64,000 nucleotides of DNA from Candidatus Yanofskybacteria bacterium (GTDB lineage: Bacteria > Patescibacteriota > Minisyncoccia > 2-02-FULL-40-12 > GWA2-44-9). The notes beneath the pieces were generated by a model that saw only the letters and a list, made by a program, of their open reading frames with translations, was not told the DNA's origin and did no database searches. The translations under genes were made by a program, and so were the position numbers. Location: the NCBI GenBank assembly GCA_020847715.1, contig JADLBM010000021.1, forward strand, positions 800 through 64,799, given 5' to 3'. How positions within the stretch are numbered: position 1 is the stretch's first letter; each line of letters starts with the position of its first letter. Below are positions 1-64,000 of this stretch, one piece after another.

Positions 1-520
1 CCATGCCCTCCCAGCTCGCGAACAACCGTAAACCCGTCGCGCTCGATGCGCGCCTGGATGGCGTGCCCAATGTCTCCCAGCGTGTTGCCCGGACGGCACT
101 GCGCGATACCGGCATCGAGCGCCTCCCGCGTCACCTGTATGAGCTTCCGCTTTCGCTCGTGCTCGGGCGCCGCCGGATTGCTCGCGACCAGCACGGTCAC
201 CGCCGAGTCCGACTGCCACCCGTCTTTGACCACGCCAAAGTCGAGCTTGAGGAGGTCCCCGTCGCGAAGTGCGTAGTCCGAGCCCGGCGTGTGAACCGCC
301 TGCGCATTCACGGAGAGACAAATCACATCGGGATAGTTATTGTAGTGCAAGAACGATGCCTCAACGCCATGCGCGCGAATGAGCGCGGCCGCGCGCGCGG
401 AAATCTCGCCCGTTGTCACGCCAACCTTCGGCATCGCCGAAAGCTCGCGCAATATCGCGGCGAGAATCGCGCCGCTCTGCCGCATTATTTCAACCTGTTG
501 AGGACTCTTCAGTGTAATCA
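1..520 (-). CDS. map: methionine aminopeptidase type I, N-terminal 173 aa (3' end runs off window)
   Basis: Reverse-complement translation starts MITLKSPQQVEIMRQSGAILAAIL with GHGIG-type continuation; ORF open to window edge; antisense of listed + ORF 3..830. Confidence 0.8.
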
Positions 521-638
521 TGTCCGAAAACTATACATCAAAAATCTTATTCTAGCCAGGCCAAGCTCTCTCCCCTCCCCACTTCCGCAGACGCTACTTC
601 ACAAAAAAGCCGCCACCTTTCTTGGTGGCGGTCATGCG

Positions 639-944
639 TCACTGACTGCGCCCTTCCCGTATGCGGCTCATCTCGAATGGAGAAACATCGAACATGGCGC
701 CGCAGTTCTTGCAGTAGATATTCCCGGTGATTTGTCCGCCGCATCCGCTCGAGGCTTCATGTATCTCGTCGGACCCGCAGTCGGGACATGCGAGCAACTT
801 CTTGAACGTGGCAAACTCTGCCGCAGATAGCGTACCGCAGGTGCGCGGCTCTCGCGCCAATGGCGGCACAGTCGCTTTGCTCCGCACAACAACCGCAGGA
901 TTCTCCGCCCGGACCCTGAACAACGACCGCAACCACCCAAGCAT
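639..944 (-). CDS. hypothetical small zinc-ribbon protein (CPDC...CKNC)
   Basis: ORF 101 aa with CxxC-x21-CxxC; sits between adk and map; start codon uncertain; could be a spurious high-GC ORF. Confidence 0.35.
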   Translation of the reverse strand: MLGWLRSLFRVRAENPAVVVRSKATVPPLAREPRTCGTLSAAEFATFKKLLACPDCGSDEIHEASSGCGGQITGNIYCKNCGAMFDVSPFEMSRIREGRSQ

Positions 945-1070
945 CGGTCACCTCCAGCCATGGCTAATATGTCTTTCGGCTTACAATAAGTCAATGGGAA
1001 TGGTGTTCTGCGGAGGTTCAGCCTCCACAGAAAAAAGAAAACCCGGCGGGGAGGCCGGGGGTTGAGGGGG

Positions 1071-1772
1071 CTACTGCCGCGGTGCGGGAGTGGTGCGCCG
1101 CTCCAGCGCGCCGACAACTTCCTGATGAATGGCCTGAATGCTCTGGCTAGCATCGATGGCAAAGATGGGGACACCGTTGGCGCGGAACGTGTTGAGTGTT
1201 GGCTCAGTGAGTTTTCGATACTCAGAAAACCGAGTACCCGTCTTGCTCGGATCGTCGAGCTCCCGCACATACAACTCACTGCCGTCTTTCGGACAGGTTG
1301 TGAGACTCGCAAACTCTGGCGTTGCCGGAATCGGATGGTTATGCGCACGACATAGGCGTCTCGTCGCGATACGACTGCTCGCGACCTCATCGGGAATGAC
1401 CAGATTAATAACCAGCACGCTGTCCGCGCCATACACCTTCACCATCTCCGGCACCTCGATTTCCGCTTCAAACACGGTGCGAGGAGAGCCGGAAAAGATG
1501 AGTCCCTTCCCCTGTGCAGCGACCGGTCGCACGAACTCCATCATGATTTCGGCAACGAACGGACCGGAGTTCAACTCTCCCGTGTCGAACTTCCGCTTCT
1601 CCTCACGAATGACGGGGTCGTCCGGATTTGCAGCGAACTTCGCAAGAATGAGCTTCGAGCTCGGAACCTGAATGAAACCAAACTCCTCGATGAGAAGTCC
1701 TGCTTGAGTGTCTTTCCCTGAGCCCGGCGCCCCGACGAAGAAGACTGCTTGTGGCCGTAGAGTTGCCTCCAT
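1071..1772 (-). CDS. adk: adenylate kinase
   Basis: VFFVGAPGSGKDTQA P-loop, LID region; ATG at 1772 chosen over the upstream TTG. Confidence 0.85.
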   Translation of the reverse strand: MEATLRPQAVFFVGAPGSGKDTQAGLLIEEFGFIQVPSSKLILAKFAANPDDPVIREEKRKFDTGELNSGPFVAEIMMEFVRPVAAQGKGLIFSGSPRTVFEAEIEVPEMVKVYGADSVLVINLVIPDEVASSRIATRRLCRAHNHPIPATPEFASLTTCPKDGSELYVRELDDPSKTGTRFSEYRKLTEPTLNTFRANGVPIFAIDASQSIQAIHQEVVGALERRTTPAPRQ

Positions 1773-1855
1773 GCCTTCATAGTACCAAACGGGAAGGACT
1801 GGCAAATGTTGACGAACGGCCGCTCCTCTTCTGTGGATGTAACTCAGAACCGCTT

Positions 1856-1886
1856 AAGCGACGACGTCAAACAAAATAAAGAGGGA
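1856..1886 (-). terminator. rho-independent terminator after the Lys-rich protein gene
   Basis: minus-strand GGGAGTC-TAC-GGACTCCC followed by TCTTTATTTTGTTTG. Confidence 0.6.
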
Positions 1887-2021
1887 GTCCGTAGACTCCC
1901 TCGTAAGGGTGGTGGGCCGGTGGCCCTTCCTTATTCTCCATCACGGGCGCCCCTCTGCGCCCTATCGTGTCTTCAATCCATTCTCCTCCTTCTTTGGCTG
2001 TGGGGGAGCGTCGGCGCTAGG

Positions 2022-2645
2022 CTACTTCTTCTTGCCCTTGCCGCCGCCCTTCTGCTTGTCCCCGCCCTTCTTGTTCTTCTTCTTGCCCCTGCCCTCCTCG
2101 GGCTTGGGGGCGCGGTGCTTGAGCGCCGCGGCCTCGCGCTGCTGGCGCCGCGAGAGCTTCTTGTGGTGGCGGCGCTCACGGTGGCCCTCGGCGAGGATCG
2201 CGTTGATGCCGCGGTCCTGGTTCGCGATGGCGAGCCCCAGCGAGCGCTGAGACCGGAACTGCTCGTCCCGAGTCTTGTTCTCCTGGACCCAGCGCTCCAT
2301 CAGGGCGATGGTGCCCTCGGTCCGGAAGGTCCTGAACCCCATCCGCTGCCCGCAGCGGCGGCAGAGCTCGGCCTTCAGGATCTCCTCGCGGGTGAGCGGC
2401 TTCGCCTTCATCTTCCTGCGAAGGTCCTCCCAGCTGAGCTGGTCCGCTCCTGCGAAGTCCGCGGGACGAGCCTGCTGGTAGAGCTTCTTGAGCTCGGGCA
2501 CGAAGCCCTCCCCCTGCCCGAACGACCAGCCACACCCCGTGCGGGAGCACTTCGCCATCTCGGCGACGCTCTCGGTGGAGGTGGAGGTCTGCGGAGCGCT
2601 GGTGGGCGCGACCGCGGGCGTGGAGATCGGGATGATGGTCGTCAT
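2022..2645 (-). CDS. hypothetical zinc-binding protein with lysine-rich histone-like C-terminal tail
   Basis: CSRTGCGW...CRRCGQ cysteine pairs; C-terminus KKKNKKGGDKQKGGGKGKKK; SD AGGGAGGAG 5 nt before ATG at 2645. Confidence 0.6.
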   Translation of the reverse strand: MTTIIPISTPAVAPTSAPQTSTSTESVAEMAKCSRTGCGWSFGQGEGFVPELKKLYQQARPADFAGADQLSWEDLRRKMKAKPLTREEILKAELCRRCGQRMGFRTFRTEGTIALMERWVQENKTRDEQFRSQRSLGLAIANQDRGINAILAEGHRERRHHKKLSRRQQREAAALKHRAPKPEEGRGKKKNKKGGDKQKGGGKGKKK

Positions 2646-2705
2646 GGTCTCCTCCCTCATTTTTCAACCGATTGCCGCCCCAAGCGGCTATCGTAGCGTG
2701 AGTTA

Positions 2706-2734
2706 ATAATAGCATATTCAAGTTGTTTTGTCAA
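2706..2734 (-). promoter_or_regulatory. sigma70-like promoter (TTGACA-17-TATTAT) for the 2022..2645 gene
   Basis: minus-strand reading TTGACAaaacaacttgaatatgcTATTAT about 45 nt upstream of the ATG. Confidence 0.55.
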
Positions 2735-2807
2735 ATTGCCCGTTCTGATACAATCCTACGGCCTGCTGGCCTCAGGATTGTTGCGCGACGGGTACGCGCA
2801 ACAAAAA

Positions 2808-2831
2808 GGCGGGGAGTGCTTCCCCCGCCTT
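2808..2831 (-). terminator. rho-independent terminator after the 143-aa paralog gene
   Basis: GGCGGGG-AGTGCTT-CCCCGCC then T-run on minus strand. Confidence 0.6.
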
Positions 2832-2835
2832 GTGT

Positions 2836-3267
2836 TCAGCACCCGCCGGCCGTGAGGTCCGGCTCCGTGCTGACCGGCTCCCAGCGTGAGCCGACCTTCT
2901 TCCCAGGCACGGGCTTGCCCAGCTCGTAGGCCTCGATGGCTCGCAGGACCATCCCCAGCCGATTGTCGAGATCACCCCACTCCCTCGAGTCCGAAAAGCC
3001 CAGTACCGCAAGCGCCTCCAAGGTAGCCGCTTGTGCGTATCCTAATGGGTTGCTCTCGGAGAGCATGGCCTCCGGCCACGGCCGATGGAACAGGCCAATG
3101 AGTTGCCCGGCTGGACCTTCGAGGCAACCGCCGCCGGCGATGTGGAGGCGCACCATACCGGTTGGCAGGGTCTCGCAACGGCCAATTTCGTACCATCCGC
3201 AGTCCGCGTTCTCCGACACCATGTCGCCGCGACGAACGTCTCGAAATGCGATTGCCTTCACAAACAT
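2836..3267 (-). CDS. hypothetical protein, paralog of 3343..3681 (shared MxKAIxxxxVRxGD N-terminus and A(I/E)(D/A)YELGK C-terminus)
   Basis: 143 aa; SD GGAGGTG 4 nt before ATG; own promoter-like TGTGATATAG motif and own terminator. Confidence 0.6.
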   Translation of the reverse strand: MFVKAIAFRDVRRGDMVSENADCGWYEIGRCETLPTGMVRLHIAGGGCLEGPAGQLIGLFHRPWPEAMLSESNPLGYAQAATLEALAVLGFSDSREWGDLDNRLGMVLRAIEAYELGKPVPGKKVGSRWEPVSTEPDLTAGGC

Positions 3268-3310
3268 CGTCCACCTCCACCGCTGCTATATCACAATTTC
3301 AGAATAAGAA

Positions 3311-3330
3311 AAGGCGGCCCGTACGGGTCG
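3311..3330 (-). terminator. rho-independent terminator after the 112-aa paralog gene
   Basis: GGCGRCCCG-TA-CGGGYCGCC hairpin then TTTTCTTATT on minus strand. Confidence 0.55.
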
Positions 3331-3342
3331 CCTGCGGGCGGA

Positions 3343-3681
3343 TTACATGCCCTTTCCCAACTCGTATTCGTCGATAGCCGTTCGCAGATGCTCAATGTGG
3401 TTATTGAACTCCGCTTGGCTCAGAGCGCCGATGGACATGGTAGTCCGAGCGAGAAGCTCTATTCGCTTCCTGCACTCATCCGCGGTCCTCCATTCCGGCA
3501 AGGGCCGGCGTCCGAGCCCGACGATGTCGTACTCCTTGAGGCGAAGCTTGCGACCATCGGTCGTCTTGAGCGTGACCTCAGTCCCGCACAGCTCGACCCA
3601 CTCCACCTCAGCACGCGCCCCGCCAGAGATCAAAACAGAGTCCCCGGCACGCACATGCTTTGCGAAAATCGCCTTCAGCAT
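3343..3681 (-). CDS. hypothetical protein, paralog of 2836..3267
   Basis: 112 aa, MLKAIFAKHVRAGD ... IDEYELGKGM; TGTGGTATAGAA promoter-like motif about 70 nt upstream. Confidence 0.6.
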   Translation of the reverse strand: MLKAIFAKHVRAGDSVLISGGARAEVEWVELCGTEVTLKTTDGRKLRLKEYDIVGLGRRPLPEWRTADECRKRIELLARTTMSIGALSQAEFNNHIEHLRTAIDEYELGKGM

Positions 3682-3930
3682 CTCTCACCTCTCGAGAGCC
3701 AACGCGGCCCGAGATCCCGAGGCAGTACGCCGAGGGATACATTTCTATACCACAATCGGTATGTTTGTCGAGTCACACGGATTGAGGGGTTTCACCCAAG
3801 GCCGAGGCGTAAGCGAGCACCGGAGCGAGCCGTACTGAAGGGTACGGAGAGCGAGGAGCAGAGCGACAACGATGGGATTGGGTGAAATAACCAATCCAGA
3901 GCAAAGCAAAAGCCGCACCGAGGATTGTTG

Positions 3931-3957
3931 TGCGGCTCTTGCGGAGCGACGAACACT
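3931..3957 (-). terminator. terminator after secY
   Basis: AGCCGCAC-loop-GTGCGGCT hairpin followed by T-rich tract on minus strand. Confidence 0.55.
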
Positions 3958-3964
3958 CACGGAA

Positions 3965-5224
3965 CTAGTACTCGTACAACGACAGCTGCGCCTGCACCTG
4001 CTTCATGATTTCGAGGGCGACCGACACCACAATCAGAATGGAGGTGCCACCAACGGTGAATGCGGTGATGCCTGTGAAGCCCTGCACGATGTTCGGAAGC
4101 ACTGCAATCGTCCCGAGGAACAACGCACCAACCAGTGTGACACGATTCAGGAGATGGTTCAGAAAACTTGCGGTCTGCTGGCCGGGACGAATGCCCGGAA
4201 TGTAGCCGCCCTGCTTCTGGATGTTCTCGCTGATACTCTTCGGATCGAAAGTAATAGCCGTGTAGAAGTAGGTGAAGAGCGCGACGAGTGTGAAATATAG
4301 AATGCCGTAGAACAGCTGGTTCTGGAGCGCATTACTCACCATGGTTGCCACACGAGCGACCGTCTGAACATGCGATGCGACGAAGAAGTTCGCGATGATG
4401 CCCGGGAACAAAAGGAGCGACAGCGCAAAGATAATGGGAATGACTCCGGCATTGTTCACGCGCATCGGAAGGTAGGTGCTCACGCCGCCGTACTGCCGCG
4501 CACCTCGCACGCGCCGCGCATAGTTGATGGGAATGTTGCGTTGCGCCTCGCTGATATAGACCACACCGGCGATGACTGCGAGTCCGACCACCACAAACGC
4601 GACGTAGGTGAACAGCTGATCAGCCGAGTAGGTGAAAATAGCCTGCTGGATTTGCTGTGGCACGCTCGCAACGATGCCCGTCAAGATAAGCAACGACGTG
4701 CCGTTGCCAAGATTCTTCTCAGAAATAAGCTCGCCCAGCCACATCAGGAACACCGAACCCGCGGCGATGATAGAGAGTGTGCCAAGCATCTGCATGCCAC
4801 CCATCGGGGCGAGGATATCCTGTCGCGTAAGAAGGACAAGGAAGCTGTACCCCTGCAGGAATGCCAACGGCACCGTCAGGAGGCGGCTATACTGGTTGAA
4901 CTTTGCGCGACCCTGCTCCCCTTCGTGCTTGTACATTTGCTCAAGCGACGGGAAAATCATGGTCAACAGCTGCATGATAATACTGCCCGTGATGTAGGGC
5001 CCGAGTCCGAGCATCGCAATAGAGAGCGTCGACAGCGAGCCGCCTGTGAAGGTGCTCACCAAACCGAACAGCGTGTTTTGGCTCAAGAAATCGCGGAGGC
5101 GTGATGCATCAACGGCCGGAATAGGCACATTGTGCAGCACCTGAGCGATAGCGGTCATCGCGAGGATGAAGAGGACCTTCGAGCGAAGCTCTTTGCGACG
5201 GAATATCTGGGTGATGTAATTCAT
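3965..5224 (-). CDS. secY: preprotein translocase subunit SecY
   Basis: 10 TM, MNYITQIFRRKELRSKVLFIL... SecY signature; start trimmed to the ATG after rplO stop. Confidence 0.92.
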   Translation of the reverse strand: MNYITQIFRRKELRSKVLFILAMTAIAQVLHNVPIPAVDASRLRDFLSQNTLFGLVSTFTGGSLSTLSIAMLGLGPYITGSIIMQLLTMIFPSLEQMYKHEGEQGRAKFNQYSRLLTVPLAFLQGYSFLVLLTRQDILAPMGGMQMLGTLSIIAAGSVFLMWLGELISEKNLGNGTSLLILTGIVASVPQQIQQAIFTYSADQLFTYVAFVVVGLAVIAGVVYISEAQRNIPINYARRVRGARQYGGVSTYLPMRVNNAGVIPIIFALSLLLFPGIIANFFVASHVQTVARVATMVSNALQNQLFYGILYFTLVALFTYFYTAITFDPKSISENIQKQGGYIPGIRPGQQTASFLNHLLNRVTLVGALFLGTIAVLPNIVQGFTGITAFTVGGTSILIVVSVALEIMKQVQAQLSLYEY

Positions 5225-5264
5225 AGAACCTCTTCTGTATATCACACAACCTCCGCACTGCACA

Positions 5265-5741
5265 CTACAGGCCAACCGTACCGCCTGCGTCCTCGATCTT
5301 CTTCTTGGCTGCAGCAGACAGCATAACCCCGCTGGTCATAAGCTTCCGCTTAATGTCACCAGTCGAGAGAATCTTCACACGAGTCGTCCCCTGCGGAGCG
5401 AGCCCCTTTTCGATGAGCGTTGCGAGCGAGACCGTCTCACCATCCTTGAACACATCCAGTGCGCGCAGCTTGAGTTCGAACGCCGTTGTGTTCTTCACCG
5501 AGAAGAAACGATGCTTCTTGTGCGGGCTCTTGTTGCCATGCTTCTTCGTGGCTCCGCGCTGCTTCGGGAACAACTGCCAGATGCGATTGTCGCCGCCACG
5601 AAAGCCCGGGCGCACGCTTGCGCCGGCGCGAGACTTCTGTCCCTTCGTCCCCGAGCCGCTCGTTGTGCCGCGCTTACCGCCACGGCCAATGCGCTTATGC
5701 TTCTTTCGGGGAGTCTTTGATTTGAGCGAGGAAAGGTCCAT
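5265..5741 (-). CDS. rplO: 50S ribosomal protein L15
   Basis: KHKRIGRGGKRGTTSGSGTKGQKSRAG L15 N-terminus. Confidence 0.93.
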   Translation of the reverse strand: MDLSSLKSKTPRKKHKRIGRGGKRGTTSGSGTKGQKSRAGASVRPGFRGGDNRIWQLFPKQRGATKKHGNKSPHKKHRFFSVKNTTAFELKLRALDVFKDGETVSLATLIEKGLAPQGTTRVKILSTGDIKRKLMTSGVMLSAAAKKKIEDAGGTVGL

Positions 5742-5748
5742 GACGAAA

Positions 5749-6366
5749 TTATTTCTTCACCGCTCCTGCGCGGATCTTGGCGAGCGCCGAGATCGTCGCG
5801 CGTGCGATGTTGATCTTGTTGTTGGTGCGGCCAGTGAGCTTTCCGGTCAGTCCGGCGATACCAGCCATCTGTGCGACGACGCGGACCGCGCCGCCCGCCT
5901 TAATACCCGACTTCGACGGCTTCAGAATAACCGTCGCGCTCGAGTACTTTCCCTCTACCTGATACGGGATGGTGCCGTCTTTGATCACCAGCGTGAGGAG
6001 GTTCTTCTTCGCCTGATGGTAGGCCTTCTGGATGGACTGCTGAACATCGCGCCCCTTTGCAAGGCCGACGCCAACGCGGCCCTTCCCATTTCCGGCGACC
6101 ACCGTCGCGCGGAACGAGAACCGCTTACCACCCTTCGTCACACGCGCAACGCGAGCGATATCAAGTGTGCGCTGATCGTACTCCGGCTTCTCCATCGGAC
6201 GATCGCGACGCGGGCCACGGCCTCCCGGGCGTCCCGGGCCGTTGCGACCGCCGCGCGTGCCGAACCGACCGCCGCGCATCGGGCGCATAGGTTCCTGTCG
6301 CTCAGCGACCGGCGCTGCCGGAGGAGTCGTTACAGGTGCTGGATTGTTCGTAGTGTTCTCGTCCAT
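5749..6366 (-). CDS. rpsE: 30S ribosomal protein S5 with Arg/Gly-rich N-terminal extension
   Basis: RVTKGGKRFSFRATVVAGNGKGRVGVGLAK S5 core; start trimmed to ATG just after the rplR stop; no L30 gene follows. Confidence 0.9.
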   Translation of the reverse strand: MDENTTNNPAPVTTPPAAPVAERQEPMRPMRGGRFGTRGGRNGPGRPGGRGPRRDRPMEKPEYDQRTLDIARVARVTKGGKRFSFRATVVAGNGKGRVGVGLAKGRDVQQSIQKAYHQAKKNLLTLVIKDGTIPYQVEGKYSSATVILKPSKSGIKAGGAVRVVAQMAGIAGLTGKLTGRTNNKINIARATISALAKIRAGAVKK

Positions 6367-6370
6367 ATGA

Positions 6371-6727
6371 TTAGAGCGTGATGCCTGCCGCACGGAGCGC
6401 CTCAGCGACTGCCTTGATGCGCCCGTGGTACTTGAATCCGGCTTTGTCGAATACAACCGTCGTCACACCCTTGACCTTGAGCAACTCCGCGAGCTTCTCT
6501 CCCGCCGTGGTCGCACGTACGGACTTTGCTCCCTTCACCTTGAGGTGTGCATCATTCACGGCCGCCACGGTTGTTCCGGAGACGTCGTCAATCGCCTGCA
6601 CATACACAGAGGTGTTGCTCTTGAATACGGTCACACGAGGCCGCTCGGCGGTGCCGGAAATCTTCGCGCGCCCACGCACCTGACGGCGGATACGATTGAC
6701 TCTCTTTGTGATATTGATGTCGGTCAT
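6371..6727 (-). CDS. rplR: 50S ribosomal protein L18
   Basis: MTDINITKRVNRIRRQVRGRAKISGTAERPRVTVFKSN. Confidence 0.93.
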   Translation of the reverse strand: MTDINITKRVNRIRRQVRGRAKISGTAERPRVTVFKSNTSVYVQAIDDVSGTTVAAVNDAHLKVKGAKSVRATTAGEKLAELLKVKGVTTVVFDKAGFKYHGRIKAVAEALRAAGITL

Positions 6728-6742
6728 GTTCGAGTATCAGCG

Positions 6743-7291
6743 TTACGCTGCGGTTGCGGCTTTCTTGCCAGCCTTCTTCTTGATGACCTCGTCCGCGTAA
6801 CGAATACCGCTCCCCTTGTACGGCTCGGGCTGACGGTAGGTGCGAATCTTCGATGCCACATGTCCCACCAGCTCCTTGTCGATACCTTCGACACGGATGG
6901 AAGTCTTGTCAGTGACAAAGGTGATACCCTCCGGTGCCGGAACCATGATGGTATGACTGTAGCCCAGCGAAAGTTCGAGGTCGCGGCCCTTCAGATTTGC
7001 CTTGTACCCGACTCCCTGGAACTCGAGCGACTCGGTCCAGCCGGTGCTGACGCCAATGATCATATTGTTCACAAGCGCACGCCACAGGCCCCACTGCGCG
7101 CGTTCGGCGCGGCTCGGGTTCTCGCGCGCAGGCGAGACGACGACCGTGTCGCCTTCAACGGATACTGCGATGTCCGCAGGAATGGTGCGGGTCAGGGTTC
7201 CCTTGGAACCTTTGACCGTCGCCAGCGTACCGCTCACGGTAACCGTGACGCCGCTCGGGATATGAATTGGCTTTTTTCCGATCTTAGACAT
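6743..7291 (-). CDS. rplF: 50S ribosomal protein L6
   Basis: MSKIGKKPIHIPSGVTVTV L6 N-terminus. Confidence 0.92.
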   Translation of the reverse strand: MSKIGKKPIHIPSGVTVTVSGTLATVKGSKGTLTRTIPADIAVSVEGDTVVVSPARENPSRAERAQWGLWRALVNNMIIGVSTGWTESLEFQGVGYKANLKGRDLELSLGYSHTIMVPAPEGITFVTDKTSIRVEGIDKELVGHVASKIRTYRQPEPYKGSGIRYADEVIKKKAGKKAATAA

Positions 7292-7302
7292 AGTGTTCAG
7301 TG

Positions 7303-7701
7303 CTACCAAATCTCAAACATAACCTCTCCGCCCAATCCGGTCTTCTTCGCCTCCTGCGACGTCATGATGCCCTTCGATGTCGAGACGATCGCCATGCCGT
7401 ACCCGGAACGCACCGGCCTGATCTCAGCTGCCTTAATGTAGATATGGCGACTCGGGCGGCTGATGATGCGAAGACCGGAGATGGCTCCCGCCCCGTCAGC
7501 ATACCGGAGTGCCACGTCGAGGTATTCAATCTCGCTCTTCTTTGCCTTTCGCTTGCGGCGCTCAACGTCGCCGACATACCCGGCCGACTTCAAGAGCTGC
7601 AGAATCTGCAGTCTCACATTCGAGAACGGAACCTCAACGCGCTCGTGGCCAACGGCCTGAGCATTCGTGATCCGAGTAAGCATGTCAGTGATAGGGTCCA
7701 T
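7303..7701 (-). CDS. rpsH: 30S ribosomal protein S8
   Basis: MDPITDMLTRITNAQAVGHERVEVP. Confidence 0.93.
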   Translation of the reverse strand: MDPITDMLTRITNAQAVGHERVEVPFSNVRLQILQLLKSAGYVGDVERRKRKAKKSEIEYLDVALRYADGAGAISGLRIISRPSRHIYIKAAEIRPVRSGYGMAIVSTSKGIMTSQEAKKTGLGGEVMFEIW

Positions 7702-7712
7702 AGGGGAAGAAA

Positions 7713-7898
7713 TTACCAGGACGACTTACGGATACCCGGCAGCAGTCCTTGGTTGGCCAACTCGCGGAAACAGATACGGCACAGCTGAACCTTTCCGATG
7801 TAGTACCGTGCACGGCCGCACTTGAAACACCGATTCACCTTTCGGCTGCTGAACTTCGGCTTCTTATTGCTGCGTGCAATCGTAGAGGTCTTTGCCAT
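7713..7898 (-). CDS. rpsN: 30S ribosomal protein S14, zinc-binding type Z (61 aa)
   Basis: [20 protein letters not shown] zinc ribbon. Confidence 0.92.
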
Positions 7899-7907
7899 GA
7901 TGGTGTT

Positions 7908-8447
7908 CTATTTCTTCAACGGGAAACCGAGCAGCGTCAGCAAGGCAATGCCCTGCTCGCGGTTCTTCGCCGTTGTCGTGATGGTCACCTGCATACTGAA
8001 AATATCTTTCACATTCTCCACATTCACTTCCGGGAAAATGCTGTGCTCCTTGATGCCGACATTCAAGTTTCCTTCGCGATCGAAGTTCTTGGGATCGATA
8101 CCGCGGAAGTCCTTGGAAAGCGGGAGGGAAATCGTGATGAAACGCTCCAAAAAATCCCACATCCGCTTGCCGCGCAGCGTCACCGCAACGCCGACCGGAG
8201 TGCCCTGGCGCAGCTTGAAGCTCGCAATGGACTGCTTGGCCAACCGGCGCGAAGGCTTCTGCCCCGTGAGCACCGCGAGGTCGCGCTCGACGCGCTCGAT
8301 CGCTCCGGCATCCTTCGCCATGCGGCCGACGCCAACGTTCACCGTGATCTTGGTGATGCGCGGAACCGCCATGACATTGGCGATACCAAACTCCTTCCGC
8401 AGCGCGGGGAGGACCTTGGTCGTGTAGTTGTCGTGGAGACGTGACAT
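7908..8447 (-). CDS. rplE: 50S ribosomal protein L5
   Basis: MSRLHDNYTTKVLPALRKEFGIANVMAVPRITKITVNVGVG. Confidence 0.93.
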   Translation of the reverse strand: MSRLHDNYTTKVLPALRKEFGIANVMAVPRITKITVNVGVGRMAKDAGAIERVERDLAVLTGQKPSRRLAKQSIASFKLRQGTPVGVAVTLRGKRMWDFLERFITISLPLSKDFRGIDPKNFDREGNLNVGIKEHSIFPEVNVENVKDIFSMQVTITTTAKNREQGIALLTLLGFPLKK

Positions 8448-8491
8448 GGAATGCTTAGTATACTTACTTTTTATCTTCTGTAAAGTTCTCG

Positions 8492-8803
8492 CTAGATCTG
8501 AATCTTCGTTTTGCGATCGATACGGACCTTTGTTTTGCCGTCCGCACCCAGCTGCCAGCCAACGCGAGCCGCCTTGCCGGTATCCTTGCTAGCGACCGCC
8601 ACCGCAGACGCGCTGACCCACCGCTCAACGGAAACGATCTGCCCTTTCGAGCCCGCCTTCCGAGGACGCAGGTGGCGCTTCACCATGTTCAGCCCTTCCA
8701 CAATGACCTTGTGTGCCTTCGGGTCCGTGCGAAGAACCTTTCCGGTCTTTGCCCGGTCCTTTCCGCTCAACATGATAACAGTGTCGCCTTTCTTGATCTT
8801 CAT
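8492..8803 (-). CDS. rplX: 50S ribosomal protein L24
   Basis: MKIKKGDTVIMLSGKDRAKTGKVL; listed ORF is over-extended at its 5' end. Confidence 0.9.
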   Translation of the reverse strand: MKIKKGDTVIMLSGKDRAKTGKVLRTDPKAHKVIVEGLNMVKRHLRPRKAGSKGQIVSVERWVSASAVAVASKDTGKAARVGWQLGADGKTKVRIDRKTKIQI

Positions 8804-8813
8804 GGTCTGGTGG

Positions 8814-9179
8814 TTAGACAAGTTCCTGCGCCAACGACGCAATGGTCTGGAATCCCTTCTCCTTGATCTCGCGCGGGATTGGACCGAAAATACGACCGCC
8901 CTTCGGCTCCTTGCCGTCAACGATGACGACCGCATTGTCATCGAACCGTACGATGGTCCCGTCGGCGCGGCGCCACGGAGCCTTCTGACGAACAACGACC
9001 GCTTTCAAAATATCCTTCTTCTTGACCGCCTTGCGTGGTTCAGCGGACTTCACCGAGACCACCACGATATCCCCGATTTGGGCATACCGACGGCGGGACC
9101 CGCCGAGCACCTTGAACACGCCTACGCGTTTGGCGCCGGTGTTATCTGCAACAGTGACAATGGATCGAAGCTGTAACAT
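8814..9179 (-). CDS. rplN: 50S ribosomal protein L14
   Basis: MLQLRSIVTVADNTGAKRVGVFKVLGG. Confidence 0.94.
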   Translation of the reverse strand: MLQLRSIVTVADNTGAKRVGVFKVLGGSRRRYAQIGDIVVVSVKSAEPRKAVKKKDILKAVVVRQKAPWRRADGTIVRFDDNAVVIVDGKEPKGGRIFGPIPREIKEKGFQTIASLAQELV

Positions 9180-9189
9180 GGTGGAACAA

Positions 9190-9453
9190 TTACGCCGTCA
9201 CTACCTTCTCGATAACAACCCATCGCTTCGTCTTCGACAGCGGGCGGGTTTCCTGAATGAGAACCGTATCACCGACATGGTACTCACCCTTCTCGTCGTG
9301 CGCCTGATAGCGCGCGCTGACCTTGTAGAACTTCTTATACTTCTCATTCTTCTTCAGGCGCAGCACTTCAACGACGACCGTCTTGGTCATTTTATCGCTC
9401 ACAACAATGCCCTTGAGCGTGCGTCCTTTGGATTGTACGGTTTCGGTAGTCAT
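9190..9453 (-). CDS. rpsQ: 30S ribosomal protein S17
   Basis: [21 protein letters not shown]. Confidence 0.92.
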
Positions 9454-9460
9454 GGTGATG

Positions 9461-9646
9461 TTATGCGGAACGCTTCAGCGCAGTCAGAATGCGTGCGATG
9501 AGGCGGCGCGTTTCCCGAAGATCGCTCGTCTTCTTGAGCTTCTTGTCGGCAAGATCGAAGCGCATCTGTGCGACCTTCGCCTGAGACTCCCGGAGGAGCG
9601 TCTCAAGTTCAGCTGCATTCTTGGATGTGAGGTCGTGCTTTTTCAT
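9461..9646 (-). CDS. rpmC: 50S ribosomal protein L29
   Basis: [30 protein letters not shown]. Confidence 0.9.
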
Positions 9647-9649
9647 GGT

Positions 9650-10060
9650 CTACGATGTGCGCTTCACAAACCGCGTCTTAATCGGAAGCTTGTGCGCCGC
9701 GAGACGAAGCGCCTCACGAGCAACCTGCTCGGTAACGCCGTCGACTTCGAACAACACGCGTCCTGCTTCAACGACCGCAACGAAGTGACTCAGTCCTCCG
9801 CGACCGCCTCCCATACCAACCTCAGCTGATTTGGCAGTACGAGGCTTGTCGGGGAACACGCGGGTCCAAATCTTGCCACCACGCGCGAACATGCGAGACA
9901 TGGCGCGGCGAGCGGACTCGAGCTGGTTGGCCTTCAACCACGAAGACTCTTCCGCCTTCAGCCCGAAGCTTCCAAAAGAAAGCGTCGTGCCACGGAACGC
10001 CTTCGCTTTGAGGCGACCCTTGTGGACTTTCGTTCGTTTGACGCGGCTTGGTTGCAACAT
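9650..10060 (-). CDS. rplP: 50S ribosomal protein L16
   Basis: MLQPSRVKRTKVHKGRLKAKAFRGTTLSFGSFGLKA. Confidence 0.93.
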   Translation of the reverse strand: MLQPSRVKRTKVHKGRLKAKAFRGTTLSFGSFGLKAEESSWLKANQLESARRAMSRMFARGGKIWTRVFPDKPRTAKSAEVGMGGGRGGLSHFVAVVEAGRVLFEVDGVTEQVAREALRLAAHKLPIKTRFVKRTS

Positions 10061-10082
10061 GGTCGAAAAGTTTCAGCGTTCG

Positions 10083-10733
10083 TTATGCGTTCTTCTCTGC
10101 TTCAAAGACTTCACCCTTGTAGACCCACACCTTGATACCGACGGTACCGTAGGTGGTGTGTGCGGTCGCGCGGACGAAATCCACATCGGCACGGAGCGTC
10201 TGGAGCGGGAGCGAGCCCTCTTCCATATGCTCAACGCGTGCGATCTCGGCGCCGTCCAAGCGACCCGACAACTGCAACTTCACACCCTTCACGGCGCGAC
10301 TCGCCATCACCTTCTGGATGGTCATCTTCATGATGCGGCGGTACGGCGTGCGGCGTTCGATCTGGTCCACAATGTGCTCGGCAATAACCGCAGCAGAACC
10401 GTCCGGATTCTTCACTTCCTGCACTTCGAGCTGCAACGGCACCTTGAACTTGAGCAGCTTGCCAAGTTTCTGGTTAAGCTCCTGAATGCCTGCACCGCCG
10501 CGGCCGATAATGAGACCCGGGCGAGCGGAGTTGATGGTCACGCGGATGGCGTTATTGCCACGCTCGATGAGAATGGAATCAACGCCCATGTTCTTCAGGC
10601 GCTTGCCCAAGAACTCGCGAATGGCAAGATCATCCTTCAAGAACTGCGGATACTTGGCGCCGCCAAACCAGCGAGACGACCAGTCCCTGTTGATGCCCAA
10701 CCTCATTGATACCGGTGATGCTTTCTGTCCCAT
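10083..10733 (-). CDS. rpsC: 30S ribosomal protein S3
   Basis: MGQKASPVSMRLGINRDWSSRWFG, KH domain. Confidence 0.93.
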   Translation of the reverse strand: MGQKASPVSMRLGINRDWSSRWFGGAKYPQFLKDDLAIREFLGKRLKNMGVDSILIERGNNAIRVTINSARPGLIIGRGGAGIQELNQKLGKLLKFKVPLQLEVQEVKNPDGSAAVIAEHIVDQIERRTPYRRIMKMTIQKVMASRAVKGVKLQLSGRLDGAEIARVEHMEEGSLPLQTLRADVDFVRATAHTTYGTVGIKVWVYKGEVFEAEKNA

Positions 10734-10742
10734 GGTTGAAGT

Positions 10743-11147
10743 TTAGAGGTTCGAATCAGTTGCCGCCTTCTCGCTTGCCTTCTTCTTGGTGGTCGCCTTC
10801 TTCGGCTTTGCCTCGCCGCCTTCCAGCACGACGCATACGCGGCTCGTTTTCTTCTCGATTGGATTTGCGCGGCCGAAGCCCTTCGGTACGAACCGCTTGA
10901 GCTTCATGCCCTCATCCACCCACATATCCTTGATGACCAAGGTCTCGGGGTCGAGCTTGAAAGTGTTTTCCGCGTTCGCAACCGCTGAGCGCAAGAGCTT
11001 CACGAGGTGCTCGCTGGAACGCTTCGGCGCATGGGTAAGCTGATCGAGCGCGACCTGCACGTTCTTGCGCTTGATGAGGTCGACCAGCAGCCGCACCTTG
11101 CGAGGCGCGATGCGGAGTCCGTTCAGTTGTGCCTTCACCTGGGTCAT
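10743..11147 (-). CDS. rplV: 50S ribosomal protein L22
   Basis: MTQVKAQLNGLRIAPRKVRLLVDLIKRKNVQVALDQL. Confidence 0.92.
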   Translation of the reverse strand: MTQVKAQLNGLRIAPRKVRLLVDLIKRKNVQVALDQLTHAPKRSSEHLVKLLRSAVANAENTFKLDPETLVIKDMWVDEGMKLKRFVPKGFGRANPIEKKTSRVCVVLEGGEAKPKKATTKKKASEKAATDSNL

Positions 11148-11155
11148 GCGATTGA

Positions 11156-11506
11156 TTATTTCTTAGCGGGCGCAGCGGCGGCAGGCTCTTTCGCGGCCTT
11201 GGCTGCATCGATCTCCTTCTGCTTCTGAGCGGCTTCCTGCTCCTTCTGCATGCGGCCTCCGTGGCGTGCGAACTTCTTCGTATGCGCGAATTCGCCCAAC
11301 TTATGACCGACCATATCCTCAGTGACCAACACAGGGATGTGCACCCTACCATTGTGAACACCGAAGGTAAAGCCAATCATTTCCGGAATAATGGTGCTGG
11401 CGCGGGCCCACGTCTTGATAATCTTCTTCTCGCCCGCCTTCAAGGCAGACACCTTCTTCAGGAGCTTCGCATCCACATACGGGCCTTTTTTGAGTGATCG
11501 CGACAT
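11156..11506 (-). CDS. rpsS: 30S ribosomal protein S19
   Basis: [19 protein letters not shown]...[27 protein letters not shown]. Confidence 0.94.
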
Positions 11507-11512
11507 GGTGGA

Positions 11513-12340
11513 TTATTTGATGCGGCGGCGCACGATGAACTTCGCCGATTTCTTCTTCGGATTGCGCGTCTTGTGTCCGCCGGTCGTCTTGCCGTGCATC
11601 GTCTTCGGGCGGCGCGTACCACGACCCTGGCGGCCTTCTCCTCCACCGTACGGGTGGTCAACCGGGTTCTTGGCGGTACCGCGAACCTTCGGGCGACGAC
11701 CGAGCCAGCGGGAGCGTCCGGCTTTTCCAAGGGCGATGGTCATGTGTTCGGCATTGGACAGCTGCCCAATGGATGCATAGCACTCACCGAGCACGAGGCG
11801 CATCTCGGACGACGGAAGCTGAACCTGCGTAAGCGCGCCGTCATGGGCGAGCACCATCGCACCGGTCCCTGCGGAGCGGACGATGAGTCCTCCCTGTCCG
11901 GGACGGAGCTCGATGTTGTGCACCAGCGTACCCTGCGGTACATTGCGCAGCTTCATACGATTGCCAGGGCGGACCGGAGTCTTCTCCGCGGTCACCACGG
12001 TATCGCCAACATTCAATTCCTGCGGCGCAAGGATGTAGCGCTTCTCCCCATCGCGGTAGTTCAGCAAGGCGATGCGCGAAGTGCGGTTCGGGTCGTACTC
12101 GATAGCGGCGACCTTCGCCGGAATGTCGAATTTGTTCTGCTTGAAATCGATCCAGCGGTAGAGACGCTTCACGCCGCCTCCGCGATGCATCGAGGTGACA
12201 CGGCCCTGATTATTGCGACCAACCTTGCGGTGGCGGCCACCCGTGAGGGATTTCAGCGGCTTGGCAGACTTCGTCAGATTGCTGAAGTCGTATCCCTGTG
12301 CGTGCCGACGCGACGGAGTTGTAGGCTTGTAGTCTTTCAT
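11513..12340 (-). CDS. rplB: 50S ribosomal protein L2
   Basis: GRNNQGRVTSMHRGGGVKRLYR...GTAKNPVDHPYGGGEG. Confidence 0.95.
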   Translation of the reverse strand: MKDYKPTTPSRRHAQGYDFSNLTKSAKPLKSLTGGRHRKVGRNNQGRVTSMHRGGGVKRLYRWIDFKQNKFDIPAKVAAIEYDPNRTSRIALLNYRDGEKRYILAPQELNVGDTVVTAEKTPVRPGNRMKLRNVPQGTLVHNIELRPGQGGLIVRSAGTGAMVLAHDGALTQVQLPSSEMRLVLGECYASIGQLSNAEHMTIALGKAGRSRWLGRRPKVRGTAKNPVDHPYGGGEGRQGRGTRRPKTMHGKTTGGHKTRNPKKKSAKFIVRRRIK

Positions 12341-12343
12341 GGA

Positions 12344-12727
12344 TTACGGCTGTGCTTGCGCGATAGACTGACCGCTCTTGAGCGTGACAATCGCCTTCTT
12401 GATACCGCCCTTGGTGCCACGATGGCGACCAAGCGTGATGCTCTTCTTCGGCAAGCGAACCATGTTCACGGACACGACATCAACCTTGTACCCGCGCTCG
12501 ACCGCGTCGCGCACCTCGGTCTTTGTGGCACGACGGTCAACTTCGAATGTGTACTGGTTCATGGCAAATCCGCGAGCACTCTTTTCGCTCACGAAATACC
12601 GCTTGAGCACGGAGCCCACCGGAGCGGTGATCGTGGGGGTCGCAATCTCCTTCACCTCAGTGACCTGAGATTCGGATACCGGAGCCTTCGACTGCTTCTT
12701 TGATTTTCCAAAAAGGTTGAGCGCCAT
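12344..12727 (-). CDS. rplW: 50S ribosomal protein L23
   Basis: VLKRYFVSEKSARGFAMNQYTFEVDRRATKTEVRDAVERGYKVDVVSVN. Confidence 0.9.
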   Translation of the reverse strand: MALNLFGKSKKQSKAPVSESQVTEVKEIATPTITAPVGSVLKRYFVSEKSARGFAMNQYTFEVDRRATKTEVRDAVERGYKVDVVSVNMVRLPKKSITLGRHRGTKGGIKKAIVTLKSGQSIAQAQP

Positions 12728-12731
12728 GGTG

Positions 12732-13391
12732 TTAGCTCTTCAATGAAAAGGTCTTCTCTGCGGCCGCAAGCGCTCCGGCGGTCGTAAGCACGAACGGGAA
12801 CGCCAGCACCGTCAACGCATTCAGGTCCTGTGCACGGATGGTGGTAACTTCCGGAAGGTTCGCGAACGCGCGCACCGTCGGTGCGTCATCCGAGCCGCCC
12901 GGCAGAACAACCAACACGCGACCGCCTGCGCGGTAGCCATCGAATCCCTTGGTGTGAGACGCGATAAGCGCAGCAGCGTCCTTGGTCTTGCCCGTCGAAA
13001 CCGCAAGCGCATCAACAACACGGAGGTGTCCGTCGCGGACACGCGCGGACAGCACAACGGCAAGCGCCTTACGAGCGGCAATCTTGGTGATGGTCTTGGA
13101 AAAGTTGACGTCCTTGCTGGGTCCATGCGCCGCACCGCCACCGATCCAAATCGGAGAGCGGATAGAACCATGCCGTGCACGGCCGGTGCCCTTCTGCCGC
13201 CACGGCTTTTTGCCGCCGCCGCGAACTTCGGAGCGCGTCTTCGCATGGGCGAGCACCTGTCGCTGATTGCTCATCTGCGAGGTCGCAACCTGCCAGACGA
13301 GGTCTGCGTTCATCGGCGCGGCGAACAAACGATCGGACACGGTGGCCGTTTCGTCTGCTTTGCCCTTCGCGTTGTAGACCTTGATATCCAT
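12732..13391 (-). CDS. rplD: 50S ribosomal protein L4
   Basis: GGGKKPWRQKGTGRARHGSIRSPIWIGGGAAHGP. Confidence 0.93.
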   Translation of the reverse strand: MDIKVYNAKGKADETATVSDRLFAAPMNADLVWQVATSQMSNQRQVLAHAKTRSEVRGGGKKPWRQKGTGRARHGSIRSPIWIGGGAAHGPSKDVNFSKTITKIAARKALAVVLSARVRDGHLRVVDALAVSTGKTKDAAALIASHTKGFDGYRAGGRVLVVLPGGSDDAPTVRAFANLPEVTTIRAQDLNALTVLAFPFVLTTAGALAAAEKTFSLKS

Positions 13392-13420
13392 GAGAGTTAC
13401 GAGGTAGTGAGCCTGCCGAA

Positions 13421-14050
13421 CTAGGCGGTGATTTCAAGAATGGCGCCCTTCGCACCCGGAACCGCACCCTTCACGGCGAGCACACCGGCTTCGGCATCGA
13501 CAACGATGACCTTCAAGCCGCGCATACTGATGCGCTCCTGACCGTCGCGTCCCGGACCGCGCGTACCCTTCAGTGTGTGCTGAGGGAAGCGCTGACCGAT
13601 GGAACCGACGTGGCGAAGCACATGGTGGTGGCCATGGGATGCAGGAGCACCGTGGAATCCGTGGCGCTTCACCGCACCTGCAAATCCCTTTCCCTTCGTA
13701 AGCCCCGCGACCTTTACCACATCGCCAGGAGCAAAGATCGAGACATCGACGGAATCGCCGACGGCCAAATCCTTACCACCGACCGCAGTTGCCTTGAATT
13801 CGCGCGTCCAACGGAAGCTCCCCAACTCCTTGAAATGCCCGCGGAGACCCTTCCCGAGGTTCTTTGCCTTCTTCGTGCCCGCACCCAGCTGAACGGCCGC
13901 ATAGCCATCCTTTTCAACGGATTTGACCTGCGTGACCACATTCGGAGCGGCCTGAAGCAGGGTAACCCCAATGAGCTCGCCTTTTTCGCCATACACCTGG
14001 GTCATCCCCAGTTTAGTGGCAAGCATGAATTTTGCGGGTGTCTTTGCCAT
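13421..14050 (-). CDS. rplC: 50S ribosomal protein L3
   Basis: MLATKLGMTQVYGEKGELIGVTLL...KGKGFAGAVKRHGFHG; exact start (14050 or 14026) uncertain. Confidence 0.9.
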   Translation of the reverse strand: MAKTPAKFMLATKLGMTQVYGEKGELIGVTLLQAAPNVVTQVKSVEKDGYAAVQLGAGTKKAKNLGKGLRGHFKELGSFRWTREFKATAVGGKDLAVGDSVDVSIFAPGDVVKVAGLTKGKGFAGAVKRHGFHGAPASHGHHHVLRHVGSIGQRFPQHTLKGTRGPGRDGQERISMRGLKVIVVDAEAGVLAVKGAVPGAKGAILEITA

Positions 14051-14282
14051 AAACAACACAAATTCCGGCCTAGCCGGAACATCGGCGAAGCCACGTGCGA
14101 GGGTATCCATTGAAGGACCTGCCGCACGGTCGGGGTGTCTTAGGCCGGTTCTAACTCCTGCCGGAAACCCCTGCTGGGAAGCCGGTCGCCCGGCTCAAGT
14201 CAGCCCAACGACTATACACGAACCCCCAAAAGAATGCAAGCCCCCAACAAAAAGCCTGCGCAATGCGCAGGCTGGAGACGGT

Positions 14283-14663
14283 TCACTCCCGATAGCAGGT
14301 CGTGACCGTGTTGCAGATGCCCCGTCCGCCGACGCCGCTCGCTCCGCACCAGTAGTTCCACGCTTCCGACGAGGACCACGTCGCGGGCGTGATGCCCCCA
14401 CCCGACGTCCACCCCGAGTAGCCGACCGTGGCGCCCTGCATCCCGCCCCGCGGGTCCTCGACCGTGCAATAGCCGGTGAAGCCCTGCTCCTGCAGCAATT
14501 GCGGCCCCGCCACCGTACCGCAATGGAAGAGTCCACGCCTGCTGCAGAACTTGAGGCCCGTGTCCTGCTCGGGCGCGAGCGGGTTCAAGCAGCTCCCCGC
14601 ACCCATCAGGATGGGACTCAACACCACGACCATCAACGCGACGTATCGCTTCGCCCGCTTCAT
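14283..14663 (-). CDS. hypothetical secreted/lipoprotein-like Cys/Gly-rich small protein (8 Cys)
   Basis: N-terminal signal MKRAKRYVALMVVVLSPILMGAGSC; first gene of the island between rplC and rpsJ. Confidence 0.5.
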   Translation of the reverse strand: MKRAKRYVALMVVVLSPILMGAGSCLNPLAPEQDTGLKFCSRRGLFHCGTVAGPQLLQEQGFTGYCTVEDPRGGMQGATVGYSGWTSGGGITPATWSSSEAWNYWCGASGVGGRGICNTVTTCYRE

Positions 14664-14720
14664 TACCCCTCCTCAGCGAATATGAGAACCGACTGTACCA
14701 CTGTTCTTACTTATTGTCAA

Positions 14721-14790
14721 AACAAAAAAGGACCGGCGCGTGTGCGTCGGTCCGGAGAGCGGACTAGCGGAAACGGAGACCCCAGCGATG
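14721..14790 (-). repeat. direct repeat copy 1 (about 68 bp) carrying the gene 3' end plus a terminator hairpin GGACCG...CGGTCC plus T-run
   Basis: aaaaaaggaccggcgcgtgtgcgtcggtccggagagcggactagcggaaacggagaccccagcgatg is near-identical to 15451..15519. Confidence 0.8.
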
Positions 14791-14979
14791 CTCTCGGGGA
14801 CACCTGAAGAACTCCCGCAACACGGCCGGGAGAGCGATGGGACCGGCGAGCACGTTGAGGCACAGAGCGAGCCACTTCACGTAGCCGCCATCCTGGCAAA
14901 AGCCCACCGTGATGATGTGATTGACCCACGCCCACAGCAGGTAACCGGTCAACGGCCACAGCAGCCACCACAGATTCAT
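14764..14979 (-). CDS. small hydrophobic membrane protein, paralog of 15493..15738 (shared C-terminal HRWGLRF)
   Basis: 71 aa, 2 predicted TM; 3' end lies inside the 68-bp direct repeat. Confidence 0.5.
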   Translation of the reverse strand: MNLWWLLWPLTGYLLWAWVNHIITVGFCQDGGYVKWLALCLNVLAGPIALPAVLREFFRCPREHRWGLRFR

Positions 14980-15075
14980 GCTTCACCTCGGTTTCATAAT
15001 ATCACGGTTTCTTGATTCGTCAAATACAAAACAAAACCCCTCTCGGCCGAAGGGCATAGAGGGGTCGGGAACGGG

Positions 15076-15393
15076 TCAGTGGGTGAACGCGTAGTGCAGG
15101 AACATGACGAAGTAGACGACGAGCATGCCGCTCGCGAATCCGCCGGCTAGCGGATGCGGCGCGACCCAGTTTTCGCAGTAGGGATGCCCGGGAGACCCTC
15201 GGTCAGTCAACTCCTGCCAGCCCGCACCGAAGTTCGTGTGACTGGCGGTGAAGAACGCGATGAAGAACCCGAGGAACAGAACCCAAAATGGCAACGGGGT
15301 CTGGCGACACCACGCCTCATGGGCGGCCCGGAACCCCAGCACGAAGATGAGGCCCAAGCTGAACGCGAACCACCACAGTTTCTCAAAGGACAT
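15076..15393 (-). CDS. hypothetical membrane protein (about 105 aa, 3 TM)
   Basis: MSFEKLWWFAFSLGLIFVLGF...; hydrophobic profile. Confidence 0.45.
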   Translation of the reverse strand: MSFEKLWWFAFSLGLIFVLGFRAAHEAWCRQTPLPFWVLFLGFFIAFFTASHTNFGAGWQELTDRGSPGHPYCENWVAPHPLAGGFASGMLVVYFVMFLHYAFTH

Positions 15394-15450
15394 GGCACAA
15401 CCTCCTGATTCGATTATACTCCATTTTATTAGAAAAGTCAATGCCCATCG

Positions 15451-15519
15451 CGAAAAAAGGACCGGCGCGTGTGCGTCGGTCCGGAGAGCGGACTACCAGA
15501 AACGGAGACCCCAGCGATG
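15451..15519 (-). repeat. direct repeat copy 2 (terminator plus gene 3' end)
   Basis: matches 14721..14790 with 3 substitutions. Confidence 0.8.
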
Positions 15520-15738
15520 AGCTGCAGGAAAGTTGCGGGCTTCGGCCGCCGTGTTAAAGATGGCAATCGGCCCGGCAAGTATCCCGACCAGCAGCGCGAA
15601 AACCTTGACGTGCCGCTCCACCGCCCCACCCGCTCTGAGCGGATACACTCTGTTGAGCATGTAATTGAACCACGCCCAACCCAGAATGCCCAACACGGCC
15701 CACACGAGAACCAACCCGGACACCAGCCATGGATTCAT
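15493..15738 (-). CDS. small hydrophobic membrane protein, paralog of 14764..14979
   Basis: 81 aa ending AAHRWGLRFW. Confidence 0.5.
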   Translation of the reverse strand: MNPWLVSGLVLVWAVLGILGWAWFNYMLNRVYPLRAGGAVERHVKVFALLVGILAGPIAIFNTAAEARNFPAAHRWGLRFW

Positions 15739-15834
15739 CGAACCCTCCTAAAATAAATCATACACCTCTTATCTAGTTGTGTCAATGTCCAACAAAAACC
15801 CCTCGCGGATGCGAGGGGTCGGGAGCTTCATGTT

Positions 15835-16074
15835 CTACAGCAGAGGCACTCCGCAGTCGACGCAGCGCCCGCACTCGCTTACCGGACCATCGTGGTCGCA
15901 AGCCCACTTGCCCACCTCGTCAGCGGCGATGTACTTCGTGTCCTTACTTCCTGCAACATCCACCTTGAGGACAAGGCACCTCGTTCCCGCCCTGACAACG
16001 TACGTCGCGGGCGCTAAGCGTTTCGCTCCGCCCGTACTGGAAAGCCACCGCGTATCAACCCTCTGCTGTGCCAC
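15835..16074 (-). CDS. hypothetical small protein with C-terminal Cys cluster (CDHDGPVSECGRCVDCG)
   Basis: 79 aa; SD GGAGGT 4 nt upstream of ATG. Confidence 0.45.
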   Translation of the reverse strand: MAQQRVDTRWLSSTGGAKRLAPATYVVRAGTRCLVLKVDVAGSKDTKYIAADEVGKWACDHDGPVSECGRCVDCGVPLL

Positions 16075-16107
16075 TGTTCTACCTCCGCCAGCTGGATGAT
16101 GCGCGCA

Positions 16108-16332
16108 TCACATTAGCGAGTTCACCAAAAGAGCACCGATGAAGAGGACCAGCACCGCGAGAAGTACCTCCGCGAACATCGTGGCGCTAATCACACGGTC
16201 GCGCTCCTCCCGCCTCGCCTGCCATTCTGCGTGCATACCGTCCCAACACGCACCACAGTAGTTGCTTCGGTACCGCGCGAAGGCGTTGCACCCCTTGCGG
16301 ATGCACTTCTTCAACTGCTCACCTCTCACCAT
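16108..16332 (-). CDS. hypothetical zinc-finger plus C-terminal TM anchor protein (74 aa)
   Basis: CIRKGC-x10-CGAC then hydrophobic tail; SD GGAGGT 5 nt before ATG; probably co-transcribed with 16374..16661. Confidence 0.45.
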   Translation of the reverse strand: MVRGEQLKKCIRKGCNAFARYRSNYCGACWDGMHAEWQARREERDRVISATMFAEVLLAVLVLFIGALLVNSLM

Positions 16333-16373
16333 GCGAACCTCCGGAAAGACTCTGCCGCGCTTTCCAAGAACTT

Positions 16374-16661
16374 TCAGTGCCTCTGATTGCGGTCTCGATG
16401 CTGTGCGTAGATGGCGGGGATGAGCTCATTGAGGACTCGCTCGCGAGGCACCTCGGCAAGACTCCGAAACCCGTGCTCCGCAATCCAGAGCTGAACCTCG
16501 GGTTCGCGATTGAGCCGAGTATAGAGAGCGCCCGCGTCCTCCCGCACACCCGCGGCGAACGTCGTGAGCACGCGATGGACGCCGGTACTGATGCGATCCA
16601 CGAACTCTTCGACAACAGCAAGATCTGGGGCGACATCGTCTGGGTCTTCGCCATCCGCCAT
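16374..16661 (-). CDS. hypothetical small acidic protein (96 aa) behind conserved leader copy 1
   Basis: MADGEDPDDV...; listed ORF over-extended; conserved promoter/SD leader immediately upstream. Confidence 0.5.
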   Translation of the reverse strand: MADGEDPDDVAPDLAVVEEFVDRISTGVHRVLTTFAAGVREDAGALYTRLNREPEVQLWIAEHGFRSLAEVPRERVLNELIPAIYAQHRDRNQRH

Positions 16662-16710
16662 GTTCCACCTCCGCCGCGAGGTATACCACATGCGGCATAC
16701 CACCGCAACG
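16650..16710 (-). promoter_or_regulatory. conserved promoter/leader copy 1 (TTGCGG-17-TATACC then GGAGGTGGAACATGGCGGATG)
   Basis: about 60-nt near-identity with copy 3 (17636..17695) including the first 3 codons; core shared with copy 2. Confidence 0.65.
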
Positions 16711-16792
16711 CAGCAACGCATTGGAGCGTCCTCGCGCCCATGCGCTCGGAAACGAATGGCCGGCCATCCCCGCAGAAAACGAGCGGCCATTC

Positions 16793-16822
16793 GAAAAAAA
16801 GGCCGTCGGAGGGACGGCCGGC
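16793..16822 (-). terminator. terminator after 16823..17177 gene
   Basis: GGCCGGCCGTCCCTCCGACGGCC hairpin then TTTTTTT on minus strand. Confidence 0.6.
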
Positions 16823-17177
16823 CTATCGAACTTCCCGCACTCGCCCATCCTGGATGACCAGCTTCTCCTTCTTGAGCAGAACGGAATTCAGCATGCAGGA
16901 TTCATCCCACCCAGGACTGTCTCCCGGTCCCTGTGCGCTGTAGCGATCGCGACTCATCTTGCCGCATGCCATGCACACCCACACCTGCCCCTCCGGAGCG
17001 ATACGAGGGCCATCGCTCACCGACCCGCTTACCGGATCGGCCGATGAAAACACCGGCGCCATCCGCGCATCGGCAGCAAGCAGGCGCGCTCGCAGAACTT
17101 CCGGATGTCTCCCCGCCAGATGTGGGAATGAATTGATGAGCTCCCCGAACTCCTCCTTGCAGATGCTACACTTCATG
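16823..17177 (-). CDS. hypothetical Cys-rich zinc-ribbon-like protein (118 aa)
   Basis: MKCSICKEEFG...CMACGKMS...; preceded by leader copy 2. Confidence 0.5.
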
Positions 17178-17200
17178 CTCCACCTCCGCCGCAAGGTATA
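17165..17200 (-). promoter_or_regulatory. conserved promoter/leader copy 2 (GTGGTATACCTTGCGGCGGAGGTGGAGCATG)
   Basis: shares a 31-nt core with copies 1 and 3. Confidence 0.6.
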
Positions 17201-17217
17201 CCACGGTCTGCGTAAAA

Positions 17218-17250
17218 ACAAAACCCCTCGTGGCAACGAGGGGGTCATAT
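17218..17250 (-). terminator. terminator after 17256..17647 gene
   Basis: CCCCTCGTTGCCACGAGGGG then TTTTGTTTTT on minus strand. Confidence 0.65.
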
Positions 17251-17255
17251 AGTGT

Positions 17256-17647
17256 TCAGGTGCGGCGGTGCTCGGCGTTGATCTTGCCACAGAGCGTACA
17301 GACATCCATCGGCCGACCACACCCCACTCGATGCACATGATATTCGTCACAAAATGGCGGCTCGTTAAACTTGCCCGGACACGGCGGCGAGTAGTGCCGC
17401 GCCAGATCCGGAACCAATGCATTGGCGCTCTTGGCCCACTCATCGTCAGGATGCTGGTATGCCGCCTGCGCCAAGAGCCCAAGCGCTTCCTCCGCTGCCG
17501 TATATACGGCGTCCCAATCACAAACAAGCGCACCAACATCGATGTGGAGCAGCCCAACAAGCTTCATGAGCGTCTCGCGAGCTTGTCTGCCGAAGAACTT
17601 CTCGTCCCCGAGTTTCGCCTCAAGTCCGCCTTTGGCATCCGCCATGT
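17256..17647 (-). CDS. hypothetical protein with C-terminal Cys/His-rich zinc-binding region (130 aa)
   Basis: MADAKGGLEAK...CPGKFNEPPFCDEYHVHRVGCGRPMDVCTLCGK; preceded by leader copy 3. Confidence 0.5.
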
Positions 17648-17695
17648 TCCACCTCCGCCGCAAGGTATACCACATGCGGCATGCCACCGCAACGC
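17636..17695 (-). promoter_or_regulatory. conserved promoter/leader copy 3
   Basis: TTGCGGTGGCATGCCGCATGTGGTATACCTTGCGGCGGAGGTGGAACATGGCGGATG. Confidence 0.65.
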
Positions 17696-18017
17696 GGACG
17701 AGCGGCCATTCGTTCGAAAGAAAAAGGCGGAAGTGTTTCCACTTCCGCCTAGACCCAGCTTCGGGCCCTGCTCTACCGCCAGTGCTTGGGGTTCTGGCAG
17801 TGCCCCTCACCCTTGAACCAGCAGTTGACGAAGTCGTCCTTCACGCACTTCAGGAACGTGATGAAACGCTCGCGCACGGCTTATATCCTCCTGACAGGAT
17901 TCCACATCCCGTCTGGAACCATGGTACACTATTTTATTGAATAAGTCAATACCCCAAAAGTCAATCCCCGCCCACGGGATGATTACTACCCATTATCCAC
18001 ATTGAGGGGAGAAAAAC

Positions 18018-18356
18018 ATGCTCGTACAATCTATGCGTACCAAGTGGGCGTTGAAAACGAAAGAGAGCCGCACGCGAATGCGACTCGGGAATTCTTTCGT
18101 GAAGCGAGGATTACTGCTTCTGGGAAGACACCAGAAGAATAGCACGCCTGACACCTGCGCAAAACAAAACTGTGCACATATGGCAATAAAAACCATAAGG
18201 CAAATACGGCCTGTCCGCCCAATCAAGCCGATTGAGCGGATGCAAAATATCCAGACACTCCCCCCGATTGGGGCGAGGAAATGGATACGGGCGCATTGGC
18301 GTTACGACTACATCTCCCGAAAATGGGAGTGGGTCTTAGGCCACTGGTCACGTTAA
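18018..18356 (+). CDS. hypothetical basic protein (112 aa), only plus-strand gene in the island, within the low-GC patch
   Basis: SD GAGGGGAG before ATG at 18018; followed by a perfect 13-bp hairpin at 18368..18398. Confidence 0.4.
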   Translation: MLVQSMRTKWALKTKESRTRMRLGNSFVKRGLLLLGRHQKNSTPDTCAKQNCAHMAIKTIRQIRPVRPIKPIERMQNIQTLPPIGARKWIRAHWRYDYISRKWEWVLGHWSR

Positions 18357-18367
18357 GCCCAGACAAC

Positions 18368-18398
18368 ATCACAAACAGCTCACCGAAGTGAGCTGTTT
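18368..18398 (+). terminator. perfect 13-bp stem hairpin (ACAAACAGCTCAC / GTGAGCTGTTTGT), likely terminator
   Basis: inverted repeat directly after stop of 18018..18356; weak T-run. Confidence 0.45.
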
Positions 18399-18463
18399 GT
18401 GTGCCACTATACTAGGATATCGCTTCAATGGTGGCGGGGATGTGGCAAGAGAGGGGGTGAAAT

Positions 18464-19027
18464 CTACTGACCATCGGTAGGGGCAGCTTTTGCTTTTTCC
18501 TGCTCATCAATGTCCTTCACGTTCCAGCCCTTGGTGGTGATGATTTTGTCTCGGAGGTAGATACCAAGCACTTCAGTAACATCACTGAACTCAAGACCTT
18601 CTTTGAAAAGGTAGTCCTTGATTGCCGTCATGCGGTCGTCTGCCTCAAGCGTAGCAATGACCTTCTTTGATGCTTCCTGTACATCGTAGGATGTCTTTAC
18701 ATTCTCGCCATCAACCTTGCTCAGAAGGTCGGTGATATTATCGTCAACAAACTTCCGACCACCGCTTTCGGTAAGCACTTTCTCTCCACGTTCCGTGAGG
18801 GAGATAGGGCTTTTCTTTTTCGTGAGAGGGCCTTGATTGTCTAGCATCGTCTCACACTTTATTGTTTTGTCGCGAATTTCTTTTACTTCCTTTTGCACCC
18901 CTTCAATATCCTTTTCGGCTCGGTCAACCTTAGACTTATATTGACCGATGGTGAATACGGCTGACAACCCACCGACGATTGCGGCAAGCAGGAGGTTTAC
19001 TATGAAGAAAATCATCTCTTTATCCAT
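18464..19027 (-). CDS. hypothetical N-terminally TM-anchored coiled-coil protein (about 187 aa) in low-GC patch
   Basis: MDKEMIFFIVNLLLAAIVGGLSAVF TM then charged coiled coil; local GC about 45% versus about 60% window average. Confidence 0.5.
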   Translation of the reverse strand: MDKEMIFFIVNLLLAAIVGGLSAVFTIGQYKSKVDRAEKDIEGVQKEVKEIRDKTIKCETMLDNQGPLTKKKSPISLTERGEKVLTESGGRKFVDDNITDLLSKVDGENVKTSYDVQEASKKVIATLEADDRMTAIKDYLFKEGLEFSDVTEVLGIYLRDKIITTKGWNVKDIDEQEKAKAAPTDGQ

Positions 19028-19247
19028 GAACGTATGGTACAAGATATTTGGGGTATTTGAAAGTATCATTCCGATGTTCATGTCTTAATTGCTGCCAGGG
19101 AGTACTCACCATATTTTTTTAGTCTGAGTGAGCGCTCGATCCAGTCACCCAGCGGCCCCGCGCTTGGCCGCAGATGAGGCGATGAAATCCGGCTTCGGCC
19201 CCGACGAGGTCCGAGCGATTTCCTTTCGTGCAGGTCGAGAGCTAGCG

Positions 19248-19649
19248 CTAGAAAGTATTTTCAAACTCTCCATCCTTGCAGAGCGCATTTTCCCGCCACC
19301 AGAAAGATAATCCTCCACCGTTCAAAGGGTAAAGTTCGTCACATTTCGCATCGCTTTTTGGTTTCGGGTCGCTATACCTGATGTAGCACGTGTCGTTTCC
19401 CTCGCCATACCGCCAACCCTTCACATTGCTCCACTTGGCACCCTCAGTCTTGTAAATCGCCAAGCAATCATTTCTTCTATCAGCAGCATATTTCTTATTA
19501 GCCTCTTCGCTCTTTCTATTTTGGTACCCCTGATACGAAGCAGAGGCGACGACTACCACTAGAAGTATTGATAGCAGTATGCCGACCCTAAACCAATTGT
19601 GACCCAGCCAGCGTAATGCGCGAGAAAGTATGCGTTTCATCATACCCAT
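19248..19649 (-). CDS. hypothetical TM-anchored secreted-domain protein with 4 Cys (133 aa)
   Basis: N-terminal TM VGILLSILLVVVVASA, then Cys-containing domain; lower GC. Confidence 0.45.
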   Translation of the reverse strand: MGMMKRILSRALRWLGHNWFRVGILLSILLVVVVASASYQGYQNRKSEEANKKYAADRRNDCLAIYKTEGAKWSNVKGWRYGEGNDTCYIRYSDPKPKSDAKCDELYPLNGGGLSFWWRENALCKDGEFENTF

Positions 19650-19805
19650 ATGTTACACCTACTGCCTTTCGCTACAATAGATTCGCGAGTCCGGATGCTC
19701 CGCGATGCGCGAGCGAGAAGCGCAGTGAGCCGTACTACCGATACGGCGAGCGCGCATCGCAGCGGCAACGAAGCGGGGCGCCGGAATCGCGAATCCCCCA
19801 GCAAA

Positions 19806-19835
19806 AGCAAAAGACCCCAAACGGGGTCTTTTGCT
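19806..19835. terminator. bidirectional rho-independent terminator (GACCCC-AAAC-GGGGTC flanked by T/A runs)
   Basis: terminates tuf-rpsJ transcript on minus strand; U-run present on both sides. Confidence 0.7.
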
Positions 19836-19892
19836 TTGCCATGAGTACTCGGTAACCCTTCGACTTCGCTCAGGGTAATTCGCCCTAGCGAA

Positions 19893-20219
19893 TTACATTT
19901 TGATTTCGATGTCGACGCCCGCAGGAAGTGCCAGATTGGTCAACGACTCGATAATCTTCGGAGTCGGACCGTGGATGTCGATGAGGCGCTTGTGGATGCG
20001 CATCTCGAACTGCTCACGGGAGTGCTTGTCGATGAACGACGCGCGGTTGACCGTGAACTTCGAGATTTCGGTCGGAAGGGGCACCGGACCTACCGGCTTG
20101 CCACCGTACCGCTCGATGGTATCCGCGATTTGCCGCGCCGACTTGTCGATGATTTTGTTGTCGTATGCGCGGAGCTTGATGCGGATGCGCTGCTCCTGTT
20201 TTTCGGTTTTCTTGGCCAT
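19893..20219 (-). CDS. rpsJ: 30S ribosomal protein S10
   Basis: [40 protein letters not shown]; its stop overlaps a 20-bp palindrome TAATTCGCCCTAGCGAATTA. Confidence 0.94.
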
Positions 20220-20242
20220 GGCAAAGAACGAATGAGGTGTGA

Positions 20243-21439
20243 TTACTTGATGATCTTCGTAACCGCACCGGCGCCGACCGTCTTACCGCCTTCGCGGATA
20301 GCGAAGCGAAGCTTCTCATCCATAGCGACAGGGGCGATCAGCGTTACCTTCACGGTCACCGTATCACCAGGCATGACCATCTCGGCACCCTCCGGGAGGA
20401 ACACCTCGCCGGTCACGTCAGTGGTGCGGAAGTAGAACTGCGGCTTGTAGCCCTTGAAGAACGGCGTGTGGCGTCCACCCTCTTCCTTCGTGAGCACGTA
20501 GATTTCTGCCTCGAACTCGGTGTGCGGGGTGATCGAACCCGGCTTCGCAAGCACCTGTCCGCGCTCGACATCCTCTTTCTTCAGACCGCGGATAAGGATA
20601 CCGGCGTTGTCGCCCGCCATACCTTCGTTGAGCGACTTGTTGAACATCTCGATGCCCGTGATGACGGTCTTCTGCGTCGGGCGGAGACCGACGACCTCGA
20701 CTTCATCGTTCACCTTGCACATACCGCGCTCGATGCGTCCCGTGACGACCGTGCCGCGACCTTCAATGGTGAAGATGTCTTCCACCGGCATGAGGAACGG
20801 CTTGTCGGTTTCGCGCTTCGGCTCGGCGATGTAGCTGTCGCAGGTGTCGATGAGCGTCTTGACTGCCTTCACGTACTCGTCGTCCTTCGACTTGCCCTCG
20901 AGCGCCTTCAGACCGGAACCGCGGATAATCGGGGAATCGGTGAAGCCATACTTGGCAAGAAGGTCCTTCAGCTCAGCCTCAACGAGGTCGAGCATTTCCT
21001 TGTCATCAACCATATCAACCTTGTTCAGGAAGACGATGATGTACGGAACACCAACCTGCTTGGCGAGCAGGATGTGCTCGCGGGTCTGCGGCATTGCGCC
21101 ATCGGTGGCGGCAACGACCAGGATTGCGCCGTCCATCTGGGCGGCACCCGTGATCATGTTCTTGATGTAGTCAGCGTGTCCCGGAGCGTCGATGTGTGCG
21201 TAGTGGCGGTTCGGGGTCCAGTACTCCGAGTGGTGGAGCTGGATGGTGATACCGCGAGCCTTTTCCTCCGGAGCCTTGTCGATGGAGTCGATGGCCTCAA
21301 CGCGAGAACCATAGCCCTCATCCTTATACATATCCAGCACGTGCAGGATGCCTGCCGTGAGGGTGGTCTTGCCGTGGTCAACATGGCCGATGGTGCCGAT
21401 GTTAACGTGTGGCTTTGTACGATCGAATGCGTCTGCCAT
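20243..21439 (-). CDS. tuf: elongation factor Tu
   Basis: [30 protein letters not shown]. Confidence 0.97.
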
Positions 21440-21454
21440 AGGGTTTAGTACGTG

Positions 21455-21545
21455 CGATGCGCCGTTGGTTCACCAGACCAGTGTCGCCGTGGTGTGCGCC
21501 AGTGGTCTAGCGGCATCGCACAATTAGTGTTCTTCATTTTATACG
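21455..21545 (-). other. structured element in tuf 5' leader (nested inverted repeats GTGCGATGC...GCATCGCAC and AGACCA...TGGTCT)
   Basis: about 80 nt, multi-stem, between small ORF 21565..21849 and tuf start. Confidence 0.35.
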
Positions 21546-21564
21546 GAATGCTTCACGAAGTCAA

Positions 21565-21849
21565 CTATCGCTGTCCCTCCCCTTGCGCCTCCTCCTGGGC
21601 TATCTGCTCTCGCAATGCCAGGATCTCTTTATTCAATCGCTCGAGCACCGCATCCTGCGCTTGCGCCGCGGGCCGGCTTTTCGGCCACCGAGCGGCGATG
21701 GGCACCTCCTCCGACGCTTCGGTCGGAGCCCCGACCGCTTCGCGTCGGGGTTGCCCCAATTCCCGTACGACGAGCGGTAAGTGCCCCTCCTCGACCAGCA
21801 CCACCGAGCCGTACTCCTTCACCAATTGTCGCACCTGCTTAATATCCAT
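21565..21849 (-). CDS. hypothetical 94-aa protein inserted between fusA and tuf
   Basis: MDIKQVRQLVKEYGSVVLVEEGHLPLVV... then charged helical tail; ATG 2 nt after fusA stop (possible translational coupling). Confidence 0.4.
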   Translation of the reverse strand: MDIKQVRQLVKEYGSVVLVEEGHLPLVVRELGQPRREAVGAPTEASEEVPIAARWPKSRPAAQAQDAVLERLNKEILALREQIAQEEAQGEGQR

Positions 21850-21852
21850 GGA

Positions 21853-23961
<2,109 letters not shown>

Positions 23962-23972
23962 CGATCTGCTCT

Positions 23973-24449
23973 CTATTTATTCCCCCACGCGAAGTGCGCG
24001 AAGGCGCGGTTCGCATCCGCCATGCGGTGCGTGTCCGCCTTCTTCTTCACCGCATTGCCGGTATTGTTGAATGCGCTAATGAATTCGTCAGCGAGTTTCA
24101 CTTCCATATCGCGACCCTTCCCACTGCGAGCAGAGTCGATCATCCAGCGGAGCGCGAGCTGAACACGGCGCTCGGGACGAACCTCGATAGGAACCTGGTA
24201 GTTCGCGCCACCGACACGGCGGCTCTTGAGCTCCATGGTCGGACCGGCGTTGGCGATAGCGGCATCCAAGACCTCCATCGGAGTCTTCTTGGTGCTCTCA
24301 GCAGCGCGATCGAGCGCCGAGTAGACGATGCGGGTCGCAAGCGACTTCTTTCCAGACTTCATGATCTGGTTGATGAGCTTCGACACCAGAATACTGGAGT
24401 ACTTCTGGTCCGGCTGGAGAACGTTTCGTTTTGAGATTGGACGACGCAT
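23973..24449 (-). CDS. rpsG: 30S ribosomal protein S7
   Basis: PDQKYSSILVSKLINQIMKSGKKSLATRIVY. Confidence 0.94.
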   Translation of the reverse strand: MRRPISKRNVLQPDQKYSSILVSKLINQIMKSGKKSLATRIVYSALDRAAESTKKTPMEVLDAAIANAGPTMELKSRRVGGANYQVPIEVRPERRVQLALRWMIDSARSGKGRDMEVKLADEFISAFNNTGNAVKKKADTHRMADANRAFAHFAWGNK

Positions 24450-24467
24450 TGATGAAATGGATAACGA

Positions 24468-24890
24468 CTATTTCGCAGGGGTCTTCGGTCGCTTCACGCC
24501 ATACTTCGAGCGCTCCTGACGACGGCCTTCAACGCCAGCGGCATCAAGCATACCGCGAACGATGTGGTAGCGGACGCCCGGCAAGTCTTTCACGCGACCA
24601 CCACGAATCATGACCACCGAGTGCTCCTGCAAATTATGGCCAATACCCGGGATGTACGCAGTGACCTCCATGCCGTTGCTCAAGCGAACGCGGGCGATCT
24701 TGCGAAGCGCCGAGTTCGGCTTCTTCGGGGTCGTAGTCGTAACCTTTACGCATACGCCGCGCTTGAACGGAGCCGGATAGTAGATGGGACGGTTCTTCAG
24801 TGTATTGAAACCCAGCGCCATCGCAGGCGATTTGGTCTTGGTCTTTGCGGTCCGCCGTGGGCGGCGCATCATCTGATTGAAGGTCGGCAT
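24468..24890 (-). CDS. rpsL: 30S ribosomal protein S12
   Basis: [13 protein letters not shown]...[38 protein letters not shown]. Confidence 0.95.
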
Positions 24891-24990
24891 GGTCTTGAAA
24901 GCTCTTGAAAGTCACTGCAAGTCAGAATTGCCATAGCCCTTTGGGCCGCAATTCTGACTGTTTGGACTCTGTCTCTACAAAGTCCAAACA
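24891..24990. promoter_or_regulatory. rpsL upstream region: tandem TCTTGAAAG x2 plus two palindromes (AGTCAGAATTGC/GCAATTCTGACT 12-bp stem; GTTTGGACT/AGTCCAAAC 9-bp stem)
   Basis: direct reading; no U-run placement consistent with simple terminators. Confidence 0.4.
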
Positions 24991-25035
24991 AAAAACCCTC
25001 TCACTGGACACGAAATTGTTGCAGGGACAAGTGTA

Positions 25036-25659
25036 TCAGAAGAGCCGAGCGCCTGTCAACAGTCCGAAGAGATGCATGAGAACGGGCGATATGAGCGGGA
25101 ATATCACAAAGACAACCACAGCAAGGAAGAACCACTGGTGCCGATAGAGTGCTAGCTTGAGAGCGTTGAACCGCGCCGGAAGCACCGACATGAGGAACCA
25201 GTGGCCGTCCAGCGGCGGCACCGGAATAAGGTTGAACACCGCGAGCACGAGGTTAATCCATACAATGTAGAGCACCAGAGAAACGGCCAGCGGCGAGAAG
25301 AAGCCGCCGAATAGGCGCACTGCAAGAGCGGCAAGCAGGGCGAGAAGAATGTTGGCCATTGGTCCGGCAACGCCGACCTTGCTTGGACCGTAGATGCGGT
25401 CGCGGAGCGCGCTCGGATCGTAGGGAACGGGCTTTGCATATCCAAACAGGAACGGCGATCCGGAAAGCACCAAAAACGCCGGCAGGAGAACGGAACCGAA
25501 CATATCAATGTGCTTCAGCGGATTGAGCGTGAGGCGCCCTAAGCGCTCGGCCGTACGGTCACCCAGCGAGCGAGCCATGAGGCCATGCGAAACTTCGTGG
25601 ATAACCACGGAGAAGATAAGGGCGACGACACGAAAAACAGTGATACCGATGGATTCCAT
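25036..25659 (-). CDS. site-2 protease family zinc metalloprotease (peptidase M50)
   Basis: HEVSHG HExxH motif in a TM helix, multi-TM; start moved to ATG (MESIGITVF); TGGTATAGG -10-like motif upstream. Confidence 0.75.
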   Translation of the reverse strand: MESIGITVFRVVALIFSVVIHEVSHGLMARSLGDRTAERLGRLTLNPLKHIDMFGSVLLPAFLVLSGSPFLFGYAKPVPYDPSALRDRIYGPSKVGVAGPMANILLALLAALAVRLFGGFFSPLAVSLVLYIVWINLVLAVFNLIPVPPLDGHWFLMSVLPARFNALKLALYRHQWFFLAVVVFVIFPLISPVLMHLFGLLTGARLF

Positions 25660-25736
25660 GGGGTCTCTTGCCAAAATACCACTTTTCCTATACCATAGCC
25701 AGACATCGGAAGAGTTAGCTGTAAACCCTCACTTCT

Positions 25737-25922
25737 ATGGCCGTCAAATGCCCAAAGTGCCGTAAAGGTTCCCGCATGGTCACCAGCCGTGTCCTTTTGC
25801 GCGGCAACTACAACCCGACCGGGAAGAGCCGCAAGAAGCCCAACCTCCAGTGGGCCCGCGTCGATGGCAAGCGCATCAAGCTTTGCACCGACTGCATCAA
25901 AACTCTCGCAAAGACCGCGTAA
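25737..25922 (+). CDS. rpmB: probable 50S ribosomal protein L28, zinc-ribbon form
   Basis: 61 aa, CPKC...PNLQWARV...CTDC; resembles short L28 (NLQ motif). Confidence 0.55.
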   Translation: MAVKCPKCRKGSRMVTSRVLLRGNYNPTGKSRKKPNLQWARVDGKRIKLCTDCIKTLAKTA

Positions 25923-25945
25923 CTCTGCCTCTCCCCCCACAACAA

Positions 25946-25968
25946 AACCGCCCCGAGGGGCGGTTTTG
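25946..25968. terminator. bidirectional terminator AAACCGCCCC-GAG-GGGCGGTTTT
   Basis: serves rpmB (+) and the Gly-rich gene (-). Confidence 0.7.
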
Positions 25969-25985
25969 GCATCCAAGCGGCAGAC

Positions 25986-27230
25986 CTACTGACCTATGCA
26001 GACCCCGCGGAATAGATATACGTCATCAATAGCTTCAGTGCATTCATACCGACAAACGTAATCATCCACATTGCCGTCAAACGCGGCTCTGCAAACCATG
26101 CTTCTTCCCGTACACTGCGTCGGCGGCTGGTACGGGTAATTATATTTCATCGCTTGAGGGGAATTCAACCCGTAGAGGCAGAACGAGCTGGGGCCTACTC
26201 TTGCCGGATAAACACTTTCGCTCACCGTCAAGTCTTCGCCAAAAACTGCCACGACACGACCGCTTCCCCCCACATGATTCGGATATGACACTGCGGGACC
26301 CCCGATACCGCCGTACCCCGTGTATGGGGGATAGTAACCGGCAGAATAATCAACATCCGCCGTCCTCACCGGACTCCGCCCAGAAGCGGGAAAGGCCTGA
26401 AACACAACATCGTCTCGATATGACGGATTCACATATGCTGTGCCACCGCCTCCTCCACCTCCCATGCCATTCACATAGTTCGGATATCCGGAACCGAGCG
26501 ATCCGCCGCCTCCGCCGCCACCATACCCTTTTCCGCCACTACCGGCCAAATAGTACCCCAAATTTCCGCCGGTAAAGGAAAAGTTCGAACCACCTGCTTG
26601 ACCGGGCGATGTCCCAGACCCGCCTGCGCCACCAGCGTTCAGAGCGGCGCCAATACCACCGCCAGCGGTTTGCCCGCCTGCAACGCCATTCCTTCCATTA
26701 CCTCCCCCGGCAAAAGCACCACCTTCGCCACCGTGTCCAAGCTGAGTAAATCCTGCAACCGCACCTGCTCCACCTCCGCCGCCGGGAGCAACAACCATGT
26801 ACTGATTATGCCCATCGCTCCAGACATAGGAATAATGGCCTCCCCCACCGACGCTATACTGCTGCCCTCCGGCAAGAAGTCTGAGGGTCTCTCCGGGAGT
26901 AACGTTCAGCTCTGCGATAACATGTCCGCCTCCTCCACCATTAGCAGAATCTACAATGCCTACCAAACCGCTACCGACAGGAAAGTAGGTATTTCCACCG
27001 TCTCCCCACGCCTTAATCTTAATCTTTGTGCATCCTGCAGGAACCGTCACATCTATCCATGAGTGGCTTCCGTTATCATTCGGCACACCATTAATACTGT
27101 GCCGTGATACGGAGCACCCATCCGCCTTCACCACATCTGACGTGAATGCACCCAGCTGGAATGCCACGACACCGGCGATGAGAACGCCTAAACCAAGAAC
27201 ATACAGACCTTTTCGTACAAACAGTTTCAT
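25986..27230 (-). CDS. hypothetical glycine-rich secreted/cell-surface protein with Cys-rich C-terminal domain
   Basis: N-terminal TM/signal, long GGGGG/GxG low-complexity core, 8 Cys in last 70 aa. Confidence 0.6.
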   Translation of the reverse strand: MKLFVRKGLYVLGLGVLIAGVVAFQLGAFTSDVVKADGCSVSRHSINGVPNDNGSHSWIDVTVPAGCTKIKIKAWGDGGNTYFPVGSGLVGIVDSANGGGGGHVIAELNVTPGETLRLLAGGQQYSVGGGGHYSYVWSDGHNQYMVVAPGGGGGAGAVAGFTQLGHGGEGGAFAGGGNGRNGVAGGQTAGGGIGAALNAGGAGGSGTSPGQAGGSNFSFTGGNLGYYLAGSGGKGYGGGGGGGSLGSGYPNYVNGMGGGGGGGTAYVNPSYRDDVVFQAFPASGRSPVRTADVDYSAGYYPPYTGYGGIGGPAVSYPNHVGGSGRVVAVFGEDLTVSESVYPARVGPSSFCLYGLNSPQAMKYNYPYQPPTQCTGRSMVCRAAFDGNVDDYVCRYECTEAIDDVYLFRGVCIGQ

Positions 27231-27343
27231 AAAAAATACAACGCCTCCAAAGAGGCGCAAATAAAGTTACCTTTCATATGTATCGACCATTGCGACCATT
27301 ATACGCCCGATGATACGAGGGAAGTTGATAAGTCAAAAACGCC

Positions 27344-27365
27344 CCCGGAACATGCCGGGGGCCTG
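27344..27365 (-). terminator. terminator CGCCCCCGG-AACATG-CCGGGGGC plus TTTTTG
   Basis: directly after stop of 27367..27654. Confidence 0.6.
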
Positions 27366-27366
27366 C

Positions 27367-27654
27367 CTACTTCGCCGTCCTTTCTGCGAGACGCGCGAGC
27401 GCAGCAATGTGACTGTACAGCTTCTGAGCTCGGCCGCGCAGCTTACTCGTTTTGCCAGAAAGCATAGCCTTAAGCACATCGTGAGCCGGCCGATTCTTGG
27501 TCATCCGCAGAAGAGAACGCCGCTCATGCCTCCCGAACCAGTCCAGGTGGCCCGCCCGCACAAGCCGCGCGACAGTAAACAATACCGACACGTCTCGCGC
27601 CGCATCGAAGTGGTCGAAGGCGACCTTCTTTCGCCGCCGTAACGCGTGTCCCAT
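27367..27654 (-). CDS. hypothetical basic 95-aa protein
   Basis: GGAGG 8 nt before ATG (MGHALRRRKKVAFDHF...). Confidence 0.45.
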   Translation of the reverse strand: MGHALRRRKKVAFDHFDAARDVSVLFTVARLVRAGHLDWFGRHERRSLLRMTKNRPAHDVLKAMLSGKTSKLRGRAQKLYSHIAALARLAERTAK

Positions 27655-27741
27655 AACGAACCTCCGAGGAGAGTATGCCATGCCGTGCAAGAAAGACAAC
27701 AAACAAGAACGTGCCACTTGGCACGTTCTTGTTTGTGATTG

Positions 27742-27793
27742 TCGGGCTGCCGGGAATCGAACCTGCCTACCGGCAGGCAGGCCCGGTCTACAT
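27742..27793 (-). pseudogene. tRNA-Pro 3' fragment (positions about 41-73) carrying a 20-nt hairpin-forming insertion (27764..27783) between T-stem and T-loop
   Basis: identical to the intact tRNA from ATGTAGACCGGG to CAGCCCGA except for inserted GGCCTGCCTGCCGGTAGGCA. Confidence 0.7.
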
Positions 27794-27828
27794 TCGCTCC
27801 GCGACCTGGGAATCAGTCATCACCAATG

Positions 27829-27899
27829 TCGGGCTGCCGGGAATCGAACCCGGTCTACATGCACCCCATGCATGCGTACTACCGGTATACGACAGCCCG
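27829..27899 (-). tRNA. tRNA-Pro (anticodon GGG)
   Basis: hand-folded cloverleaf: acceptor CGGGCUG/CAGCCCG, D-stem GUAU/GUAC, anticodon stem CAUGC/GCAUG, loop AUGGGGU, T-arm CCGGG-TTCGATT-CCCGG, discriminator A. Confidence 0.8.
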
Positions 27900-27936
27900 A
27901 CATTAGTGACGACCGCTTTTCAATGCTCTGATTCCC

Positions 27937-27962
27937 GTTCGAGTGAAACCGTTCACTCGAAC
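27937..27962 (-). other. perfect 11-bp hairpin GTTCGAGTGAA-CGGT-TTCACTCGAAC abutting the 5' tRNA fragment
   Basis: begins at the nucleotide where the fragment diverges from the intact tRNA (position 38). Confidence 0.6.
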
Positions 27963-27998
27963 CCCCATGCATGCGTACTACCGGTATACGACAGCCCG
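27963..27998 (-). pseudogene. tRNA-Pro 5' fragment (positions 1-37, through the anticodon)
   Basis: 37/37 identity to the intact tRNA 5' half, then diverges. Confidence 0.75.
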
Positions 27999-28114
27999 AG
28001 TATCTGTTTTGCCGCGTCAGCATACCCTAGAATACGGTGAGAGTCCAGGAGCGCCCCTTTCTTTTTCCAGGCACCCGTGGCATCATGCGCCTGCTATTTC
28101 ACAAAGGAGAGATC

Positions 28115-29047
28115 ATGTCGGCACAGAAGGTTCGCACCTTTCAGTCTGTGAATGAGCTCATCGAGAGGATGTGGCCGGAGCGGCCACCCGCGGGGCACTC
28201 GCACCGTGCTTTCTACGATACGGCAACAACAACGCTCCGCGAGCTTGAGCGCCTCGTCTGCCAGGCGATCGGCGCGCCCGTGCTCGTTGTGCATCGTCAC
28301 GAGAGCTTTCAGGGATGCGTCGGGTTCGGCTACACGCCGCGCGACGAAGACTACACCGTCAGCAAGACCTGCCTTCTCGGTATCGTCCGACAGCCCGGCC
28401 TCTTGCTCACGAGGCGTGATGGTGACCTGTTCCCACGCGTCGAGATTACCGTCGACAGGCACGTGTGGGCAGGTGACGCGATGATGAATCGCAGCGTCCA
28501 CGTTGCTACCGGGAACATCTGCGGCAATGCCCATGCGAGCCCAGTCACCGGCTGGGAAGGGCTCAACATCCCTCTGCGTGCCCGGAATCCTTGGAACGCA
28601 CTCAATAAGCCGTTGTGCACCGAAGTCATTGTCGGGGACGAGGCTGTGTGCGCTTGGGCGAAGAAGCATCATCACGAATTGTTCCTGCGCGATGCATTCC
28701 GACAGCTCGGCTACGCGATCGCATCGCCTGCCATCGACGAACGCGTTACCACGGAGCGTGTACGGCACGCCAATGCGCTCGAGCCCTTGTGGCTCAAACG
28801 GAGGATGCTCCACAATCGGATTGAGGCGCTAACCAGCTGCATTCTCAACGGCGAACATCCGATCTGGGAAGGCGAAGCGGACGCGCGCATCGCCACGCAC
28901 AAAGACCGCGAGGAGCTTGCGAACGTTGAGCGCCAGCTGCGCGAGCACATGTCGAAGCTCGCGGAGTACGGCGTGGGCGATGCGACGCCGAACATTCACC
29001 TTATCCGACACATCGCGGAACAGCTCGGCATTCAGCTCACGAAATAA
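28115..29047 (+). CDS. hypothetical protein (310 aa), no recognisable motif
   Basis: AAAGGAGAG SD 5 nt before ATG; strong terminator follows; adjacent to the tRNA-Pro fragment cluster. Confidence 0.55.
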   Translation: MSAQKVRTFQSVNELIERMWPERPPAGHSHRAFYDTATTTLRELERLVCQAIGAPVLVVHRHESFQGCVGFGYTPRDEDYTVSKTCLLGIVRQPGLLLTRRDGDLFPRVEITVDRHVWAGDAMMNRSVHVATGNICGNAHASPVTGWEGLNIPLRARNPWNALNKPLCTEVIVGDEAVCAWAKKHHHELFLRDAFRQLGYAIASPAIDERVTTERVRHANALEPLWLKRRMLHNRIEALTSCILNGEHPIWEGEADARIATHKDREELANVERQLREHMSKLAEYGVGDATPNIHLIRHIAEQLGIQLTK

Positions 29048-29050
29048 CGC

Positions 29051-29082
29051 GCAGCCCCTTCCCCACGGAAGGGGCTTTTTTG
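29051..29082 (+). terminator. rho-independent terminator GCCCCTTCC-CCAC-GGAAGGGGC-TTTTTTG
   Basis: direct reading. Confidence 0.8.
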
Positions 29083-29132
29083 TACCCGTGAAGGGCGTAC
29101 ACTGAAGAGGTACTATCTATACCACTCACACG

Positions 29133-29519
29133 ATGAACGGATACACAACAAACATCGAACAGGCGACGATCGAGAACACAAACTTCAGGAAGGTATTGTA
29201 CACGGGCAAGAACTCACAGCTGGTACTGATGTCGATTCCGCCCGGTGAAGAGATTGGGGAAGAGACGCATCACCTCGACCAGTTCCTGCGACTCGAGCAA
29301 GGCACAGCGAAAGCCATCCTCGACGGCGTCGAACACAATATCGAAGACGCGTGGGCCGTTGTTGTGCCTGCAGGCACGAAGCACAACTTCATCAACACGG
29401 GAGATGTGGACCTGAAACTCTACAGCATCTACTCCCCGCCCGAACATAAAGACGGCACCGTGCATCCCACGAAGGCCGATGTGGTCGAGGAGCACTTCGA
29501 CGGCGTGACAACTGAGTAA
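29133..29519 (+). CDS. cupin domain protein
   Basis: EETHHLDQF...GTAKAILDGVEH...VVVPAGTKHNFINTG cupin motifs 1 and 2. Confidence 0.7.
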   Translation: MNGYTTNIEQATIENTNFRKVLYTGKNSQLVLMSIPPGEEIGEETHHLDQFLRLEQGTAKAILDGVEHNIEDAWAVVVPAGTKHNFINTGDVDLKLYSIYSPPEHKDGTVHPTKADVVEEHFDGVTTE

Positions 29520-29523
29520 GGCC

Positions 29524-29560
29524 AGCCATCAATACACCCCCAGAATGGGGGTGTATTGAT
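29524..29560 (+). terminator. 16-bp perfect hairpin CCATCAATACACCCCC-AGAAT-GGGGGTGTATTGATGG
   Basis: immediately after cupin stop; no clear U-run. Confidence 0.5.
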
Positions 29561-29756
29561 GGCTCGAGCAATGCCCGCATAAGCAACTCAGCATTGTATG
29601 CGAGTGGGTGACCGCACCCCCGACACAGCAAGGCATCGGGGCTGATATGAGTCTCCCTGAGTCAATGAGTTGTCCTAAGGCTTATGCAGATACTGACTCG
29701 AGCTACTCCAATTGTACTCCCCGCATATCGCCCCGCAAGCAATGACCAGAACCGCG

Positions 29757-30245
29757 TTAGTTGAGCTCGTCCGCGGCGTAGAAGTAGTCCGCATCCGGAC
29801 GCTCCCACGAGATGATCTCCGCAGATTTGAAGAAGATTGCCAACTCCCGCTTTGCCGCCTTCGCATCCGACGATGAATGCACAACGGTGGTCGAGCGAGA
29901 CATGCTGTAATCTCCACGAATTGTGCCCGCCGGAGCATTCTTCCCATCCGTAGGACCACACATGGCACGCACCACACGCGCCGCCTCAAGTCCCTCAAGC
30001 GCCAGCGCAACGACCGGAAGCTTCCGCATGAACGCTTTGAGCTTCGGCAAGAACGGCTTCCCCTTGTGCTCTGCGTAGTGCCGATCCAAAATAGCGTCCG
30101 ACAGCTTCATGAACTTCATACCGACAAGCTTGATTCCCTTCTGCTCAAAGCGGTCGATAATCTCCCCGACGATACCGCGCTGAACAGCGTCAGGCTTCAG
30201 GAGCACCAGAGTTCGTTCCTTCGGATTCGGTTTACTCGTAGTCAT
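29757..30245 (-). CDS. ndk: nucleoside diphosphate kinase
   Basis: ERTLVLLKPDAVQRGIVGEIIDRFEQKGIKLVGMKF. Confidence 0.88.
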   Translation of the reverse strand: MTTSKPNPKERTLVLLKPDAVQRGIVGEIIDRFEQKGIKLVGMKFMKLSDAILDRHYAEHKGKPFLPKLKAFMRKLPVVALALEGLEAARVVRAMCGPTDGKNAPAGTIRGDYSMSRSTTVVHSSSDAKAAKRELAIFFKSAEIISWERPDADYFYAADELN

Positions 30246-30256
30246 AGAAAGACGGC

Positions 30257-31798
30257 TCACGCCGTTGATGATGGTACGCGCCTACGATACACGGCCACGA
30301 GCCCTACGGCAAGGCTTGCATACAGGGCCCCCGCGAGCGTCGCACTGATGTGGACCTCGAGCGCCGCATACGGCAACGCCGAGAACCACCGGATGACGGA
30401 AAGCTGGTACGCCGCGACCAGCCACGCACTCTGCCCAATGAGCTGTCCTGCCACCGGAACGAGCAGACCCGTTACTGCCGTCGCGAGTCCGAGCGCCATG
30501 GCGAGCGGAACGAGCGGGAGGACGAGAATGTTCGCCGGAAGGGTATACACCGCGAGCGTTCCAAAATCGTACAAGAGGAGTGGTAGCACCATCACCTGTG
30601 CCGCGGTCGTCGTCGCAATGAGGGCGGCGAGCGGCTCCCACCGAACAACGCGGACAATGCATGGACGAACGAGCGGCTCGACATACACAATGCCGAGGAC
30701 CGCGAGAAATGAAAGTTGGAACCCGACATCCCACCGCAAGAGCATCGGATTCACGGCACACATCACCGCCGCAGACGCGATGAGCGCGCTCCCTGCAGAT
30801 TGGGCGCGCCCGACCTGCTGAGCGCTCAGTGCGAGGAGTCCCATAATGGCCGCGCGTACGACTGACGCACCCGCACCGACGAGCACTACGAAAACTCCAA
30901 TACCGAAGACCGCACCAAGGTACGCCCTACGCCGACCAAGCGGGCGCAACATCCGAACAACAATGGCGGCAATGATGGTGATGTTGTAGCCCGAAATGGC
31001 AAGAATGTGGCTTGTCCCCGTGCGAGCGAACGCATCCTTCAGGTCCTGCGCTACAAGACCCTTCGCGCCCACGAGGATACCCGCAAGATATGATGCCATT
31101 GGCTGTGGCACCGCTCGTCCGATGCTTTCAGCAATGCGCGCACGCACCGCCGCGAGAGCCTGCTCGACACCCACTCGCCATCGGAACGACCGCGACAGCG
31201 CACCATCGTCGGGAGCGCCGTACTCCGGATAGTACATCCGCGCATGAACCCCCTCTTTTGCCAAATACGCGACATAGTCGAACTCATCACCGATATTCAT
31301 CGGACGCTGGAGCGTCCCAGATATCGAGAATATCTGCCCCTGTCGTGGGCGTATCCATTCCGGTCCGAGCACGAGCACACGGTCATCGACACGAACTCGT
31401 CCGGTATCGCCCTCCACAGTAAACACTCGGAAGAAATATCGGCCTCCATTCGCGGTCGGTTCGAAATCCGTCGTGGCATATCCGGTCAGCGTCACCTTTG
31501 GTTTGTCACCAGCGAGATCCCACAGCACCGACGGCTTCGCGAGAACGGTGGATGCCCGCCACATGCCCAGCGCACCGCCAAGGATAAGCGCCCCGAACAG
31601 GACGCACCGCGGCTTCCGAATGCCGATGCACACCGCGCCAATGAGCAGGAGAAGCCACCCCCACATCGGACCAATCACAGCATATGAAGCGAGCGCAATG
31701 CCGCCGATAAACCCACCGAGAACAGCCACAACATAGCTTGACCGATGCACATTCGGCCTCCTAGCTTCAGCACTTCCTCGTTCAACACTCGATTGCAT
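30257..31798 (-). CDS. comEC: ComEC/Rec2 family DNA-uptake channel protein (no beta-lactamase domain)
   Basis: N-terminal DUF4131-like OB region then competence-domain TGTSHILAISGYNITIIAAIV and multiple TM. Confidence 0.7.
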   Translation of the reverse strand: MQSSVERGSAEARRPNVHRSSYVVAVLGGFIGGIALASYAVIGPMWGWLLLLIGAVCIGIRKPRCVLFGALILGGALGMWRASTVLAKPSVLWDLAGDKPKVTLTGYATTDFEPTANGGRYFFRVFTVEGDTGRVRVDDRVLVLGPEWIRPRQGQIFSISGTLQRPMNIGDEFDYVAYLAKEGVHARMYYPEYGAPDDGALSRSFRWRVGVEQALAAVRARIAESIGRAVPQPMASYLAGILVGAKGLVAQDLKDAFARTGTSHILAISGYNITIIAAIVVRMLRPLGRRRAYLGAVFGIGVFVVLVGAGASVVRAAIMGLLALSAQQVGRAQSAGSALIASAAVMCAVNPMLLRWDVGFQLSFLAVLGIVYVEPLVRPCIVRVVRWEPLAALIATTTAAQVMVLPLLLYDFGTLAVYTLPANILVLPLVPLAMALGLATAVTGLLVPVAGQLIGQSAWLVAAYQLSVIRWFSALPYAALEVHISATLAGALYASLAVGLVAVYRRRVPSSTA

Positions 31799-31844
31799 GC
31801 GCGCACCCTAGCGCGTCGCAGTCGGCTGCGCAAATAAAAAGGCC

Positions 31845-32228
31845 TCACGAGGAGGCCGGTGCCGAACGGAAATAGATGTAGCACGCCCACAGGCTATGGA
31901 CGAGAAAGAGCACTCCGGCAACTGGCACGAACTGCCCAGCCGACACAGCGACATCCCAACTGATAACACCGAAGACCGTGCTCCCAATCGCAACAATCAG
32001 GAACCATATCCGCGGCAGGCACGATGGACCGACAACGAGACCCCAGAGCCCCAGAACACCGAACAGAATGCCAATGACGAGGCCCGTAACCACGGACCCG
32101 CCGTCTGGGGCGCCGTTCCACACATACCGCATCTGAAACGATGCGGCGAGAAAGAGCACGGGAGTCACGAGTGTGAGGAAACCGAAGAACATGACACGCA
32201 CAACTGCGCCAATCACATCCCGCATCAT
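31845..32228 (-). CDS. hypothetical membrane protein (4 TM)
   Basis: GGAGGTG 4 nt before ATGATG; hydrophobic profile. Confidence 0.45.
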   Translation of the reverse strand: MMRDVIGAVVRVMFFGFLTLVTPVLFLAASFQMRYVWNGAPDGGSVVTGLVIGILFGVLGLWGLVVGPSCLPRIWFLIVAIGSTVFGVISWDVAVSAGQFVPVAGVLFLVHSLWACYIYFRSAPASS

Positions 32229-32314
32229 GCGGCACCTCCGTACCGACTGTGCCATTTCCAAACAAAAACGCAACAGAAGACCGCCTCTTCGGCGGTCTTC
32301 CCTACATCAGGAAC

Positions 32315-35161
32315 CTAGTTACACACTCCTGTCGTCGCGAAGCAATTAGGACACGAGTAGCACGACCCGGCCTTGAACATGAGCGTACCGCACTGACAGA
32401 CCGGCGCGTCAGCATTCGTTGCCGTCAGCGCGGCTGGGCGCATCGCGGCTCCAACGGCTGCAGGAGCGGTAAACTCCTGCCCGGTCGCTTGTGGCCGAGC
32501 GAATGACACGACCTCCACCTGCGGCGCAAGTGCTGCATCATCATGAGCCGGCCCAAATAATTCTTCGCGATCCTCACGATCGAGGAAGCGCATCCCGAGG
32601 TAGCGGAACACATAGTCGGTAATGCTCTTCGCAACCGGCACATCCGGCGTGTTCGTGAAGCCGGCAGGTGCGAAACTCGTATCCTTAAACTTTCGCACCA
32701 GCGTTTTCAGTGGCATCCCCGATTGCAGACACATGCTCACCAGCGTTGCAATGGTATCGAGTAAACCGCTAATGGTACTTCCCTCCTTCGCCGCGATGAG
32801 GAACAGTTCGCCAGGCTTCTTGGTGTCCGGGTAGAGACCAACAGTCATGTACCCTTCGTACCCGCCGACGGAAAACTTGTGCGTGAGTGCCGGACGCTCA
32901 TCAGGAAGATGGATGCGAGTGTAGCCGTTCACCTTCTCCACAAGACTCTGATCCGATGCCGCACCCGCTTCGGTCTTCTCGTCTTTCTTTGTATTGAGCG
33001 GCTGAACACCCTTCGAGCCGTCGCGGTAGATTGCAACCGCTTTCAGTCCGAGCTTCCATCCCTGCATGTACGCATCGTACACATCCTCAACGGTCGCGTC
33101 GTGCGGCATGTTAATGGTCTTCGAGATGGCTCCGGAAATAAACGGCTGAGCCGCACTCATCATGCGCAGGTGCCCCATGTGACTAATGCTCCGCGAGCCG
33201 TTCGCCGGCTTGAACGAACAATCGAAGACCGGAAGATGCTCGTCCTTCAGGAACGGCGCGCCTTCGATGGTTTCGCGCTCCATCAGGTGATCGGTAATGG
33301 CTCCAACCTCCTGTTCGGTGTAACCGAGATTGGCGAGCGCTTGCGGTACCTGGGTATTTACCAACTTCAGCACGCCGCCACCAACAAGTTTCTTGTATTT
33401 GATAAGCGCAAGTTCGGGTTCAATGCCGGTCGTCGCGCAGTCCATCATGAATGCGATGGTGCCTGTCGGCGCAAGTACCGACACCTGTGAATTGCGGACA
33501 CCGTACTCGCGGGCAAGCTCCAGCGCCTCATGCCACACCACACGGGATGCGGCCTGCAATCCACGATCGCCGACACCCGCCTGCACGGCTCGCTCGTAGA
33601 GTGCGTCCGCATGCGAGCGGTGCATGTCGATGACCTTCAACTGCGGCTCTGTATTCGCCGCGTACCCGGCATAGGGGCCCTTCACATCAGCAATCTGCGC
33701 GCTCATGCGATACGCCTGACCGCTCATCAGCGATGTAATCTGCCCCGCCATGAGCTGGCCCTGCTCGCTGTCATAGGGCAACCCCATCGCCATGAGGAGC
33801 GCGCCCAGATTGGCATACCCAAGACCAAGCTCGCGGAAGTCGTTGGCGTTCTTCGCAATCTTTTCCGTCGGGTAACTGGAGTATCCCACGATAATCTCCT
33901 GCCCGAGAATCATGGTGTCCACCGCATGACGGAACAGGTGCGTATCGAAGGTGCCGTCTGAACGCAGGAATTTAAGCACATTCAACGAAGCGAGGTTGCA
34001 CGCGCTGTTGTCGAGGTGCATGTACTCCGAGCACGGGTTCGATGCGTTGATACGGCCCGTGTTCGCAGCGGTATTCCATGCGTTGATAGTCGTGTCGTAC
34101 TGCATCCCCGGATCAGCGGAGTGCCATGCGGCATCAGCGATCCACTGCATGACCTCCCGCGCCCGGACGCGCTCAAGCGTTTTTCCGGTCGTGACCGCCT
34201 TGAACTCCCACATCTCATCGTTCTCGACGGCGCGCATGAACTCGTCCGTAACCCGCACAGAGTTGTTCGCGTTCTGGTACGGCAACAGGGTGTACGGGGA
34301 GAAAAGGTCGCCATCGAGGGAGTTCGCGATGCCGCTTGCAACCAGCGCCTTGCTGTACTCCTCAATAACACGCTTGCTCTCGATGAAGTCCTTGAGATCC
34401 GGATGGTCGACATTCATCACCACCATCTTTGCGGCGCGCCGTGTCGTCCCGCCGGAACGGATGGTGTTCGCCACGCCGTCGGCCCCCTTCATGAATGACA
34501 CCGGACCGGAACTGAACCCGCCCTTCGAAAGCGGCTCCTTACTCGACCGAAGATGAGAGACATTCACGCCAGCACCGGAGCCACCCTTGAAGATGATGCC
34601 CTCATCGCGGTACCACTCGAGGATGCTCTGCATCGTGTCATCAACGGATAAGATGAAACACGCGGAGCACTGCGGCTTGTCGTAGACTCCGACGTTGAAC
34701 CAGACGGGCGAATTGAAGGACACATGCTGATTCACCAGAAGCCATGTGAGGTCTTCGGTGTACCGTTCCGCATCATCAGGAGAAGCGAAGTAGCCTCCCT
34801 TCACGCCCCAGAAACCGATGGTCTTCGCAACGCGATCGATCATTTGCCGAACGCTCGATTCGCGCTCGGGAGTACCGAGCTGTCCGCGAAAGTATTTACT
34901 TGCGACGATGTCGGTCGCGGTCTGACTCCAGAACGCCGGAGACTCGATTCCCAGCTGCTCGAACACCGCCGTGCCGTCAGACTTCGTAATGCGTGCGTCG
35001 CGACGCTCCCATTGAATCTCTTCATACGGGTGCACGCCGGTACCGAACCGGCGCTCCCACGTGAACCCGGTCGTGGCACCGGAGCGTTCGGGAGTCTGCT
35101 CCCGATTCCGATCATTGGTACGCGAACGCACTGACCTGACTGACGGCGGTGTGATATCCAT
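32315..35161 (-). CDS. nrdJ: ribonucleotide reductase class II (adenosylcobalamin-dependent), with C-terminal zinc ribbon
   Basis: SACFILSVDDTMQSILEWYRDEGIIFKGGSGAGVNVSHLR, NPCSEYMHLDNSACNL, C-terminal CQCG...CYSCPNC. Confidence 0.88.
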   Translation of the reverse strand: MDITPPSVRSVRSRTNDRNREQTPERSGATTGFTWERRFGTGVHPYEEIQWERRDARITKSDGTAVFEQLGIESPAFWSQTATDIVASKYFRGQLGTPERESSVRQMIDRVAKTIGFWGVKGGYFASPDDAERYTEDLTWLLVNQHVSFNSPVWFNVGVYDKPQCSACFILSVDDTMQSILEWYRDEGIIFKGGSGAGVNVSHLRSSKEPLSKGGFSSGPVSFMKGADGVANTIRSGGTTRRAAKMVVMNVDHPDLKDFIESKRVIEEYSKALVASGIANSLDGDLFSPYTLLPYQNANNSVRVTDEFMRAVENDEMWEFKAVTTGKTLERVRAREVMQWIADAAWHSADPGMQYDTTINAWNTAANTGRINASNPCSEYMHLDNSACNLASLNVLKFLRSDGTFDTHLFRHAVDTMILGQEIIVGYSSYPTEKIAKNANDFRELGLGYANLGALLMAMGLPYDSEQGQLMAGQITSLMSGQAYRMSAQIADVKGPYAGYAANTEPQLKVIDMHRSHADALYERAVQAGVGDRGLQAASRVVWHEALELAREYGVRNSQVSVLAPTGTIAFMMDCATTGIEPELALIKYKKLVGGGVLKLVNTQVPQALANLGYTEQEVGAITDHLMERETIEGAPFLKDEHLPVFDCSFKPANGSRSISHMGHLRMMSAAQPFISGAISKTINMPHDATVEDVYDAYMQGWKLGLKAVAIYRDGSKGVQPLNTKKDEKTEAGAASDQSLVEKVNGYTRIHLPDERPALTHKFSVGGYEGYMTVGLYPDTKKPGELFLIAAKEGSTISGLLDTIATLVSMCLQSGMPLKTLVRKFKDTSFAPAGFTNTPDVPVAKSITDYVFRYLGMRFLDREDREELFGPAHDDAALAPQVEVVSFARPQATGQEFTAPAAVGAAMRPAALTATNADAPVCQCGTLMFKAGSCYSCPNCFATTGVCN

Positions 35162-35202
35162 GCGGCGGTGGATCGAACACCTCACGGGGACCAGCGACCA
35201 CA

Positions 35203-35262
35203 CCCAAGGGTGTGGTCGAACCGCGAGGACGTTCTGTGAAGGTCCTTCCTACAGGAAGGTTT
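35203..35262 (-). promoter_or_regulatory. nrdJ 5' region: palindrome CCACACCCAAGGGTGTGG plus nested hairpin GGAGGTCCAAACCTTCCTGTAGGAAGGACCTTC
   Basis: 42-100 nt upstream of nrdJ ATG; candidate operator / RNA structure. Confidence 0.3.
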
Positions 35263-35374
35263 GGACCTCCATTGTAGGCCCTTCCGACAACCAGGCAAAT
35301 GTGGATAATTTTGTGCCAATTTTCCCGTACAAAAGACGCTATTTGACATTCGCCATAAATGTGTGGTATACAAC

Positions 35375-35617
35375 ATGAACTCGGAGGTGCCCGTGAAGGT
35401 AAAGATCTTTTCAACCCGCAAAGATCGAGAAACACTCAACGAGGCAGTAATGGACCTCGAATCACAGCTCGACTACTGGGAGAGCAAGCGCGAGGAGGAT
35501 GGCTTCCCAATCCGAATCACTGGAGCAAGCACTTCGATTGCCTACCATCCGATAAGCCTCAACCATCCCCGAGCGCACGTCATGGCGACCCTCACCGTCA
35601 CGTACGAGCTCAAGTAG
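35375..35617 (+). CDS. hypothetical small protein (73-81 aa)
   Basis: TGTGGTATACAAC -10-like motif then GGAGG; alternative GTG start at 35393; followed by terminator. Confidence 0.4.
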   Translation: MNSEVPVKVKIFSTRKDRETLNEAVMDLESQLDYWESKREEDGFPIRITGASTSIAYHPISLNHPRAHVMATLTVTYELK

Positions 35618-35619
35618 CC

Positions 35620-35660
35620 AGCACCCCGCACTCACCAGAGCGCGGGGGCTTTTTCAAATA
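35620..35660. terminator. terminator CCCCGC...GCGGGGGC-TTTTTC between the small ORF and ftsZ
   Basis: direct reading. Confidence 0.55.
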
Positions 35661-35678
35661 GGAACTCCCTGCAACCGC

Positions 35679-36878
35679 TTATTTCATCTTCCGCCGGATG
35701 AAGGCGGGAATGTCGAGATCGTAGTCTTCGGCAACGGACGGATCGGTGATGGTCTCCCGCGTCATCACGGGTGCGGCCTGCTGTGGCGCCGGATATGCGG
35801 GCTGTTCCGGGCGATGCGTTGGCTCCTGCCGTACCGATTCACCTCCAAAGAAACTCATGTCCGCAGCGGATGCTCGGGGCGATTGGTTCACCAGCGACGG
35901 ACGCGCAGGCTGGAATCCGCCCGAGAACCCGGTGGCGATGACTGTCACCTTGACCTCGCCTTTTTTGAGCTCGCCTTCGACATCGTAGCCGAGCCCGAAA
36001 ATGATGTTCGCATCGCGATCCACGTGTTGCGTGATGATACTGGCAGCCTCTGCGACTTCCGCCATGGCCAAGTCTTCACCGCCACGCATGTTCAGGAGAA
36101 CACCTTTGGCCCCCTCGATGGACACATCGAGGAGCGGCGAATTGATGGCAAGCTTGGCGGCCTCAATGGCACGGTCGTCACCGGCGGCGACACCGATACC
36201 CATCAGCGCCGAACCGGAGTTCGCCATAACCTTCTTCACATCATTGAAATCTGCGTTGATGAGGTCGTGCCGCGTGATGAGGTCGGAAACCCCCTGCACG
36301 CCCTGCCGGAGCACATCGTCGACGATTTGGAACGCCTCGCGAGCGGGAGTCTTCCGATCGATGATGCTCAGGATGCGGTCGTTCGGAATAACGATAATGG
36401 AATCAACCTTCTCGCGGAGCGTGGTGAGCCCCTCTTCGGCAATGCGCATACGAGCGTTGCCCTCGAACATGAACGGCTTCGTCACCACCGCGACCGTCAG
36501 CGCACCCATCTCGCGAGCGATGTCTGCGATGACTGGAGCGGCGCCGGTGCCGGTGCCGCCGCCAAGCCCACAGGCCACGAAGACCATATCCGCGCCGCGC
36601 AACGCGGCTTGGATCTCTTCTTTCGTATCAACCGCCGCTTGGCGACCGATTTCAGGATTCATACCGGCACCCAATCCCCGCGTGAGAGACTTCCCGACAT
36701 GCACCTTGATTGCCGCAGGGCTGTTGTGGAGCGCCTGCGCATCGGTATTCACCGCAATGAACTCGACGCCGTGGATGCGAGACTCGATCATGCGCGAGAG
36801 CGCATTGCATCCGGAACCGCCGACACCAACGACCTTCAACCGCGCGAACGTTTCAAATTGTGGTTTTACCTGTGGCAT
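35679..36878 (-). CDS. ftsZ: cell division GTPase FtsZ
   Basis: VVGVGGSGCNALSRMI...GLGGGTGTGAAPVIA tubulin signature. Confidence 0.95.
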   Translation of the reverse strand: MPQVKPQFETFARLKVVGVGGSGCNALSRMIESRIHGVEFIAVNTDAQALHNSPAAIKVHVGKSLTRGLGAGMNPEIGRQAAVDTKEEIQAALRGADMVFVACGLGGGTGTGAAPVIADIAREMGALTVAVVTKPFMFEGNARMRIAEEGLTTLREKVDSIIVIPNDRILSIIDRKTPAREAFQIVDDVLRQGVQGVSDLITRHDLINADFNDVKKVMANSGSALMGIGVAAGDDRAIEAAKLAINSPLLDVSIEGAKGVLLNMRGGEDLAMAEVAEAASIITQHVDRDANIIFGLGYDVEGELKKGEVKVTVIATGFSGGFQPARPSLVNQSPRASAADMSFFGGESVRQEPTHRPEQPAYPAPQQAAPVMTRETITDPSVAEDYDLDIPAFIRRKMK

Positions 36879-36960
36879 GTGCGTCTTGGTCCTATCACAA
36901 ATGAAAAAGGGGCGCAAACAGCGCTCCCTCCCCTGTGTACAACCCTGTTGATAAGTTACC

Positions 36961-38202
36961 CTACGGCAAGAAGTTCTTCAACCATGCCACGGCTTCCTTT
37001 ACCCAGCCGCCAACCGCCGACGATTCGGTGGGACGGTACCCCTCACCGACCTCGCGCGCGAACCCCCACGCCACCAACCCGACCGCAACAGCAAACGACG
37101 GGTCCATTGCGGCATCAAACGCCTCAACTCCCACGGGCTTGGCGATTCGCACCGGAAGACTCAGGGTATCGCGCACCAACGCGGCGAATCCGGGAAGCTT
37201 CGAGCCGCCACCGGATACGACGATGCCCGCAGGAAGGAGGCCGTCCTTTCCGGCCTTCTTGAGCTCATCCTGAACCATATCCAGCAACTCTCGCGTTCTC
37301 GCTTCGATTGCTCCCATGAGGTCTCTCCGCTGCACCGTGAAGGGCTCCTCCATGTAGGCACTGAGGTCAACGAGCTCCGGCTTCTTCCGGCGATCCCACC
37401 GCTCATTGACGATGCCAAGCTGGAGCTTAATCTGCTCCGCCGTTTCAAGCGAGGTCTTCAGGAGAATCGCGAGGTCGTTGGTGATGTGCCGACTCCCCAC
37501 GCGCATGATGGCGCTGTGCACCATGTCCGCTTGGTCCCACACCGTCAACGACGCAGTGCCACCTCCGAAATCAAGGTGTGCAACGCCGAACTCTTTCTGG
37601 TGCTTATCGAGAACCGACATCGACGCGGCCAGCGGAGCGAACACGTACCCTGCGACCTCGACTCCGCACTCATTTGCGCACTTTGCGATATTCTTCAGGT
37701 GACGCGAAAGGCCATGCACGATGAGCACATCGGCTTCCAGTCGTACGCCCTTCATGCCGAGCGGGTCGCGAACGTGTTCCGTTCCGTCGATGATGAACTC
37801 CCGCGGGATAACATGAATAATCTCTCGGTTCGGTGGCAACGACACCACCTGTGCGGTTGAGATAACGCGCTCGATGTCGCCGGCCGTAATTTCCCCGTCG
37901 GCGCGACCGACTGCAATCGTCCCCTTCGATACCTGCGTCCCGATGTGAAGCCCATTGACCGCAAGGTATGCACGGCGCACAGGAACGCCCGCCATGGCCG
38001 ACGCATGCTGGATTGCCAATCGCGTCGCATCCGTAGCTTCCTTCATATCGACTACCTCTCCCGCCCGAAGTGCGGATGTTGAGGCAACCGAACCGACGCC
38101 AACGACTTCTGGTTGCGTCGCCCCCGGTTCGACTCGAGCGATGACCGCCTTGATGGCGGTGTTGCCGATATCGATACCGCAGATGGTGTAGGGGTGGGAC
38201 AC
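36961..38202 (-). CDS. ftsA: cell division protein FtsA
   Basis: ICGIDIGNTAIKAVIA actin-like fold, position upstream of ftsZ. Confidence 0.9.
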   Translation of the reverse strand: MSHPYTICGIDIGNTAIKAVIARVEPGATQPEVVGVGSVASTSALRAGEVVDMKEATDATRLAIQHASAMAGVPVRRAYLAVNGLHIGTQVSKGTIAVGRADGEITAGDIERVISTAQVVSLPPNREIIHVIPREFIIDGTEHVRDPLGMKGVRLEADVLIVHGLSRHLKNIAKCANECGVEVAGYVFAPLAASMSVLDKHQKEFGVAHLDFGGGTASLTVWDQADMVHSAIMRVGSRHITNDLAILLKTSLETAEQIKLQLGIVNERWDRRKKPELVDLSAYMEEPFTVQRRDLMGAIEARTRELLDMVQDELKKAGKDGLLPAGIVVSGGGSKLPGFAALVRDTLSLPVRIAKPVGVEAFDAAMDPSFAVAVGLVAWGFAREVGEGYRPTESSAVGGWVKEAVAWLKNFLP

Positions 38203-38217
38203 AGGAATAACGGATAC

Positions 38218-38673
38218 CTAGGATTGAACGTCGAGGCTATTGAGGATTTGCTGCTCGAGGGAGAACATTCTTCTCGCCGCCGCAGCGCTCTTCTCGTGGT
38301 CATGCCCCGCCAGATGAAGGAGGCCGTGAATGGCGGTCCACTCCATCTGATGCCGCACTGACCTTCCCGACGCCTTCGCATGGACGCGCACAATGTCGGG
38401 ACACACGAAAAGATCACCTAATAATAGTGCAGTATAGCCTGAAATGGGCTTCATGTGGAGTGGAAAAGACAGCACGTCGGTCGGCGCGTCTACGCCACGA
38501 CGCGTCCGATTCAGTTTCCGCATGGCACGCGGCCCGATAAGCGTAATGCCAACTTCTGCACGATGCCTCTTGGGAATCTTCAGGTGCGGCTCTGCGCTCG
38601 CAGCGACGCGCGAAAAGAACGCACGACCGAACGTGCGGAGCGTGGTGCGATTGTGAAGCACCAGGTCAATCAT
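38218..38673 (-). CDS. ybeY: rRNA maturation endoribonuclease YbeY
   Basis: HGLLHLAGHDH zinc motif. Confidence 0.85.
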   Translation of the reverse strand: MIDLVLHNRTTLRTFGRAFFSRVAASAEPHLKIPKRHRAEVGITLIGPRAMRKLNRTRRGVDAPTDVLSFPLHMKPISGYTALLLGDLFVCPDIVRVHAKASGRSVRHQMEWTAIHGLLHLAGHDHEKSAAAARRMFSLEQQILNSLDVQS

Positions 38674-38677
38674 CGGG

Positions 38678-39172
38678 CTACCCCAACATCTCCTTTACGA
38701 GTTGATTCACCTTGCCGCCATCGAACCGACCCTTGGTCTTTGGCGTGACTGCGCCCATAACGCGACCCATATCGCTCGCGCCAGAAGCGCCAGTCGTAGC
38801 AATCGCCTCGGTGATGAGTGCGCGTACGGCCTCCTCGGTAAGCTGCTCTGGGAGATATTTTGCCAGCACCGCCGCTTCAGCCGACTCACCCGCAGCAAGT
38901 TCGGGGCGGCCCGCCGCTTCATACTGAGCAACGGCATCACGGCGCTTTTTGAGCTCGCTCGTAATGGCCTCAAGCGTTTCCTCGTCAGTGAGAACCGACT
39001 TCTCCGCGACATCAGCCTCGGTCGTCGCGCCGGCCTTCATTAGCTTTGCTCGCTTGTCCAGCTCGCGATTCTGGATCGTCGACAGCAGCATCGAAAGCGT
39101 GCTCCGCGCGACCGAATCTCCCGCCTTGAACGCCGTCTTCATATCGTCCTTGATCGTTTCTTTGAGTGACAT
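38678..39172 (-). CDS. yqeY: GatB/YqeY domain protein
   Basis: MSLKETIKDDMKTAFKAGD...GRVMGAVTPKTKGRFDGGKVNQLVKEML. Confidence 0.8.
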   Translation of the reverse strand: MSLKETIKDDMKTAFKAGDSVARSTLSMLLSTIQNRELDKRAKLMKAGATTEADVAEKSVLTDEETLEAITSELKKRRDAVAQYEAAGRPELAAGESAEAAVLAKYLPEQLTEEAVRALITEAIATTGASGASDMGRVMGAVTPKTKGRFDGGKVNQLVKEMLG

Positions 39173-39255
39173 CTTCGGATTGAGGAGCGAATCGCGAGTA
39201 GCGAGAAGAAGTTCTGCTTCTCGCTACTGACTATCCGCTCATCGCTATTCACTGA

Positions 39256-39522
39256 TTACAGTTCGATTTCCTGCTTCAACCGGCGCTTGGCTTCATCGAA
39301 GGCATCCTCGTTATACTTGCCGAGCTTCTCGAGGTTCTGGCGCAACTTGCGCAGGTGCATGCCCATGATGGCTTTGTTCTTTTCCTGTCGCTCCGTGAGC
39401 TTCTTCGGGCGATACTTCAAGCTCTTCTTACGAATGAGCACACCCGACTGCTGTACGAAACGCGAAAATCGGCGCAGGAGGCTGCCCATTGATTCGTTCG
39501 GCTTTCGTTTTACTTCTACCAT
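39256..39522 (-). CDS. rpsU: 30S ribosomal protein S21
   Basis: MVEVKRKPNESMGSLLRRFSRFVQQSGVL; AAAGGAGG SD; listed ORF over-extended. Confidence 0.88.
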   Translation of the reverse strand: MVEVKRKPNESMGSLLRRFSRFVQQSGVLIRKKSLKYRPKKLTERQEKNKAIMGMHLRKLRQNLEKLGKYNEDAFDEAKRRLKQEIEL

Positions 39523-39604
39523 GTCATACCTCCTTTCATGTGCTAAGCGAATAGTGCCTAGCGAGCAACGAACGGTACCGGCTCCATTCGCTCCTCGCTC
39601 TTTG

Positions 39605-39952
39605 CTATTCGGCAACAATCTTCGGCCCCAATGCTTTCCCTCCAAGCAGATGCACGTGCAAGTGTGGCACCAACTTTCCGCCATGCTCCCCTTCATTGAT
39701 GATGAGTCGGTATCCCTTCACAAGGCCCTGCGCCGCCGCAACCCGATGCGCGGTCGCAACGAGCTTCCCCAGCAAATGCCCATCATGCTCCGCAAGCTCC
39801 TCGATACCCGCAACGTGCTTCACTGGCATAACCAGCAAATGCACCGGTGCTTGCGGATGAATGTCCTTGATAACGACGACCTCGTCGTCTCGATAGACCT
39901 CCTCCCCCGGTATTTCGCCGGCGATAATCTTGCAGAATACGTCCTCAATCAT
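39605..39952 (-). CDS. HIT family hydrolase
   Basis: HLHVHLLGG histidine triad. Confidence 0.88.
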   Translation of the reverse strand: MIEDVFCKIIAGEIPGEEVYRDDEVVVIKDIHPQAPVHLLVMPVKHVAGIEELAEHDGHLLGKLVATAHRVAAAQGLVKGYRLIINEGEHGGKLVPHLHVHLLGGKALGPKIVAE

Positions 39953-39963
39953 ACGGTGACCTC

Positions 39964-41265
39964 CTATTTACTCTTCAACCTCTTCTTCAATTCATCGATA
40001 ATCTTCTCCAGCGGGATGGTCTCCTGAATGCCGGTGTCCATCTCCCGCACGATTACCGTCCCCTCAAGTGCCTCCTTCTGCCCAAAGATGAGCGCGAAGC
40101 GAACCCCGTACCGCGCAGCGATGCGCAGCTGACCCTTGATGGTATCGCGCGAGAGCGAGTAGCGAACCTCGATACCAGACTTCCGGATTTCCTCGAAGAG
40201 CATCAGCGAGCGCTTCTTTGCCGCCTCGCCCAACTGGCTCAGGAACACCTTTGGACGCGCGCCGACTTCTGGAATGGAAACGTTCTTCGCCTTCATTCGG
40301 GTTACGATCTGGTCGATATCGAGCGCCCATCCGGCCGCCGGCGTGCGAGGCCCGCCGAGAAGCTCGGAGAGGCGGTCCATCCGGCCACCACGGAGTACCG
40401 TCTGCCCGACGATAGCTTGCCCCTGCTCATCGGTTGTCGCATCCAGCACGAACTCCCACACCGTGTGCGAGGCATACTCGTCGACCGTCACAAGCGTGTG
40501 GTCGATAACGTACGGGACCTGTCCCTCATCGAGGAACTCAAGCAAGTGCTTGAAGTGAGCACGCGCCTCTTCGCTCAGGTAGTCCACGGACTGCGGCGCT
40601 TCCCGCGCAAGCTCTGAATTCTCCACTCCGAGCAATCGAAGCCCTTGGAACGGGTGCTCCTTTGCAGCCGCAGCAACTTTCGCGCTCACCTTCCGCCCGT
40701 TCGTGCGGAAGAAATCACGAAGCGCGCGGAGGTATGACTGCCGGCCCGCCACATCACCAATCGTATTCAGGCGTACCGTGAACGAACCGAGACCAAGAGC
40801 TTCAATGATACGGCACCCGAGGAACAGCAGCTCCGCATCGACTGCTTCCGAATCGTCGCCGACCGTCTGAACCCCCAACTGCCAATGCATCTCATGCCCG
40901 CGTTCCACCGGCACAAGGATCGGCGAGTTCGCGAACAATTTCACCGGATGCGGCAATGCATGCATGCCGTACTGAAGGTAGGCTCGCATGAGCGAGGGGG
41001 CGAGGGATGCGCGAAGGGCAAGATGCATGCCATGGCTCTTTCCGGTCGCAAGGCGCTTCACGAGATCCGGATCGCTCCCCGCAACCGGCCGCGTGAATGT
41101 CTCAACCTGCTCGACAGGCGCGAGATCGATACGCGTAAAGCTGTAGTCAGCAAGAAGACCATTCGCCCGACGCCACACGTGGTGCCAAAAACGCTGCTCA
41201 TCAGGGGTGATATCGAAAAAGCCCTCGGGCAGTGTCGGAATATTGGTTTTCTTTTTTGTAGCCAT
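39964..41265 (-). CDS. hisS: histidine--tRNA ligase
   Basis: class II aaRS core plus C-terminal anticodon-binding domain ALIFGQKEALEGTVIVREMDTG. Confidence 0.8.
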   Translation of the reverse strand: MATKKKTNIPTLPEGFFDITPDEQRFWHHVWRRANGLLADYSFTRIDLAPVEQVETFTRPVAGSDPDLVKRLATGKSHGMHLALRASLAPSLMRAYLQYGMHALPHPVKLFANSPILVPVERGHEMHWQLGVQTVGDDSEAVDAELLFLGCRIIEALGLGSFTVRLNTIGDVAGRQSYLRALRDFFRTNGRKVSAKVAAAAKEHPFQGLRLLGVENSELAREAPQSVDYLSEEARAHFKHLLEFLDEGQVPYVIDHTLVTVDEYASHTVWEFVLDATTDEQGQAIVGQTVLRGGRMDRLSELLGGPRTPAAGWALDIDQIVTRMKAKNVSIPEVGARPKVFLSQLGEAAKKRSLMLFEEIRKSGIEVRYSLSRDTIKGQLRIAARYGVRFALIFGQKEALEGTVIVREMDTGIQETIPLEKIIDELKKRLKSK

Positions 41266-41275
41266 GAGGCTGGAT

Positions 41276-41944
41276 TTACTGGATGACCTGCGGATACTCG
41301 GTGCGAGGAATAAAGCTGATCTTCGTGAACGGCCACAACCGCAGCCACGCCAGACCGGCAAAATACGAACGGTCGACGGGCCCAAAGAACCGGCTGTCAC
41401 TGGAGTGCTCACGATTATCACCCATAACAAAGTAGTGGTTCGCCTCGAGCTTCACCTTCGAACCGCACCATGTCGAAGTAGAAAGACAATACGTAGGATT
41501 CTCTTTCGGCAGGTAGCCGGCCTCGGCAACCTTAAACCCGTTCGGGTAGCGTTCGTTGAATACGGTCACCGTGTTATCGTTCCCGACGAGAACCGATTCT
41601 CCCGGCAATCCGATGATGCGCTTGATGAAATACTCCTTCGGATTTCCCGGATAGCGGAAGATGATGACATCGCCACGCTCGGGCTGTCCGAGACGATACG
41701 TCCACTTGTCGACGAGGATATACTCCTTGTCGTGAAAGTTCGGAACCATCGAGCTTCCCTTCACAAAGAACGGCTGGATGAGATAGTAACGAACCGGAAG
41801 AATGATGACCAGCGAGATAAGCACGACGCGAACCGTCTCCCATACGAACTCGAACAGCTCGCCGAAAAAGGTGGAACCGGCGCCCTCCAAGGGCTTTGCG
41901 GGCCGCGGGGTCGCGGGCTGCTGCGGGGTCATTGGTTGGTCCAT
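41276..41944 (-). CDS. lepB: signal peptidase I
   Basis: GSSMVPNF (box B) and GDNREHSSDSR (box E). Confidence 0.88.
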   Translation of the reverse strand: MDQPMTPQQPATPRPAKPLEGAGSTFFGELFEFVWETVRVVLISLVIILPVRYYLIQPFFVKGSSMVPNFHDKEYILVDKWTYRLGQPERGDVIIFRYPGNPKEYFIKRIIGLPGESVLVGNDNTVTVFNERYPNGFKVAEAGYLPKENPTYCLSTSTWCGSKVKLEANHYFVMGDNREHSSDSRFFGPVDRSYFAGLAWLRLWPFTKISFIPRTEYPQVIQ

Positions 41945-42061
41945 ACGAAGGGCAAATATGAGCTGACGGCGCAGAATACCATATATTTTGGCTCGGTTCA
42001 AGCGCGCTGAGCGGGTCGTCGTATTTGTCATTTTCACCGCATCGTCTATCATGCGTCTCAT

Positions 42062-42628
42062 ATGAAGCTCATCGTTGGCATCGGCAATCCGGATCCGGAA
42101 TACCTCGAGACTCGCCACAATGTGGGGTGGCAGTTTTTGGACTGGCTGAATAAGAAATACAAAGGTGAGAAATTCTCAGAGAACACGAAAGTCCTCGGCC
42201 ATGTCGCAAAGATAGATATAGAAGGCATCAAGAGCTGGCTCCTCAAACCGACCACCTTTGTAAACAAGTCGGGCGACGCCGTGCGCAAAGCAAAACCGTG
42301 GGCCAAGGCAACAAACGACGATATCGTTATTGTCCACGACGACCTCGACATCCCCTTCGGCATGTGCAAATTCTCCTTTGAGAAAAACTCCGGAGGTCAC
42401 CGCGGCGTACAGAATGTCATCGATGCACTGAAGACGAATAAATTTTACCGCATCCGCATTGGTACTGGCGTGCGCGCACTCGAAAAGGCGCGCGACGAAT
42501 CTGACAAGAAGCGCGACGAATTCGTGAAGGAATTCGTGCTCAAAAAATTCACTCCCGCCCAACACGACGAGCTCACAGCAATCTTTAAAGACTGCGAGGT
42601 ACGCCTCCTCCAAGCACTCAAACGATAA
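42062..42628 (+). CDS. pth: peptidyl-tRNA hydrolase
   Basis: MKLIVGIGNPDPEYLETRHNVGWQFLD. Confidence 0.93.
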   Translation: MKLIVGIGNPDPEYLETRHNVGWQFLDWLNKKYKGEKFSENTKVLGHVAKIDIEGIKSWLLKPTTFVNKSGDAVRKAKPWAKATNDDIVIVHDDLDIPFGMCKFSFEKNSGGHRGVQNVIDALKTNKFYRIRIGTGVRALEKARDESDKKRDEFVKEFVLKKFTPAQHDELTAIFKDCEVRLLQALKR

Positions 42629-42632
42629 AGAA

Positions 42633-42660
42633 AAGGCCCGAGGGAGTATCCCTCGGGCCT
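42633..42660. terminator. bidirectional terminator GGCCCGAGGGA-GTA-TCCCTCGGGCC
   Basis: between convergent pth and 42676..44001. Confidence 0.7.
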
Positions 42661-42675
42661 GCCCGTCAGCTGACG

Positions 42676-44001
42676 TTACGACGCTTTCAGCATCGCCTTG
42701 GCGATGCGCTCTTTTGCGCGCCGCTCGCGCGCTCGTGCGCGGGGTTCGACACCCTGCTCTGCGAACGCCCTCGAGAGCCCCTCCCGCACGATGTCCACGA
42801 TACGCCCCAGCGACAGACGCGTGACCGGCGTGTTGGGCGCGGTCAGCGTGCCGTTGTGGCACCCGTAGAATCCGAACCACTCGGGCACTCGCTTGAGCGT
42901 CCCCGGCTGGCGCAGAACATCCAGGTTGATCGGCTCGCCGGGGTCGGCCTTCGCGCGCCGCTCTTCTTCCCGAAGGCGAGCGAGGACGTACTCCATGGGG
43001 AGTCGCTGGTGCAGATCGAAGATGTTGATGCTCCCGCTCGACCGGACCTGAATGAGCACATCGACATCGGTGTCGGCGGAGCGAACCGCGTGCTTCATCT
43101 CCGAGTTGTCCGTCTTTACGACGATGATCTTGTACGGACAGCCCTCTACGAGCTTCGCCTCGGCGGCGTAGGCGGCGCGAGCCGCCATGTACTGGGTCTG
43201 CTGGTGATGCTTTGCGGTCAGAAACGCAAAGACGATGGAGCGGACACGCTCGGAGGGCACCTTGGCGGCCACGAGCGCCTCCCAGATGCTTTCGAGATCG
43301 AACGGCCGCTTCGTGGAGAGTTTCCCCTCACGAAGTGCGAACTCCAAGATCTGCGCCATGCCCAGATCGCCGACGACACCGAACGCTTCCGCGGCGTCCA
43401 ACACCGAACGGAACTCCGACGGAGCGGAGGAACCGAACCGCAAGACGACCCAGTCGGCCATGAGCCGCTGGAACGCACCATCAGGGATCGGCGCTGTCGC
43501 TTCTCCCGAATCGAGCCGGAAGTAGGCGTCGAAGATGATGGCGTCCATGCCGACGACATCGGCGAGCTCCATCTCCGCGCCCCAGCACGCCTTGATGAGC
43601 GAAGCGAGCTCGAAGGGCGAGTCATGCGCGTCGCGGTCGGCACCCAGGGAGTACGCCAGCATCCGCTGAAGTCCCGCGAACTCGGCAACACCGAGGTAGC
43701 GAGCCATCTTCGTTGCCGCGTTGTCGCGGGCGCTGTCGCCGAACACCTCCTCATGCTCGTCGAACGGCCCGCCGAGCACGCCCACACAGGCGGTCCTCTC
43801 GTGGATGAGGTAGTCCCACCCATTCCAGCGCCGCTTGGAGTGCAGCCCGGCATCCACCAACCCGATGAGAGCATCGGCGAATCCGGGCAGGAGGATCGTT
43901 CCCCAGCGCCTGCCAATGGCGATGGCGCGGAGCTCGTCCTCGTGCGGCGCGACATGTGTCACGATCAGTTCGACTGGGTATCGCTGCTTGACCCGACCCA
44001 T
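42676..44001 (-). CDS. hypothetical protein (441 aa); weak resemblance of N-terminus (THVAPHEDEL) to MYG1/UPF0160-type metal-dependent hydrolases
   Basis: long ORF with codon usage like neighbours; family assignment speculative. Confidence 0.45.
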   Translation of the reverse strand: MGRVKQRYPVELIVTHVAPHEDELRAIAIGRRWGTILLPGFADALIGLVDAGLHSKRRWNGWDYLIHERTACVGVLGGPFDEHEEVFGDSARDNAATKMARYLGVAEFAGLQRMLAYSLGADRDAHDSPFELASLIKACWGAEMELADVVGMDAIIFDAYFRLDSGEATAPIPDGAFQRLMADWVVLRFGSSAPSEFRSVLDAAEAFGVVGDLGMAQILEFALREGKLSTKRPFDLESIWEALVAAKVPSERVRSIVFAFLTAKHHQQTQYMAARAAYAAEAKLVEGCPYKIIVVKTDNSEMKHAVRSADTDVDVLIQVRSSGSINIFDLHQRLPMEYVLARLREEERRAKADPGEPINLDVLRQPGTLKRVPEWFGFYGCHNGTLTAPNTPVTRLSLGRIVDIVREGLSRAFAEQGVEPRARARERRAKERIAKAMLKAS

Positions 44002-44121
44002 ACGACCTCCTTACCCCTCTCTCGGTGGGGCATCTGTGTTCGCTGTCGATACTGTGAACGAGCGAAAGAGGCCCAATGCCTCATGGACCTATTATACCAC
44101 TTTATTGAGATATGAGTCAAC

Positions 44122-44826
44122 CTACCCGCTCTTCTGCACGATACGGATGATGAGCGCGGTCGCCGCGACAAGACCGGCTGCGAACATCGCAATAGCGACA
44201 TACTTCCAGATGAGCGGACGGCGGCGGCTCACGAGCAGGAATTCCTGCTCCACCTTCTGTACCGCTTCCTCAACTTCGGTCCCCGACTTGGTCGGAAACT
44301 CCTTGAACGGATCGGTTCCCGGATTCACCTGCTGAACAACGCGCTGAAGGTAGGTTTCGTTGAAGAACTTGATGACATCGTACCGGCTTAGTACCCCGAC
44401 AAGCTTGCCCTGCTCATCGACAACGCAGAGCGGGTTCACCTTGTGGTAGTCGGCAAAAATTTTCGCAGCCTCTTCGAGTGTCGCGTCCTGGCGGACCGAT
44501 ACCACCTTCGGGTTCATGATGCTCGTCGCCTTGATGTCCTTCAGCTTCCCGAAATATGCATCGAGCATGCGTCGGTCGCCCTTCTCTCGCCCAATCTGCT
44601 CCATGAGCTTGATGAGCGTGGGAATGTGCACATCGGACGACTGCACCACCATGTCGTACGCCGTAATGATACCGAGCAGTGTATGCTGCTGGTCAACGAC
44701 GGGCATACCGTCGTAGTCGTACTTCTCGAACAGGCCCGCAATGACATCGAGCGTGTCGTTGGCATCAATAGCCAACACGTCTTTTGTCATCACATCGCCC
44801 ACCCGAATCTGCGGAGCGTCTGCCAT
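44122..44826 (-). CDS. CBS-domain pair protein with C-terminal TM anchor
   Basis: two CBS repeats (GMPVVD...LLGIIT; NPLCVVDEQGKLVGVLS) plus hydrophobic C-terminus. Confidence 0.75.
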   Translation of the reverse strand: MADAPQIRVGDVMTKDVLAIDANDTLDVIAGLFEKYDYDGMPVVDQQHTLLGIITAYDMVVQSSDVHIPTLIKLMEQIGREKGDRRMLDAYFGKLKDIKATSIMNPKVVSVRQDATLEEAAKIFADYHKVNPLCVVDEQGKLVGVLSRYDVIKFFNETYLQRVVQQVNPGTDPFKEFPTKSGTEVEEAVQKVEQEFLLVSRRRPLIWKYVAIAMFAAGLVAATALIIRIVQKSG

Positions 44827-44890
44827 ATGCCGCTAGTATACCACACCGCCCATGCGGGCGGTGTGGGAGTGAACGCGGTCAATGCCGCCC

Positions 44891-46927
44891 CTAGAGAAAC
44901 AGTGCGACCAGCGCGAGTGTCAGCGTCGACAGTAGCTTGATGAGCACATGGAGCGACGGGCCGGCGGTATCCTTGAACGGATCGCCCACCGTATCTCCCG
45001 TGACAGCCGCCTTGTGCGTGTCAGAGCCCTTCCCGCCGTAGTGGCCCTCCTCGATGTACTTCTTTGCATTATCCCACGCGCCGCCAGCGTTGTTCATGAG
45101 TGTCGCCATCAGGATTCCTGCGATGGTTCCGACCATCAGAAGACCTGCGGCCGCTTCCGCCTTGAACACAATGCCGACTGCGATGGGAACGATGATGGCG
45201 AGTACGCCCGGGAAGATCATCTCCTTCAGTGCGCCACGCGTAGTGATGTCCACCGCACGAGCGTAGTCCGGCTTCGAGGTCCCCTGCATGATGCCGGGAT
45301 TCTCTTTAAACTGCGCGCGAACATCGTTGATGATATAGTAGGCGGCCTTTCCAACAGCGCGAATAGCAAGCGAGCTAAAGACAAAGACGAGAGTGGCGCC
45401 AAGAAGCGCACCGATGAAGACATTCACATTTGCGAGGTTCACGACCGTCAAATGAGCCTCCTCAAGGTACGCGCTGAAGAGCAGGAACGCGGCAAGCGCA
45501 GCGGAGCCGATGGCGTATCCCTTCGTGAGCGCTTTCGTCGTGTTGCCAGCCGCATCGAGCTTGTCGGTAGTCCGGCGAACATCCTCCGATGCCTTCGACA
45601 TCTCGACGATACCGCCAGCATTGTCGGTGATGGGACCAAACACATCCATCGCGAGTACGTATGCCGCCGTCGCGAGCATACCCATCGTCGCCACAGCGGT
45701 ACCATACAGGCCACCGTGCGCGACGCCACTGTGCGAGCCCAACCAGTAGGACGAGAGGAGCGCGGCACTGATGGCAACAACGGTAGCGCCCGTGGACTCC
45801 AAGCCGACCGCGTAGCCGGAGATGATGTTCGTGCCGTGCCCGGTTGTCGAAGACTCGGCGATCTCGCGAACGGGACGGTACTGCGATTCCGTGTAGTACT
45901 GGGTCAGGTACACGAACACGATGGAAGTCGCGATGCCAACCATGCCGGCCCAGAAGAACCACAGGTTGCCCAGCATATTCTGTGTGACGAAGTAGAATGC
46001 AACCGCCGCAAGAACCGAGGTAACCCAGTAGCCACGGTTCAGGCTGTTCATGGGGTTCTCATCGGCCTTCGCTTTCGCAGAAAAGATACCGACAACCGTC
46101 GCGATCAGACCGAACGCGCGCAGAACCAACGGGAACATGATGCCTTTGATGCCGAATACCGGATAGAGCGAAACGCCCAAGATCATGGCGCCGATGTTTT
46201 CGGCCGCCGCAGACTCGAAGAGATCGGCACCACGACCAGCGCAGTCACCAACATTGTCACCTACGAGGTCGGCGACGACTGCAGGATTACGCGGATCATC
46301 CTCCGGAATGCCGGACTCAACCTTCCCGACGAGGTCAGCGCCCACATCGGCAGCCTTGGTGAAGATGCCGCCACCCAGTTGCGCGAACAGCGCGACCAAT
46401 GATGCGCCGAACCCGTATCCAACGATGAGCGACGGAATATCCTTAATATCGAATCCGAGCCACTCGTAAATCAGGAAAAGAATACTGATGCCGAGCAGCG
46501 ACATCGCCACGATGATGATGCCCGAGACGGCGCCTCCACGTAGTGCGATTTGGAGCGCCTGCGGAAGCCCCCGCTGGGCGGCACCGGCCGCGCGAATGTT
46601 TGCACGGACGGAAATCGTCATCGCAACAATACCCGCCACCGCCGATGAAACGGCACCGAAGAGGAATGCCGCGGATGTCTGCCATCCATGGCTCCAGCTA
46701 CCGGAGAGGCCGTAGGCGAGTAGGAGCACGACGGCCAGCAAGACACTAATGATACCGATGGTGCGGTACTGACGACGCATGAATGCGTTCGCGCCCTCAC
46801 GAATAACATCAGATACCGCGACCATCGCGGGAGTGCCGACGGGCTGACGGAGGACCCACCGCGCGAGAAGACCGGCAAAGACCAGCGCCGCTATCGAAAT
46901 ACCGAATGCAAGCAACGTATACTCCAT
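44891..46927 (-). CDS. hppA: membrane-bound proton/sodium-translocating pyrophosphatase
   Basis: GGGIFTKAADVGADLVGKVE, DNVGDCAGRGADLFES signatures, about 16 TM. Confidence 0.92.
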   Translation of the reverse strand: MEYTLLAFGISIAALVFAGLLARWVLRQPVGTPAMVAVSDVIREGANAFMRRQYRTIGIISVLLAVVLLLAYGLSGSWSHGWQTSAAFLFGAVSSAVAGIVAMTISVRANIRAAGAAQRGLPQALQIALRGGAVSGIIIVAMSLLGISILFLIYEWLGFDIKDIPSLIVGYGFGASLVALFAQLGGGIFTKAADVGADLVGKVESGIPEDDPRNPAVVADLVGDNVGDCAGRGADLFESAAAENIGAMILGVSLYPVFGIKGIMFPLVLRAFGLIATVVGIFSAKAKADENPMNSLNRGYWVTSVLAAVAFYFVTQNMLGNLWFFWAGMVGIATSIVFVYLTQYYTESQYRPVREIAESSTTGHGTNIISGYAVGLESTGATVVAISAALLSSYWLGSHSGVAHGGLYGTAVATMGMLATAAYVLAMDVFGPITDNAGGIVEMSKASEDVRRTTDKLDAAGNTTKALTKGYAIGSAALAAFLLFSAYLEEAHLTVVNLANVNVFIGALLGATLVFVFSSLAIRAVGKAAYYIINDVRAQFKENPGIMQGTSKPDYARAVDITTRGALKEMIFPGVLAIIVPIAVGIVFKAEAAAGLLMVGTIAGILMATLMNNAGGAWDNAKKYIEEGHYGGKGSDTHKAAVTGDTVGDPFKDTAGPSLHVLIKLLSTLTLALVALFL

Positions 46928-47000
46928 AACGAATAAAAAAGACGTGCAGACACTTAATGAGATACGTTGACCAGTGTAGAAAATCGGTACGAAGAAATCA

Positions 47001-47032
47001 ATTGACTTACCAGATTTTTGATGTATAGTCAC
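47001..47032 (+). promoter_or_regulatory. sigma70-like promoter TTGACT-16-TATAGT for 47047..47412
   Basis: followed by GGAGG 5 nt before ATG. Confidence 0.5.
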
Positions 47033-47046
47033 CAGCGGAGGCTCCC

Positions 47047-47412
47047 ATGCGAGAATTGATTTGGGTTGGCATCAATGTCGATCCGCGAGAGACCCCAGAA
47101 ACGGACGTCGTAGCGGCGCTGGAAGAAGGGCGCGCCCTACTCCGAGCGTACACTGAAGTTTCGGGCAAGCGCGCACTAGGCACAACAACGAGCTACCCGA
47201 ACGGGACTCAGGTGACCACCTACCGCGTCGACGACCACGCATTCGAGTTCATCGAAGTCACCACCCCTACCGGACAGGTCGGGTTCGGCGCCCGAGTCGC
47301 CAGCCAGCAAGAGGGAAAGGCGGCGATTCCCGCCATACGCGCATGGTTCAGGGCAAACCAAGCCGCCCTTACCATTTCCGTGACGGTCTGGTCGATCTCG
47401 ATTCCGAGCTGA
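47047..47412 (+). CDS. hypothetical protein (121 aa)
   Basis: promoter plus SD as above. Confidence 0.45.
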   Translation: MRELIWVGINVDPRETPETDVVAALEEGRALLRAYTEVSGKRALGTTTSYPNGTQVTTYRVDDHAFEFIEVTTPTGQVGFGARVASQQEGKAAIPAIRAWFRANQAALTISVTVWSISIPS

Positions 47413-47453
47413 TACACCAATCAGCTCACACCCCGCCATGGCGGGGTATTTCT

Positions 47454-48458
47454 TTATTCCAATTGCTTCGCCTCATCTGCGAGCTCGATGACCTTCTGCG
47501 TCCGCTCGACAAGGTGCCCCAGCTTTTTGTCGGAACGCTCGAATGCCGACTGCGCATCGGACAGGTGATCGCCAAGTTTCCGGAAGTCCGTCGCAAGCGT
47601 CCCCGCGTCCTTGATGACCGTCTCCAGTTTTTTCATGATGTCCCGCGTCTGCTTCTGAAGCTGCACATCTTTGAACCAGTGAATAACAGCCGAGAGCGTG
47701 ATGTAGAGCGTATTCGGCGATGCAAGGTAGACTTTGCGTTTGCGCGCATACTCGGCGATGTCGTCGCTCGTCACGTTCTGAATAACCTCATAGTAGATGC
47801 TCTCAGCGGGCATATACATGAGCGCCATATCAACGGTGCCTTCGCCGGGGAGAATGTACTTCGTCGCAATCTCATCAATGCGCTTCTTCACATCAGACAC
47901 GAACGCTTTTCGGTAGGCCTGCCGCGCCGCTTCACCCTCCGCTTCGGTCATCTTCTTGAAGTTCTCCCAGCTAAACTTGCTGTCGATAGGAAGGAGAAGG
48001 TCATTGGGAAGTTTCAGCACGGCATCAACGATCTCGCCAGACGCAAATCCATACTGCTCCTCGAAGCCGCCGTGCGGAAAGTATTCCCGAAGGATTGCAC
48101 CGAGGGTAAGCTCGCCCCACGTACCGCGCAATTTCGGCGAACGGAACATCTCTTGAAACGAGGAAACGTCCTTCACCGATTCCTGCACGCGGTGCACGGT
48201 CTCGCGCAACTCAGTCATCCCCTGCGTGAACGACTGCACCTGAGAGAACACGGAGCGGGTCGCCTGTTCGGACGCCTGCCGACTCTGCTCAAGCTGCTGT
48301 GTCACCTGCTGGTGCAGAGCATCGAGCCGCTGAGCAAGCATGAGTACCGACTGGTCCGGCTCGGACGTCCGGCGCGCCATGACCGCGCGCAACACCACAA
48401 CCAAAACTCCACCGATTGCGGTGAGGAGCACGAACATCATCAGCGTGGCGGTTTCCAT
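47454..48458 (-). CDS. rmuC: DNA recombination protein RmuC
   Basis: N-terminal TM, long coiled coil, RmuC C-terminal region. Confidence 0.75.
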   Translation of the reverse strand: METATLMMFVLLTAIGGVLVVVLRAVMARRTSEPDQSVLMLAQRLDALHQQVTQQLEQSRQASEQATRSVFSQVQSFTQGMTELRETVHRVQESVKDVSSFQEMFRSPKLRGTWGELTLGAILREYFPHGGFEEQYGFASGEIVDAVLKLPNDLLLPIDSKFSWENFKKMTEAEGEAARQAYRKAFVSDVKKRIDEIATKYILPGEGTVDMALMYMPAESIYYEVIQNVTSDDIAEYARKRKVYLASPNTLYITLSAVIHWFKDVQLQKQTRDIMKKLETVIKDAGTLATDFRKLGDHLSDAQSAFERSDKKLGHLVERTQKVIELADEAKQLE

Positions 48459-48476
48459 GAGCGAATACTAGCAGAC

Positions 48477-48893
48477 CTACTGGAAGAGAACGAGAATGAG
48501 CGACATAACCGCGAGCGAGATGAGTGATGCGGCACCGTTGAGCACCACGAGTGCGAATGGCTTCCCCTCCCAGAGCCATGCACCGGCCTGGGTCACCAGA
48601 ATGAAGCCGAGCCAAATCCAAAAGGCAAGCACAAGCGCATCGCCGATCGTCAGTACCCCCCACACGACCGAAAAATGCGCGAGAACGAACGCCATAACAA
48701 GTGCCGTCACGAACCCAATACCCATCGCCTGCCCTGCGGTAAGCGGCATTGAGCGCATCGCCTCATCGTTGAGTCCCTGCAATTTCCGCCACCGCTTCCC
48801 GAACGCTGGGCCGTACCATACCGCACCGATAATCAAATATGCCACAGCCGCCCCAAGGACCGCCCAGTAGTTGGAGATATTCATACCCTTCAT
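48477..48893 (-). CDS. DUF1761-like small membrane protein (138 aa)
   Basis: MKGMNISNYWAVLGAAVAYLIIGAVWYGPAFGKRW; the upstream 310 aa of the listed ORF are antisense to pilB and rejected. Confidence 0.55.
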   Translation of the reverse strand: MKGMNISNYWAVLGAAVAYLIIGAVWYGPAFGKRWRKLQGLNDEAMRSMPLTAGQAMGIGFVTALVMAFVLAHFSVVWGVLTIGDALVLAFWIWLGFILVTQAGAWLWEGKPFALVVLNGAASLISLAVMSLILVLFQ

Positions 48894-48956
48894 TCTATCG
48901 AATCTGTGCAGGAATGGGAACGGAGCCGTCCGCCTCCTATGATATACTAGAAGGGT

Positions 48957-50675
48957 ATGGCACCAGCGAAGGGAACTCGCATTCTTGTTATCGAAGATAA
49001 CGCCTTGATGGCGCAACTGCTCGCCGAAAAGATTGCAAATCTCGGGCTCACGCCGGTCCACGCCGACACAGGAGAATCGGGACTGACCGCACTCGCCGCA
49101 GAACCGACGGCACTGGTCGTTATTGATTTCCCGCTCGCCGGAACGCCTGACGGGTTCGCCACGATCGAGCGCATCCGCGCCGACCACCCCGCCGGCGACC
49201 TCCCCATCCTCGCACTCTTCAGCGCCGAAGATACCGATGGGATGCAAAAGGCGACGGAGCTCGGAGCGACGGAACACCTCATCAAAACCGAAACGAATGC
49301 CGATGGCATCGCCACGCGCATCGCAGAATTGGCGATGGGTAAGACGCCCGCGCGAAAGGCCGCCGAAACCGAACCCGTAAAAGAAACAACAAAGAAAAAG
49401 GAGGAGGAACAAAAGCCACAACCCGACGAAGCTGGATTCGTTGCTCGCGCCAAAAAGCTCAAAGACGAAGTGGAACGACTCCTGAAACTTCCGGAAGCTG
49501 ATGTGTCTATCATTCAGATCGTCGATGACATGATGAGCTATGCGTATATGGCCCGCACCTCGGACATCCACCTGGAGCCGTACGAGGATCGCCTCGTTGC
49601 TCGCATGCGTATCGACGGCATCCTGAACGACATCTTCGTATTCCCCAAAAGTCTCCACTCCGGCATTGTCACCCGCATCAAAGTGCTTGGCGGCATGCGT
49701 ACCGATGAGCATCAAGCGGCGCAGGATGGCCGGTTCCGGATGAGCATCGCCGATCCGGAGAAGCAATTCGATGTGCGCGTCAGTATCGTTCCTACCTACT
49801 ACGGTGAGAATGCCGTGCTCCGTCTTCTCGCAGAGCAAACCACCATTGATTCGCTCGACGACCTCGCGCTTACCGATGTGGACCGGAAAAAGATACGCCG
49901 CGCCGTTCAGACGCCCTACGGCATGATCCTTGCAACTGGCCCAACCGGTTCTGGAAAGACGACCACGCTCTACACCATCCTAAAGGAGCTCAACACCCGC
50001 GAAATTCAAATCATCACCCTAGAGGACCCGATCGAGTACTCCCTCGAAGGCGTCGACCAGATCCAAGTGAACACTCGGACCGGCCTCACATTTGCTACCG
50101 GCCTCCGCTCCATCCTCCGGCAAGACCCGAATGTCATTATGGTCGGGGAGATTCGCGATGAAGAGACCGCCTCCATCGCCGTCAACGCGGCACTGACCGG
50201 CCACAAACTCTTGGCAACGCTCCACACGAACGATGCCGCCACGACGCTTCCCCGCCTCTTGGATATGGGCGTCGAGCCATTCCTTGTCGCCTCTACGGTG
50301 AATGTCGCCATGGGACAGCGGCTCCTCCGTATGATCTGCCAGCACTGCAAGGTCGCTCGCCGCATCACCGAAGGCGAGTTCAATGCACTCAAAGAAAACA
50401 TCCCCGCGGAGCTTCTCGATGACCACCATGACTTCTTCCAGGGCAAAGGGTGCGACGTGTGCCACCACTCCGGTTATCACGGGCGCATGGGCATCTATGA
50501 GATTCTTGAAATGAACGACTTCATCCGAGAAGCGGTCATGCGCCACGCGGATGCAGGCGAGATTAAGAAGATCGCCATCAAGAGTGGCATGACCACGCTC
50601 CTTGAAGACGGATTCCGCAAGGCGGTCGCTGGCCTCACCACTATCGAAGAAATCCTTCGCGTTATTCATGAGTAA
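48957..50675 (+). CDS. pilB: type IV pilus assembly ATPase PilB/GspE with N-terminal response-regulator receiver (REC) domain
   Basis: RILVIEDNALMAQLL...VVIDFPL receiver; GPTGSGKTTTLY Walker A; tetracysteine CQHC...CDVCHH. Confidence 0.88.
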   Translation: MAPAKGTRILVIEDNALMAQLLAEKIANLGLTPVHADTGESGLTALAAEPTALVVIDFPLAGTPDGFATIERIRADHPAGDLPILALFSAEDTDGMQKATELGATEHLIKTETNADGIATRIAELAMGKTPARKAAETEPVKETTKKKEEEQKPQPDEAGFVARAKKLKDEVERLLKLPEADVSIIQIVDDMMSYAYMARTSDIHLEPYEDRLVARMRIDGILNDIFVFPKSLHSGIVTRIKVLGGMRTDEHQAAQDGRFRMSIADPEKQFDVRVSIVPTYYGENAVLRLLAEQTTIDSLDDLALTDVDRKKIRRAVQTPYGMILATGPTGSGKTTTLYTILKELNTREIQIITLEDPIEYSLEGVDQIQVNTRTGLTFATGLRSILRQDPNVIMVGEIRDEETASIAVNAALTGHKLLATLHTNDAATTLPRLLDMGVEPFLVASTVNVAMGQRLLRMICQHCKVARRITEGEFNALKENIPAELLDDHHDFFQGKGCDVCHHSGYHGRMGIYEILEMNDFIREAVMRHADAGEIKKIAIKSGMTTLLEDGFRKAVAGLTTIEEILRVIHE

Positions 50676-51744
50676 GCTCTCCGACCTCAACAACATATTC
50701 TTCCGGCTCTCGCTAAAAGATAAAATGCTGTTCGCGCGCCATATGGACATGATGACGCGATCCGGCATGCAAATCCTTGAAGCGCTCGAAATCCTCAAGC
50801 GGCAGACGAAGAGCAAGCCATTCATCCGCGTCCTCGACGGCCTCATTGCCGATGTCCGCAACGGACAATATCTCTCGGTCGGCATGGAGCACTACCGCTC
50901 CATCTTCGGCGAGTTCTTCATCAACCTCGTCCGCGTCGGCGAAACATCTGGCACTCTTTCGGAGAACTTCCGCTACCTCGCCGCCGAACTTGGGAAAAAG
51001 GGTGAGCTCCAGAAAAAGATCCGCGGAGCGATGGCGTACCCCATTATTATTCTCTTCGCGACGCTCGGCATCACCGGCATCCTCTCGTTCGTCATCTTTC
51101 CAAAAATTTTGCCCGTTCTGAAAAGTCTCAACACCGAGCTCCCGTGGACCACCCGAACATTCATCGCTACTTCGGAGTTCCTCTCCACCTACGGCGGACT
51201 CGTGTTCGGCGGAGCTGTTCTCCTCGCTATTTCGTTCTGGCTCCTGCTTCGCATCGAATCGTTCCGCAGGGCGTGGCACCGCTTCCTCCTCGCGCTCCCG
51301 CTCATCGGCCGCCTTACGACCGAAGTGAACATCGTGAACATGGCGCGGACATTGAATTTGCTTCTCCGAGGCGGCGTGAAGATCGTGCAGGCACTCGAGA
51401 TCACGGCCGATACGCTCGGCAGCCTCGTGTATCGCGATGAGGTTCGCGCAATCGCGGAAGCGGTCAAGCGTGGCGAGCCGATGAGTAAGACCATGATCGA
51501 CCACCCGCGCCTGTTCCCGCCCACGTTCTCACAAATGTCGATGGTCGGAGAGAACACCGGAAAGCTCGATGAGACGCTGGTCTTCCTCGCGGATTTCTAC
51601 GAAGGAGAGCTCGACAGCTCGACGAAGAGCCTGAGCAACGTCCTCGAACCACTCCTGCTGCTGGTCATGGGAGGCGTAGTCGCGTTTGTTGCGCTGTCCA
51701 TCATGACTCCTATCTATAAGATTACCCAAACGCTCGGCCGATGA
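50668..51744 (+). CDS. pilC: type IV pilus inner-membrane platform protein PilC/GspF
   Basis: two T2SSF repeats; ATG overlaps pilB stop (ATGAGTAA). Confidence 0.85.
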   Translation: MSKLSDLNNIFFRLSLKDKMLFARHMDMMTRSGMQILEALEILKRQTKSKPFIRVLDGLIADVRNGQYLSVGMEHYRSIFGEFFINLVRVGETSGTLSENFRYLAAELGKKGELQKKIRGAMAYPIIILFATLGITGILSFVIFPKILPVLKSLNTELPWTTRTFIATSEFLSTYGGLVFGGAVLLAISFWLLLRIESFRRAWHRFLLALPLIGRLTTEVNIVNMARTLNLLLRGGVKIVQALEITADTLGSLVYRDEVRAIAEAVKRGEPMSKTMIDHPRLFPPTFSQMSMVGENTGKLDETLVFLADFYEGELDSSTKSLSNVLEPLLLLVMGGVVAFVALSIMTPIYKITQTLGR

Positions 51745-53507
51745 CACGCCCGGTCCGCCACGCTTCTGCCGCCGGATTTACCGTCGTCGAGACGCTGATT
51801 GGCCTCGCCATACTCGCCATCGTGAGCACCGGCGTGTATTTCTCGTATGCGAATGTCCTCGAAATTGTCCAAGCGGCGCACTACAACAGCGCTGCGCTCT
51901 CGATTATCGAATCCCATGTGGAGATGGCGCGGAACATGCGGTACGAGGACATCGGCGTCCAAGGAGGCGTCCCGCAGGGAAAGCTGCAGCAGGTAGCAAC
52001 CGTCACCGTTGGCGGTATTCCTTTTGAGCTCCACACCTATGTTCGCAACATCGATGACCCGTTCGATGGAACCCTCGGAGGCTCTCCGAACGACACAGCT
52101 CCCGCCGATTACAAGATCGTGCAGTTTCAGGTGACCTGTGAGGCCTGCTCCCGATACAAGATCATCTCGATGGCGACCTACATCGCCCCAAAAAATCTCG
52201 AAAGCGCGAGCAAGAACGGCAACCTATTCATCCGCGTCTTTGATGCCGCCGGAGCTCCGGTCCCCGGAGCAACCGTCCACGTCACGAATGCATCGGTCGT
52301 GCCCGCAGTCGACCTGACCGATACGACGAACAACGATGGACTCCTCCAGCTCGTTGATATCGCCACGAGCTCGGTCGGATACCACATCACGGCACAGAAA
52401 ACCGGATACAGTAGCGACCAGACGTATCCTCCCGGCTCGCCGCCGAACCCGCTCCAGCCCGATGCGACGGTCGCCACCCAGCAACTGACCATCGCAAGCC
52501 TCGCCATCGATCGCCTCAGTACGCTGAGTGTACGGGCGCGCGATCAGGTCTGCACGCCCGCCGAAGGGTTCTCCTTCCTCATGACCGGCAATAAACTCAT
52601 CGGCACAAGTCCTGACACGCCGCGATATTCGGCAACTCACACAACATCCGCATCAGGTACAGCATCGCTGGGTGATATCGGATGGGACACCTACACGCTC
52701 CGGCCGACGGATGCTACTCGCGATATCGCAGGCGCCACCGCCTCCCTCTCTCTCGCTATTGATCCCGCAACAGCACACGCGATGACATGGCTCGTCGCGT
52801 CACGCTCCGGCGATGCGCTCCTCGTGTCGGTCACCGACAACGCCGGAAACCCGCTCAACGATGCGGTGGTGCGGGTCACGGGCACTGCATACGACCAAAC
52901 ACGAACAACGGGACGAGGATCGCTCACCCAAACACACTGGACTCCCGGCTCATATACATTCGCAAGCGACTTCCTTGATGTTTCGAATCCGGAGCAGCTC
53001 ACCCTCCTCGCAGCGAACGGCTCATACGCGAGCGCGAGTCTTGAGTGGCTCGAGTCGGGCACTATTGATCTCGGCACATCGAGCGTCACCTTCCAGGATC
53101 TCCAATGGAACCCGGGAACTCAGCCGGCCCAGACGGGAGCGGACAGCTTGAAATTCCAAGTCGCCGCAAACAACGACAACGCCACATGGACATGGGTCGG
53201 CCCTGACGGCTCCCCAACAACATTCTTCACAACATCAGGACAAGCAATCCCTGCGTTCCTCGCTTCGAACCAATATTTCCGCTACCGCGCATACTTGAGC
53301 ACCGCAAACGATCAGGTAACCCCAACTCTTGAGGATATCTCGCTCGGATTCTCGTCGGGATGCGTCCCATCAGGACAGGCGTACTTCAATGGCATGGGTG
53401 TGGGAGCCTTCACCGTCGAGATTACCCGCTCCGGATATCAGCCGCTTACAACAACGCTCTCCGTTGATGGTGCATGGACCCGTACCGTCCTATCGCTCTC
53501 TCCATGA
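51741..53507 (+). CDS. large pseudopilin / minor pilin with prepilin N-terminus and carboxypeptidase-regulatory-like beta-sandwich domains
   Basis: AAGFTVVETLIGLAILAIV class III signal; VHVTNASV / VRVTGTAY CarbopepD_reg-like repeats. Confidence 0.7.
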   Translation: MTRPVRHASAAGFTVVETLIGLAILAIVSTGVYFSYANVLEIVQAAHYNSAALSIIESHVEMARNMRYEDIGVQGGVPQGKLQQVATVTVGGIPFELHTYVRNIDDPFDGTLGGSPNDTAPADYKIVQFQVTCEACSRYKIISMATYIAPKNLESASKNGNLFIRVFDAAGAPVPGATVHVTNASVVPAVDLTDTTNNDGLLQLVDIATSSVGYHITAQKTGYSSDQTYPPGSPPNPLQPDATVATQQLTIASLAIDRLSTLSVRARDQVCTPAEGFSFLMTGNKLIGTSPDTPRYSATHTTSASGTASLGDIGWDTYTLRPTDATRDIAGATASLSLAIDPATAHAMTWLVASRSGDALLVSVTDNAGNPLNDAVVRVTGTAYDQTRTTGRGSLTQTHWTPGSYTFASDFLDVSNPEQLTLLAANGSYASASLEWLESGTIDLGTSSVTFQDLQWNPGTQPAQTGADSLKFQVAANNDNATWTWVGPDGSPTTFFTTSGQAIPAFLASNQYFRYRAYLSTANDQVTPTLEDISLGFSSGCVPSGQAYFNGMGVGAFTVEITRSGYQPLTTTLSVDGAWTRTVLSLSP

Positions 53508-54100
53508 AACAGAGCGGCTTCACATTAATCGAGCTCCTCGTCGGCATCGCGCTCATGACACTCGCGCTCGGATTCGTGACGCTTTTCGCGATGGACATTT
53601 CCGACTTCGGATCGGATCTCAATACCCGCCTGGAAACCGAACGGGAACTTGATCTCACACTGCGCACCATGATTTCAGAAATACGCTCCATGGGACCCGG
53701 CGAGAACGGAGCGTACCCGATTGCTATCGCATCTGCGAGCGCATTCACATTCTTCAGTGATATCGACGGCGACAACTCCTTCGAGCAGGTGCGCTACTTC
53801 CTCGACGGCACCACACTCAAGAAGGGGGTGACCGAACCGACGGGAACCGAGCCTGTACAGTACCCCCCTGCAAACGAGGTCGTGAGCGAGGCTGTCCATT
53901 GGCTCGTCCCGGGACCAATCTTCACCTACTATCCCGCGGGACTTCCATCCGAGACGGGACCGCTCGCCGCTCCTGTCGATGTGTCGGCAATCCGTCTTCT
54001 TGTCATTAGCGGCACCACAGATCAGGACGCCAGCCAGCCACCGCTCCCATCCACGCTTTCAATCACCGTGACCATCCGCAATCTGAGAGGCGACATATGA
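53504..54100 (+). CDS. pseudopilin (GspJ/PilW-like minor pilin)
   Basis: MKQSGFTLIELLVGIALMTLALG; start overlaps previous stop by 4 nt. Confidence 0.7.
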   Translation: MKQSGFTLIELLVGIALMTLALGFVTLFAMDISDFGSDLNTRLETERELDLTLRTMISEIRSMGPGENGAYPIAIASASAFTFFSDIDGDNSFEQVRYFLDGTTLKKGVTEPTGTEPVQYPPANEVVSEAVHWLVPGPIFTYYPAGLPSETGPLAAPVDVSAIRLLVISGTTDQDASQPPLPSTLSITVTIRNLRGDI

Positions 54101-55545
54101 CACAGCCCCACCACACCACCCGCGAATCCGGCCAGCTCTCGATGTATGTGCTGGTGTTCAGTGCGGTATCGCTCATCATGCTCTCAGCGTTCGTGCTCTG
54201 GGCAGACGCGAACATCAAAGCGGTCTTTCGCGATACCGACCGCGCCCAAGCGTTCATGTCCGCTGAAGCGGGCATCGAATACTATCGGTGGCACCTCGCC
54301 CACGCGAAAACCGACTACAAAGACGGCACGGGACAGCCCGGCCCCTACATTCACACGTTTGCTGATAAGGACGGAAACGAGGTCGGCTCATTCTCCCTCG
54401 AGATCGCCGCACCTCCGGTCGGCTCGACCGTCGTCGGCATCACCTCAACAGGAACGGTTGCAGCGAACTCGACCATCAGCAAGATCATCGAGGCAAAGAT
54501 GGCCATTCCTTCATTCGCAAAGTACTCCGCAGTAATCGGGGACTATGTGCGTTTCGGTGCGGGGACCGAGATCTACGGCCCCATCCACTCCAACCTCGGC
54601 GTCCGCGTTGACGGAGTCGCGCATAACCTCGTCACAAGTAGCGTCGCGAAGTTCAACGATCCAGACCACTCGGGCGGCGATGAGTTTGGTGTCCACACGC
54701 ACACCGCCCCCGTCGACCCCTACCCGCCATCACCCGTTCCCATCCGTTCGGATGTGTTCATGGCAGGTCGGCAGTTCCCCGTGGCCCCCATCGACTTCGT
54801 CGGACTCACTCAAGATCTTGCGAACATCAAAACCGATGCGCAGTCTGCTGGATTCTACCGCGCGTCATCAGGAGCCAGCGGCTACCACGTCGTCCTCAAA
54901 ACGAACGATACCTTCGACCTCTACAAGGTGACGAAGGTTCTTCGGGCGCCCAATGGATGCGTGAGCGTCCTTGGGCAGAAAGATTGGGGAACGTGGACCG
55001 TCGAGACGCAGACTCTTCTGGGAAACTATGCATTCCCATCGAACGGCCTCCTGTTCTTCGAAGATTCCGTCTGGGTTGATGGGACCATCAACACTGCGCG
55101 CCTCTCCATCGCTGCCGGTATTTTCCCTGAGAACTCGGCTCACTATGCGCACATCACGGTCAACAACGACCTCCGGTACACCAACTACGATGGGCAGGAC
55201 ATTCTCAGTCTCATCGCACAAGGGAACGTGTCGGCCGGCCTCCAGAGTGAAACCGATCTGCGCATCGACGCCGCACTCGTCGCTCAGAACGGGCGCATCG
55301 GGAGATACTACTACCAGGGCCCGTCCGGAAACCAGAATCGTTGCGGCCCGTACCATGTCCGGCAGACGATTACCCTCTACGGCATGATGGCATCCCGTGA
55401 ACGGTACGGCTTTGCATACACCGATGGCACCGGATACCAGAATCGCATTATCATCTACGACGCAAATTTGCTCTATGGACCTCCCCCGAGTTTCCCGCTC
55501 ACCGCGGACTACTACACCCCCATCTATTGGAACGAGAAGAAATAG
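54097..55545 (+). CDS. PilX-N-like pilus assembly/minor pilin protein
   Basis: hydrophobic N-terminus MYVLVFSAVSLIMLSAFVLWADA; 4-nt overlap with upstream gene. Confidence 0.55.
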   Translation: MTQPHHTTRESGQLSMYVLVFSAVSLIMLSAFVLWADANIKAVFRDTDRAQAFMSAEAGIEYYRWHLAHAKTDYKDGTGQPGPYIHTFADKDGNEVGSFSLEIAAPPVGSTVVGITSTGTVAANSTISKIIEAKMAIPSFAKYSAVIGDYVRFGAGTEIYGPIHSNLGVRVDGVAHNLVTSSVAKFNDPDHSGGDEFGVHTHTAPVDPYPPSPVPIRSDVFMAGRQFPVAPIDFVGLTQDLANIKTDAQSAGFYRASSGASGYHVVLKTNDTFDLYKVTKVLRAPNGCVSVLGQKDWGTWTVETQTLLGNYAFPSNGLLFFEDSVWVDGTINTARLSIAAGIFPENSAHYAHITVNNDLRYTNYDGQDILSLIAQGNVSAGLQSETDLRIDAALVAQNGRIGRYYYQGPSGNQNRCGPYHVRQTITLYGMMASRERYGFAYTDGTGYQNRIIIYDANLLYGPPPSFPLTADYYTPIYWNEKK

Positions 55546-55673
55546 CTGCAGTGTGGATAAGCAACGGCCCGATACGCGGTATACTAGAGGGGAACGGTCG
55601 ATAGCTGGGACGCTCCATGCATGGCGTCGCAGCAACAACAGTATTTAACTCTTCGTATTAACTCATACTACTT

Positions 55674-56153
55674 ATGCCCGTGAAACTTACGCCCGTGAAA
55701 CTTACGCCCGCGAAGAAATACCAGAAGGGTTTCACCCTTATCGAAATCCTCGTTGTTATCGGTATCATCGCCATCTTGGCGGCGGTCGTCATCGTTGCGT
55801 TGAACCCGGCTCGTCAGTTCGCTCAAGCCCGCAACACGCAGCGCTGGAGCAATGTGAACACGCTCCTGAACGCAGTCGGTCAGCGCATGGCAGACAACCG
55901 CGGTCTCTGGACCAGCGGCAGCGGATGCCCGTCCTCCATTCCGTCTTCGTTCACCGTTGTCGGCTCCGGCTCCGGAAACACGAACCTCGGCGGATGCTTG
56001 GTGCCGGACTACGTCTCGACCATGGTCACCGACCCGACAGCAGGCGCTTCTGTCGCCTCGACCGGATATGAGATCATGCGCGCCGCGAATGGCCGCATCA
56101 CCGTTCAGGCCCCGTATGCAGAGCTTGGAGAGACCATCTCGGTCACTCGCTAA
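55674..56153 (+). CDS. pilA: type IV major pilin (PilA-like) with unusually long repeat-containing leader
   Basis: KGFTLIEILVVIGIIAILAAVVIVAL; leader MPVKLTPVKLTPAKKYQ from tandem 15-nt repeat cccgtgaaacttacg x2. Confidence 0.8.
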   Translation: MPVKLTPVKLTPAKKYQKGFTLIEILVVIGIIAILAAVVIVALNPARQFAQARNTQRWSNVNTLLNAVGQRMADNRGLWTSGSGCPSSIPSSFTVVGSGSGNTNLGGCLVPDYVSTMVTDPTAGASVASTGYEIMRAANGRITVQAPYAELGETISVTR

Positions 56154-56166
56154 GACGCATTCCCAT

Positions 56167-56196
56167 ACAACACGCGCCCCGATGGGGCGCGTGTTG
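56167..56196 (+). terminator. terminator ACAACACGCGCCCC-GATG-GGGCGCGTGTTGT after pilin
   Basis: 13-bp stem. Confidence 0.7.
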
Positions 56197-56199
56197 TAT

Positions 56200-56214
56200 C
56201 GTGGTATACTAGTG
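56200..56214 (+). promoter_or_regulatory. TGGTATACT -10-like motif preceding surface protein gene (also at 55579..55590 before pilA)
   Basis: same motif family as TGTGGTATAC seen upstream of many genes in this window. Confidence 0.4.
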
Positions 56215-56217
56215 GCA

Positions 56218-57888
56218 ATGAAATGGCTTCTCGTGTCCATCTTCGCCGTCTTTGGATGGGTCAGTGTAGCAACTGCCGCGCCATACACGGAGTTCGCTCC
56301 CGACTATGCGCAGAGCCTCATGCTCGCCTCATCGGAAACGGCATCTGAGATATTTCTGCCCCTGAATGAATACCTCAGCGGGCTTGATGTTTGGCTGAGC
56401 AACACGAATACGGCGGGCCCCGCAACATTCTCACTCTACAACCCCGCCGGTGCGCTCGTCGCTGAGCGCACCCTCACGGTCCCCGCCCTCGCCGATGGCG
56501 ATACGGGGACCCGAATCCATGTCGCGCTCCCTGCGCAAATCGCGGTTCACGGAAATGAAGCGTACCGGATGCGCATCACCAGCACCGTTCCCACGATGCA
56601 GCTGTACTACGCAACCGCACAAAAACTCTTGGCGCATAACGGCACGCCGCTCCCCGCCTACACAAACGGCATCGCGCGCCTTGGCGACGAGGATACCGCC
56701 TTTAGCTTCCTCTACGCCCTCTACGAAAGCTCCGAAACGACTCCGCCACAGATCGCCAACGTCACCATTACACAAACGAGCCCAACACAAGTCGTCATCA
56801 GCTTCACATCAAACGAGCCGGTCGACCGTCGCGTCCAGTATGGTTCGTCTACCCTCGACTGGACGGGACAATACGCCTCGTGCCTCACCGGCGTGCAGAC
56901 CTGTACCGCAACGCTACCGGTAATCCCTGGAACGACGTACCCGTATACACTCACGGCACGGGACACTTGGGGGAATGCATCATCGACTACAGGAACCTTC
57001 ACCGTTCCCAGCACAGAGTCGTCGCCAAGCCCAACAGCGAGCGCCGTACCCGCAAGCTCTCCGCCTCCAGCGCCCAGCCCAACACCAAGTCCAACGCCTG
57101 ATACTACGGCTCCAATCATCACGAATGCCCGCACCGTTACCATCACCCCCACCAGTGCCACATTTGCATGGACAACCAATGAGATCGCGAACAGCACCGT
57201 CGTCGCACAGCTCACCCCCATCCTCATCACCATTGGCGGTAATAGCGACGCGACGCTTGAGCTGGAGCACTACATCACAGTCGGAAACCTCACGCCGGAC
57301 ACATACTTCCGCGCGACGATTACCTCGACCGACGGATCGGGGAACAGGGGTAGAACAACGGTAGACTTCCTTACGCCAAAGGAAACCACTGCAACCCCCG
57401 CGCCATCCCAGCCGTCCCCGACAGTAACAACCGTGCCCACTTCTTCACCGGCAACGGTCAGCACCACGAACACGGGAGGCTCGCCGAGTGTGAGTTGGCC
57501 GTCAGCGCCATCGGGTCAGACAACGACCGGATACCGCATCGATGTCTTCGACGCAGGCGGTACCCTCGTGAAAAGCGCAACTGTATCGCCTGAGCAGTAC
57601 CGTCTCACGCTCGACGGCCTCGCGGATGGCGAGTACCGCGTCGTCGTCTACGCAAACCATGACGGCGCATATGAAAAGGTCGCTCCGCCCGCAGCGGTCC
57701 GTGTGCGCACCCCATCGCTCCTTGAGCAAAGCGTCTCGGCGGCTCCGTACGTATTGGGCGGCATTGCGCTCATCCTCGCCGTGAGCATCGGCATTCTGAA
57801 ACTTAAGAAGCCAACAACAGCTACCGCTCCCCCCGAGCAGCCTCCGAGACAATCGGGAGCCCAGACGAACCCGACGACATTCGGATAA
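56218..57888 (+). CDS. cell-surface protein: signal peptide, two FN3/PAP-N-like domains, Pro/Ser/Thr linkers, C-terminal TM anchor
   Basis: MKWLLVSIFAVFGWVSVATAAP signal; PQIANVTITQTSPTQVVISFTSNEPVDRRVQYG and PIITNARTVTITPTSATFAWTTNE; C-terminal LGGIALILAVSIGILKLKK. Confidence 0.7.
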   Translation: MKWLLVSIFAVFGWVSVATAAPYTEFAPDYAQSLMLASSETASEIFLPLNEYLSGLDVWLSNTNTAGPATFSLYNPAGALVAERTLTVPALADGDTGTRIHVALPAQIAVHGNEAYRMRITSTVPTMQLYYATAQKLLAHNGTPLPAYTNGIARLGDEDTAFSFLYALYESSETTPPQIANVTITQTSPTQVVISFTSNEPVDRRVQYGSSTLDWTGQYASCLTGVQTCTATLPVIPGTTYPYTLTARDTWGNASSTTGTFTVPSTESSPSPTASAVPASSPPPAPSPTPSPTPDTTAPIITNARTVTITPTSATFAWTTNEIANSTVVAQLTPILITIGGNSDATLELEHYITVGNLTPDTYFRATITSTDGSGNRGRTTVDFLTPKETTATPAPSQPSPTVTTVPTSSPATVSTTNTGGSPSVSWPSAPSGQTTTGYRIDVFDAGGTLVKSATVSPEQYRLTLDGLADGEYRVVVYANHDGAYEKVAPPAAVRVRTPSLLEQSVSAAPYVLGGIALILAVSIGILKLKKPTTATAPPEQPPRQSGAQTNPTTFG

Positions 57889-58411
57889 CGATAAAGCGCC
57901 GCTTGAAGGCGGCGAGGAATGGTTCGAGCGCAATCAGCCGCCGCCCTTCGCGCTCGTCCATTTGCTCAGGATCATTGAACGCGACGAGGCCCTCGAAGAA
58001 TCCCGTTACGACGATGATGTGCCCTCCGCCACGATGAGGATCGAGTCCCGCGTACACGCTCGCGAGAACGGGACCATGCGCAAGCTCGCTGCACAGTGCG
58101 CCCCACGCCTCAGGCGCAGTCTTAGGCGATGGCCCCTTCTCCGCATGATCGACGTTACACCCCTCGTACCCGTACGCGCGCGCAAGATTCACAAGCCCCC
58201 GATGCGACCATCCAACACCCTGCACGTACGCGCCGATGGCACGCCCGCGCTCTAGGAGTTCATCAACCGCTGCGGTTCGCGACCGCGTATCGCGAAGATG
58301 CCAAAAGTCCATCACCATCTTCAAAGCAGTAATGCCGCACCCGCGAGCCCGCCATTCATGGTCGCCGAGGTCCGTATACTGCGATGAGAAGGGAACGTCG
58401 TGTGAGACCAT
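57821..58411 (-). CDS. peptidase C39-like (papain-fold) domain protein
   Basis: GCGITALKMV catalytic-Cys-like and GHIIVVTGF His motif; 3' end overlaps convergent gene by about 68 nt (boundary uncertain). Confidence 0.5.
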   Translation of the reverse strand: MVSHDVPFSSQYTDLGDHEWRARGCGITALKMVMDFWHLRDTRSRTAAVDELLERGRAIGAYVQGVGWSHRGLVNLARAYGYEGCNVDHAEKGPSPKTAPEAWGALCSELAHGPVLASVYAGLDPHRGGGHIIVVTGFFEGLVAFNDPEQMDEREGRRLIALEPFLAAFKRRFIVIRMSSGSSGLPIVSEAARGER

Positions 58412-58444
58412 AGTCTACGATACCTCGACAGATGTGGACCCAAC

Positions 58445-58518
58445 CGGATTCGAACCGGTGACCTCCTCATTGCAAATGAGGCGCTCTAGCCAGCTGAGCT
58501 ATGGGCCCAAAAACCAGA
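58445..58518 (-). tRNA. tRNA-Ala (anticodon TGC)
   Basis: GGGCCCA acceptor with G3:U70, loop TTTGCAA, T-arm ACCGG-TTCGAAT-CCGGT. Confidence 0.85.
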
Positions 58519-58573
58519 GTCTACCAGAAAAAGTTGCAGAATACCAGCTTTTGGGTTATGATTTCCCAGCTGC

Positions 58574-58645
58574 GGGCGACTAGTTCAGTGGTAGAACGCT
58601 GTCCTGATAAGACAGAGGTCGAAGGTTCGATTCCTTCGTCGCCCA
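58574..58645 (+). tRNA. tRNA-Ile (anticodon GAT)
   Basis: GGGCGAC acceptor, D-loop AGTGGTA, loop CTGATAA, T-arm GAAGG-TTCGATT-CCTTC. Confidence 0.85.
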
Positions 58646-58729
58646 CCCCAACGGAAACCGGCCAATGGCCGGTTTCCTGCAAAAAACCTTGCCAAAAACA
58701 CAACGGTATGGTAGGATTTCTGTACTGCT

Positions 58730-59284
58730 ATGACCGATACCAAGACACTTACCTCGGTCAATAAGGCCCTCAAAGAGAAGTTTAAGGGCCGGAAACTCGT
58801 GTTCGGAAAAGGCTCCGTTGGAGCGAAGGTCGTCGTCGTCAGTGAGATGCTGGGAATCCACGGCGAAAAAGACGGCACCCCGCTCGGAGGACCGCACGCA
58901 AAAATGCTGAACAAGCTGCTCCGCGATGCCGGCATTGATCGCCGGAAGGTCTACGTAACCAACGTGGTCAAATACCGCCCCGAAGAAGACAAGCTCCCGA
59001 CGCCGAAGGAGATTAAAAGCCACGCCACGTTCCTCAAGGAAGAGATCCGAACCGTAAATCCGGAAATCGTGGTCACGCTAGGAAATCTTGCCCTGAACGG
59101 CGTGGGCCTCCGCATCCCCGTCGAGAATGTCCACGGCCGCACGTTCCCGCTCGGCGGCTATCGCCTGCTTCCGACCTTCCACCCCGAACGCGCTCTTCGC
59201 GATCCGGACGCAAAGACGCTCCTCGAGGCGGACTTCGCGAAGCTCAAGGAACTCATGAAAGCCCCGAAGCCAGAAGCAAACTAA
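58730..59284 (+). CDS. uracil-DNA glycosylase superfamily (family 4-like) protein
   Basis: VVVVSEMLGIHGEKDGTPLGGP and LPTFHPE motif B. Confidence 0.7.
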   Translation: MTDTKTLTSVNKALKEKFKGRKLVFGKGSVGAKVVVVSEMLGIHGEKDGTPLGGPHAKMLNKLLRDAGIDRRKVYVTNVVKYRPEEDKLPTPKEIKSHATFLKEEIRTVNPEIVVTLGNLALNGVGLRIPVENVHGRTFPLGGYRLLPTFHPERALRDPDAKTLLEADFAKLKELMKAPKPEAN

Positions 59285-59288
59285 CACC

Positions 59289-59318
59289 CCTCCATTCCGG
59301 AGGGGTTGTTTGTATTAT
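59289..59318 (+). terminator. terminator CCCCTCC-ATT-CCGGAGGGG-TTGTTTGT
   Basis: direct reading. Confidence 0.7.
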
Positions 59319-60295
59319 CTCTTCCTTTTGAGAACACTCCGAACCGCTTCCTCGATAGCGGGAGTCGTCAGGCCGAATGCCTTCATCAGCTCCGCGGGAG
59401 ACCCAGACTCTCCGAACCGATCGCGAATACCGATGAATTCGATAGGGACCGGATACGACCGCGCGAGCACCTCGGCAACCGCAGAACCCATACCGCCGGC
59501 GATCTGATGCTCTTCGGCCGTCACGACCGCACCACACGCTTTCGCGGCGGCACAGACCGCTTTCTCATCCATCGGCTTGATGGTGTGATTATTCAGAACG
59601 GTGCATTCAATGCCATCACGGGAAAGAGCATCGGCTGCCATCAACGCCTCATACACAAGTGCTCCACACGCAATGATGGCAACATCGGAGCCCTCTCGGA
59701 GTGTCACGGCTTTTCCGATCTCGAAAGGTGCGTCTGGCGTCGTAATGACCGGCGTTTTCTCACGACCAAGCCGGAGGTACGACGGAACCCCGTTCTGGGC
59801 GATAGCAATCGTCGCCCGCCGCGCCTCATTGGCATCGCAGGGAACCACAACGGTCATGTTCGGCACCACCCGCATAAGGGCGATGTCTTCCAGCGCCTGA
59901 TGTGTTGCGCCATCAGGGCCAACGCTAATGCCCGCATGCGCCCCGACAATCTTCACGGGGACATTGTTCAGGCAGATGTTCGTTCGAATCTGCTCGTTGT
60001 TCCGCCCTGGGCTGAACGTCGCATAGCTCGCAATGAACGGAATTTTGCCTGCCGCGGCGAGTCCCGATGCGACCACCGCAAGGTTCTGCTCGGCGACACC
60101 GATCTGGATGAACCGATGGGGGAAGCGCTCGGCGAACCAGTGGCTCCGCGTGGACTCGGTGAGATCGGCACACAGCACGACAATACGCTCGTCGCGTTCG
60201 CCGGCGTCGACAATGCCCTTTCCGTATCCGTCACGCGTCGGAACCATGTCTAGCGTACCGGATCGGAAGTCGCTTGTGTTTGTGTGCGCATCCAT
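59315..60295 (-). CDS. tktB: transketolase, C-terminal (pyrimidine-binding plus C-terminal domain) subunit
   Basis: GIVDAGERDERIVVLCADL...FIQIGVAEQNLAVVASGLA...GPDGATHQALEDIALMR. Confidence 0.85.
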   Translation of the reverse strand: MDAHTNTSDFRSGTLDMVPTRDGYGKGIVDAGERDERIVVLCADLTESTRSHWFAERFPHRFIQIGVAEQNLAVVASGLAAAGKIPFIASYATFSPGRNNEQIRTNICLNNVPVKIVGAHAGISVGPDGATHQALEDIALMRVVPNMTVVVPCDANEARRATIAIAQNGVPSYLRLGREKTPVITTPDAPFEIGKAVTLREGSDVAIIACGALVYEALMAADALSRDGIECTVLNNHTIKPMDEKAVCAAAKACGAVVTAEEHQIAGGMGSAVAEVLARSYPVPIEFIGIRDRFGESGSPAELMKAFGLTTPAIEEAVRSVLKRKR

Positions 60296-60359
60296 ACAGT
60301 GAGAGAGCAACTACCCTCATGCGTCCCGCCATGACAAATGCCATCGTGGGACGGTCAGA

Positions 60360-60440
60360 CTACTTGCTCTGTCCCCAAATAATTCCAATAACTACCAACA
60401 CGGCGACACCGATAAGTCCGAACAGAAGACCGGTACTCAT
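60360..60440 (-). CDS. 26-aa hydrophobic micropeptide with strong SD
   Basis: MSTGLLFGLIGVAVLVVIGIIWGQSK; AAAGGAGGTG 8 nt upstream; not in ORF track (below size cut-off). Confidence 0.4.
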   Translation of the reverse strand: MSTGLLFGLIGVAVLVVIGIIWGQSK

Positions 60441-60491
60441 GATGCTCCCCACCTCCTTTCACGCTGCATCATCATACGATGGAATACGATA

Positions 60492-60872
60492 TCACTCGCC
60501 ACTCGGCCGACATACACCGCACACCGCTGCTTGCACATCGGAAGAAGCTCCCTGCGCAATGAGTGCACGGCAAATCGTACGTTGCCCCTCGGTAGTACAC
60601 GCATCGCCACCTATCGGACTCGCAAACGATCCCGAGAAGTCGACTCCCAGCACGCTCGGAGCAGCAGGGAAGCCGCTCATGATGCTTGCATAGAGTTGCT
60701 GTTTCTGTGTTCGCGAAACTCCGCTCTCCTCAATGGTCGTCATCATGAATGCAGTGCGCTGCTGTGACGCCTGCCTCGCCGCCCGCGCTTGGAGATACTG
60801 CCATCCGCCAAACGCGAATGAAGCTCCGGCAAAGAGGAACATGACGGCGGGAAATAGAATGCGCTTCTCCAT
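60492..60872 (-). CDS. hypothetical TM-anchored protein with Cys-containing extracellular region
   Basis: MEKRILFPAVMFLFAGASFAF TM; 5 Cys. Confidence 0.4.
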   Translation of the reverse strand: MEKRILFPAVMFLFAGASFAFGGWQYLQARAARQASQQRTAFMMTTIEESGVSRTQKQQLYASIMSGFPAAPSVLGVDFSGSFASPIGGDACTTEGQRTICRALIAQGASSDVQAAVCGVCRPSGE

Positions 60873-60873
60873 A

Positions 60874-61305
60874 TCAGCGAATGAAACACTGTACGCAGGC
60901 AGCATTGTCGATACTCATGCGAAATTGCGAAGCGTTCGCACACGCATTCCCCGGCTCCTGCTCTCGGGCGCAGAGTGCGTTCGCCTGCGCAAGCGACTGA
61001 GCAAGTGCAATGCAGCGAGTCTTGACCGTTTCGGTACATGCCTCAGCGGGCACCGGAGCGTCTGCGCTTGAGCGCGAAAGGTCAACAACCGGCGGCGGTG
61101 TTGCGAGCGAGGCGAATGCCGCATCCACGATGGTCGCCTTCGTTGCCGACCCGATATTCGCGTCTTGCACCGCGCCGAGAATGCGATACGCCTGCTCGTA
61201 GGCAAACCCGCGAGCATTCCCCGCCTCGATGTTCTTGTACACGCCGAATCCCAGCGAGAACACGGAAACGAGTACCGAGAAAATCATGGTCAAATCACGC
61301 AGCAT
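60874..61305 (-). CDS. hypothetical TM-anchored protein with Cys-containing extracellular region
   Basis: MLRDLTMIFSVLVSVFSLGFGV TM; 6 Cys; same architecture as 60492..60872. Confidence 0.4.
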   Translation of the reverse strand: MLRDLTMIFSVLVSVFSLGFGVYKNIEAGNARGFAYEQAYRILGAVQDANIGSATKATIVDAAFASLATPPPVVDLSRSSADAPVPAEACTETVKTRCIALAQSLAQANALCAREQEPGNACANASQFRMSIDNAACVQCFIR

Positions 61306-61307
61306 GG

Positions 61308-62171
61308 CTATTGGTGTTCACTCTGTATGGTACCACGAAGTGTGCGGAGCTCCGCGAGGAACCGCTTCGCTTCATCAGGCTTCGGAGGAATTCCATGCCA
61401 TGTATAATCAAATTCGATTTCCTTTACACCCTTCCCAGGAATGGTATGCGCGATGATGACGGTTGGCTTCTCAAAGATAGCCTTCGCCTGCTGAACTGCG
61501 TCAACGAATGCTTCGATGTTGTGCCCATCCACCTCGAGGACGTGCCAGTTGAACGCCTCCCACTTTGCCCGAAGCGACTCGAGCGGCATGACCTGCTCGG
61601 TCATGCCGTCGATCTGGATGTTATTGCGATCAATGATGCCCGTCAGGTTGGAAAGTCGCTCTTTCCCTGCCAACATAGCCGACTCCCAGAGGACGCCCTC
61701 GTCCTGCTCGCCGTCAGACATGAAGCAGTAGGTGCGCCAGTACGCACTGTCCATCCGTGCTGCAAGCGCCATGCCAACCGCCTGACCCAATCCAGACCCT
61801 AATGGGCCAGATGTCGTCTCAACACCGGGGAGACGCTCTCGTTCGGGGTGGCCCTGCAAGCGACTCCCAAATTTTCGGAGCGTCAGGAGCTCGTCGACGG
61901 AAAAGTACCCCGAATGCGCCATGGCCGCATACCGGACCGGAGTGATGTGGCCGTTTGAGAGCACCAGTCGGTCACGAGAGGCGAGGGCGGGATTCTTCGG
62001 GTCGTGATTCAGCACATGGAAATACATGGCCGTAAAGATATCGGCCATGCCGAGTGGACCCGCCGTGTGCCCCGAGCCTGCGGCGACCAGCATTTCAAGG
62101 ATACTCTGACGAATCTCATTCGCCTTCAGCTCGAGCTCCTGTATCTTCTTTTCAGAAATGTATTCCGACAA
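61308..62171 (-). CDS. tktA: transketolase, N-terminal (TPP-binding) subunit
   Basis: SGHTAGPLGMADIFTAMYF...GHPE...MSDGEQDEGVLWESAMLAG. Confidence 0.88.
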   Translation of the reverse strand: MSEYISEKKIQELELKANEIRQSILEMLVAAGSGHTAGPLGMADIFTAMYFHVLNHDPKNPALASRDRLVLSNGHITPVRYAAMAHSGYFSVDELLTLRKFGSRLQGHPERERLPGVETTSGPLGSGLGQAVGMALAARMDSAYWRTYCFMSDGEQDEGVLWESAMLAGKERLSNLTGIIDRNNIQIDGMTEQVMPLESLRAKWEAFNWHVLEVDGHNIEAFVDAVQQAKAIFEKPTVIIAHTIPGKGVKEIEFDYTWHGIPPKPDEAKRFLAELRTLRGTIQSEHQ

Positions 62172-62189
62172 TCTGTATTCGCTATTCGC

Positions 62190-63221
62190 CTACGAAAGAC
62201 TCCCCGCAACCTCAAGAACATGCAGCACCAATGAATTCGTATACCCGAATTCATTGTCATACCAGGAGTAGACCGCGCAGAAATCGCCGTCTACCACCTT
62301 TGTGAGAGAAAGATCGGCGATAGCAGCATGCGAATCACCGATGATATCGCTTGAGACGAGCTGGTCGCGCGTGACCGTAAAAATATCGCTCCACCGAGGA
62401 TCCTTCGCCGCGGCCTCGAGAATTGTATTGACCTCCTCGACGGTCGTCTTGCGCTTTGCCAGGAATGTCACAGACGAGATGGAGCCGGTGAGGACCGGCA
62501 CCCGCAACGAGATGCCGTCGAAGTGGCCGTCCATGCCGTCAACGACCCGAGCAACTGCAATCGCGGCCCCCGTCGTTGAAGGGGTGATGTTTGCCGCCGC
62601 CGCGCGCCCGCGCCGAAAATCAGCACCCTTCGTCGGTCCATCAATGAGCGTCTGCGTGGCGGTATAGCCGTGCACGGTGTTCAGGAACGCCTTCTTGATA
62701 CCCAAGCCCTCCTGAAGAATCTGAATAACCGGTGAAACGGAGTTCGTGGTGCAGGAGCCATTATTCGAGAGCGTGCATGTTTTGAGCTCGTCGGTATTCA
62801 GTCCGACCAGTACGGTCTTTGCGTCGGGCCCATCGTCGTCCTTCGCCGGAGCGGTCAACACGACCCGCTTCGCACCGGCGGTGATATGTACTCGAGCCTG
62901 TTCGTACGACTCAAACACACCCGTCGCCTCAACGGCAATATCGACACCGAGCTCGCCCCACGGGAGCGCAGCGGGGTCTCGCTCCTGCAGGAACAGGAAC
63001 CGACGACCACCCACCACGAGCCACGTCTTCCCATCAGCTTCTTCAACAGCCACCTCATGCTGGTATCGACCGTACGCGGAATCGAAACGAAGGAGGTATG
63101 CGAGATTCTCCGGATTCCCGAGATCATTAATGGCGACAATCTCCAGCTCCGGCTTCGTGAGCGCCAGCTTAAAGAACGCGCGACCAATGCGCCCAAAACC
63201 GTTAATCGCGACTTTTGCCAT
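62190..63221 (-). CDS. gap: glyceraldehyde-3-phosphate dehydrogenase
   Basis: MAKVAINGFGRIGR, SCTTNS active site. Confidence 0.95.
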   Translation of the reverse strand: MAKVAINGFGRIGRAFFKLALTKPELEIVAINDLGNPENLAYLLRFDSAYGRYQHEVAVEEADGKTWLVVGGRRFLFLQERDPAALPWGELGVDIAVEATGVFESYEQARVHITAGAKRVVLTAPAKDDDGPDAKTVLVGLNTDELKTCTLSNNGSCTTNSVSPVIQILQEGLGIKKAFLNTVHGYTATQTLIDGPTKGADFRRGRAAAANITPSTTGAAIAVARVVDGMDGHFDGISLRVPVLTGSISSVTFLAKRKTTVEEVNTILEAAAKDPRWSDIFTVTRDQLVSSDIIGDSHAAIADLSLTKVVDGDFCAVYSWYDNEFGYTNSLVLHVLEVAGSLS

Positions 63222-63230
63222 ACGATCATT

Positions 63231-63968
63231 TTACCATGCGGGAAAAAGAAAACGCCCCGCCCTTATGAACAGGCGGGGCGAGGTGCTCGCGATGAGCGAT
63301 CTGGGCGCGAGCCCCAGCTCATCTTTCTTCGGCTTCTGCGGCTGCTGAGGAGGCGCCGGAGACTGGGGCGAGGGCACAGGCGGGCGCCCGTTCAGGGAGG
63401 GCAGGATTTGCCCTCGCAAGAACACGAATGGTCCGCAGGCCGGCGTACGTCGCCCCTCATCCGTCTCGGCGCAAAGCTGGATGCCGGTCAGCTGATAGAG
63501 GGGAACGCACCCCTTATCTTCCTCGCACGAGATGAGGTAGGTATGCTCCCATGTCTCCCGAGGCCCGCCCTTCCGCCGATACACGACTTCAACCTCAACG
63601 CTTTCCGGAACCGGCCACGGGACACCAAAGACGCTGATGACCCTGGATGGGACGTACACAGCGGTGAAACTGAGCACGGTCACACCCTCGGCCATGAATC
63701 GGTCGTCATGGATGATGCCGTATGCGCCACGGTCGCCGCGCGCCATGTCCAGTCGATGCGGACGAATACCGAACGCAATCCACGACAGGGCCAGTGACGC
63801 CAACACCGCGCCGGCAGCGCCTATCGCGCTCAGCGCCGACCATGCGAGTCCTCTGAAAGAGAAGGAGCGGAGGAGCGCACGCGGATTCAAGATGGCCCGC
63901 ACGAGCACAATGAGGAGACACGTCCCGAGGAGAGCGATGCTCCCCAAGCCGACGAACAGGCGAACCAT
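63231..63968 (-). CDS. hypothetical membrane protein (2-3 N-terminal TM plus extracytoplasmic domain)
   Basis: ORF 245 aa; its last 15 codons run through a terminator-like hairpin (63253..63283), so the 3' end is uncertain. Confidence 0.35.
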   Translation of the reverse strand: MVRLFVGLGSIALLGTCLLIVLVRAILNPRALLRSFSFRGLAWSALSAIGAAGAVLASLALSWIAFGIRPHRLDMARGDRGAYGIIHDDRFMAEGVTVLSFTAVYVPSRVISVFGVPWPVPESVEVEVVYRRKGGPRETWEHTYLISCEEDKGCVPLYQLTGIQLCAETDEGRRTPACGPFVFLRGQILPSLNGRPPVPSPQSPAPPQQPQKPKKDELGLAPRSLIASTSPRLFIRAGRFLFPAW

Positions 63969-64000
63969 GGCAACCTCCGCGCTACATGGAAAAGAACGCC

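Follow-up and report, generated by a model that had tools for sequence, protein, structure and literature searches.

A strain-variable accessory island of small genes between rpsJ and rplC in a Candidatus Yanofskybacteria MAG

The window analysed here is a stretch of 64,000 nucleotides from a MAG of Candidatus Yanofskybacteria (Patescibacteria/CPR), an uncultured ultra-small bacterium. According to the ORF list, its minus strand carries, in this order, rpsG, fusA, an ORF of 94 aa that is kept in relatives, tuf (20243-21439), rpsJ (19893-20219), an island of small genes and then rplC-rplD-rplW-rplB onwards. This gene order confirms that additional DNA separates rpsJ from rplC, as proposed in an original prediction made from the sequence: 5.65 kb of non-ribosomal DNA lie on the minus strand between the end of rpsJ (19893) and rplC. 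The island edge placed by that prediction at 14110, as the start of rplC, gives way to 14050 (MAKTPAKFMLATKLGMTQ), most likely the true start, and the island proper spans approximately 14241-19892, because the sequence conserved with sibling strains resumes at 14240. Twelve supported small ORFs, none longer than 205 aa, are arranged in about ten putative promoter-to-terminator units whose signals are consensus matches; the earlier count of about 11 genes becomes 12, including a 34-aa ORF (17773-17877) and a 79-aa ORF (15835-16074). The features of the island and its borders are the following:

3763-3901: rod-like hairpin, copy 2, after secY (covariance model)
13421-14050, minus strand: rplC (L3), earliest conserved gene past the island (ORF; Pfam Ribosomal_L3; N-terminus compared with relatives)
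14051-14240, minus strand: rplC leader, with a candidate promoter TTGCAT-N17-TATAGT at about 14236-14208 (by eye)
14253-14720, minus strand: p126 unit, with candidate promoter 14720-14692, six-Cys secreted/lipoprotein-like protein 14283-14663 and candidate terminator 14253-14273
14724-15023, minus strand: p71 unit, with candidate promoter 15023-14996, membrane protein 14764-14979 (ending HRWGLRFR) and D2 terminator repeat 14724-14790
15036-15441, minus strand: p105 unit, with candidate promoter 15441-15413, three-helix membrane protein 15076-15393 and candidate terminator 15036-15055
15453-15785, minus strand: p81 unit, with candidate promoter 15785-15757, two-helix membrane protein 15493-15738 and D2 terminator repeat 15453-15519
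15835-16661, minus strand: p95 (16374-16661), p74 (16108-16332) and p79 (15835-16074), with a terminator-like site at 15797-15820
16646-16711, minus strand: 66-nt leader repeat D1, copy 3
16823-17176, minus strand: p117, N-terminal CxxC...H...H motif and C-terminal 'WDESCML' domain
17161-17226, minus strand: 66-nt leader repeat D1, copy 2
17256-17645, minus strand: p129, cytosolic, with a Cys-rich C-terminus
17630-17695, minus strand: 66-nt promoter/RBS leader repeat D1, copy 1
17725-17949, minus strand: p34 unit, with promoter-like site 17949-17921, 34-aa Cys-containing ORF 17773-17877 and candidate terminator 17750-17725
17950-18369, no strand assigned: 420-nt stretch with a doubtful plus-strand ORF (18018-18356) that has a weak WXXGXW-like tail
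18370-18401, no strand assigned: perfect 14-bp hairpin, predicted p205 terminator (inverted repeat and consensus scan)
18464-19027, minus strand: p205/187, membrane-anchored, with a long coiled-coil helix and a conserved C-terminal domain of helices; annotated start MDKEM
19248-19649, minus strand: p133, N-terminal membrane anchor and 4-Cys ectodomain (ORF)
19660-19800, minus strand: rod-like conserved hairpin, copy 1 (covariance model, 122.9 bits)
19804-19837, no strand assigned: bidirectional intrinsic-terminator-like hairpin after rpsJ, 15-nt arms, 100% complementary, 4-nt loop
19893-20219, minus strand: rpsJ (S10), final conserved gene ahead of the island (ORF; Pfam Ribosomal_S10 on the identical protein)

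Several structural traits ascribed to the island beforehand are real. The low-GC patch extends over approximately 17800-19600, with a GC content of 0.46-0.52 versus 0.56-0.66 on either side, and GC3 is about 0.5 in p133 (0.51) and p205 (0.53) versus 0.65-0.88 in the remaining island and host genes. The internal direct repeats comprise D1 (66 nt, three copies) and D2. D1 includes a 31-nt 'leader' that occurs three times at no more than one mismatch versus zero expected, and by eye its content is TTGCGG-N17-TATACC, the palindromes GGCATGCC and GGTATACC, and GGAGGTG-N5-ATG; D2 (67 nt, 97% identity) spans the 3' ends and terminators of the paralogous membrane genes p81 and p71, whose products share 40% identity. 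The island's own promoters and terminators are matched, at the level of consensus scanning, by 8 promoter-like and 17 terminator-like sites (3.8 and 6.7 expected), nearly all of them on the coding strand and properly positioned relative to ORFs. The bidirectional terminator anticipated at 19806-19835 corresponds to the perfect 15-bp hairpin at 19804-19837, which has an A-run ahead and a T-run behind, and the hairpin at 18370-18401 is possibly common to p205 and the convergent plus-strand ORF.

None of the 12 island products has a significant match in Pfam, PHROGs or PADLOC. The statement that they lack a recognisable family holds for such curated libraries, but four products do have uncharacterised homologous families, two of which occur in phage contigs and one in an operon with type III R-M elsewhere; as the original prediction supposed, no island product belongs to a housekeeping family. 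Among the rpsJ-proximal genes, p133 has nine metagenomic homologues (52-65% identity), one of which overlaps the start of a type III Mod+Res pair, while further homologues adjoin toprim or Schlafen genes. The p205 family numbers 35 homologues at about 50% identity and has members in MAnkyphage, in IMG/VR contigs and in a phage contig that also bears a tail fibre; fold comparison with an AF2 model of p205 (pLDDT 87) gave no match. No trace of the genes of the sibling allele is left in the stretch at 17950-18369, whose plus-strand ORF reaches a best E of 0.97 against Pfam.

Towards rplC, p129 is an ORFan for which homology search returns itself alone, with an identical gene copy in three independent assemblies. 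For p117, 12 homologues (66-78 aa) are known, phage-like gene arrays occur around its homologues, and its C-terminal domain is found at 33 IMG/VR viral loci. The genes p95, p74 (zinc-ribbon-like N-terminus and C-terminal membrane helix) and p79 (CxxC motifs) probably form a single transcript, driven by the third leader copy. Relatives of p126 come from a Longimicrobiales MAG and from a genome that also has LysR- and MFS-type genes. Based on small counts of at most 21 substitutions per island-gene comparison, pN/pS is 0.12-0.32 for p95, p74 and p79 (versus L004 and L005) and 0.23-0.31 for p34 (versus L001 and L089), and values of 0.1-0.3 indicate that these four and p126 are real genes; p105 shows 9 non-synonymous versus 1 synonymous change.

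Assemblies whose S10 or L3 proteins are 100% identical, and whose flanking r-protein genes share 97-99% nucleotide identity, hold different genes in this slot. L001 and L002, identical in S10, follow the window up to the rpsJ stop codon and diverge precisely there (homology with L001 ends at 19894). Beyond it they carry a NYN nuclease, a trypsin-like protease and a type III R-M pair, consisting of an MTase (PADLOC, 1.2e-93) and REase_III (3.1e-27), and they realign with the window at 17949. For L001 and L089 the point of return is exactly 17949, L089 independently joining the protease to p34 and p129, and L003 presents a third allele, which opens with an unrelated gene past the rod-like hairpin. 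On the rplC side, where sibling homology (99%) restarts at 14240 with the leader, L005 lacks p81, p105 and p71 and retains p126 at 95% identity, and in L004 p105 is retained, p71 is missing, and p79 and p81 have given way to a new 145-aa zinc-ribbon-like gene (p145); the L004 allele of p126 is only 50% identical, versus 99.4% for the flanking rplC operon. Breakpoints fall at terminator T-tracts or -35 boxes (19894, 19680, 17949, 15785/14727, 15489 and 14240), and a single terminator sequence is common to p81, p71 and the p145 gene of L004. These variant alleles are composites of short-read contigs, which end at the repeats, and none of the sibling haplotypes spans the full distance from rpsJ to rplC; this MAG contig is the single record of the p133-p205 segment, of p81 and p71 and of their linkage, apart from a short, 100% identical contig (L088), probably from the same sample, that extends to 18081. 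The accessory, non-ancestral character claimed for the island is thus upheld, because conspecifics with identical S10 or L3 differ in content and because the gaps of the closest species-level relatives are short.

The S10-L3 gap measures mostly 70-500 nt in about 70 informative Patescibacteria loci, 160-800 nt in the closest species-level relatives and 427 nt in the closest relative, and the window's island genes are absent from 80 of 80 other Patescibacteria loci. The synteny comparison proposed with the original prediction therefore speaks against a gene set inherited across the lineage. Nonetheless, the description of the junction as universally conserved, and of the location as exceptional, was overstated. 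About 10 of some 70 Patescibacteria species have an insertion at S10-L3 (e.g. L034, L042, L054, L059, L064, L085), in one the gene cluster is broken at this junction, and the window itself contains a second insertion, between secY and adk. Moreover, the rplC leader ends in a hairpin and U-run (14080-14062) immediately ahead of the ATG at 14050, and an equivalent structure is kept shortly upstream of rplC in relatives, which suggests that rplC in Patescibacteria heads its own transcription unit and, hence, that the site marks a boundary between operons and not a joint within one. In cyanobacteria and plastids rps10 stays with tufA, separate from the rpl3 cluster, and there, as in archaea, it belongs to the str unit (rps12-rps7-fus-tuf) while rpl3 opens the next one. 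The window resembles this layout in that tuf-rpsJ appears to end at a terminator and rplC is preceded by a leader of its own, the two being separable harmlessly; in those genomes, however, the units lie apart, whereas here they are neighbours and the gap between them holds strain-variable cargo.

The accessory island is genuine and of a familiar type, although its location is unusual. We consider it likely that the rpsJ-rplC gap is a flexible-genome hotspot, or region of genome plasticity, occupied by a mosaic of small and mostly autonomous promoter-ORF-terminator cassettes. Coexisting strains would gain, lose and swap these cassettes through homologous recombination, anchored on the outside by the highly conserved ribosomal genes and on the inside by the repeated promoter/RBS and terminator modules. 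The site may tolerate insertion because tuf-rpsJ closes with a terminator and the conserved 3' hairpin, and because rplC would open a separate unit that has a promoter and a leader hairpin to itself, so that insertion leaves the operon unbroken. The cargo presumably stems from a mobile gene pool: the rpsJ-proximal low-GC slot would have received, in this strain, two membrane-anchored proteins with phage- or MGE-associated homologues and, in siblings, either the NYN nuclease, type III R-M pair and protease or the third, unrelated gene, while the rplC-proximal part appears to collect cassettes of host-like GC for small membrane, secreted disulfide-rich and zinc-ribbon-like proteins. As recombinase, integrase, att repeats and tRNA are all absent from the island, the route of acquisition is one that we infer rather than see. 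The role of the cargo most likely lies in strain-specific phage interaction (defence or superinfection exclusion) and in the cell envelope or surface, not in translation; with no PADLOC-recognised defence gene in the window, a defence or exclusion role would rest on gene neighbours found elsewhere.

Flexible genomic islands at fixed hotspots between core genes are well known, for instance as the hypervariable islands of streamlined marine bacteria. The rpsJ-rplC island shares with them a fixed position between core genes, content that varies among conspecifics, partly atypical composition, a cargo rich in defence, envelope and unknown small genes, and no need for a dedicated mobility gene; it differs in having rpsJ and rplC, within the ribosomal gene supercluster, as flanks, and in its very small single-gene units with common promoter/RBS and terminator modules. 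Like anti-phage hotspots, the slot has a sibling allele with NYN, type III R-M and protease genes, and a p133 homologue elsewhere sits in an operon with type III R-M, but the 12 products of the window lack PADLOC matches and the 'defence' label follows by association. Integron arrays, too, consist of tandem small single-gene cassettes with hairpin-forming junctions and strain variation. Unlike them, the island has no integrase in or beside it, no identified attC-type imperfect repeats and no Pfam matches for its ORFs, and its cassettes have their own predicted promoters and hairpins followed by T-runs, as in ordinary terminators. Genomic islands carrying R-M genes have been predicted in Patescibacteria with IslandViewer, in a study that does not describe the rpsJ-rplC site (PMC12455944). 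The phage moron, an independent promoter-gene-terminator unit added to phage genomes (PMC3594210), offers a further parallel: each island unit has promoter-like and terminator-like signals, units are gained or lost whole with breakpoints at their borders, and two products have homologues in phage contigs. The island units, however, lie in a bacterial chromosome between ribosomal genes, with no prophage, and their autonomy is a matter of signal predictions.

Against this flexible hotspot, four other readings were weighed. The likeness to toxin/immunity cassettes voiced in the original prediction, in the sense of a bacteriocin-like or polymorphic-toxin system with p126 and p133 as exported toxins or signals and p71, p105 and p81 as matching immunity proteins, seems unlikely to us. 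The secreted six-Cys protein does adjoin small membrane proteins, which vary by presence and absence, and both the divergence of p126 between strains with 99% identical flanks and the substitution pattern of p105 would suit such a system. Yet L005 keeps p126 with none of p81, p105 and p71, which contradicts an obligatory immunity pairing; the divergent p126 of L004 is accompanied by p105 only; the p126 homologue of L106 lies by itself amid metabolic genes and lacks a small membrane gene beside it; and Pfam, PADLOC and PHROGs reveal no toxin, immunity, bacteriocin-export or processing domain.

There is an equally slim chance that a prophage or integrative element once integrated here and decayed, leaving early-region or moron genes as survivors. 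The occurrence of the p205 family and of the p117 C-terminal domain in phage contigs, the moron-like layout of the units (PMC3594210) and the low-GC patch are in keeping with such an origin, but integrase, structural, replication and packaging genes or their remnants are absent, as are ORFs above 205 aa, flanking direct repeats and tRNA, most cassettes have host-like GC3, and variation proceeds cassette by cassette, with several independent alleles, instead of as one element present or absent. It is very improbable that foreign or repeat-collapsed DNA was misjoined between rpsJ and rplC in assembly or binning: the 66-67-nt island repeats coincide with break points of other assemblies and p133, p205, p81 and p71 come from this contig only, but island cassettes adjoin rplC directly in L004 and L005, which are independent assemblies of other samples, rpsJ is joined to island alleles in L001-L003, the alternative allele continues into p34 and p129 in L001 and L089, and in no assembly is rpsJ next to rplC. 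Hardly credible, finally, is a vertically inherited, lineage-specific extension of the ribosomal operon with small CPR-specific translation or ribosome-associated proteins, for which the position in the ribosomal gene cluster, host-like codon usage and purifying selection in most cassettes, and the conserved fusA-tuf ORF as another small ORF could be cited, since strains with identical S10 and L3 differ in content and already contradict it, the genes are missing from the 80 other Patescibacteria loci, and the products are membrane, secreted or phage-related.

The rod-like hairpin that follows rpsJ is a conserved structure. Across six copies, pairing extends to 95.8% of cells and compensatory changes occur in 16 of the 28 pairs; Rfam contains no match to it. 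The rpsJ-rplC and secY-adk insertions each start past a copy of this hairpin.

The island between rpsJ and rplC is an accessory element and not an ancestral one, as the original prediction had proposed from the sequence alone. Exact-protein look-ups retrieved independent assemblies of sibling strains, derived from other sequencing runs and carrying an identical S10 or L3, and these were aligned to the window. The rpsJ and rplC genes flank every allele seen, and the samples do not differ in their S10 and L3 proteins, but the DNA between the two genes differs in cargo, with at least three alleles in the rpsJ-proximal slot and three arrangements in the rplC-proximal part. In no assembly examined does rpsJ lie directly beside rplC.

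In the window, the minus-strand gene order runs rpsG, fusA, a 94-aa ORF, tuf, rpsJ, the island, rplC, rplD, rplW, rplB, rpsS and onward to secY, with about 5.65 kb of non-ribosomal DNA separating rpsJ from rplC. This interval holds twelve supported ORFs, which all lie on the minus strand and are named here by their length in amino acids, and the NCBI annotation of the metagenome-assembled genome (MAG) lists every island gene as hypothetical (locus tags IT405_03195 to 03235). The p95, p74 and p79 ORFs look like one transcript and the remaining ones like single-gene units. To judge by the N-termini in relatives, the start of rplC is most likely at 14050 and not at the annotated 14110.

Features of the rpsJ-rplC region in the window
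20243-21439, minus, tuf
19893-20219, minus, rpsJ, 23 nt after tuf
19248-19649, minus, p133, membrane anchor and 4-Cys ectodomain
18464-19027, minus, p205, true start giving 187 aa; anchor, long helix and helical C-terminal domain
17950-18369, stretch of about 420 nt without an assigned gene
17773-17877, minus, p34, small ORF overlooked in the original prediction
17256-17645, minus, p129, cytosolic, Cys-rich C-terminus
16823-17176, minus, p117, two domains, Cys-rich
16374-16661, minus, p95, cytosolic
16108-16332, minus, p74, zinc-ribbon-like N-terminus and C-terminal membrane helix
15835-16074, minus, p79, CxxC motifs
15493-15738, minus, p81, two membrane helices
15076-15393, minus, p105, three membrane helices
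14764-14979, minus, p71, paralogue of p81
14283-14663, minus, p126, signal peptide and seven cysteines

Sibling contigs L001 and L002 show 98% identity through tuf and rpsJ and diverge exactly at the rpsJ stop codon. Their slot encodes two type III enzymes, a methyltransferase (PADLOC, 1.2e-93) and a restriction enzyme (3.1e-27), together with a NYN nuclease and a trypsin-like protease, and they rejoin the window at 17949, in the -35 box of the p34 unit, a joint independently confirmed by a further sibling contig (L089). No remnants of these genes (NYN, Mod, Res, protease) were found in 17950-18400 of the window. A third sibling, L003, has the terminator and a rod-like hairpin downstream of rpsJ in common with the window and then continues into a third, unrelated gene. 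In the rplC-proximal part, p95-p74-p79 of L005 run directly into p126 and rplC, without p81, p105 and p71; in L004, p95 and p74 are followed by a new gene for a 145-aa zinc-ribbon-like protein, by p105 and by a p126 allele at just 50% identity, and from 14240 onward the contig is 99.4% identical to the window. Allele breakpoints coincide with terminator T-tracts and -35 boxes, and three different genes end in an identical terminator sequence, which indicates that the units act as exchangeable cassettes. Relative to sibling strains, and with small counts, pN/pS lies at 0.1-0.3 for p95, p74, p79, p126 and p34, marking them as real genes under purifying selection; p105 shows nine non-synonymous changes and one synonymous change, likewise from small counts. 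Synonymous divergence between the window and L001 and L003-L006 amounts to 8-13% in rpsJ, rplC and rpsC and to 0-2% in rplD and rplB, mostly without amino-acid changes, and this unevenness suggests recombination tracts within the ribosomal cluster.

Beyond the species, the comparison covered the 80 GTDB representatives closest in S10, and the nearest S10 relatives of the window are all Patescibacteria (CPR). None of the 80 loci encodes an island protein, and the same gene set was not found across the lineage. In the roughly 70 loci that reach far enough, the distance between S10 and L3 is mostly 70-500 nt (427 nt in the closest relative). About ten of these 70 species do carry an insert in the gap: four loci (L009, L034, L059 and L085) have single small ORFs there, L054 has 2.5 kb, and L064 has 5.6 kb with a mixture of genes. 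In a low-GC Patescibacteria genome (L042, 10145-12681), at least seven small ORFs lie directly 3' of rpsJ, three encoding multi-helix membrane proteins, two an anchor with a Cys-rich part and two others; they are of the same kind as the island genes, with no detectable sequence similarity to them. In another relative, L072, the ribosomal cluster is broken at the S10-L3 point. The 94-aa ORF between fusA and tuf (21565-21849, minus), with a coiled-coil-like C-terminus, is unlike the island genes in being kept at the same position in three relatives (L008, L012 and L013; 26-38% identity).

The junction itself has the appearance of an operon boundary. In the S10 operon of the E. coli type, rpsJ is the first gene and is co-transcribed with rplC, the L4 leader RNA lying 5' of rpsJ. 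In the window, by contrast, rpsJ follows tuf by 23 nt and is then closed by a terminator, a perfect 15-bp bidirectional hairpin at 19804-19837. A short GC hairpin with a U-run stands directly 5' of rplC (14080-14062, minus) and recurs in many Patescibacteria, among them relatives with short or long gaps, equivalents being present in L008, L009, L010, L011, L012, L013, L016, L023, L047 and L057 and near-identical in some (CCGGCTAGGCCGG in the window, GCCGGCTAGTCCGGC in L008). This rplC leader hairpin may act as the attenuator of an operon that begins with rplC, similar in principle to the L4 attenuator of E. coli but at a position after rpsJ; no Rfam ribosomal-protein leader matched 13300-20300, even at E up to 1. 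Together, the terminator after rpsJ and the hairpin and U-run before rplC suggest that tuf-rpsJ and the genes from rplC onward form separate transcription units in Patescibacteria, and the island would thus sit at an operon boundary. In cyanobacteria, plastids and archaea, rps10 is likewise kept in the tuf unit.

Just 3' of the rpsJ terminator lies a rod-like hairpin of about 140 nt, with a second copy 3' of secY. It consists of a central CCGTAC-loop-GTACGG, a CT-rich core and a variable outer stem.

Copies of the rod hairpin
Window 19660-19800, minus, 3' of the rpsJ terminator
Window 3763-3901, minus, 3' of secY
L001 605-744, sibling strain
L003 618-760, sibling strain
L004 12387-12525, sibling strain
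L009 6541-6684, other species, after rpsJ (70.7 bits)
L036 12855-12952, other species, directly after secY (29.6 bits)

A covariance model built from four copies matches the same two positions, after rpsJ and after secY, in sibling strains, and it also recovers the copies in the two other species. In six copies, pairing holds in 95.8% of cells and compensatory changes are seen in 16 of the 28 pairs, figures that come from few sequences in a model-fitted alignment; slid controls pair at 28-45%. Three of four copies fold better than shuffled sequences, with z near -3. Rfam gave no match to the hairpin or the island, neither over the whole window at the gathering threshold nor over the island at E up to 1. 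The ordinary reading is that of an operon-end RNA structure of ribosomal transcription units, and the hairpin may be a new structured element that marks where ribosomal operons end.

The secY copy precedes a second accessory insertion (1806-3964, minus), located between secY (3965-5275) and adk (1071-1805) and containing three small ORFs.

ORFs of the secY-adk insertion in the window
3343-3681, minus, 112 aa
2836-3267, minus, 143 aa
2022-2660, minus, 212 aa, Lys-rich tail

The 112-aa and 143-aa ORFs are paralogues, both ending in YELGK, and the 143-aa protein is also present in a sibling MAG (IT406_00575). Exact-protein look-up for this second insertion returned one short contig only, and the secY-adk gap is probably a strain-level exchange site too. 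With a second insertion in the window, with signals of an operon boundary at the first and with gap inserts in a number of other species, the claim of an exceptional location goes too far. Both insertions start just past a rod hairpin, and the hairpin might serve as a recombination landmark. We consider it rather unlikely that the hairpin is a landing site of cassette capture, where recombination at a structured DNA or RNA element by a factor encoded elsewhere would load small, phage-derived, self-expressed genes into the CPR ribosomal cluster in an integron-like manner without an adjacent integrase. In a weaker version of this idea, several of the small membrane or Cys-rich proteins (the p205 and p133 families and that of p117C, the C-terminal domain of p117) would be new single-gene anti-phage or superinfection-exclusion factors.

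The signals listed in the original prediction (the bidirectional terminator, a low-GC stretch by rpsJ, repeats, and promoter- and terminator-like sites) are borne out by computation. A 31-nt leader, part of a 66-nt repeat, occurs three times at no more than one mismatch, where none is expected by chance. Two paralogous membrane genes share a 67-nt repeat of 97% identity that takes in their 3' ends and their terminators. In a consensus scan, promoter-like and terminator-like sites are about twice as frequent as in shuffled sequence and bracket most ORFs. By eye, the 66-nt leader comprises TTGCGG-N17-TATACC overlapped by the palindrome GGTATACC, followed by a GGAGGTG ribosome-binding site and ATG; it looks like a compact promoter, through which three genes would share one regulatory input. 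The proposed metagenome search for the leader motif gave no exact match in JGI metagenome and IMG/VR contigs, and the motif is specific to the source species of the window. Atypical composition is confined to the rpsJ-proximal 2 kb, the rest of the island being host-like: GC3 is near 0.5 for p133 and p205, which suggests that these two were recently imported, and 0.65-0.88, as in the host, for the remaining cassettes.

As to the cargo, the statement that no island product has a recognisable family holds for curated libraries, Pfam, PHROGs and PADLOC giving sub-threshold noise only for all island proteins, and fails for four products with homologues in uncharacterised families detected in large-database searches. 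No island product matches a housekeeping family. Structure models are confident for two of the four families, and neither has a PDB match. For p205, 35 homologues of about 50% identity were found, and the C-terminal domain is strongly conserved among them. Some of these homologues are in CPR genomes, including a copy (L100) in a broken ribosomal cluster between rplB and rplJ, and others are in phages: on a 41-kb contig beside tail-fibre genes, on two IMG/VR contigs, and in MAnkyphage, a published Megaira phage, where the gene lies between recombination genes and a regulator. In the L100 locus, from a CPR-like genome (ena:ERZ27256499 k141_5538446, 5323-8844), the S10 cluster ends after rplB, and a 152-aa ORF, a sugar transferase gene and the p205 homologue stand in that order between it and rplJ-rplL. 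The p205 model (pLDDT 87) matches generic coiled coils only, and a weak, sub-threshold hint of a holin or Phage_Gp23 assignment was not relied upon. The C-terminal half of p117 is a motif of about 45 residues (VWVCxACGK...GWDESCMLNSVL) that also forms stand-alone proteins of 66-78 aa; it is found in 33 IMG/VR viral loci, very large phage contigs included, and in tightly packed arrays of small ORFs with dUTPase, exonuclease and methylase genes. PDB sequences searched with profiles of the p117C and p205 families gave no significant match. The p133 ectodomain has nine JGI metagenome homologues (52-65% identity). In one case the gene overlaps a type III Mod/Res pair at the pair's start codon; others adjoin a toprim protein, or SpoVG and a Schlafen-type gene. 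The p126 family is a narrow one of secreted proteins of about 120 aa with six invariant cysteines, and its members outside CPR come from a Longimicrobiales MAG and a genome with LysR- and MFS-type genes. Neither p133 nor p126 has relatives in IMG/VR, and p129 is an ORFan in a search of 5.8 billion proteins. In no fetched locus do other island proteins co-occur with homologues of p205, p117C, p126 or p133.

These data bear on the proposal that the island consists of toxin/immunity cassettes, with p126 as the secreted toxin and the small membrane proteins providing immunity. The proposal is not supported: L005 keeps p126 without p71, p105 and p81, against an obligatory linkage, the p126 homologue in another locus (L106) is solitary, and no recognisable toxin or bacteriocin domain was found in the island products. 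Neither does the island fit a decayed prophage or integrative element, for it contains no integrase, att direct repeats, or structural or replication genes. An assembly artefact is contradicted by independent contigs that confirm most of the joints, even if for the p133-p205 segment and for p81/p71 the only sources are the MAG of the window and a contig of probably the same sample.

The evidence supports instead the view of the island as a flexible genomic island of moron-like cassettes, placed at an operon boundary within the CPR ribosomal gene cluster. The slot is fixed and its cargo varies between strains, the units have promoter- and terminator-like borders, and the allele breakpoints fall at these borders; promoter/RBS and terminator repeat modules are common to unrelated genes, and the cargo is in part found in phages or beside restriction systems. 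Constant core flanks, strain-variable content and absence from related species are the traits of a flexible island or plasticity hotspot. A possible resemblance to phage morons, as autonomous units, lies in the consensus promoter-like and terminator-like sites that surround most ORFs, but neither the island nor its flanks contain phage genes. Unlike in a defence island, no window island protein reaches E below 0.001 in PADLOC or belongs to a recognised anti-phage system, such systems (the type III restriction-modification pair and NYN) being found in sibling allele L001 only. An integron was rejected, as the island, flanked by rpsJ and rplC, shows no integrase match, no ORF above 205 aa and no attC, and its cassettes have promoter-like sites of their own. 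Cassettes would presumably be exchanged by homologous recombination after DNA uptake, with the conserved ribosomal genes as outer anchors and the common promoter/RBS and terminator modules as inner ones; the higher synonymous divergence of rpsJ and rplC relative to rplD and rplB is consistent with recombination at ribosomal anchors. The products might have strain-specific roles in phage defence or exclusion and in the envelope. Elsewhere in the window (51741-55545, plus), three consecutive ORFs with prepilin-type N-termini (GFTVVETLIGLAI, GFTLIELLVGIAL) suggest a type IV pilus or pseudopilin cluster, which bears on DNA uptake as a possible route for cassette exchange.

In bacterial genomes, the ribosomal gene clusters count as the most stable region, passed on vertically, and both CPR phylogenies and MAG quality checks are built on them. 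Here, a Patescibacteria species shows the S10-L3 gap as a strain-level exchange site for mobile cargo. Contigs break at the island because of its internal repeats and alternative strain alleles, and concatenated ribosomal-protein markers may include recombinant flanks, given the divergence of rpsJ and rplC against that of rplD and rplB. In organisms whose small proteins have hardly been characterised, the island is also a compact source of candidate genes for phage interaction or the envelope. The rod hairpin and the hairpin in the rplC leader are candidates for new regulatory RNAs of CPR ribosomal operons.

Two further observations concern tRNA genes. The genes for tRNA-Ala(TGC) and tRNA-Ile(GAT), a pair whose usual home is the rRNA spacer, are divergent and 65 nt apart at 58434-58647, and no rRNA genes were detected in the 64,000-nt window. 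Near tRNA-Pro (27828-27899), a 424-aa ORF (25986-27260, minus) with a signal- or anchor-like N-terminus has no PADLOC match and a GC3 of 0.48, clearly below that of its neighbours, and may be another imported gene beside a tRNA.

Follow-up and report, generated by a model that had tools for sequence, protein, structure and literature searches.

On the evidence assembled in this study, the near-identical direct repeat found within an array of small genes on a Candidatus Yanofskybacteria contig is understood, with a confidence somewhat better than even, as a composite of two parts: codons of a protein motif that are constrained at the level of the protein, and a 43-nt terminator-like module that would have been copied recently when units of a cassette-like array recombined. 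Taken alone, the repeat is an ordinary and modest recombination trace, and its context is the more interesting part of the observation. The array lies between rpsJ and rplC, which are normally neighbours in the S10 operon, S10–L3 being among the most conserved bacterial gene orders, and the repeat is most likely the mark of gene units turning over by recombination at this site.

Results

A variable island of small genes between rpsJ and rplC

The DNA analysed (the window) is a 64-kb stretch of one metagenome-assembled contig, a source in which strains may be mixed. The two proteins whose genes end in the repeat, D and B, are represented by one record each, both from this single contig of a Candidatus Yanofskybacteria metagenome-assembled genome (CPR). 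Between its two boundary genes, rplC (13421..14110) and rpsJ (19893..20219), both on the minus strand, the window holds a variable island of small genes that extends over 5.8 kb (14111..19892); the genes, promoters, hairpins and repeat copies described below are all on the minus strand. No significant match was obtained when ten island ORFs were searched against Pfam. Four genes next to rplC are of immediate relevance. Gene A (126 aa; 14283..14663), downstream of the first repeat copy, has a lipoprotein-like signal with a Cys shortly past the hydrophobic N-terminal segment. Gene B (71 aa; 14764..14979) and gene D (81 aa; 15493..15738) encode two-helix membrane proteins with an RWGLRF tail, ending in HRWGLRFR and HRWGLRFW, respectively, and gene C (105 aa; 15076..15393), placed between them, encodes a predicted three-helix membrane protein with no family match.

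A promoter scan over 5.5 kb returned seven promoter-like sites against 1.9 expected, and the best four are located exactly before A, B, C and D. These sigma-70-like sites are TTGACA-17-TATGAT for D (11/12; 15757..15785), TTGACT-17-TATAAT for C (11/12; 15413..15441, directly after repeat copy 2), TTGACG-16-TATTAT for B (10/12; 14996..15023) and TTGACA-17-TACAGT for A (10/12; 14692..14720, directly after repeat copy 1). Each of the four genes also has a Shine-Dalgarno sequence and a terminator-like hairpin, that of C (15036..15055, from the terminator scan) being unlike the repeated module in sequence. In the order of transcription, the terminator of E, a terminator-like hairpin (15797..15820) that closes an upstream G-F-E unit and in whose 3' half the homology to a sister genome starts, is followed by promoter, D and module; promoter, C and its own terminator; promoter, B and module; promoter, A and the A terminator; and lastly the rplC promoter. 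By their predicted promoters and terminators, A, B, C and D look like autonomous single-gene units.

The 64 kb contain only three repeat families of at least 30 nt, two of which lie inside the rpsJ–rplC island. The second island repeat is a 66-nt module before gene G (16646..16711) that comprises a promoter −10 region, a ribosome-binding site and the start ATG-GCG-GAT; it is 94% identical to 17630–17695 (gene I) and 67% identical to 17161–17226 (gene H). The products of genes G and I, which share this start module at 94%, are without evident similarity. The I-H pair is flanked by the 66-nt promoter/start-codon repeat, and both I and H are missing in the corresponding locus of the sister genome (L001).

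Anatomy of the direct repeat

In the alignment, the direct repeat comprises 14724..14790 (copy 1) and 15453..15519 (copy 2), that is, 67 nt identical at 65/67 positions with the copies 729 bp apart. The near-identical repeat described in the first-pass annotation is thus confirmed, its coordinates having been off by 2–3 nt. The 37-nt and 21-nt sub-patterns of the repeat occur twice each in the window and were absent from 100 dinucleotide-preserving shuffles that served as the chance control, so the repeat is not attributed to chance. As delimited from sequence, alignment and RNA fold, each copy reads on the minus strand as seven HRWGLRF codons (14770–14790 in copy 1; 15499–15519 in copy 2), a variable last codon (14767–14769; 15496–15498), the stop codon TAG (14764–14766; 15493–15495), a 10-nt spacer (14754–14763; 15483–15492), a hairpin (14730–14753; 15459–15482) and a U6 tract (T-run at 14724–14729 and 15453–15458). 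Both mismatches fall in the last codon (CGC for R in B, TGG for W in D), which specifies a terminal position that is variable in the family. Outside the repeat, the nucleotide identity of genes B and D is visibly lower.

The hairpin of the repeated module, GGACCG-A-CGC-ACAC-GCG-C-CGGUCC, folds with nine pairs (8 G–C, 1 A–U), a 1×1 internal loop and a 4-nt loop, and U6 comes next. Starting 10 nt past the TAG, it has the G+C-rich stem-loop and the U-run that characterize an intrinsic terminator in sequence. A minus-strand terminator hairpin with T-run had been proposed for each copy, and the RNA fold upholds it; our simple terminator scan overlooked the structure owing to the 1×1 internal loop. 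Most likely, each module copy would work as an intrinsic terminator and insulate its single-gene unit from the promoter 7–15 nt downstream.

The inverted-repeat search of 13500–17000 yielded, besides the terminator hairpin, one weak and distant pair (15265–15279/16491–16505) that is unrelated to the repeat. A MITE or insertion sequence was considered and rejected: terminal inverted repeats are lacking, and the 64 kb contain only two copies, the collections searched none. A diversity-generating retroelement was likewise rejected, since the copies differ only where a single codon reads CGC in one and TGG in the other (C/T and C/G), which is not an adenine-specific pattern.

The repeat could in principle be an artefact of assembly, in which two strains or loci were joined chimerically at a short shared sequence. 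We consider this hardly probable. The single metagenome-assembled contig, with D and B each on one contig only, is what such a join might leave behind, but the gene order is coherent, a promoter, a ribosome-binding site and a terminator are in place for every unit, and genomes assembled independently show this architecture as well. In addition, the largest k-mer used by common assemblers probably exceeds both perfectly identical stretches (43 nt and 21 nt), which is an assumption of ours.

Two parts of the repeat with apparently different origins

To separate the coding from the non-coding part, we set side by side the tails of 13 family genes, which came from six genomes. The 21 nt coding HRWGLRF are identical at 21/21 between B and D and at 18–20/21 between genomes (members in L013, L001 and L002, for example, match the motif codons of B and D at 19–20/21), the mean of all pairs being 15. 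Because identity is nearly equal across genomes, the 21/21 match of B with D needs no explanation at the DNA level; the likeness of the motif codons would reflect purifying selection on the C-terminal motif together with codon choice. The 68-mer of the first-pass annotation is, on this account, not one unit, given that its coding third is explained by protein constraint and codon bias.

The remainder of the repeat behaves differently. TAG, spacer, hairpin and T6 are identical at 43/43 positions between the copies (stop codon plus 40 nt). Homology of the window with the sister genome L001 starts in the 3' half of the upstream terminator, takes in the D promoter and the gene, and ends exactly at the D stop codon; past the stop codon the two sequences are unrelated, and the D ortholog of the sister carries a different terminator. 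The exact module hairpin had zero matches in 596 Gb of reference genomes and in the JGI metagenome collection. Since the D orthologs have diverged to a dS of 0.29 while the modules in the window are identical at 43/43, the module was copied after the two genomes had separated. The 43-nt terminator-like module thus appears to have been copied recently and to be specific to this genome among the collections searched. A cassette-type repeat that propagates as an element had been suggested earlier. The cassette-like aspect stands, in that the repeat sits at the edge of cassette-like gene units; one propagating element it is not, as both the lack of the hairpin elsewhere and the different terminator of the sister D indicate.

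A membrane-protein family with an RWGLRF tail

B and D are paralogs with 40% identity overall (pairwise E = 4e-14), in agreement with the first-pass annotation, which had paired the 71- and 81-aa proteins by their HRWGLRFR and HRWGLRFW ends. Outside the motif their bodies are only 36.5% identical, and B is equally or more alike (41%) to P0004 and P0010 from other samples. Judged from these identities, B and D are old paralogs; the recent segmental duplication suggested previously, in the form of a recent duplication of the whole gene, is rejected on the 36.5% identity of the gene bodies.

Looking for HRWGLRF-ending proteins, as had been proposed along with the repeat, proved productive. An exhaustive profile search among 1.84 billion representative proteins retrieved 29 clusters (E ≤ 1e-3). 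Almost all have lengths of about 69–87 aa, and in most the C-terminus is RWGLRF, or something close to it, plus a final W, R or K; two weaker matches to internal stretches of ~2,000-aa proteins were set aside. A second database contributed 25 family proteins. The family, as delimited here, has proteins of 69–83 aa, and its signature consists of an N-terminal W-rich helix (M-x-x-WWLLLWPLSGxLGWAWxN), a second helix with G-P and the C-terminus [HN]RWGLRF[WRK], and B and D align with the family over their full length. Hence, the proposed small membrane protein, with two helices and a constant motif at its C-terminus, is real, and the motif defines a family in several CPR genomes. Pfam, NCBIfam, PHROGs and PADLOC gave only scattered matches (E > 0.004) with the 25 family members, and a literature search found nothing on the RWGLRF-tail family or on the rpsJ–rplC island.

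From the family alignment, AlphaFold2 modelled with confidence a helical hairpin (residues 3–31 and 39–67, with a break at G56-P57) that continues into an extended C-terminal tail (pLDDT 89.5). Foldseek with this model against the PDB returned nothing at E ≤ 1e-3, a helical hairpin not being diagnostic as a fold. The C-terminal tail is consistently basic (mean net charge +2.4), and the inter-helix loop varies in length and in charge (−4 to +4, mean +0.6). By the positive-inside rule, we infer that both termini would be cytoplasmic and the variable loop would face outward. It is conceivable, at low confidence, that the constant basic aromatic RWGLRF tail is held at the membrane surface, docking a conserved partner or the inner leaflet, while the exposed loop diversifies.

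D and its ortholog in the sister genome are 85% identical, with dN/dS of 0.26, from which it follows that D is a protein-coding gene under constraint. ORFs on the plus strand over the repeat (14740..15015 and 15469..15756) were rejected, as conservation and dN/dS back the minus-strand frame.

Family members sit between rpsJ and rplC in six of the seven genomic contexts recovered, often in tandem arrays. This gap holds two members in the window (B and D), one in the sister genome L001, one in the Hainich groundwater contigs (L002–L004), four in GCA_964356795.1 (L005, L006 and L008), two in tandem in L010/L011, and three tandem, translationally coupled members in L013. The sole context outside the gap is that of a divergent member (P0014, in L012). 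Gene content of the islands varies by genome and includes DUF3800, HNH, DUF2726, an N6/N4 methyltransferase and an NYN domain protein. A DNA pattern of the motif plus stop codon, applied to genome contigs, retrieved three CPR genomes and one chance match within a transporter gene; among the metagenome contigs matched, only those from Hainich groundwater were real, the three others not encoding small membrane proteins. The same pattern had 0 matches in viral contigs, protein D had no relative in viral contigs (IMG/VR), and blastn of the whole island against 50,697 phage records gave no match.

Repeated modules and apparent unit turnover in related islands

A repeated terminator module of its own was found in five of the six islands examined (window, L001, L002, L005 and L010), and the module of each island differs from those of the others. 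L001 has a 36-nt terminator module in two copies that flank the D unit; L002 has a 53-nt terminator module in three copies, extended to 113 nt in two of them; L010 has a 45-nt terminator module in two copies; and L005 has the 19-nt hairpin CCCCCGCATCTYGCGGGGG in five copies, present in the island only, together with a promoter module in four copies. The L005 paralogs also have a 40-nt 3' end in common at 93% identity.

The Hainich strains, which are near-identical and show no difference across the 74-aa gene, are set apart by exactly one gene unit. In L002 and L003 a 570-bp unit (133-aa gene) is flanked by the 113-nt repeats; L004 is without the unit and retains a single module whose left part is that of L002 copy 1 and whose right part is that of L002 copy 2, the crossover falling inside a stretch of ~55 nt of perfect identity. 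By these sequences, the Hainich difference is a gain or loss of one unit, apparently through recombination between repeated terminator modules.

A serious alternative for the repeat in the window, although in our estimate an unlikely one, is short-tract gene conversion or template switching between paralogs that have long been neighbours, without any insertion. On this reading, a nascent strand would switch at the HRWGLRF codons and return at the T-run, thereby overwriting the terminator of one gene with that of the other. The fact that the identity downstream stops exactly at the end of the T-run, and that the identical module starts at the stop codon beside the motif codons, is what this reading would lead one to expect, and it is in line with the 3' end shared by the L005 paralogs and with terminators that look homogenised within each island. 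However, the last codon differs at two of its three bases in the middle of the tract, which makes a single tract from motif to terminator unlikely, and a tract that begins at the stop codon would have the TAG alone as upstream homology. Moreover, C, B and A are all missing in the sister genome, and the comparison of L002 with L004 reveals the gain or loss of a whole unit, which goes beyond mere homogenisation. Turnover of units by recombination is the reading retained.

One might also see in the hairpin modules the recombination sites of a dedicated, attC-like cassette system, with a putative recombinase that would move single units in and out at rpsJ–rplC. Arrays of small ORFs in one direction, separated by genome-specific and homogenised hairpin repeats, the presence or absence of one unit between strains with a single repeat copy remaining, and the chromosomal location of the island, shared by six genomes, are all features that such a system would have. 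We nonetheless hold it to be very improbable. None of the ten island ORFs matches a recombinase in Pfam, and the related islands record no integrase domain; short near-perfect stems with T-runs are the anatomy of terminators, and no GTTRRRY/RYYYAAC pair flanks the module; the units have their own predicted promoters; and the L004 crossover occurred in the ~55 nt of perfect identity, as homologous recombination predicts.

Lastly, the 3' end could be a functional RNA or a binding site (a small RNA from the 3'-UTR, a shared regulatory hairpin) that selection holds identical. Identity is perfect even in loop and spacer, where a terminator tolerates change, and the 86-nt stretches around the module fold somewhat better than shuffles (z = −2.6 and −2.0). 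Weighing against these points are the result of the Rfam search (no match at E ≤ 1 in 13500–20500), the unrelated sequence downstream of the D ortholog in the sister genome, the restriction of the module to this one genome among the genomes and metagenomes searched, and the different module in every island, which together leave this reading with very little probability.

Discussion

The most likely route by which the repeat arose is homologous or short-homology recombination that would have put a block, consisting of promoter, C and its terminator and of the promoter of B, behind D. The patch of homology would have been the conserved motif codons together with the terminator, and the outcome would be the module as direct repeats flanking the 729-bp block. 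Integration of an excised circle by a single crossover would yield flanking direct repeats of this kind, and unequal exchange would do so likewise. Once formed, the pair of modules may also serve as a substrate for the deletion of C and B. A form of the locus without C and B was seen in none of the genomes or contigs examined, and insertion as the origin of the D/B repeat therefore stays a matter of what we infer, as do the direction of the event (insertion or conversion) and any circular intermediate. The sister genome is without C, B and A; with A also missing and a different terminator present, its locus is not a clean empty site. At 43 nt or 21 nt, the patch is close to the shortest that RecA-type recombination can use, which counts against the proposal.

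CPR bacteria have tiny genomes and many small membrane proteins of unknown kind. Our study has importance in adding to these a rare, clade-restricted membrane-protein family with an invariant tail, described in no library or literature searched, and in delineating a hypervariable, moron-like island that splits the S10 operon and in which small-gene units appear to turn over at repeated regulatory modules. With one turnover event visible as a natural difference between strains, the rpsJ–rplC island offers a concrete locus at which to study gene gain and loss in CPR bacteria. A more far-reaching idea, improbable on present evidence, is that the rpsJ–rplC gap of the Yanofskybacteria-like clade is a dedicated site of cassette acquisition where promoter–gene–terminator units are exchanged without an integrase, and where the RWGLRF-tail proteins are the resident core. 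If this were true, units would be captured, excised and swapped between strains at terminator and promoter modules, making the site a functional analogue of an integron; a constant cytoplasmic tail and a highly variable outer loop would then fit a diversifying surface role, or a ribosome- or translocon-associated one, in an episymbiont.

Regarding the proteins, there exist general resemblances to class II holins, type I toxins and small translocon-associated proteins, which are small two-helix proteins with a charged C-terminus (here a basic tail, +2.4), but neither the sequence libraries (Pfam, NCBIfam, PHROGs and PADLOC) nor the fold search of the PDB gave a match for the family. No lysis or toxin–antitoxin partner is evident, and tandem paralogs with strong predicted promoters beside ribosomal genes depart from the holin and toxin pattern. 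Regarding the repeat, the abrupt change in identity between old paralogs of one genome, from much lower values up to 97%, recalls concerted evolution and gene conversion; the piece is, in distinction to these, almost wholly non-coding, starts at the stop codon and matches the boundary of a gene unit.

At the level of the array, two analogies are instructive. Integron cassette arrays have species-specific, homogenised attC repeats, for example the Vibrio cholerae repeats, and the islands described here are similarly one-directional series of small, mostly unannotated ORFs between genome-specific hairpin repeats, with strain-wise presence or absence of one unit and one repeat copy left. They differ in having rpsJ and rplC as boundaries, with no adjacent attI and no IntI among the ten island ORFs searched; the hairpins are terminator-like with T-runs, a promoter of its own precedes every unit, and the crossover fits homologous recombination. 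On our reading of the sequence, TCCGCTCTCC stands on one side of the module and T6 followed by GTTTTGA or CGCGATG on the other, and, unlike attC, the module has no core-site pair. The second analogy is with phage morons, reportedly described by Hendrix and colleagues around 2000 as autonomous promoter–gene–terminator units between prophage genes. A to D are compact units of the same sort (predicted promoter, Shine-Dalgarno sequence, short ORF and terminator-like hairpin), wedged between two normally adjacent operon genes. In contrast to morons, they have no prophage context and no match in the 50,697 phage records or IMG/VR, PHROGs has nothing for the RWGLRF family members, and the units are arrayed at one constant ribosomal-protein locus throughout a CPR clade.

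Repeated modules of the islands and a possible exchange between lineages

In the variable island between rplC and rpsJ, the unit formed by the 81-aa RWGLRF-tail membrane-protein gene D and its promoter (positions 15493-15820) is closer to its counterpart in the sister genome (L001, 9925-10246) than the flanking rplC or gene G are to theirs: dS is 0.29 for the D unit, on a small sample of 62 synonymous sites, compared to 0.82 for rplC and 0.74 for gene G. The lower value hints that the D unit was exchanged between the lineages more recently.

A 66-nt module occurs in three copies, at genes G (16646-16711), I (17630-17695) and H (17161-17226), and comprises a promoter -10 region, GGAGGTGGAAC and ATG-GCG-GAT. 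The copies of G and I are 94% identical, that of H is at 67%. The repeat runs into the first 3-4 codons, and both proteins of the G/I pair thus begin with MAD. The two products have no evident similarity. The I-H gene pair, flanked by the module, is missing from the sister genome.

Related islands carry repeats of their own. In a locus of GCA_964356795.1 (L005), a 181-nt intergenic repeat with 90% identity between copies (6556-6736 and 8090-8270) directly follows the terminator modules, the genome-specific hairpin and T-run sequences placed behind island genes; a possible inverted copy is found around 8600-8700. With 15-nt inverted ends lying within it (AGCATTGGCAATGCC ... GGCATTGCCAATGCT), the repeat resembles a MITE-like or long structured element. 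The 113-nt repeated module of the Hainich groundwater contig (L002) has a second long hairpin (6284-6344 and 6854-6914), CAGAATCGC-AGCGCC-GAC-GGCGCT-TGA-GCGATTCTG, the copies of which differ in the inner stem by a C-G as opposed to an A-T pair. The change is apparently compensatory and suggests that structure is conserved in the module beyond the terminator.

Low-G+C part of the island and the tRNA-Pro region

The rpsJ-proximal part of the island, with a G+C content of 0.50 at 18001-20000 as compared to about 0.58-0.60 elsewhere, is probably of foreign origin. On the minus strand it contains a 205-aa ORF (18464..19081) and a membrane-anchored ORF, read by eye, with its one given boundary, the end, at about 19641. 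A plus-strand ORF of 112 aa (18018-18356), basic in composition, converges on a hairpin (18370-18401) that could act as a terminator for transcripts arriving from either side.

Further along the window, the 5' half of tRNA-Pro(GGG) (27828-27899, minus strand) is present as a perfect 37-nt duplicate 99 bp away (27864-27900 and 27963-27999), and an upstream fragment (27741-27765) resembles the tRNA 3' end. An element that integrated at the tRNA could have left this arrangement behind.

Conserved features of the flanking loci

Between fusA and tuf, an ORF of 87-94 aa is conserved in all related loci (L001, 4082-4366; L002, 3677-3940; L005, 3460-3723; L010, a further locus with the island, 927-1193), where it has no Pfam match; the equivalent gap in the window is at about 21440-21852. 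The record of GCA_964356795.1 (L018 and L005) is labelled 'uncultured Candidatus Saccharibacteria'. Because its L3 and S10 proteins, gene order and island are all close to those of the Yanofskybacteria loci, the label looks doubtful.

The gene rplC has a promoter-like site of its own, CTTGCA-17-TATAGT, and a leader of about 130 nt (region 14111-14282 in the window, 10300-10520 in L001). The leader has no matching Rfam family, and its sequence shows visible conservation when the two genomes are compared. It might serve in autoregulation, for instance by binding L4, and have moved from its usual site ahead of rpsJ.

Follow-up and report, generated by a model that had tools for sequence, protein, structure and literature searches.

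Cassettes of integrons usually have no promoter of their own, and their repeat is found at the 3' end; phage morons, reportedly described by Juhala and colleagues in 2000, are independent promoter-gene-terminator units in prophages. T4-type phages possess promoter-early stem-loop regulatory cassettes, or PeSLs (Arbiol et al. 2010, PMC2839356; Comeau et al. 2014, PMC4122927). Promoter reuse by putative mobile promoters has been described in prokaryotes from a screen of positions -150 to -50, in which repeats extending into the ORF were excluded (Matus-Garcia, Nijveen and van Passel 2012, PMC3575422). The criterion for a putative mobile promoter is an identity of 80% or more, across 50 nt or more of this interval, upstream of non-paralogous genes.

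The locus considered here is a small-gene island, 5.8 kb long, that separates rpsJ from rplC on a MAG contig of Candidatus Yanofskybacteria (CPR). To my knowledge, promoters and gene regulation are almost unstudied in CPR bacteria. Within the island, one leader recurs ahead of three small genes, hereafter A, B and C. The repeat is probably the native promoter/RBS module of gene C, copied locally within a hypervariable small-gene island, and the arrangement looks to be an ordinary case of a promoter reused locally, in an island that changes fast, and not a novel cassette system. Positions refer to the window, the whole 64-kb stretch of DNA that was analysed.

Three copies of one leader

The 31-nt core of the leader, GTGGTATACCTYGCGGCGGAGGTGGARCATG, has three exact matches (16659-16689, 17174-17204 and 17643-17673, each on the minus strand and free of mismatches); none occurred in any of 100 shuffles and 0 copies are expected by chance, which bears out the initial annotation in its claim of three leader copies before three genes. 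Identity between copies 1 and 3 is 94% across 66 nt (17630-17695 versus 16646-16711), a stretch that takes in ATGGCGGAT and, as had also been claimed, the first codons MAD; copy 2 has only the 31-nt core in common with them. The three-copy leader is the longest repeat family within the window, in which the full leader has only three copies per 64 kb (the counts cover about 69 kb of the source genome). Since Logan assemblies built independently from further sequencing runs (L001, L003 and L004) also show the three-leader arrangement, an assembly artefact is ruled out.

The leader fits best with a compact promoter of the extended -10 type and an SD, placed ahead of three unrelated small ORFs (Table 1). 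In copy 1, TTGCGG lies at 17692-17687 and is followed by a 17-nt spacer, TGG-TATACC at 17672-17664, GGAGGTG at 17656-17650 and the ATG at 17645. Among the gene starts given initially, that at 16661 was kept, while those placed at 17647 and 17177 on the minus strand are replaced by the ATGs at 17645 and 17176. The TTGCGG -35 with its 17-nt spacer, assigned at the same time to the shared core, is present in copies 1 and 3 but not in copy 2, where a terminator T-run lies about 10 nt upstream instead, the same as in the leader of the sister MAG described below. Because TTGCGG is absent from both copy 2 and the sister leader, it does not belong to what is conserved in the module. A 14-nt box, GAATGGCCGCTCGT (17698-17711 and 16779-16792), is likewise common to copies 1 and 3, directly after the upstream terminators, and the extra 65 nt or so that separate this box from the 66-nt leader in copy 3 contain an inverted repeat. 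A predicted intrinsic terminator precedes each of the three leaders, and the hairpin of the one that follows g0 is kept in the sister MAG.

Table 1. Leaders, predicted terminators and genes of the locus (window coordinates)
Feature	Position	Strand	Description
g0	17773..17877	-	34-aa Cys-rich ORF, GTG start; conserved left neighbour of the leader
g0 terminator (intrinsic, predicted)	17725..17750	-	11-bp stem plus T-run; directly upstream of leader copy 1
Leader copy 1	17636..17711	-	GAATGGCCGCTCGT box, TTGCGG, spacer, TGG-TATACC, GGAGGTG, ATG, shared codons ATGGCGGAT plus G
Gene A	17256..17645	-	129 aa, NCBI IT405_03225
Gene A terminator (intrinsic, predicted)	17224..17243	-	3' of gene A
Leader copy 2	17174..17204	-	31-nt core only: extended -10, 7-nt spacer, SD, ATG; without -35 segment
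Gene B	16823..17176	-	117 aa, IT405_03220
Gene B terminator (intrinsic, predicted)	16801..16819	-	3' of gene B
Leader copy 3	16652..16792	-	GAATGGCCGCTCGT box, ~65-nt insert, 66-nt leader (core 16659-16689), ATGGCGGAT plus G
Gene C	16374..16661	-	95 aa, IT405_03215; small conserved gene
Gene D	16332-16108	-	74 aa, after C without intervening terminator
Gene E	16074-15835	-	79 aa, after D; terminator (predicted) at 15820-15797

The island genes and the sister locus

The island is flanked by fusA-tuf-rpsJ on one side and rplC-rplD on the other, and its genes each have their own predicted promoter and terminator. Pfam, NCBIfam and PADLOC gave nothing significant on ten island proteins, no integrase family included, and PHROGs gave no match at E <0.001; no recognisable DNA-binding domain was found in the ten scanned, no recombinase lies inside or adjoining the island, and no prophage is evident there.

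The proteins encoded downstream of the leaders had been called unrelated, and comparison agrees: BLASTP of A against C returned no alignment at E up to 100, and A and B have only a CxxCGK motif in common and are otherwise without homology. Sequence identity between A and C ends abruptly after ATGGCGGATG, and the leader repeat extends into the ORF; this abrupt end and the lack of any alignment rule out A and C as diverged duplicate genes. Gene A, whose first three codons (MAD) are those of gene C, encodes at residues ~45-128 a rare small-protein family with eight invariant Cys/His. A word-indexed search found A alone, but exhaustive phmmer recovered 9 remote family members, so A is not a true orphan. 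This family of 9 members was not found in IMG/VR, and the AF2 model of A has a mean pLDDT of 75.6. Gene B has C2H2-like spacing at its N-terminus (C3, C6, H19, H24) and, at residues ~55-117, a conserved domain (CxACGK...WDESCML) that also forms stand-alone proteins of about 70 aa in phage contigs and is modelled by AF2 with pLDDT >90 across most of its length. The phage link of gene B comes from the 33 IMG/VR contigs that carry this C-terminal domain, in one of which a terminase large subunit gene is found about 2 kb away from it; a tblastn search of GenBank phage genomes with B gave no match. GC, at 0.59-0.62, is like that of the genome, and GC3 of A, B and C is 0.65-0.675 versus 0.75-0.80 for tuf, rpsJ and fusA. 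A and B represent rare families of small Cys/His-rich proteins, and both genes are probably foreign. Since no terminator intervenes before the one that follows E, D and E probably share the leader 3 transcript with C; the RBS of E, GGCGGAGGTAGAACAGTG, is similar to the leader's.

The history of the leader can be approached through the sister MAG GCA_020852375.1, which carries g0 followed by the same terminator, a single leader (GTGTGGTACAACCAAGTCCGGAGGTGGCGTATGGCGGAT) and an ortholog of gene C (77% identical; dS 0.74, dN/dS 0.19), with neither A nor B. The g0 ortholog is 76% identical and in the same position (L005 9808-9909); in the source MAG g0 has a predicted promoter, TTGACT-17-TACCAT, at 17949-17921. 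An exact-sequence look-up of g0 for strains without A and B found no record, and alignment scans found one distant homolog in JGI metagenomes, within a dense small-ORF array, and none in IMG/VR. In the sister leader the blocks GTGGTA.A.C, CGGAGGTGG and ATGGCGGAT are kept, with the two spacers almost fully diverged. Because this single orthologous leader precedes the gene C ortholog, after g0 and the terminator, the leader would appear to be gene C's own promoter and RBS, present threefold in this lineage; the ancestry comparison is with one sister genome, and the sequences seen include no recombination intermediate. A and B are present or absent between the two genomes exactly between leader copies; they may have been inserted in this lineage or lost from the sister one. 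More generally, the source and sister MAGs show whole-gene differences at each terminator-promoter junction, and at least two Yanofskybacteria have a hotspot of gene turnover at the rpsJ-rplC junction. Within the island, the F/H paralogs have a 67-nt 3' end and the terminator in common (97% identity).

In strain L003 the Y position is C in both copy 1 and copy 2, and the contig stops inside copy 3 in the C-form k-mer; the window reads T, T and C at the Y positions of copies 1, 2 and 3, and the remaining ~1 kb is identical. That the only difference between L003 and the window falls at one corresponding position in copies 1 and 2 suggests gene conversion between leader copies, although recurrent mutation could also have produced this single-position difference.

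Probable promoter function and alternative readings

The motif GTGGTATAC occurs 6 times in the 64-kb window, against 0.15 expected, and the earlier remark that the -10 core recurs elsewhere in the window is thus correct. The three further sites, at 35363(+), 44844(-) and 56201(+), are each directly upstream of a gene start, the three genes being unrelated. One has a canonical TTGACA -35 and GGAGGTG downstream; the other two lie 7-8 nt upstream of the ATG of long ORFs without SD, for which reason these ORFs are taken to be leaderless. At leaderless housekeeping-type genes the hexamer is TATACT or TATACA. Use of GTGGTATAC as the -10 of three unrelated genes, two of them leaderless, supports a promoter function of the leader. 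The motif GTGGTATAC(T/A/C) looks like a genuine extended -10 in this lineage, leaderless genes included, and may aid prediction of transcription start sites and gene starts. The leader hexamer, TATACC (TACAAC in the sister), ends in C. In E. coli sigma-70 promoters the last -10 position is almost always T, and by E. coli rules the leader promoter would be weak. Sigma-54, ECF and phage-RNAP-type promoters were also considered, and none fits the leader on a by-eye check of its sequence.

The exact leader has no match in GTDB species representatives, JGI metagenomes or IMG/VR. A relaxed pattern, GTGGTAYAMC-N7-GGAGGTGG, gave 37 matches in 185,579 genomes, near my rough chance estimate (tens), and a single match in the entire sister assembly. 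A dispersed or horizontally mobile element is rejected on these results, and the term 'portable' first applied to the leader is too strong, the sister showing it as gene C's resident promoter. Given its three full copies per 64 kb and the single relaxed match in the sister, the full leader does not appear to be a genome-wide consensus either.

The module comprises the extended -10 (TGG-TATACC) and, after a spacer of 7 nt, a strong SD (GGAGGTG) at a distance of 6 nt from the ATG. If it is indeed gene C's promoter/RBS, copied locally, its three copies would create three transcription units (A, B and C-D-E), independent of one another and driven in a similar way. By analogy with the leaderless window genes that use GTGGTATACT, transcription would start some 6-8 nt after the hexamer, hence at or beside the SD, giving a 5' UTR of only about 10-12 nt, and mutating TGGTATACC in the leader would alter expression. 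A and B lie between leader copies, each closed by its own predicted intrinsic terminator; gene A would be a 5' chimera, carrying the first 10 nt of the gene C ORF, while gene B would have been joined to the leader exactly at its ATG. The near-identity of the copies would reflect recency and/or gene conversion, and the leaders, being direct repeats, would lend themselves to homologous recombination, by which the genes between them are gained or lost. A bolder proposal, which I consider unlikely, is that the terminator-promoter-SD leader is a mobile regulatory cassette at work, the equivalent of phage PeSLs on the chromosome of a CPR bacterium, in which homologous recombination between leaders, possibly via excised circles, repeatedly captures and discards phage-derived small zinc-binding genes. 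Were it true, the rpsJ-rplC junction of the S10 ribosomal operon would be a dedicated hotspot in which captured genes are instantly expressed, and a reduced-genome symbiont would possess a recombinase-free gene-cassette system.

The core might alternatively be mainly an operator, whose 8-bp palindromes GGTATACC and GGCATGCC (GGYATRCC; their centres are 14 bp apart in copies 1 and 3) bind a dimeric regulator of A, B and C and whose identity is kept by selection. GGTATACC is indeed a perfect palindrome in all three copies, and in copies 1 and 3 a further one, GGCATGCC or GGTATGCC, is located 14 bp upstream of it. Copy 2 however lacks this second palindrome, the orthologous leader of the sister reads the non-palindromic GGTACAACC, the placement of GTGGTATAC 7-8 nt upstream of leaderless housekeeping-type genes fits a -10 element, and none of the ten scanned island proteins could be recognised as DNA-binding, all of which makes a mainly operator function improbable. 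An operator would be compatible with a promoter role. It is also conceivable that the leaders are site-specific recombination sites, integron-attC-like or Xer/dif-module-like, with incidental promoter features, since single-gene units flanked by direct repeats populate a hypervariable region and the gene content of close relatives varies exactly at leader junctions. The lack of a recombinase in or adjoining an island bounded by fusA-tuf-rpsJ and rplC-rplD, and of any Pfam, NCBIfam or PADLOC match, makes such sites very improbable; moreover, the blocks kept between species are the -10 and the SD, not an inverted-repeat core, the repeat extends into the ORF (ATGGCGGATG), and scans of GTDB representatives, JGI metagenomes, IMG/VR and the sister assembly found no copies outside the locus.

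Riboswitches are typically long conserved 5' leaders ahead of unrelated genes, an arrangement that the present one resembles, and the shared sequence could thus be a cis-regulatory RNA leader (riboswitch, thermometer or sRNA target) acting post-transcriptionally. This is scarcely credible. The extended copy 3 region does fold somewhat better than shuffles (z = -2.15), but copy 1 (z = -0.74), copy 2 (z = -0.72) and the sister leader (z = +0.44) do not; the UTR would have only the short length predicted above if transcription starts after the -10; the spacers that would pair are unconserved and without compensatory changes between species; and the only matches in the window that reach the Rfam gathering score are three tRNAs. 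Local copying of gene C's module is the preferred reading, which would make the locus a clean natural case of promoter/RBS reuse down to the first three codons, giving unrelated, probably foreign small genes a ready-made expression signal.

Comparison with known systems

Like integron arrays, the island is a variable locus of tandem, small, unrelated and mostly uncharacterised ORFs, and a likeness to cassette arrays had been noted initially. The comparison with integrons fails on the machinery: intI, attI, attC and a Pc promoter are all missing, the locus being bounded by tuf-rpsJ and rplC-rplD and its ten scanned proteins having no Pfam/NCBIfam match. Here, moreover, each unit comes with a promoter; the repeats are direct, overlap the ORF from its 5' side and contain the -10 and SD, while the 3' ends are ordinary intrinsic terminators rather than attC-like sites. 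The suggestion of phage-like moron units fared better. As in morons, the units are small genes with their own promoter and intrinsic terminator, both by sequence prediction (Table 1), and at least gene B comes from a phage-borne family. Morons also have a nucleotide composition distinct from their surroundings; here GC3 is somewhat atypical and GC is like the genome's. These terminator-bounded units are nevertheless not strict morons: they lie between ribosomal protein and elongation factor genes without a prophage backbone, and the promoter, which in a moron arrives with the gene, is here a copy of a resident chromosomal one.

With putative mobile promoters the leader shares a highly similar upstream sequence (94% over 66 nt) before non-homologous genes of one genome, with no known mobile element attached. 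It differs in that the repeat spans about -56 to +10, including the -10, the SD and three codons, and in that its copies are adjacent, not dispersed; the 14-nt box is all that the copies have in common within -150 to -50.

Promoter reuse at this locus works, as I read it, like the PeSL cassettes of T4-type phages. In both, the small ORFans of a hyperplastic region are separated by repeats made up of a terminator stem-loop, a promoter, an SD and a start codon, a correspondence of architecture only; relatives differ by whole genes at the junctions, and the leaders, like PeSLs, could serve gene-shuffling homologous recombination. By contrast, PeSLs belong to T4-type phage genomes and number about 50 per genome, whereas the leaders lie in a bacterial (CPR) chromosome, with 3 copies at one locus and 1 in the whole sister assembly. 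Recombination between PeSLs yields mini-circles, with gain or loss of genes; at the leader locus no such circle was seen. The PeSL promoter is a perfect sigma-70 consensus with the stem-loop interleaved with its boxes, while the leader has a non-consensus extended -10 and its stem-loop 10-100 nt upstream. Leader triplication does not overturn current views.

The repeated leader and its genes

The repeat is real. A 31-nt core, GTGGTATACCTYGCGGCGGAGGTGGARCATG, precedes each of the small genes A, B and C (IT405_03225, IT405_03220 and IT405_03215 on the Candidatus Yanofskybacteria MAG contig) as leader copies 1, 2 and 3, and no match to it was obtained in 100 dinucleotide-preserving shuffles, which bears out the initial annotation of a shared leader before three genes. 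The additional sharing claimed for copies 1 and 3 also holds, since they are 94% identical over a 66-nt stretch containing GCGTTGCGGTGGYATGCCGCATG and ATGGCGGAT plus G; the similarity of copy 2 to the others is confined to the core. Of the starts proposed, 16661 is right while the other two were off by 1-2 nt, the ATGs being at 17645, 17176 and 16661. The leader is the longest direct-repeat family within the 64-kb window. Because Logan assemblies made independently from other runs (L001, L003, L004) also contain the three-leader arrangement, it is not an assembly artefact.

Coordinates of the features in the window
Feature	Position	Strand	Remarks
31-nt core, copy 1	17643-17673	minus	pattern match in window
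31-nt core, copy 2	17174-17204	minus	pattern match in window
31-nt core, copy 3	16659-16689	minus	pattern match in window
Terminator preceding leader 1	17750-17725	minus	predicted intrinsic
Terminator preceding leader 2	17243-17224	minus	predicted intrinsic
Terminator preceding leader 3	16819-16801	minus	predicted intrinsic
Shared terminator of the C-D-E run	15820-15797	minus	predicted intrinsic
GTGGTATAC outside leaders	35363-35371	plus	canonical TTGACA -35, then GGAGGTG-N3-GTG
GTGGTATAC outside leaders	44836-44844	minus	as TGGTATACT, 8 nt before ATG (44826) of 234-aa ORF, without SD
GTGGTATAC outside leaders	56201-56209	plus	as TGGTATACT, 7 nt before ATG (56218) of long ORF, without SD
rpsJ	20219-19893	minus	
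rpsJ-rplC region	14050-20219	minus	gap holds 12 small genes with own promoters and terminators
rplC	from ~14050	minus	own predicted promoter TTGCAT-17-TATAGT
205-aa and 133-aa membrane-protein genes	18464-19649		GC 0.45-0.47, GC3 ~0.52
B residues 1-24	17105-17176		C2H2 zinc-finger spacing C-x2-C-x12-H-x4-H, F as expected
F	15738-15496		membrane-protein paralog of H
H	14979-14767		membrane-protein paralog of F
F/H shared 3' end	14724-14790, 15453-15519		97% identical, 67 nt
tRNA-Pro(GGG)	27899-27828	minus	
Copy of tRNA-Pro(GGG) 5' part	27999-27963		exact, 37 nt, 99 nt upstream
Copy of tRNA-Pro(GGG) 3' part	27800-27767		71%, just downstream

The products (129, 117 and 95 aa for A, B and C, equal to the NCBI proteins) are unrelated, as had been stated: A and C gave no BLASTP alignment, and the sole similarity between A and B is a CxxCGK motif. 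Along the minus strand fusA, tuf and rpsJ come first, and rplC and rplD follow after a stretch of small genes about 5.8 kb long; rpsJ and rplC are normally neighbours where the S10 operon begins. For nearly every small gene of this island a separate promoter and intrinsic terminator are predicted, and the island proteins gave no match in Pfam, PHROGs, PADLOC or NCBIfam.

Ancestry and function of the leader

Gene C has one homolog, 77% identical, in the sister MAG GCA_020852375.1, whose locus (L005) keeps the fusA-tuf-rpsJ ... rplC frame with a different gene set in the gap. In the sister region (L005 6354-11163) this gap measures 4.5 kb and contains DUF3800, a 207-aa protein, HNH, DUF2726, g0 (the 34-aa Cys-rich ORF that is the left neighbour of leader copy 1), C, a small zinc-ribbon ORF and F, of which the window shares only g0, C and F. 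There, a single leader, GTGTGGTACAACCAAGTCCGGAGGTGGCGTATGGCGGAT, comes directly after the g0 terminator, and the C ortholog comes next. Blocks GTGGTA.A.C, CGGAGGTGG and ATGGCGGAT are kept between the two species, whereas nearly all positions differ in the 7-nt -10-to-SD spacer and the 3-nt SD-to-ATG spacer; gene C itself shows a dS of 0.74 and a dN/dS of 0.19. Conserved blocks between diverged spacers are what selection on a -10 element and an SD would be expected to leave, and the comparison identifies the leader as the probable promoter and RBS of gene C itself, and MAD as the putative ancestral N-terminus of C. The window lineage retains both junctions, g0-to-leader at copy 1 and leader-to-C at copy 3, with A, its terminator, leader copy 2, B and the B terminator between them. 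The first 10 nt of A would thus be borrowed from C.

Copy 2 resembles the short sister-type leader (a T-run, about 10 nt, then GTGGTA). The upstream extension with the TTGCGG '-35', common to copies 1 and 3, is probably derived; to me, part of it resembles a tandem duplicate, 14 nt long, of the -10 unit, GTGGTATGCCGCAT adjoining GTGGTATACCTCGC with 10/14 positions identical. Strain L002 (Logan SRR35280560) carries a 17-nt deletion in the extension, between the g0 terminator and copy 1.

The -10 core recurs, as had been noted: GTGGTATAC has 6 occurrences in the window, with 0.15 expected. The genes following the two TGGTATACT sites look leaderless, which would place the likely transcription start about 6-8 nt past the hexamer; the product of the long ORF is probably secreted. 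These sites support the view that TGG-TATAC(N) is a real extended -10 in this organism. Leader transcripts would then begin at or beside GGAGGTGG, leaving some 10-12 nt of 5' UTR. The promoter reading is weakest at the last hexamer position, a C (TATACC here, TACAAC in the sister) that is unusual by E. coli rules. As an extended -10, GTGGTATAC may be of use for locating promoters and gene starts within this CPR lineage.

The full leader, by contrast, has only its three copies in the window: neither it nor its upstream half occurs again there, and the exact pattern had no match in 185,579 species-representative genomes, JGI metagenomes and IMG/VR. The relaxed pattern GTGGTAYAMC-N7-GGAGGTGG, which fits the leaders of both species, has 37 matches across all genomes, in unrelated phyla, roughly the chance level by my own estimate (tens). 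Its one match in the sister assembly is the C leader. An organism-wide consensus, named beforehand as what would weaken the cassette interpretation, is therefore found only for the 9-nt -10 core.

Other roles for the repeat were weighed against that of a promoter. GGTATACC and GGCATGCC are palindromic, as operators might be, but the sister leader is not palindromic there and unrelated promoters use the same 9-mer, so that an operator is unlikely. An RNA element is hardly credible given a negative Rfam search and fold z-scores of -0.74 (copy 1), -0.72 (copy 2) and +0.44 (sister leader), a value of -2.15 being reached by the extended copy 3 region only. That the leader is the site of a site-specific cassette system is very improbable: no recombinase was found at the locus, attC-like structures are absent, and the repeat extends into the ORF. 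The locus is not an integron array, nor are its genes morons in the strict sense. The more probable reading is that a resident promoter and RBS, three codons included, was triplicated locally, a sensible and fairly ordinary mechanism.

Apparent gene turnover between rpsJ and rplC

Over about 1 kb, L003 differs from the window only at one equivalent position of leader copies 1 and 2, where it has C, matching copy 3 (window copies 1, 2 and 3 have T, T and C). Gene conversion between copies appears the simplest reading; recurrent mutation is possible. The F and H proteins are only 40% identical, yet their genes share the last codons and terminator almost exactly. This common 3' end mirrors the leader repeated at the 5' end, and it suggests that gene conversion has acted on regulatory ends. 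Whole-gene differences between window and sister are found at each terminator-promoter junction, and the rpsJ-rplC junction resembles a hotspot of gene turnover. Genes could be gained when a fragment or circle carrying a leader integrates at the leader repeats, and lost by deletion between the repeats; since A and B lie between direct repeats of about 31-80 nt, gain and loss would be equally easy, one sister genome having been compared.

A word-indexed search pointed to A as an orphan, which exhaustive phmmer overturned with nine relatives (88-197 aa, aligned to residues ~45-128). Invariant in this family are C89, C99, H103, H105, C109, C116, C119 and H126, enough for two putative metal sites. 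None of the relatives is in IMG/VR. In B, residues ~55-117 form a conserved domain (CxACGK...WDESCML) that occurs in metagenomes as ~70-aa proteins, encoded in dense small-ORF arrays with dUTPase, RNase T and methyltransferase genes, and in 33 IMG/VR contigs, in one of which the gene lies ~2 kb from those for a terminase large subunit, a DNA methyltransferase and a primosomal protein. GenBank phage isolates gave no match to B. Its C2H2-like N-terminus, fused to this phage-type CxxC/WDESCML domain, received no Pfam call. The AF2 models are moderate overall (mean pLDDT 75.6 for A and 77 for B, the C-terminal domain of B mostly >90), and Foldseek found no PDB match for B. GC3 is 0.65-0.675 in A, B and C versus 0.75-0.80 in tuf, rpsJ and fusA. 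Taken together, this makes a foreign, probably phage-related origin likely for B and possible for A.

The 205-aa and 133-aa membrane-protein genes, whose housekeeping neighbours have a GC3 of 0.75-0.80 and whose PHROG matches are weak and holin- or spanin-like only, are probably a recent foreign insertion directly after rpsJ. In L002 (1-700) a trypsin-like serine-protease gene fragment replaces these low-GC genes directly upstream of g0. JGI metagenomes gave a single distant g0 homolog (L084 400-1000; 33 aa, DFVNCWF motif). It sits within a dense array of small Cys-rich ORFs, after an ORF that may encode a replication-type NTPase, which hints that g0 too might be of mobile-element descent. Elsewhere in the window, the partial copies of tRNA-Pro(GGG) may be the scar of an integration at the tRNA.

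Comparison with known systems

In this CPR bacterium the triplicated leader now stands before small genes that are unrelated and likely acquired, within a hypervariable island, and it would gain importance if it were an active recombinational capture module. It is close to the concept of the 'putative mobile promoter', or promoter reuse, although that concept is defined for positions -150 to -50 and the repeat here spans about -56 to +10 (PMC3575422). In the PeSL cassettes of T4-type phages, a terminator stem-loop, promoter, SD and start codon are repeated between ORFans in hyperplastic regions and mediate modular shuffling (PMC2839356; PMC4122927). Being outside a phage, in only three local copies and at that position, the leader falls outside both formal definitions; in its way of working, the closest analogue would be the PeSL cassette.
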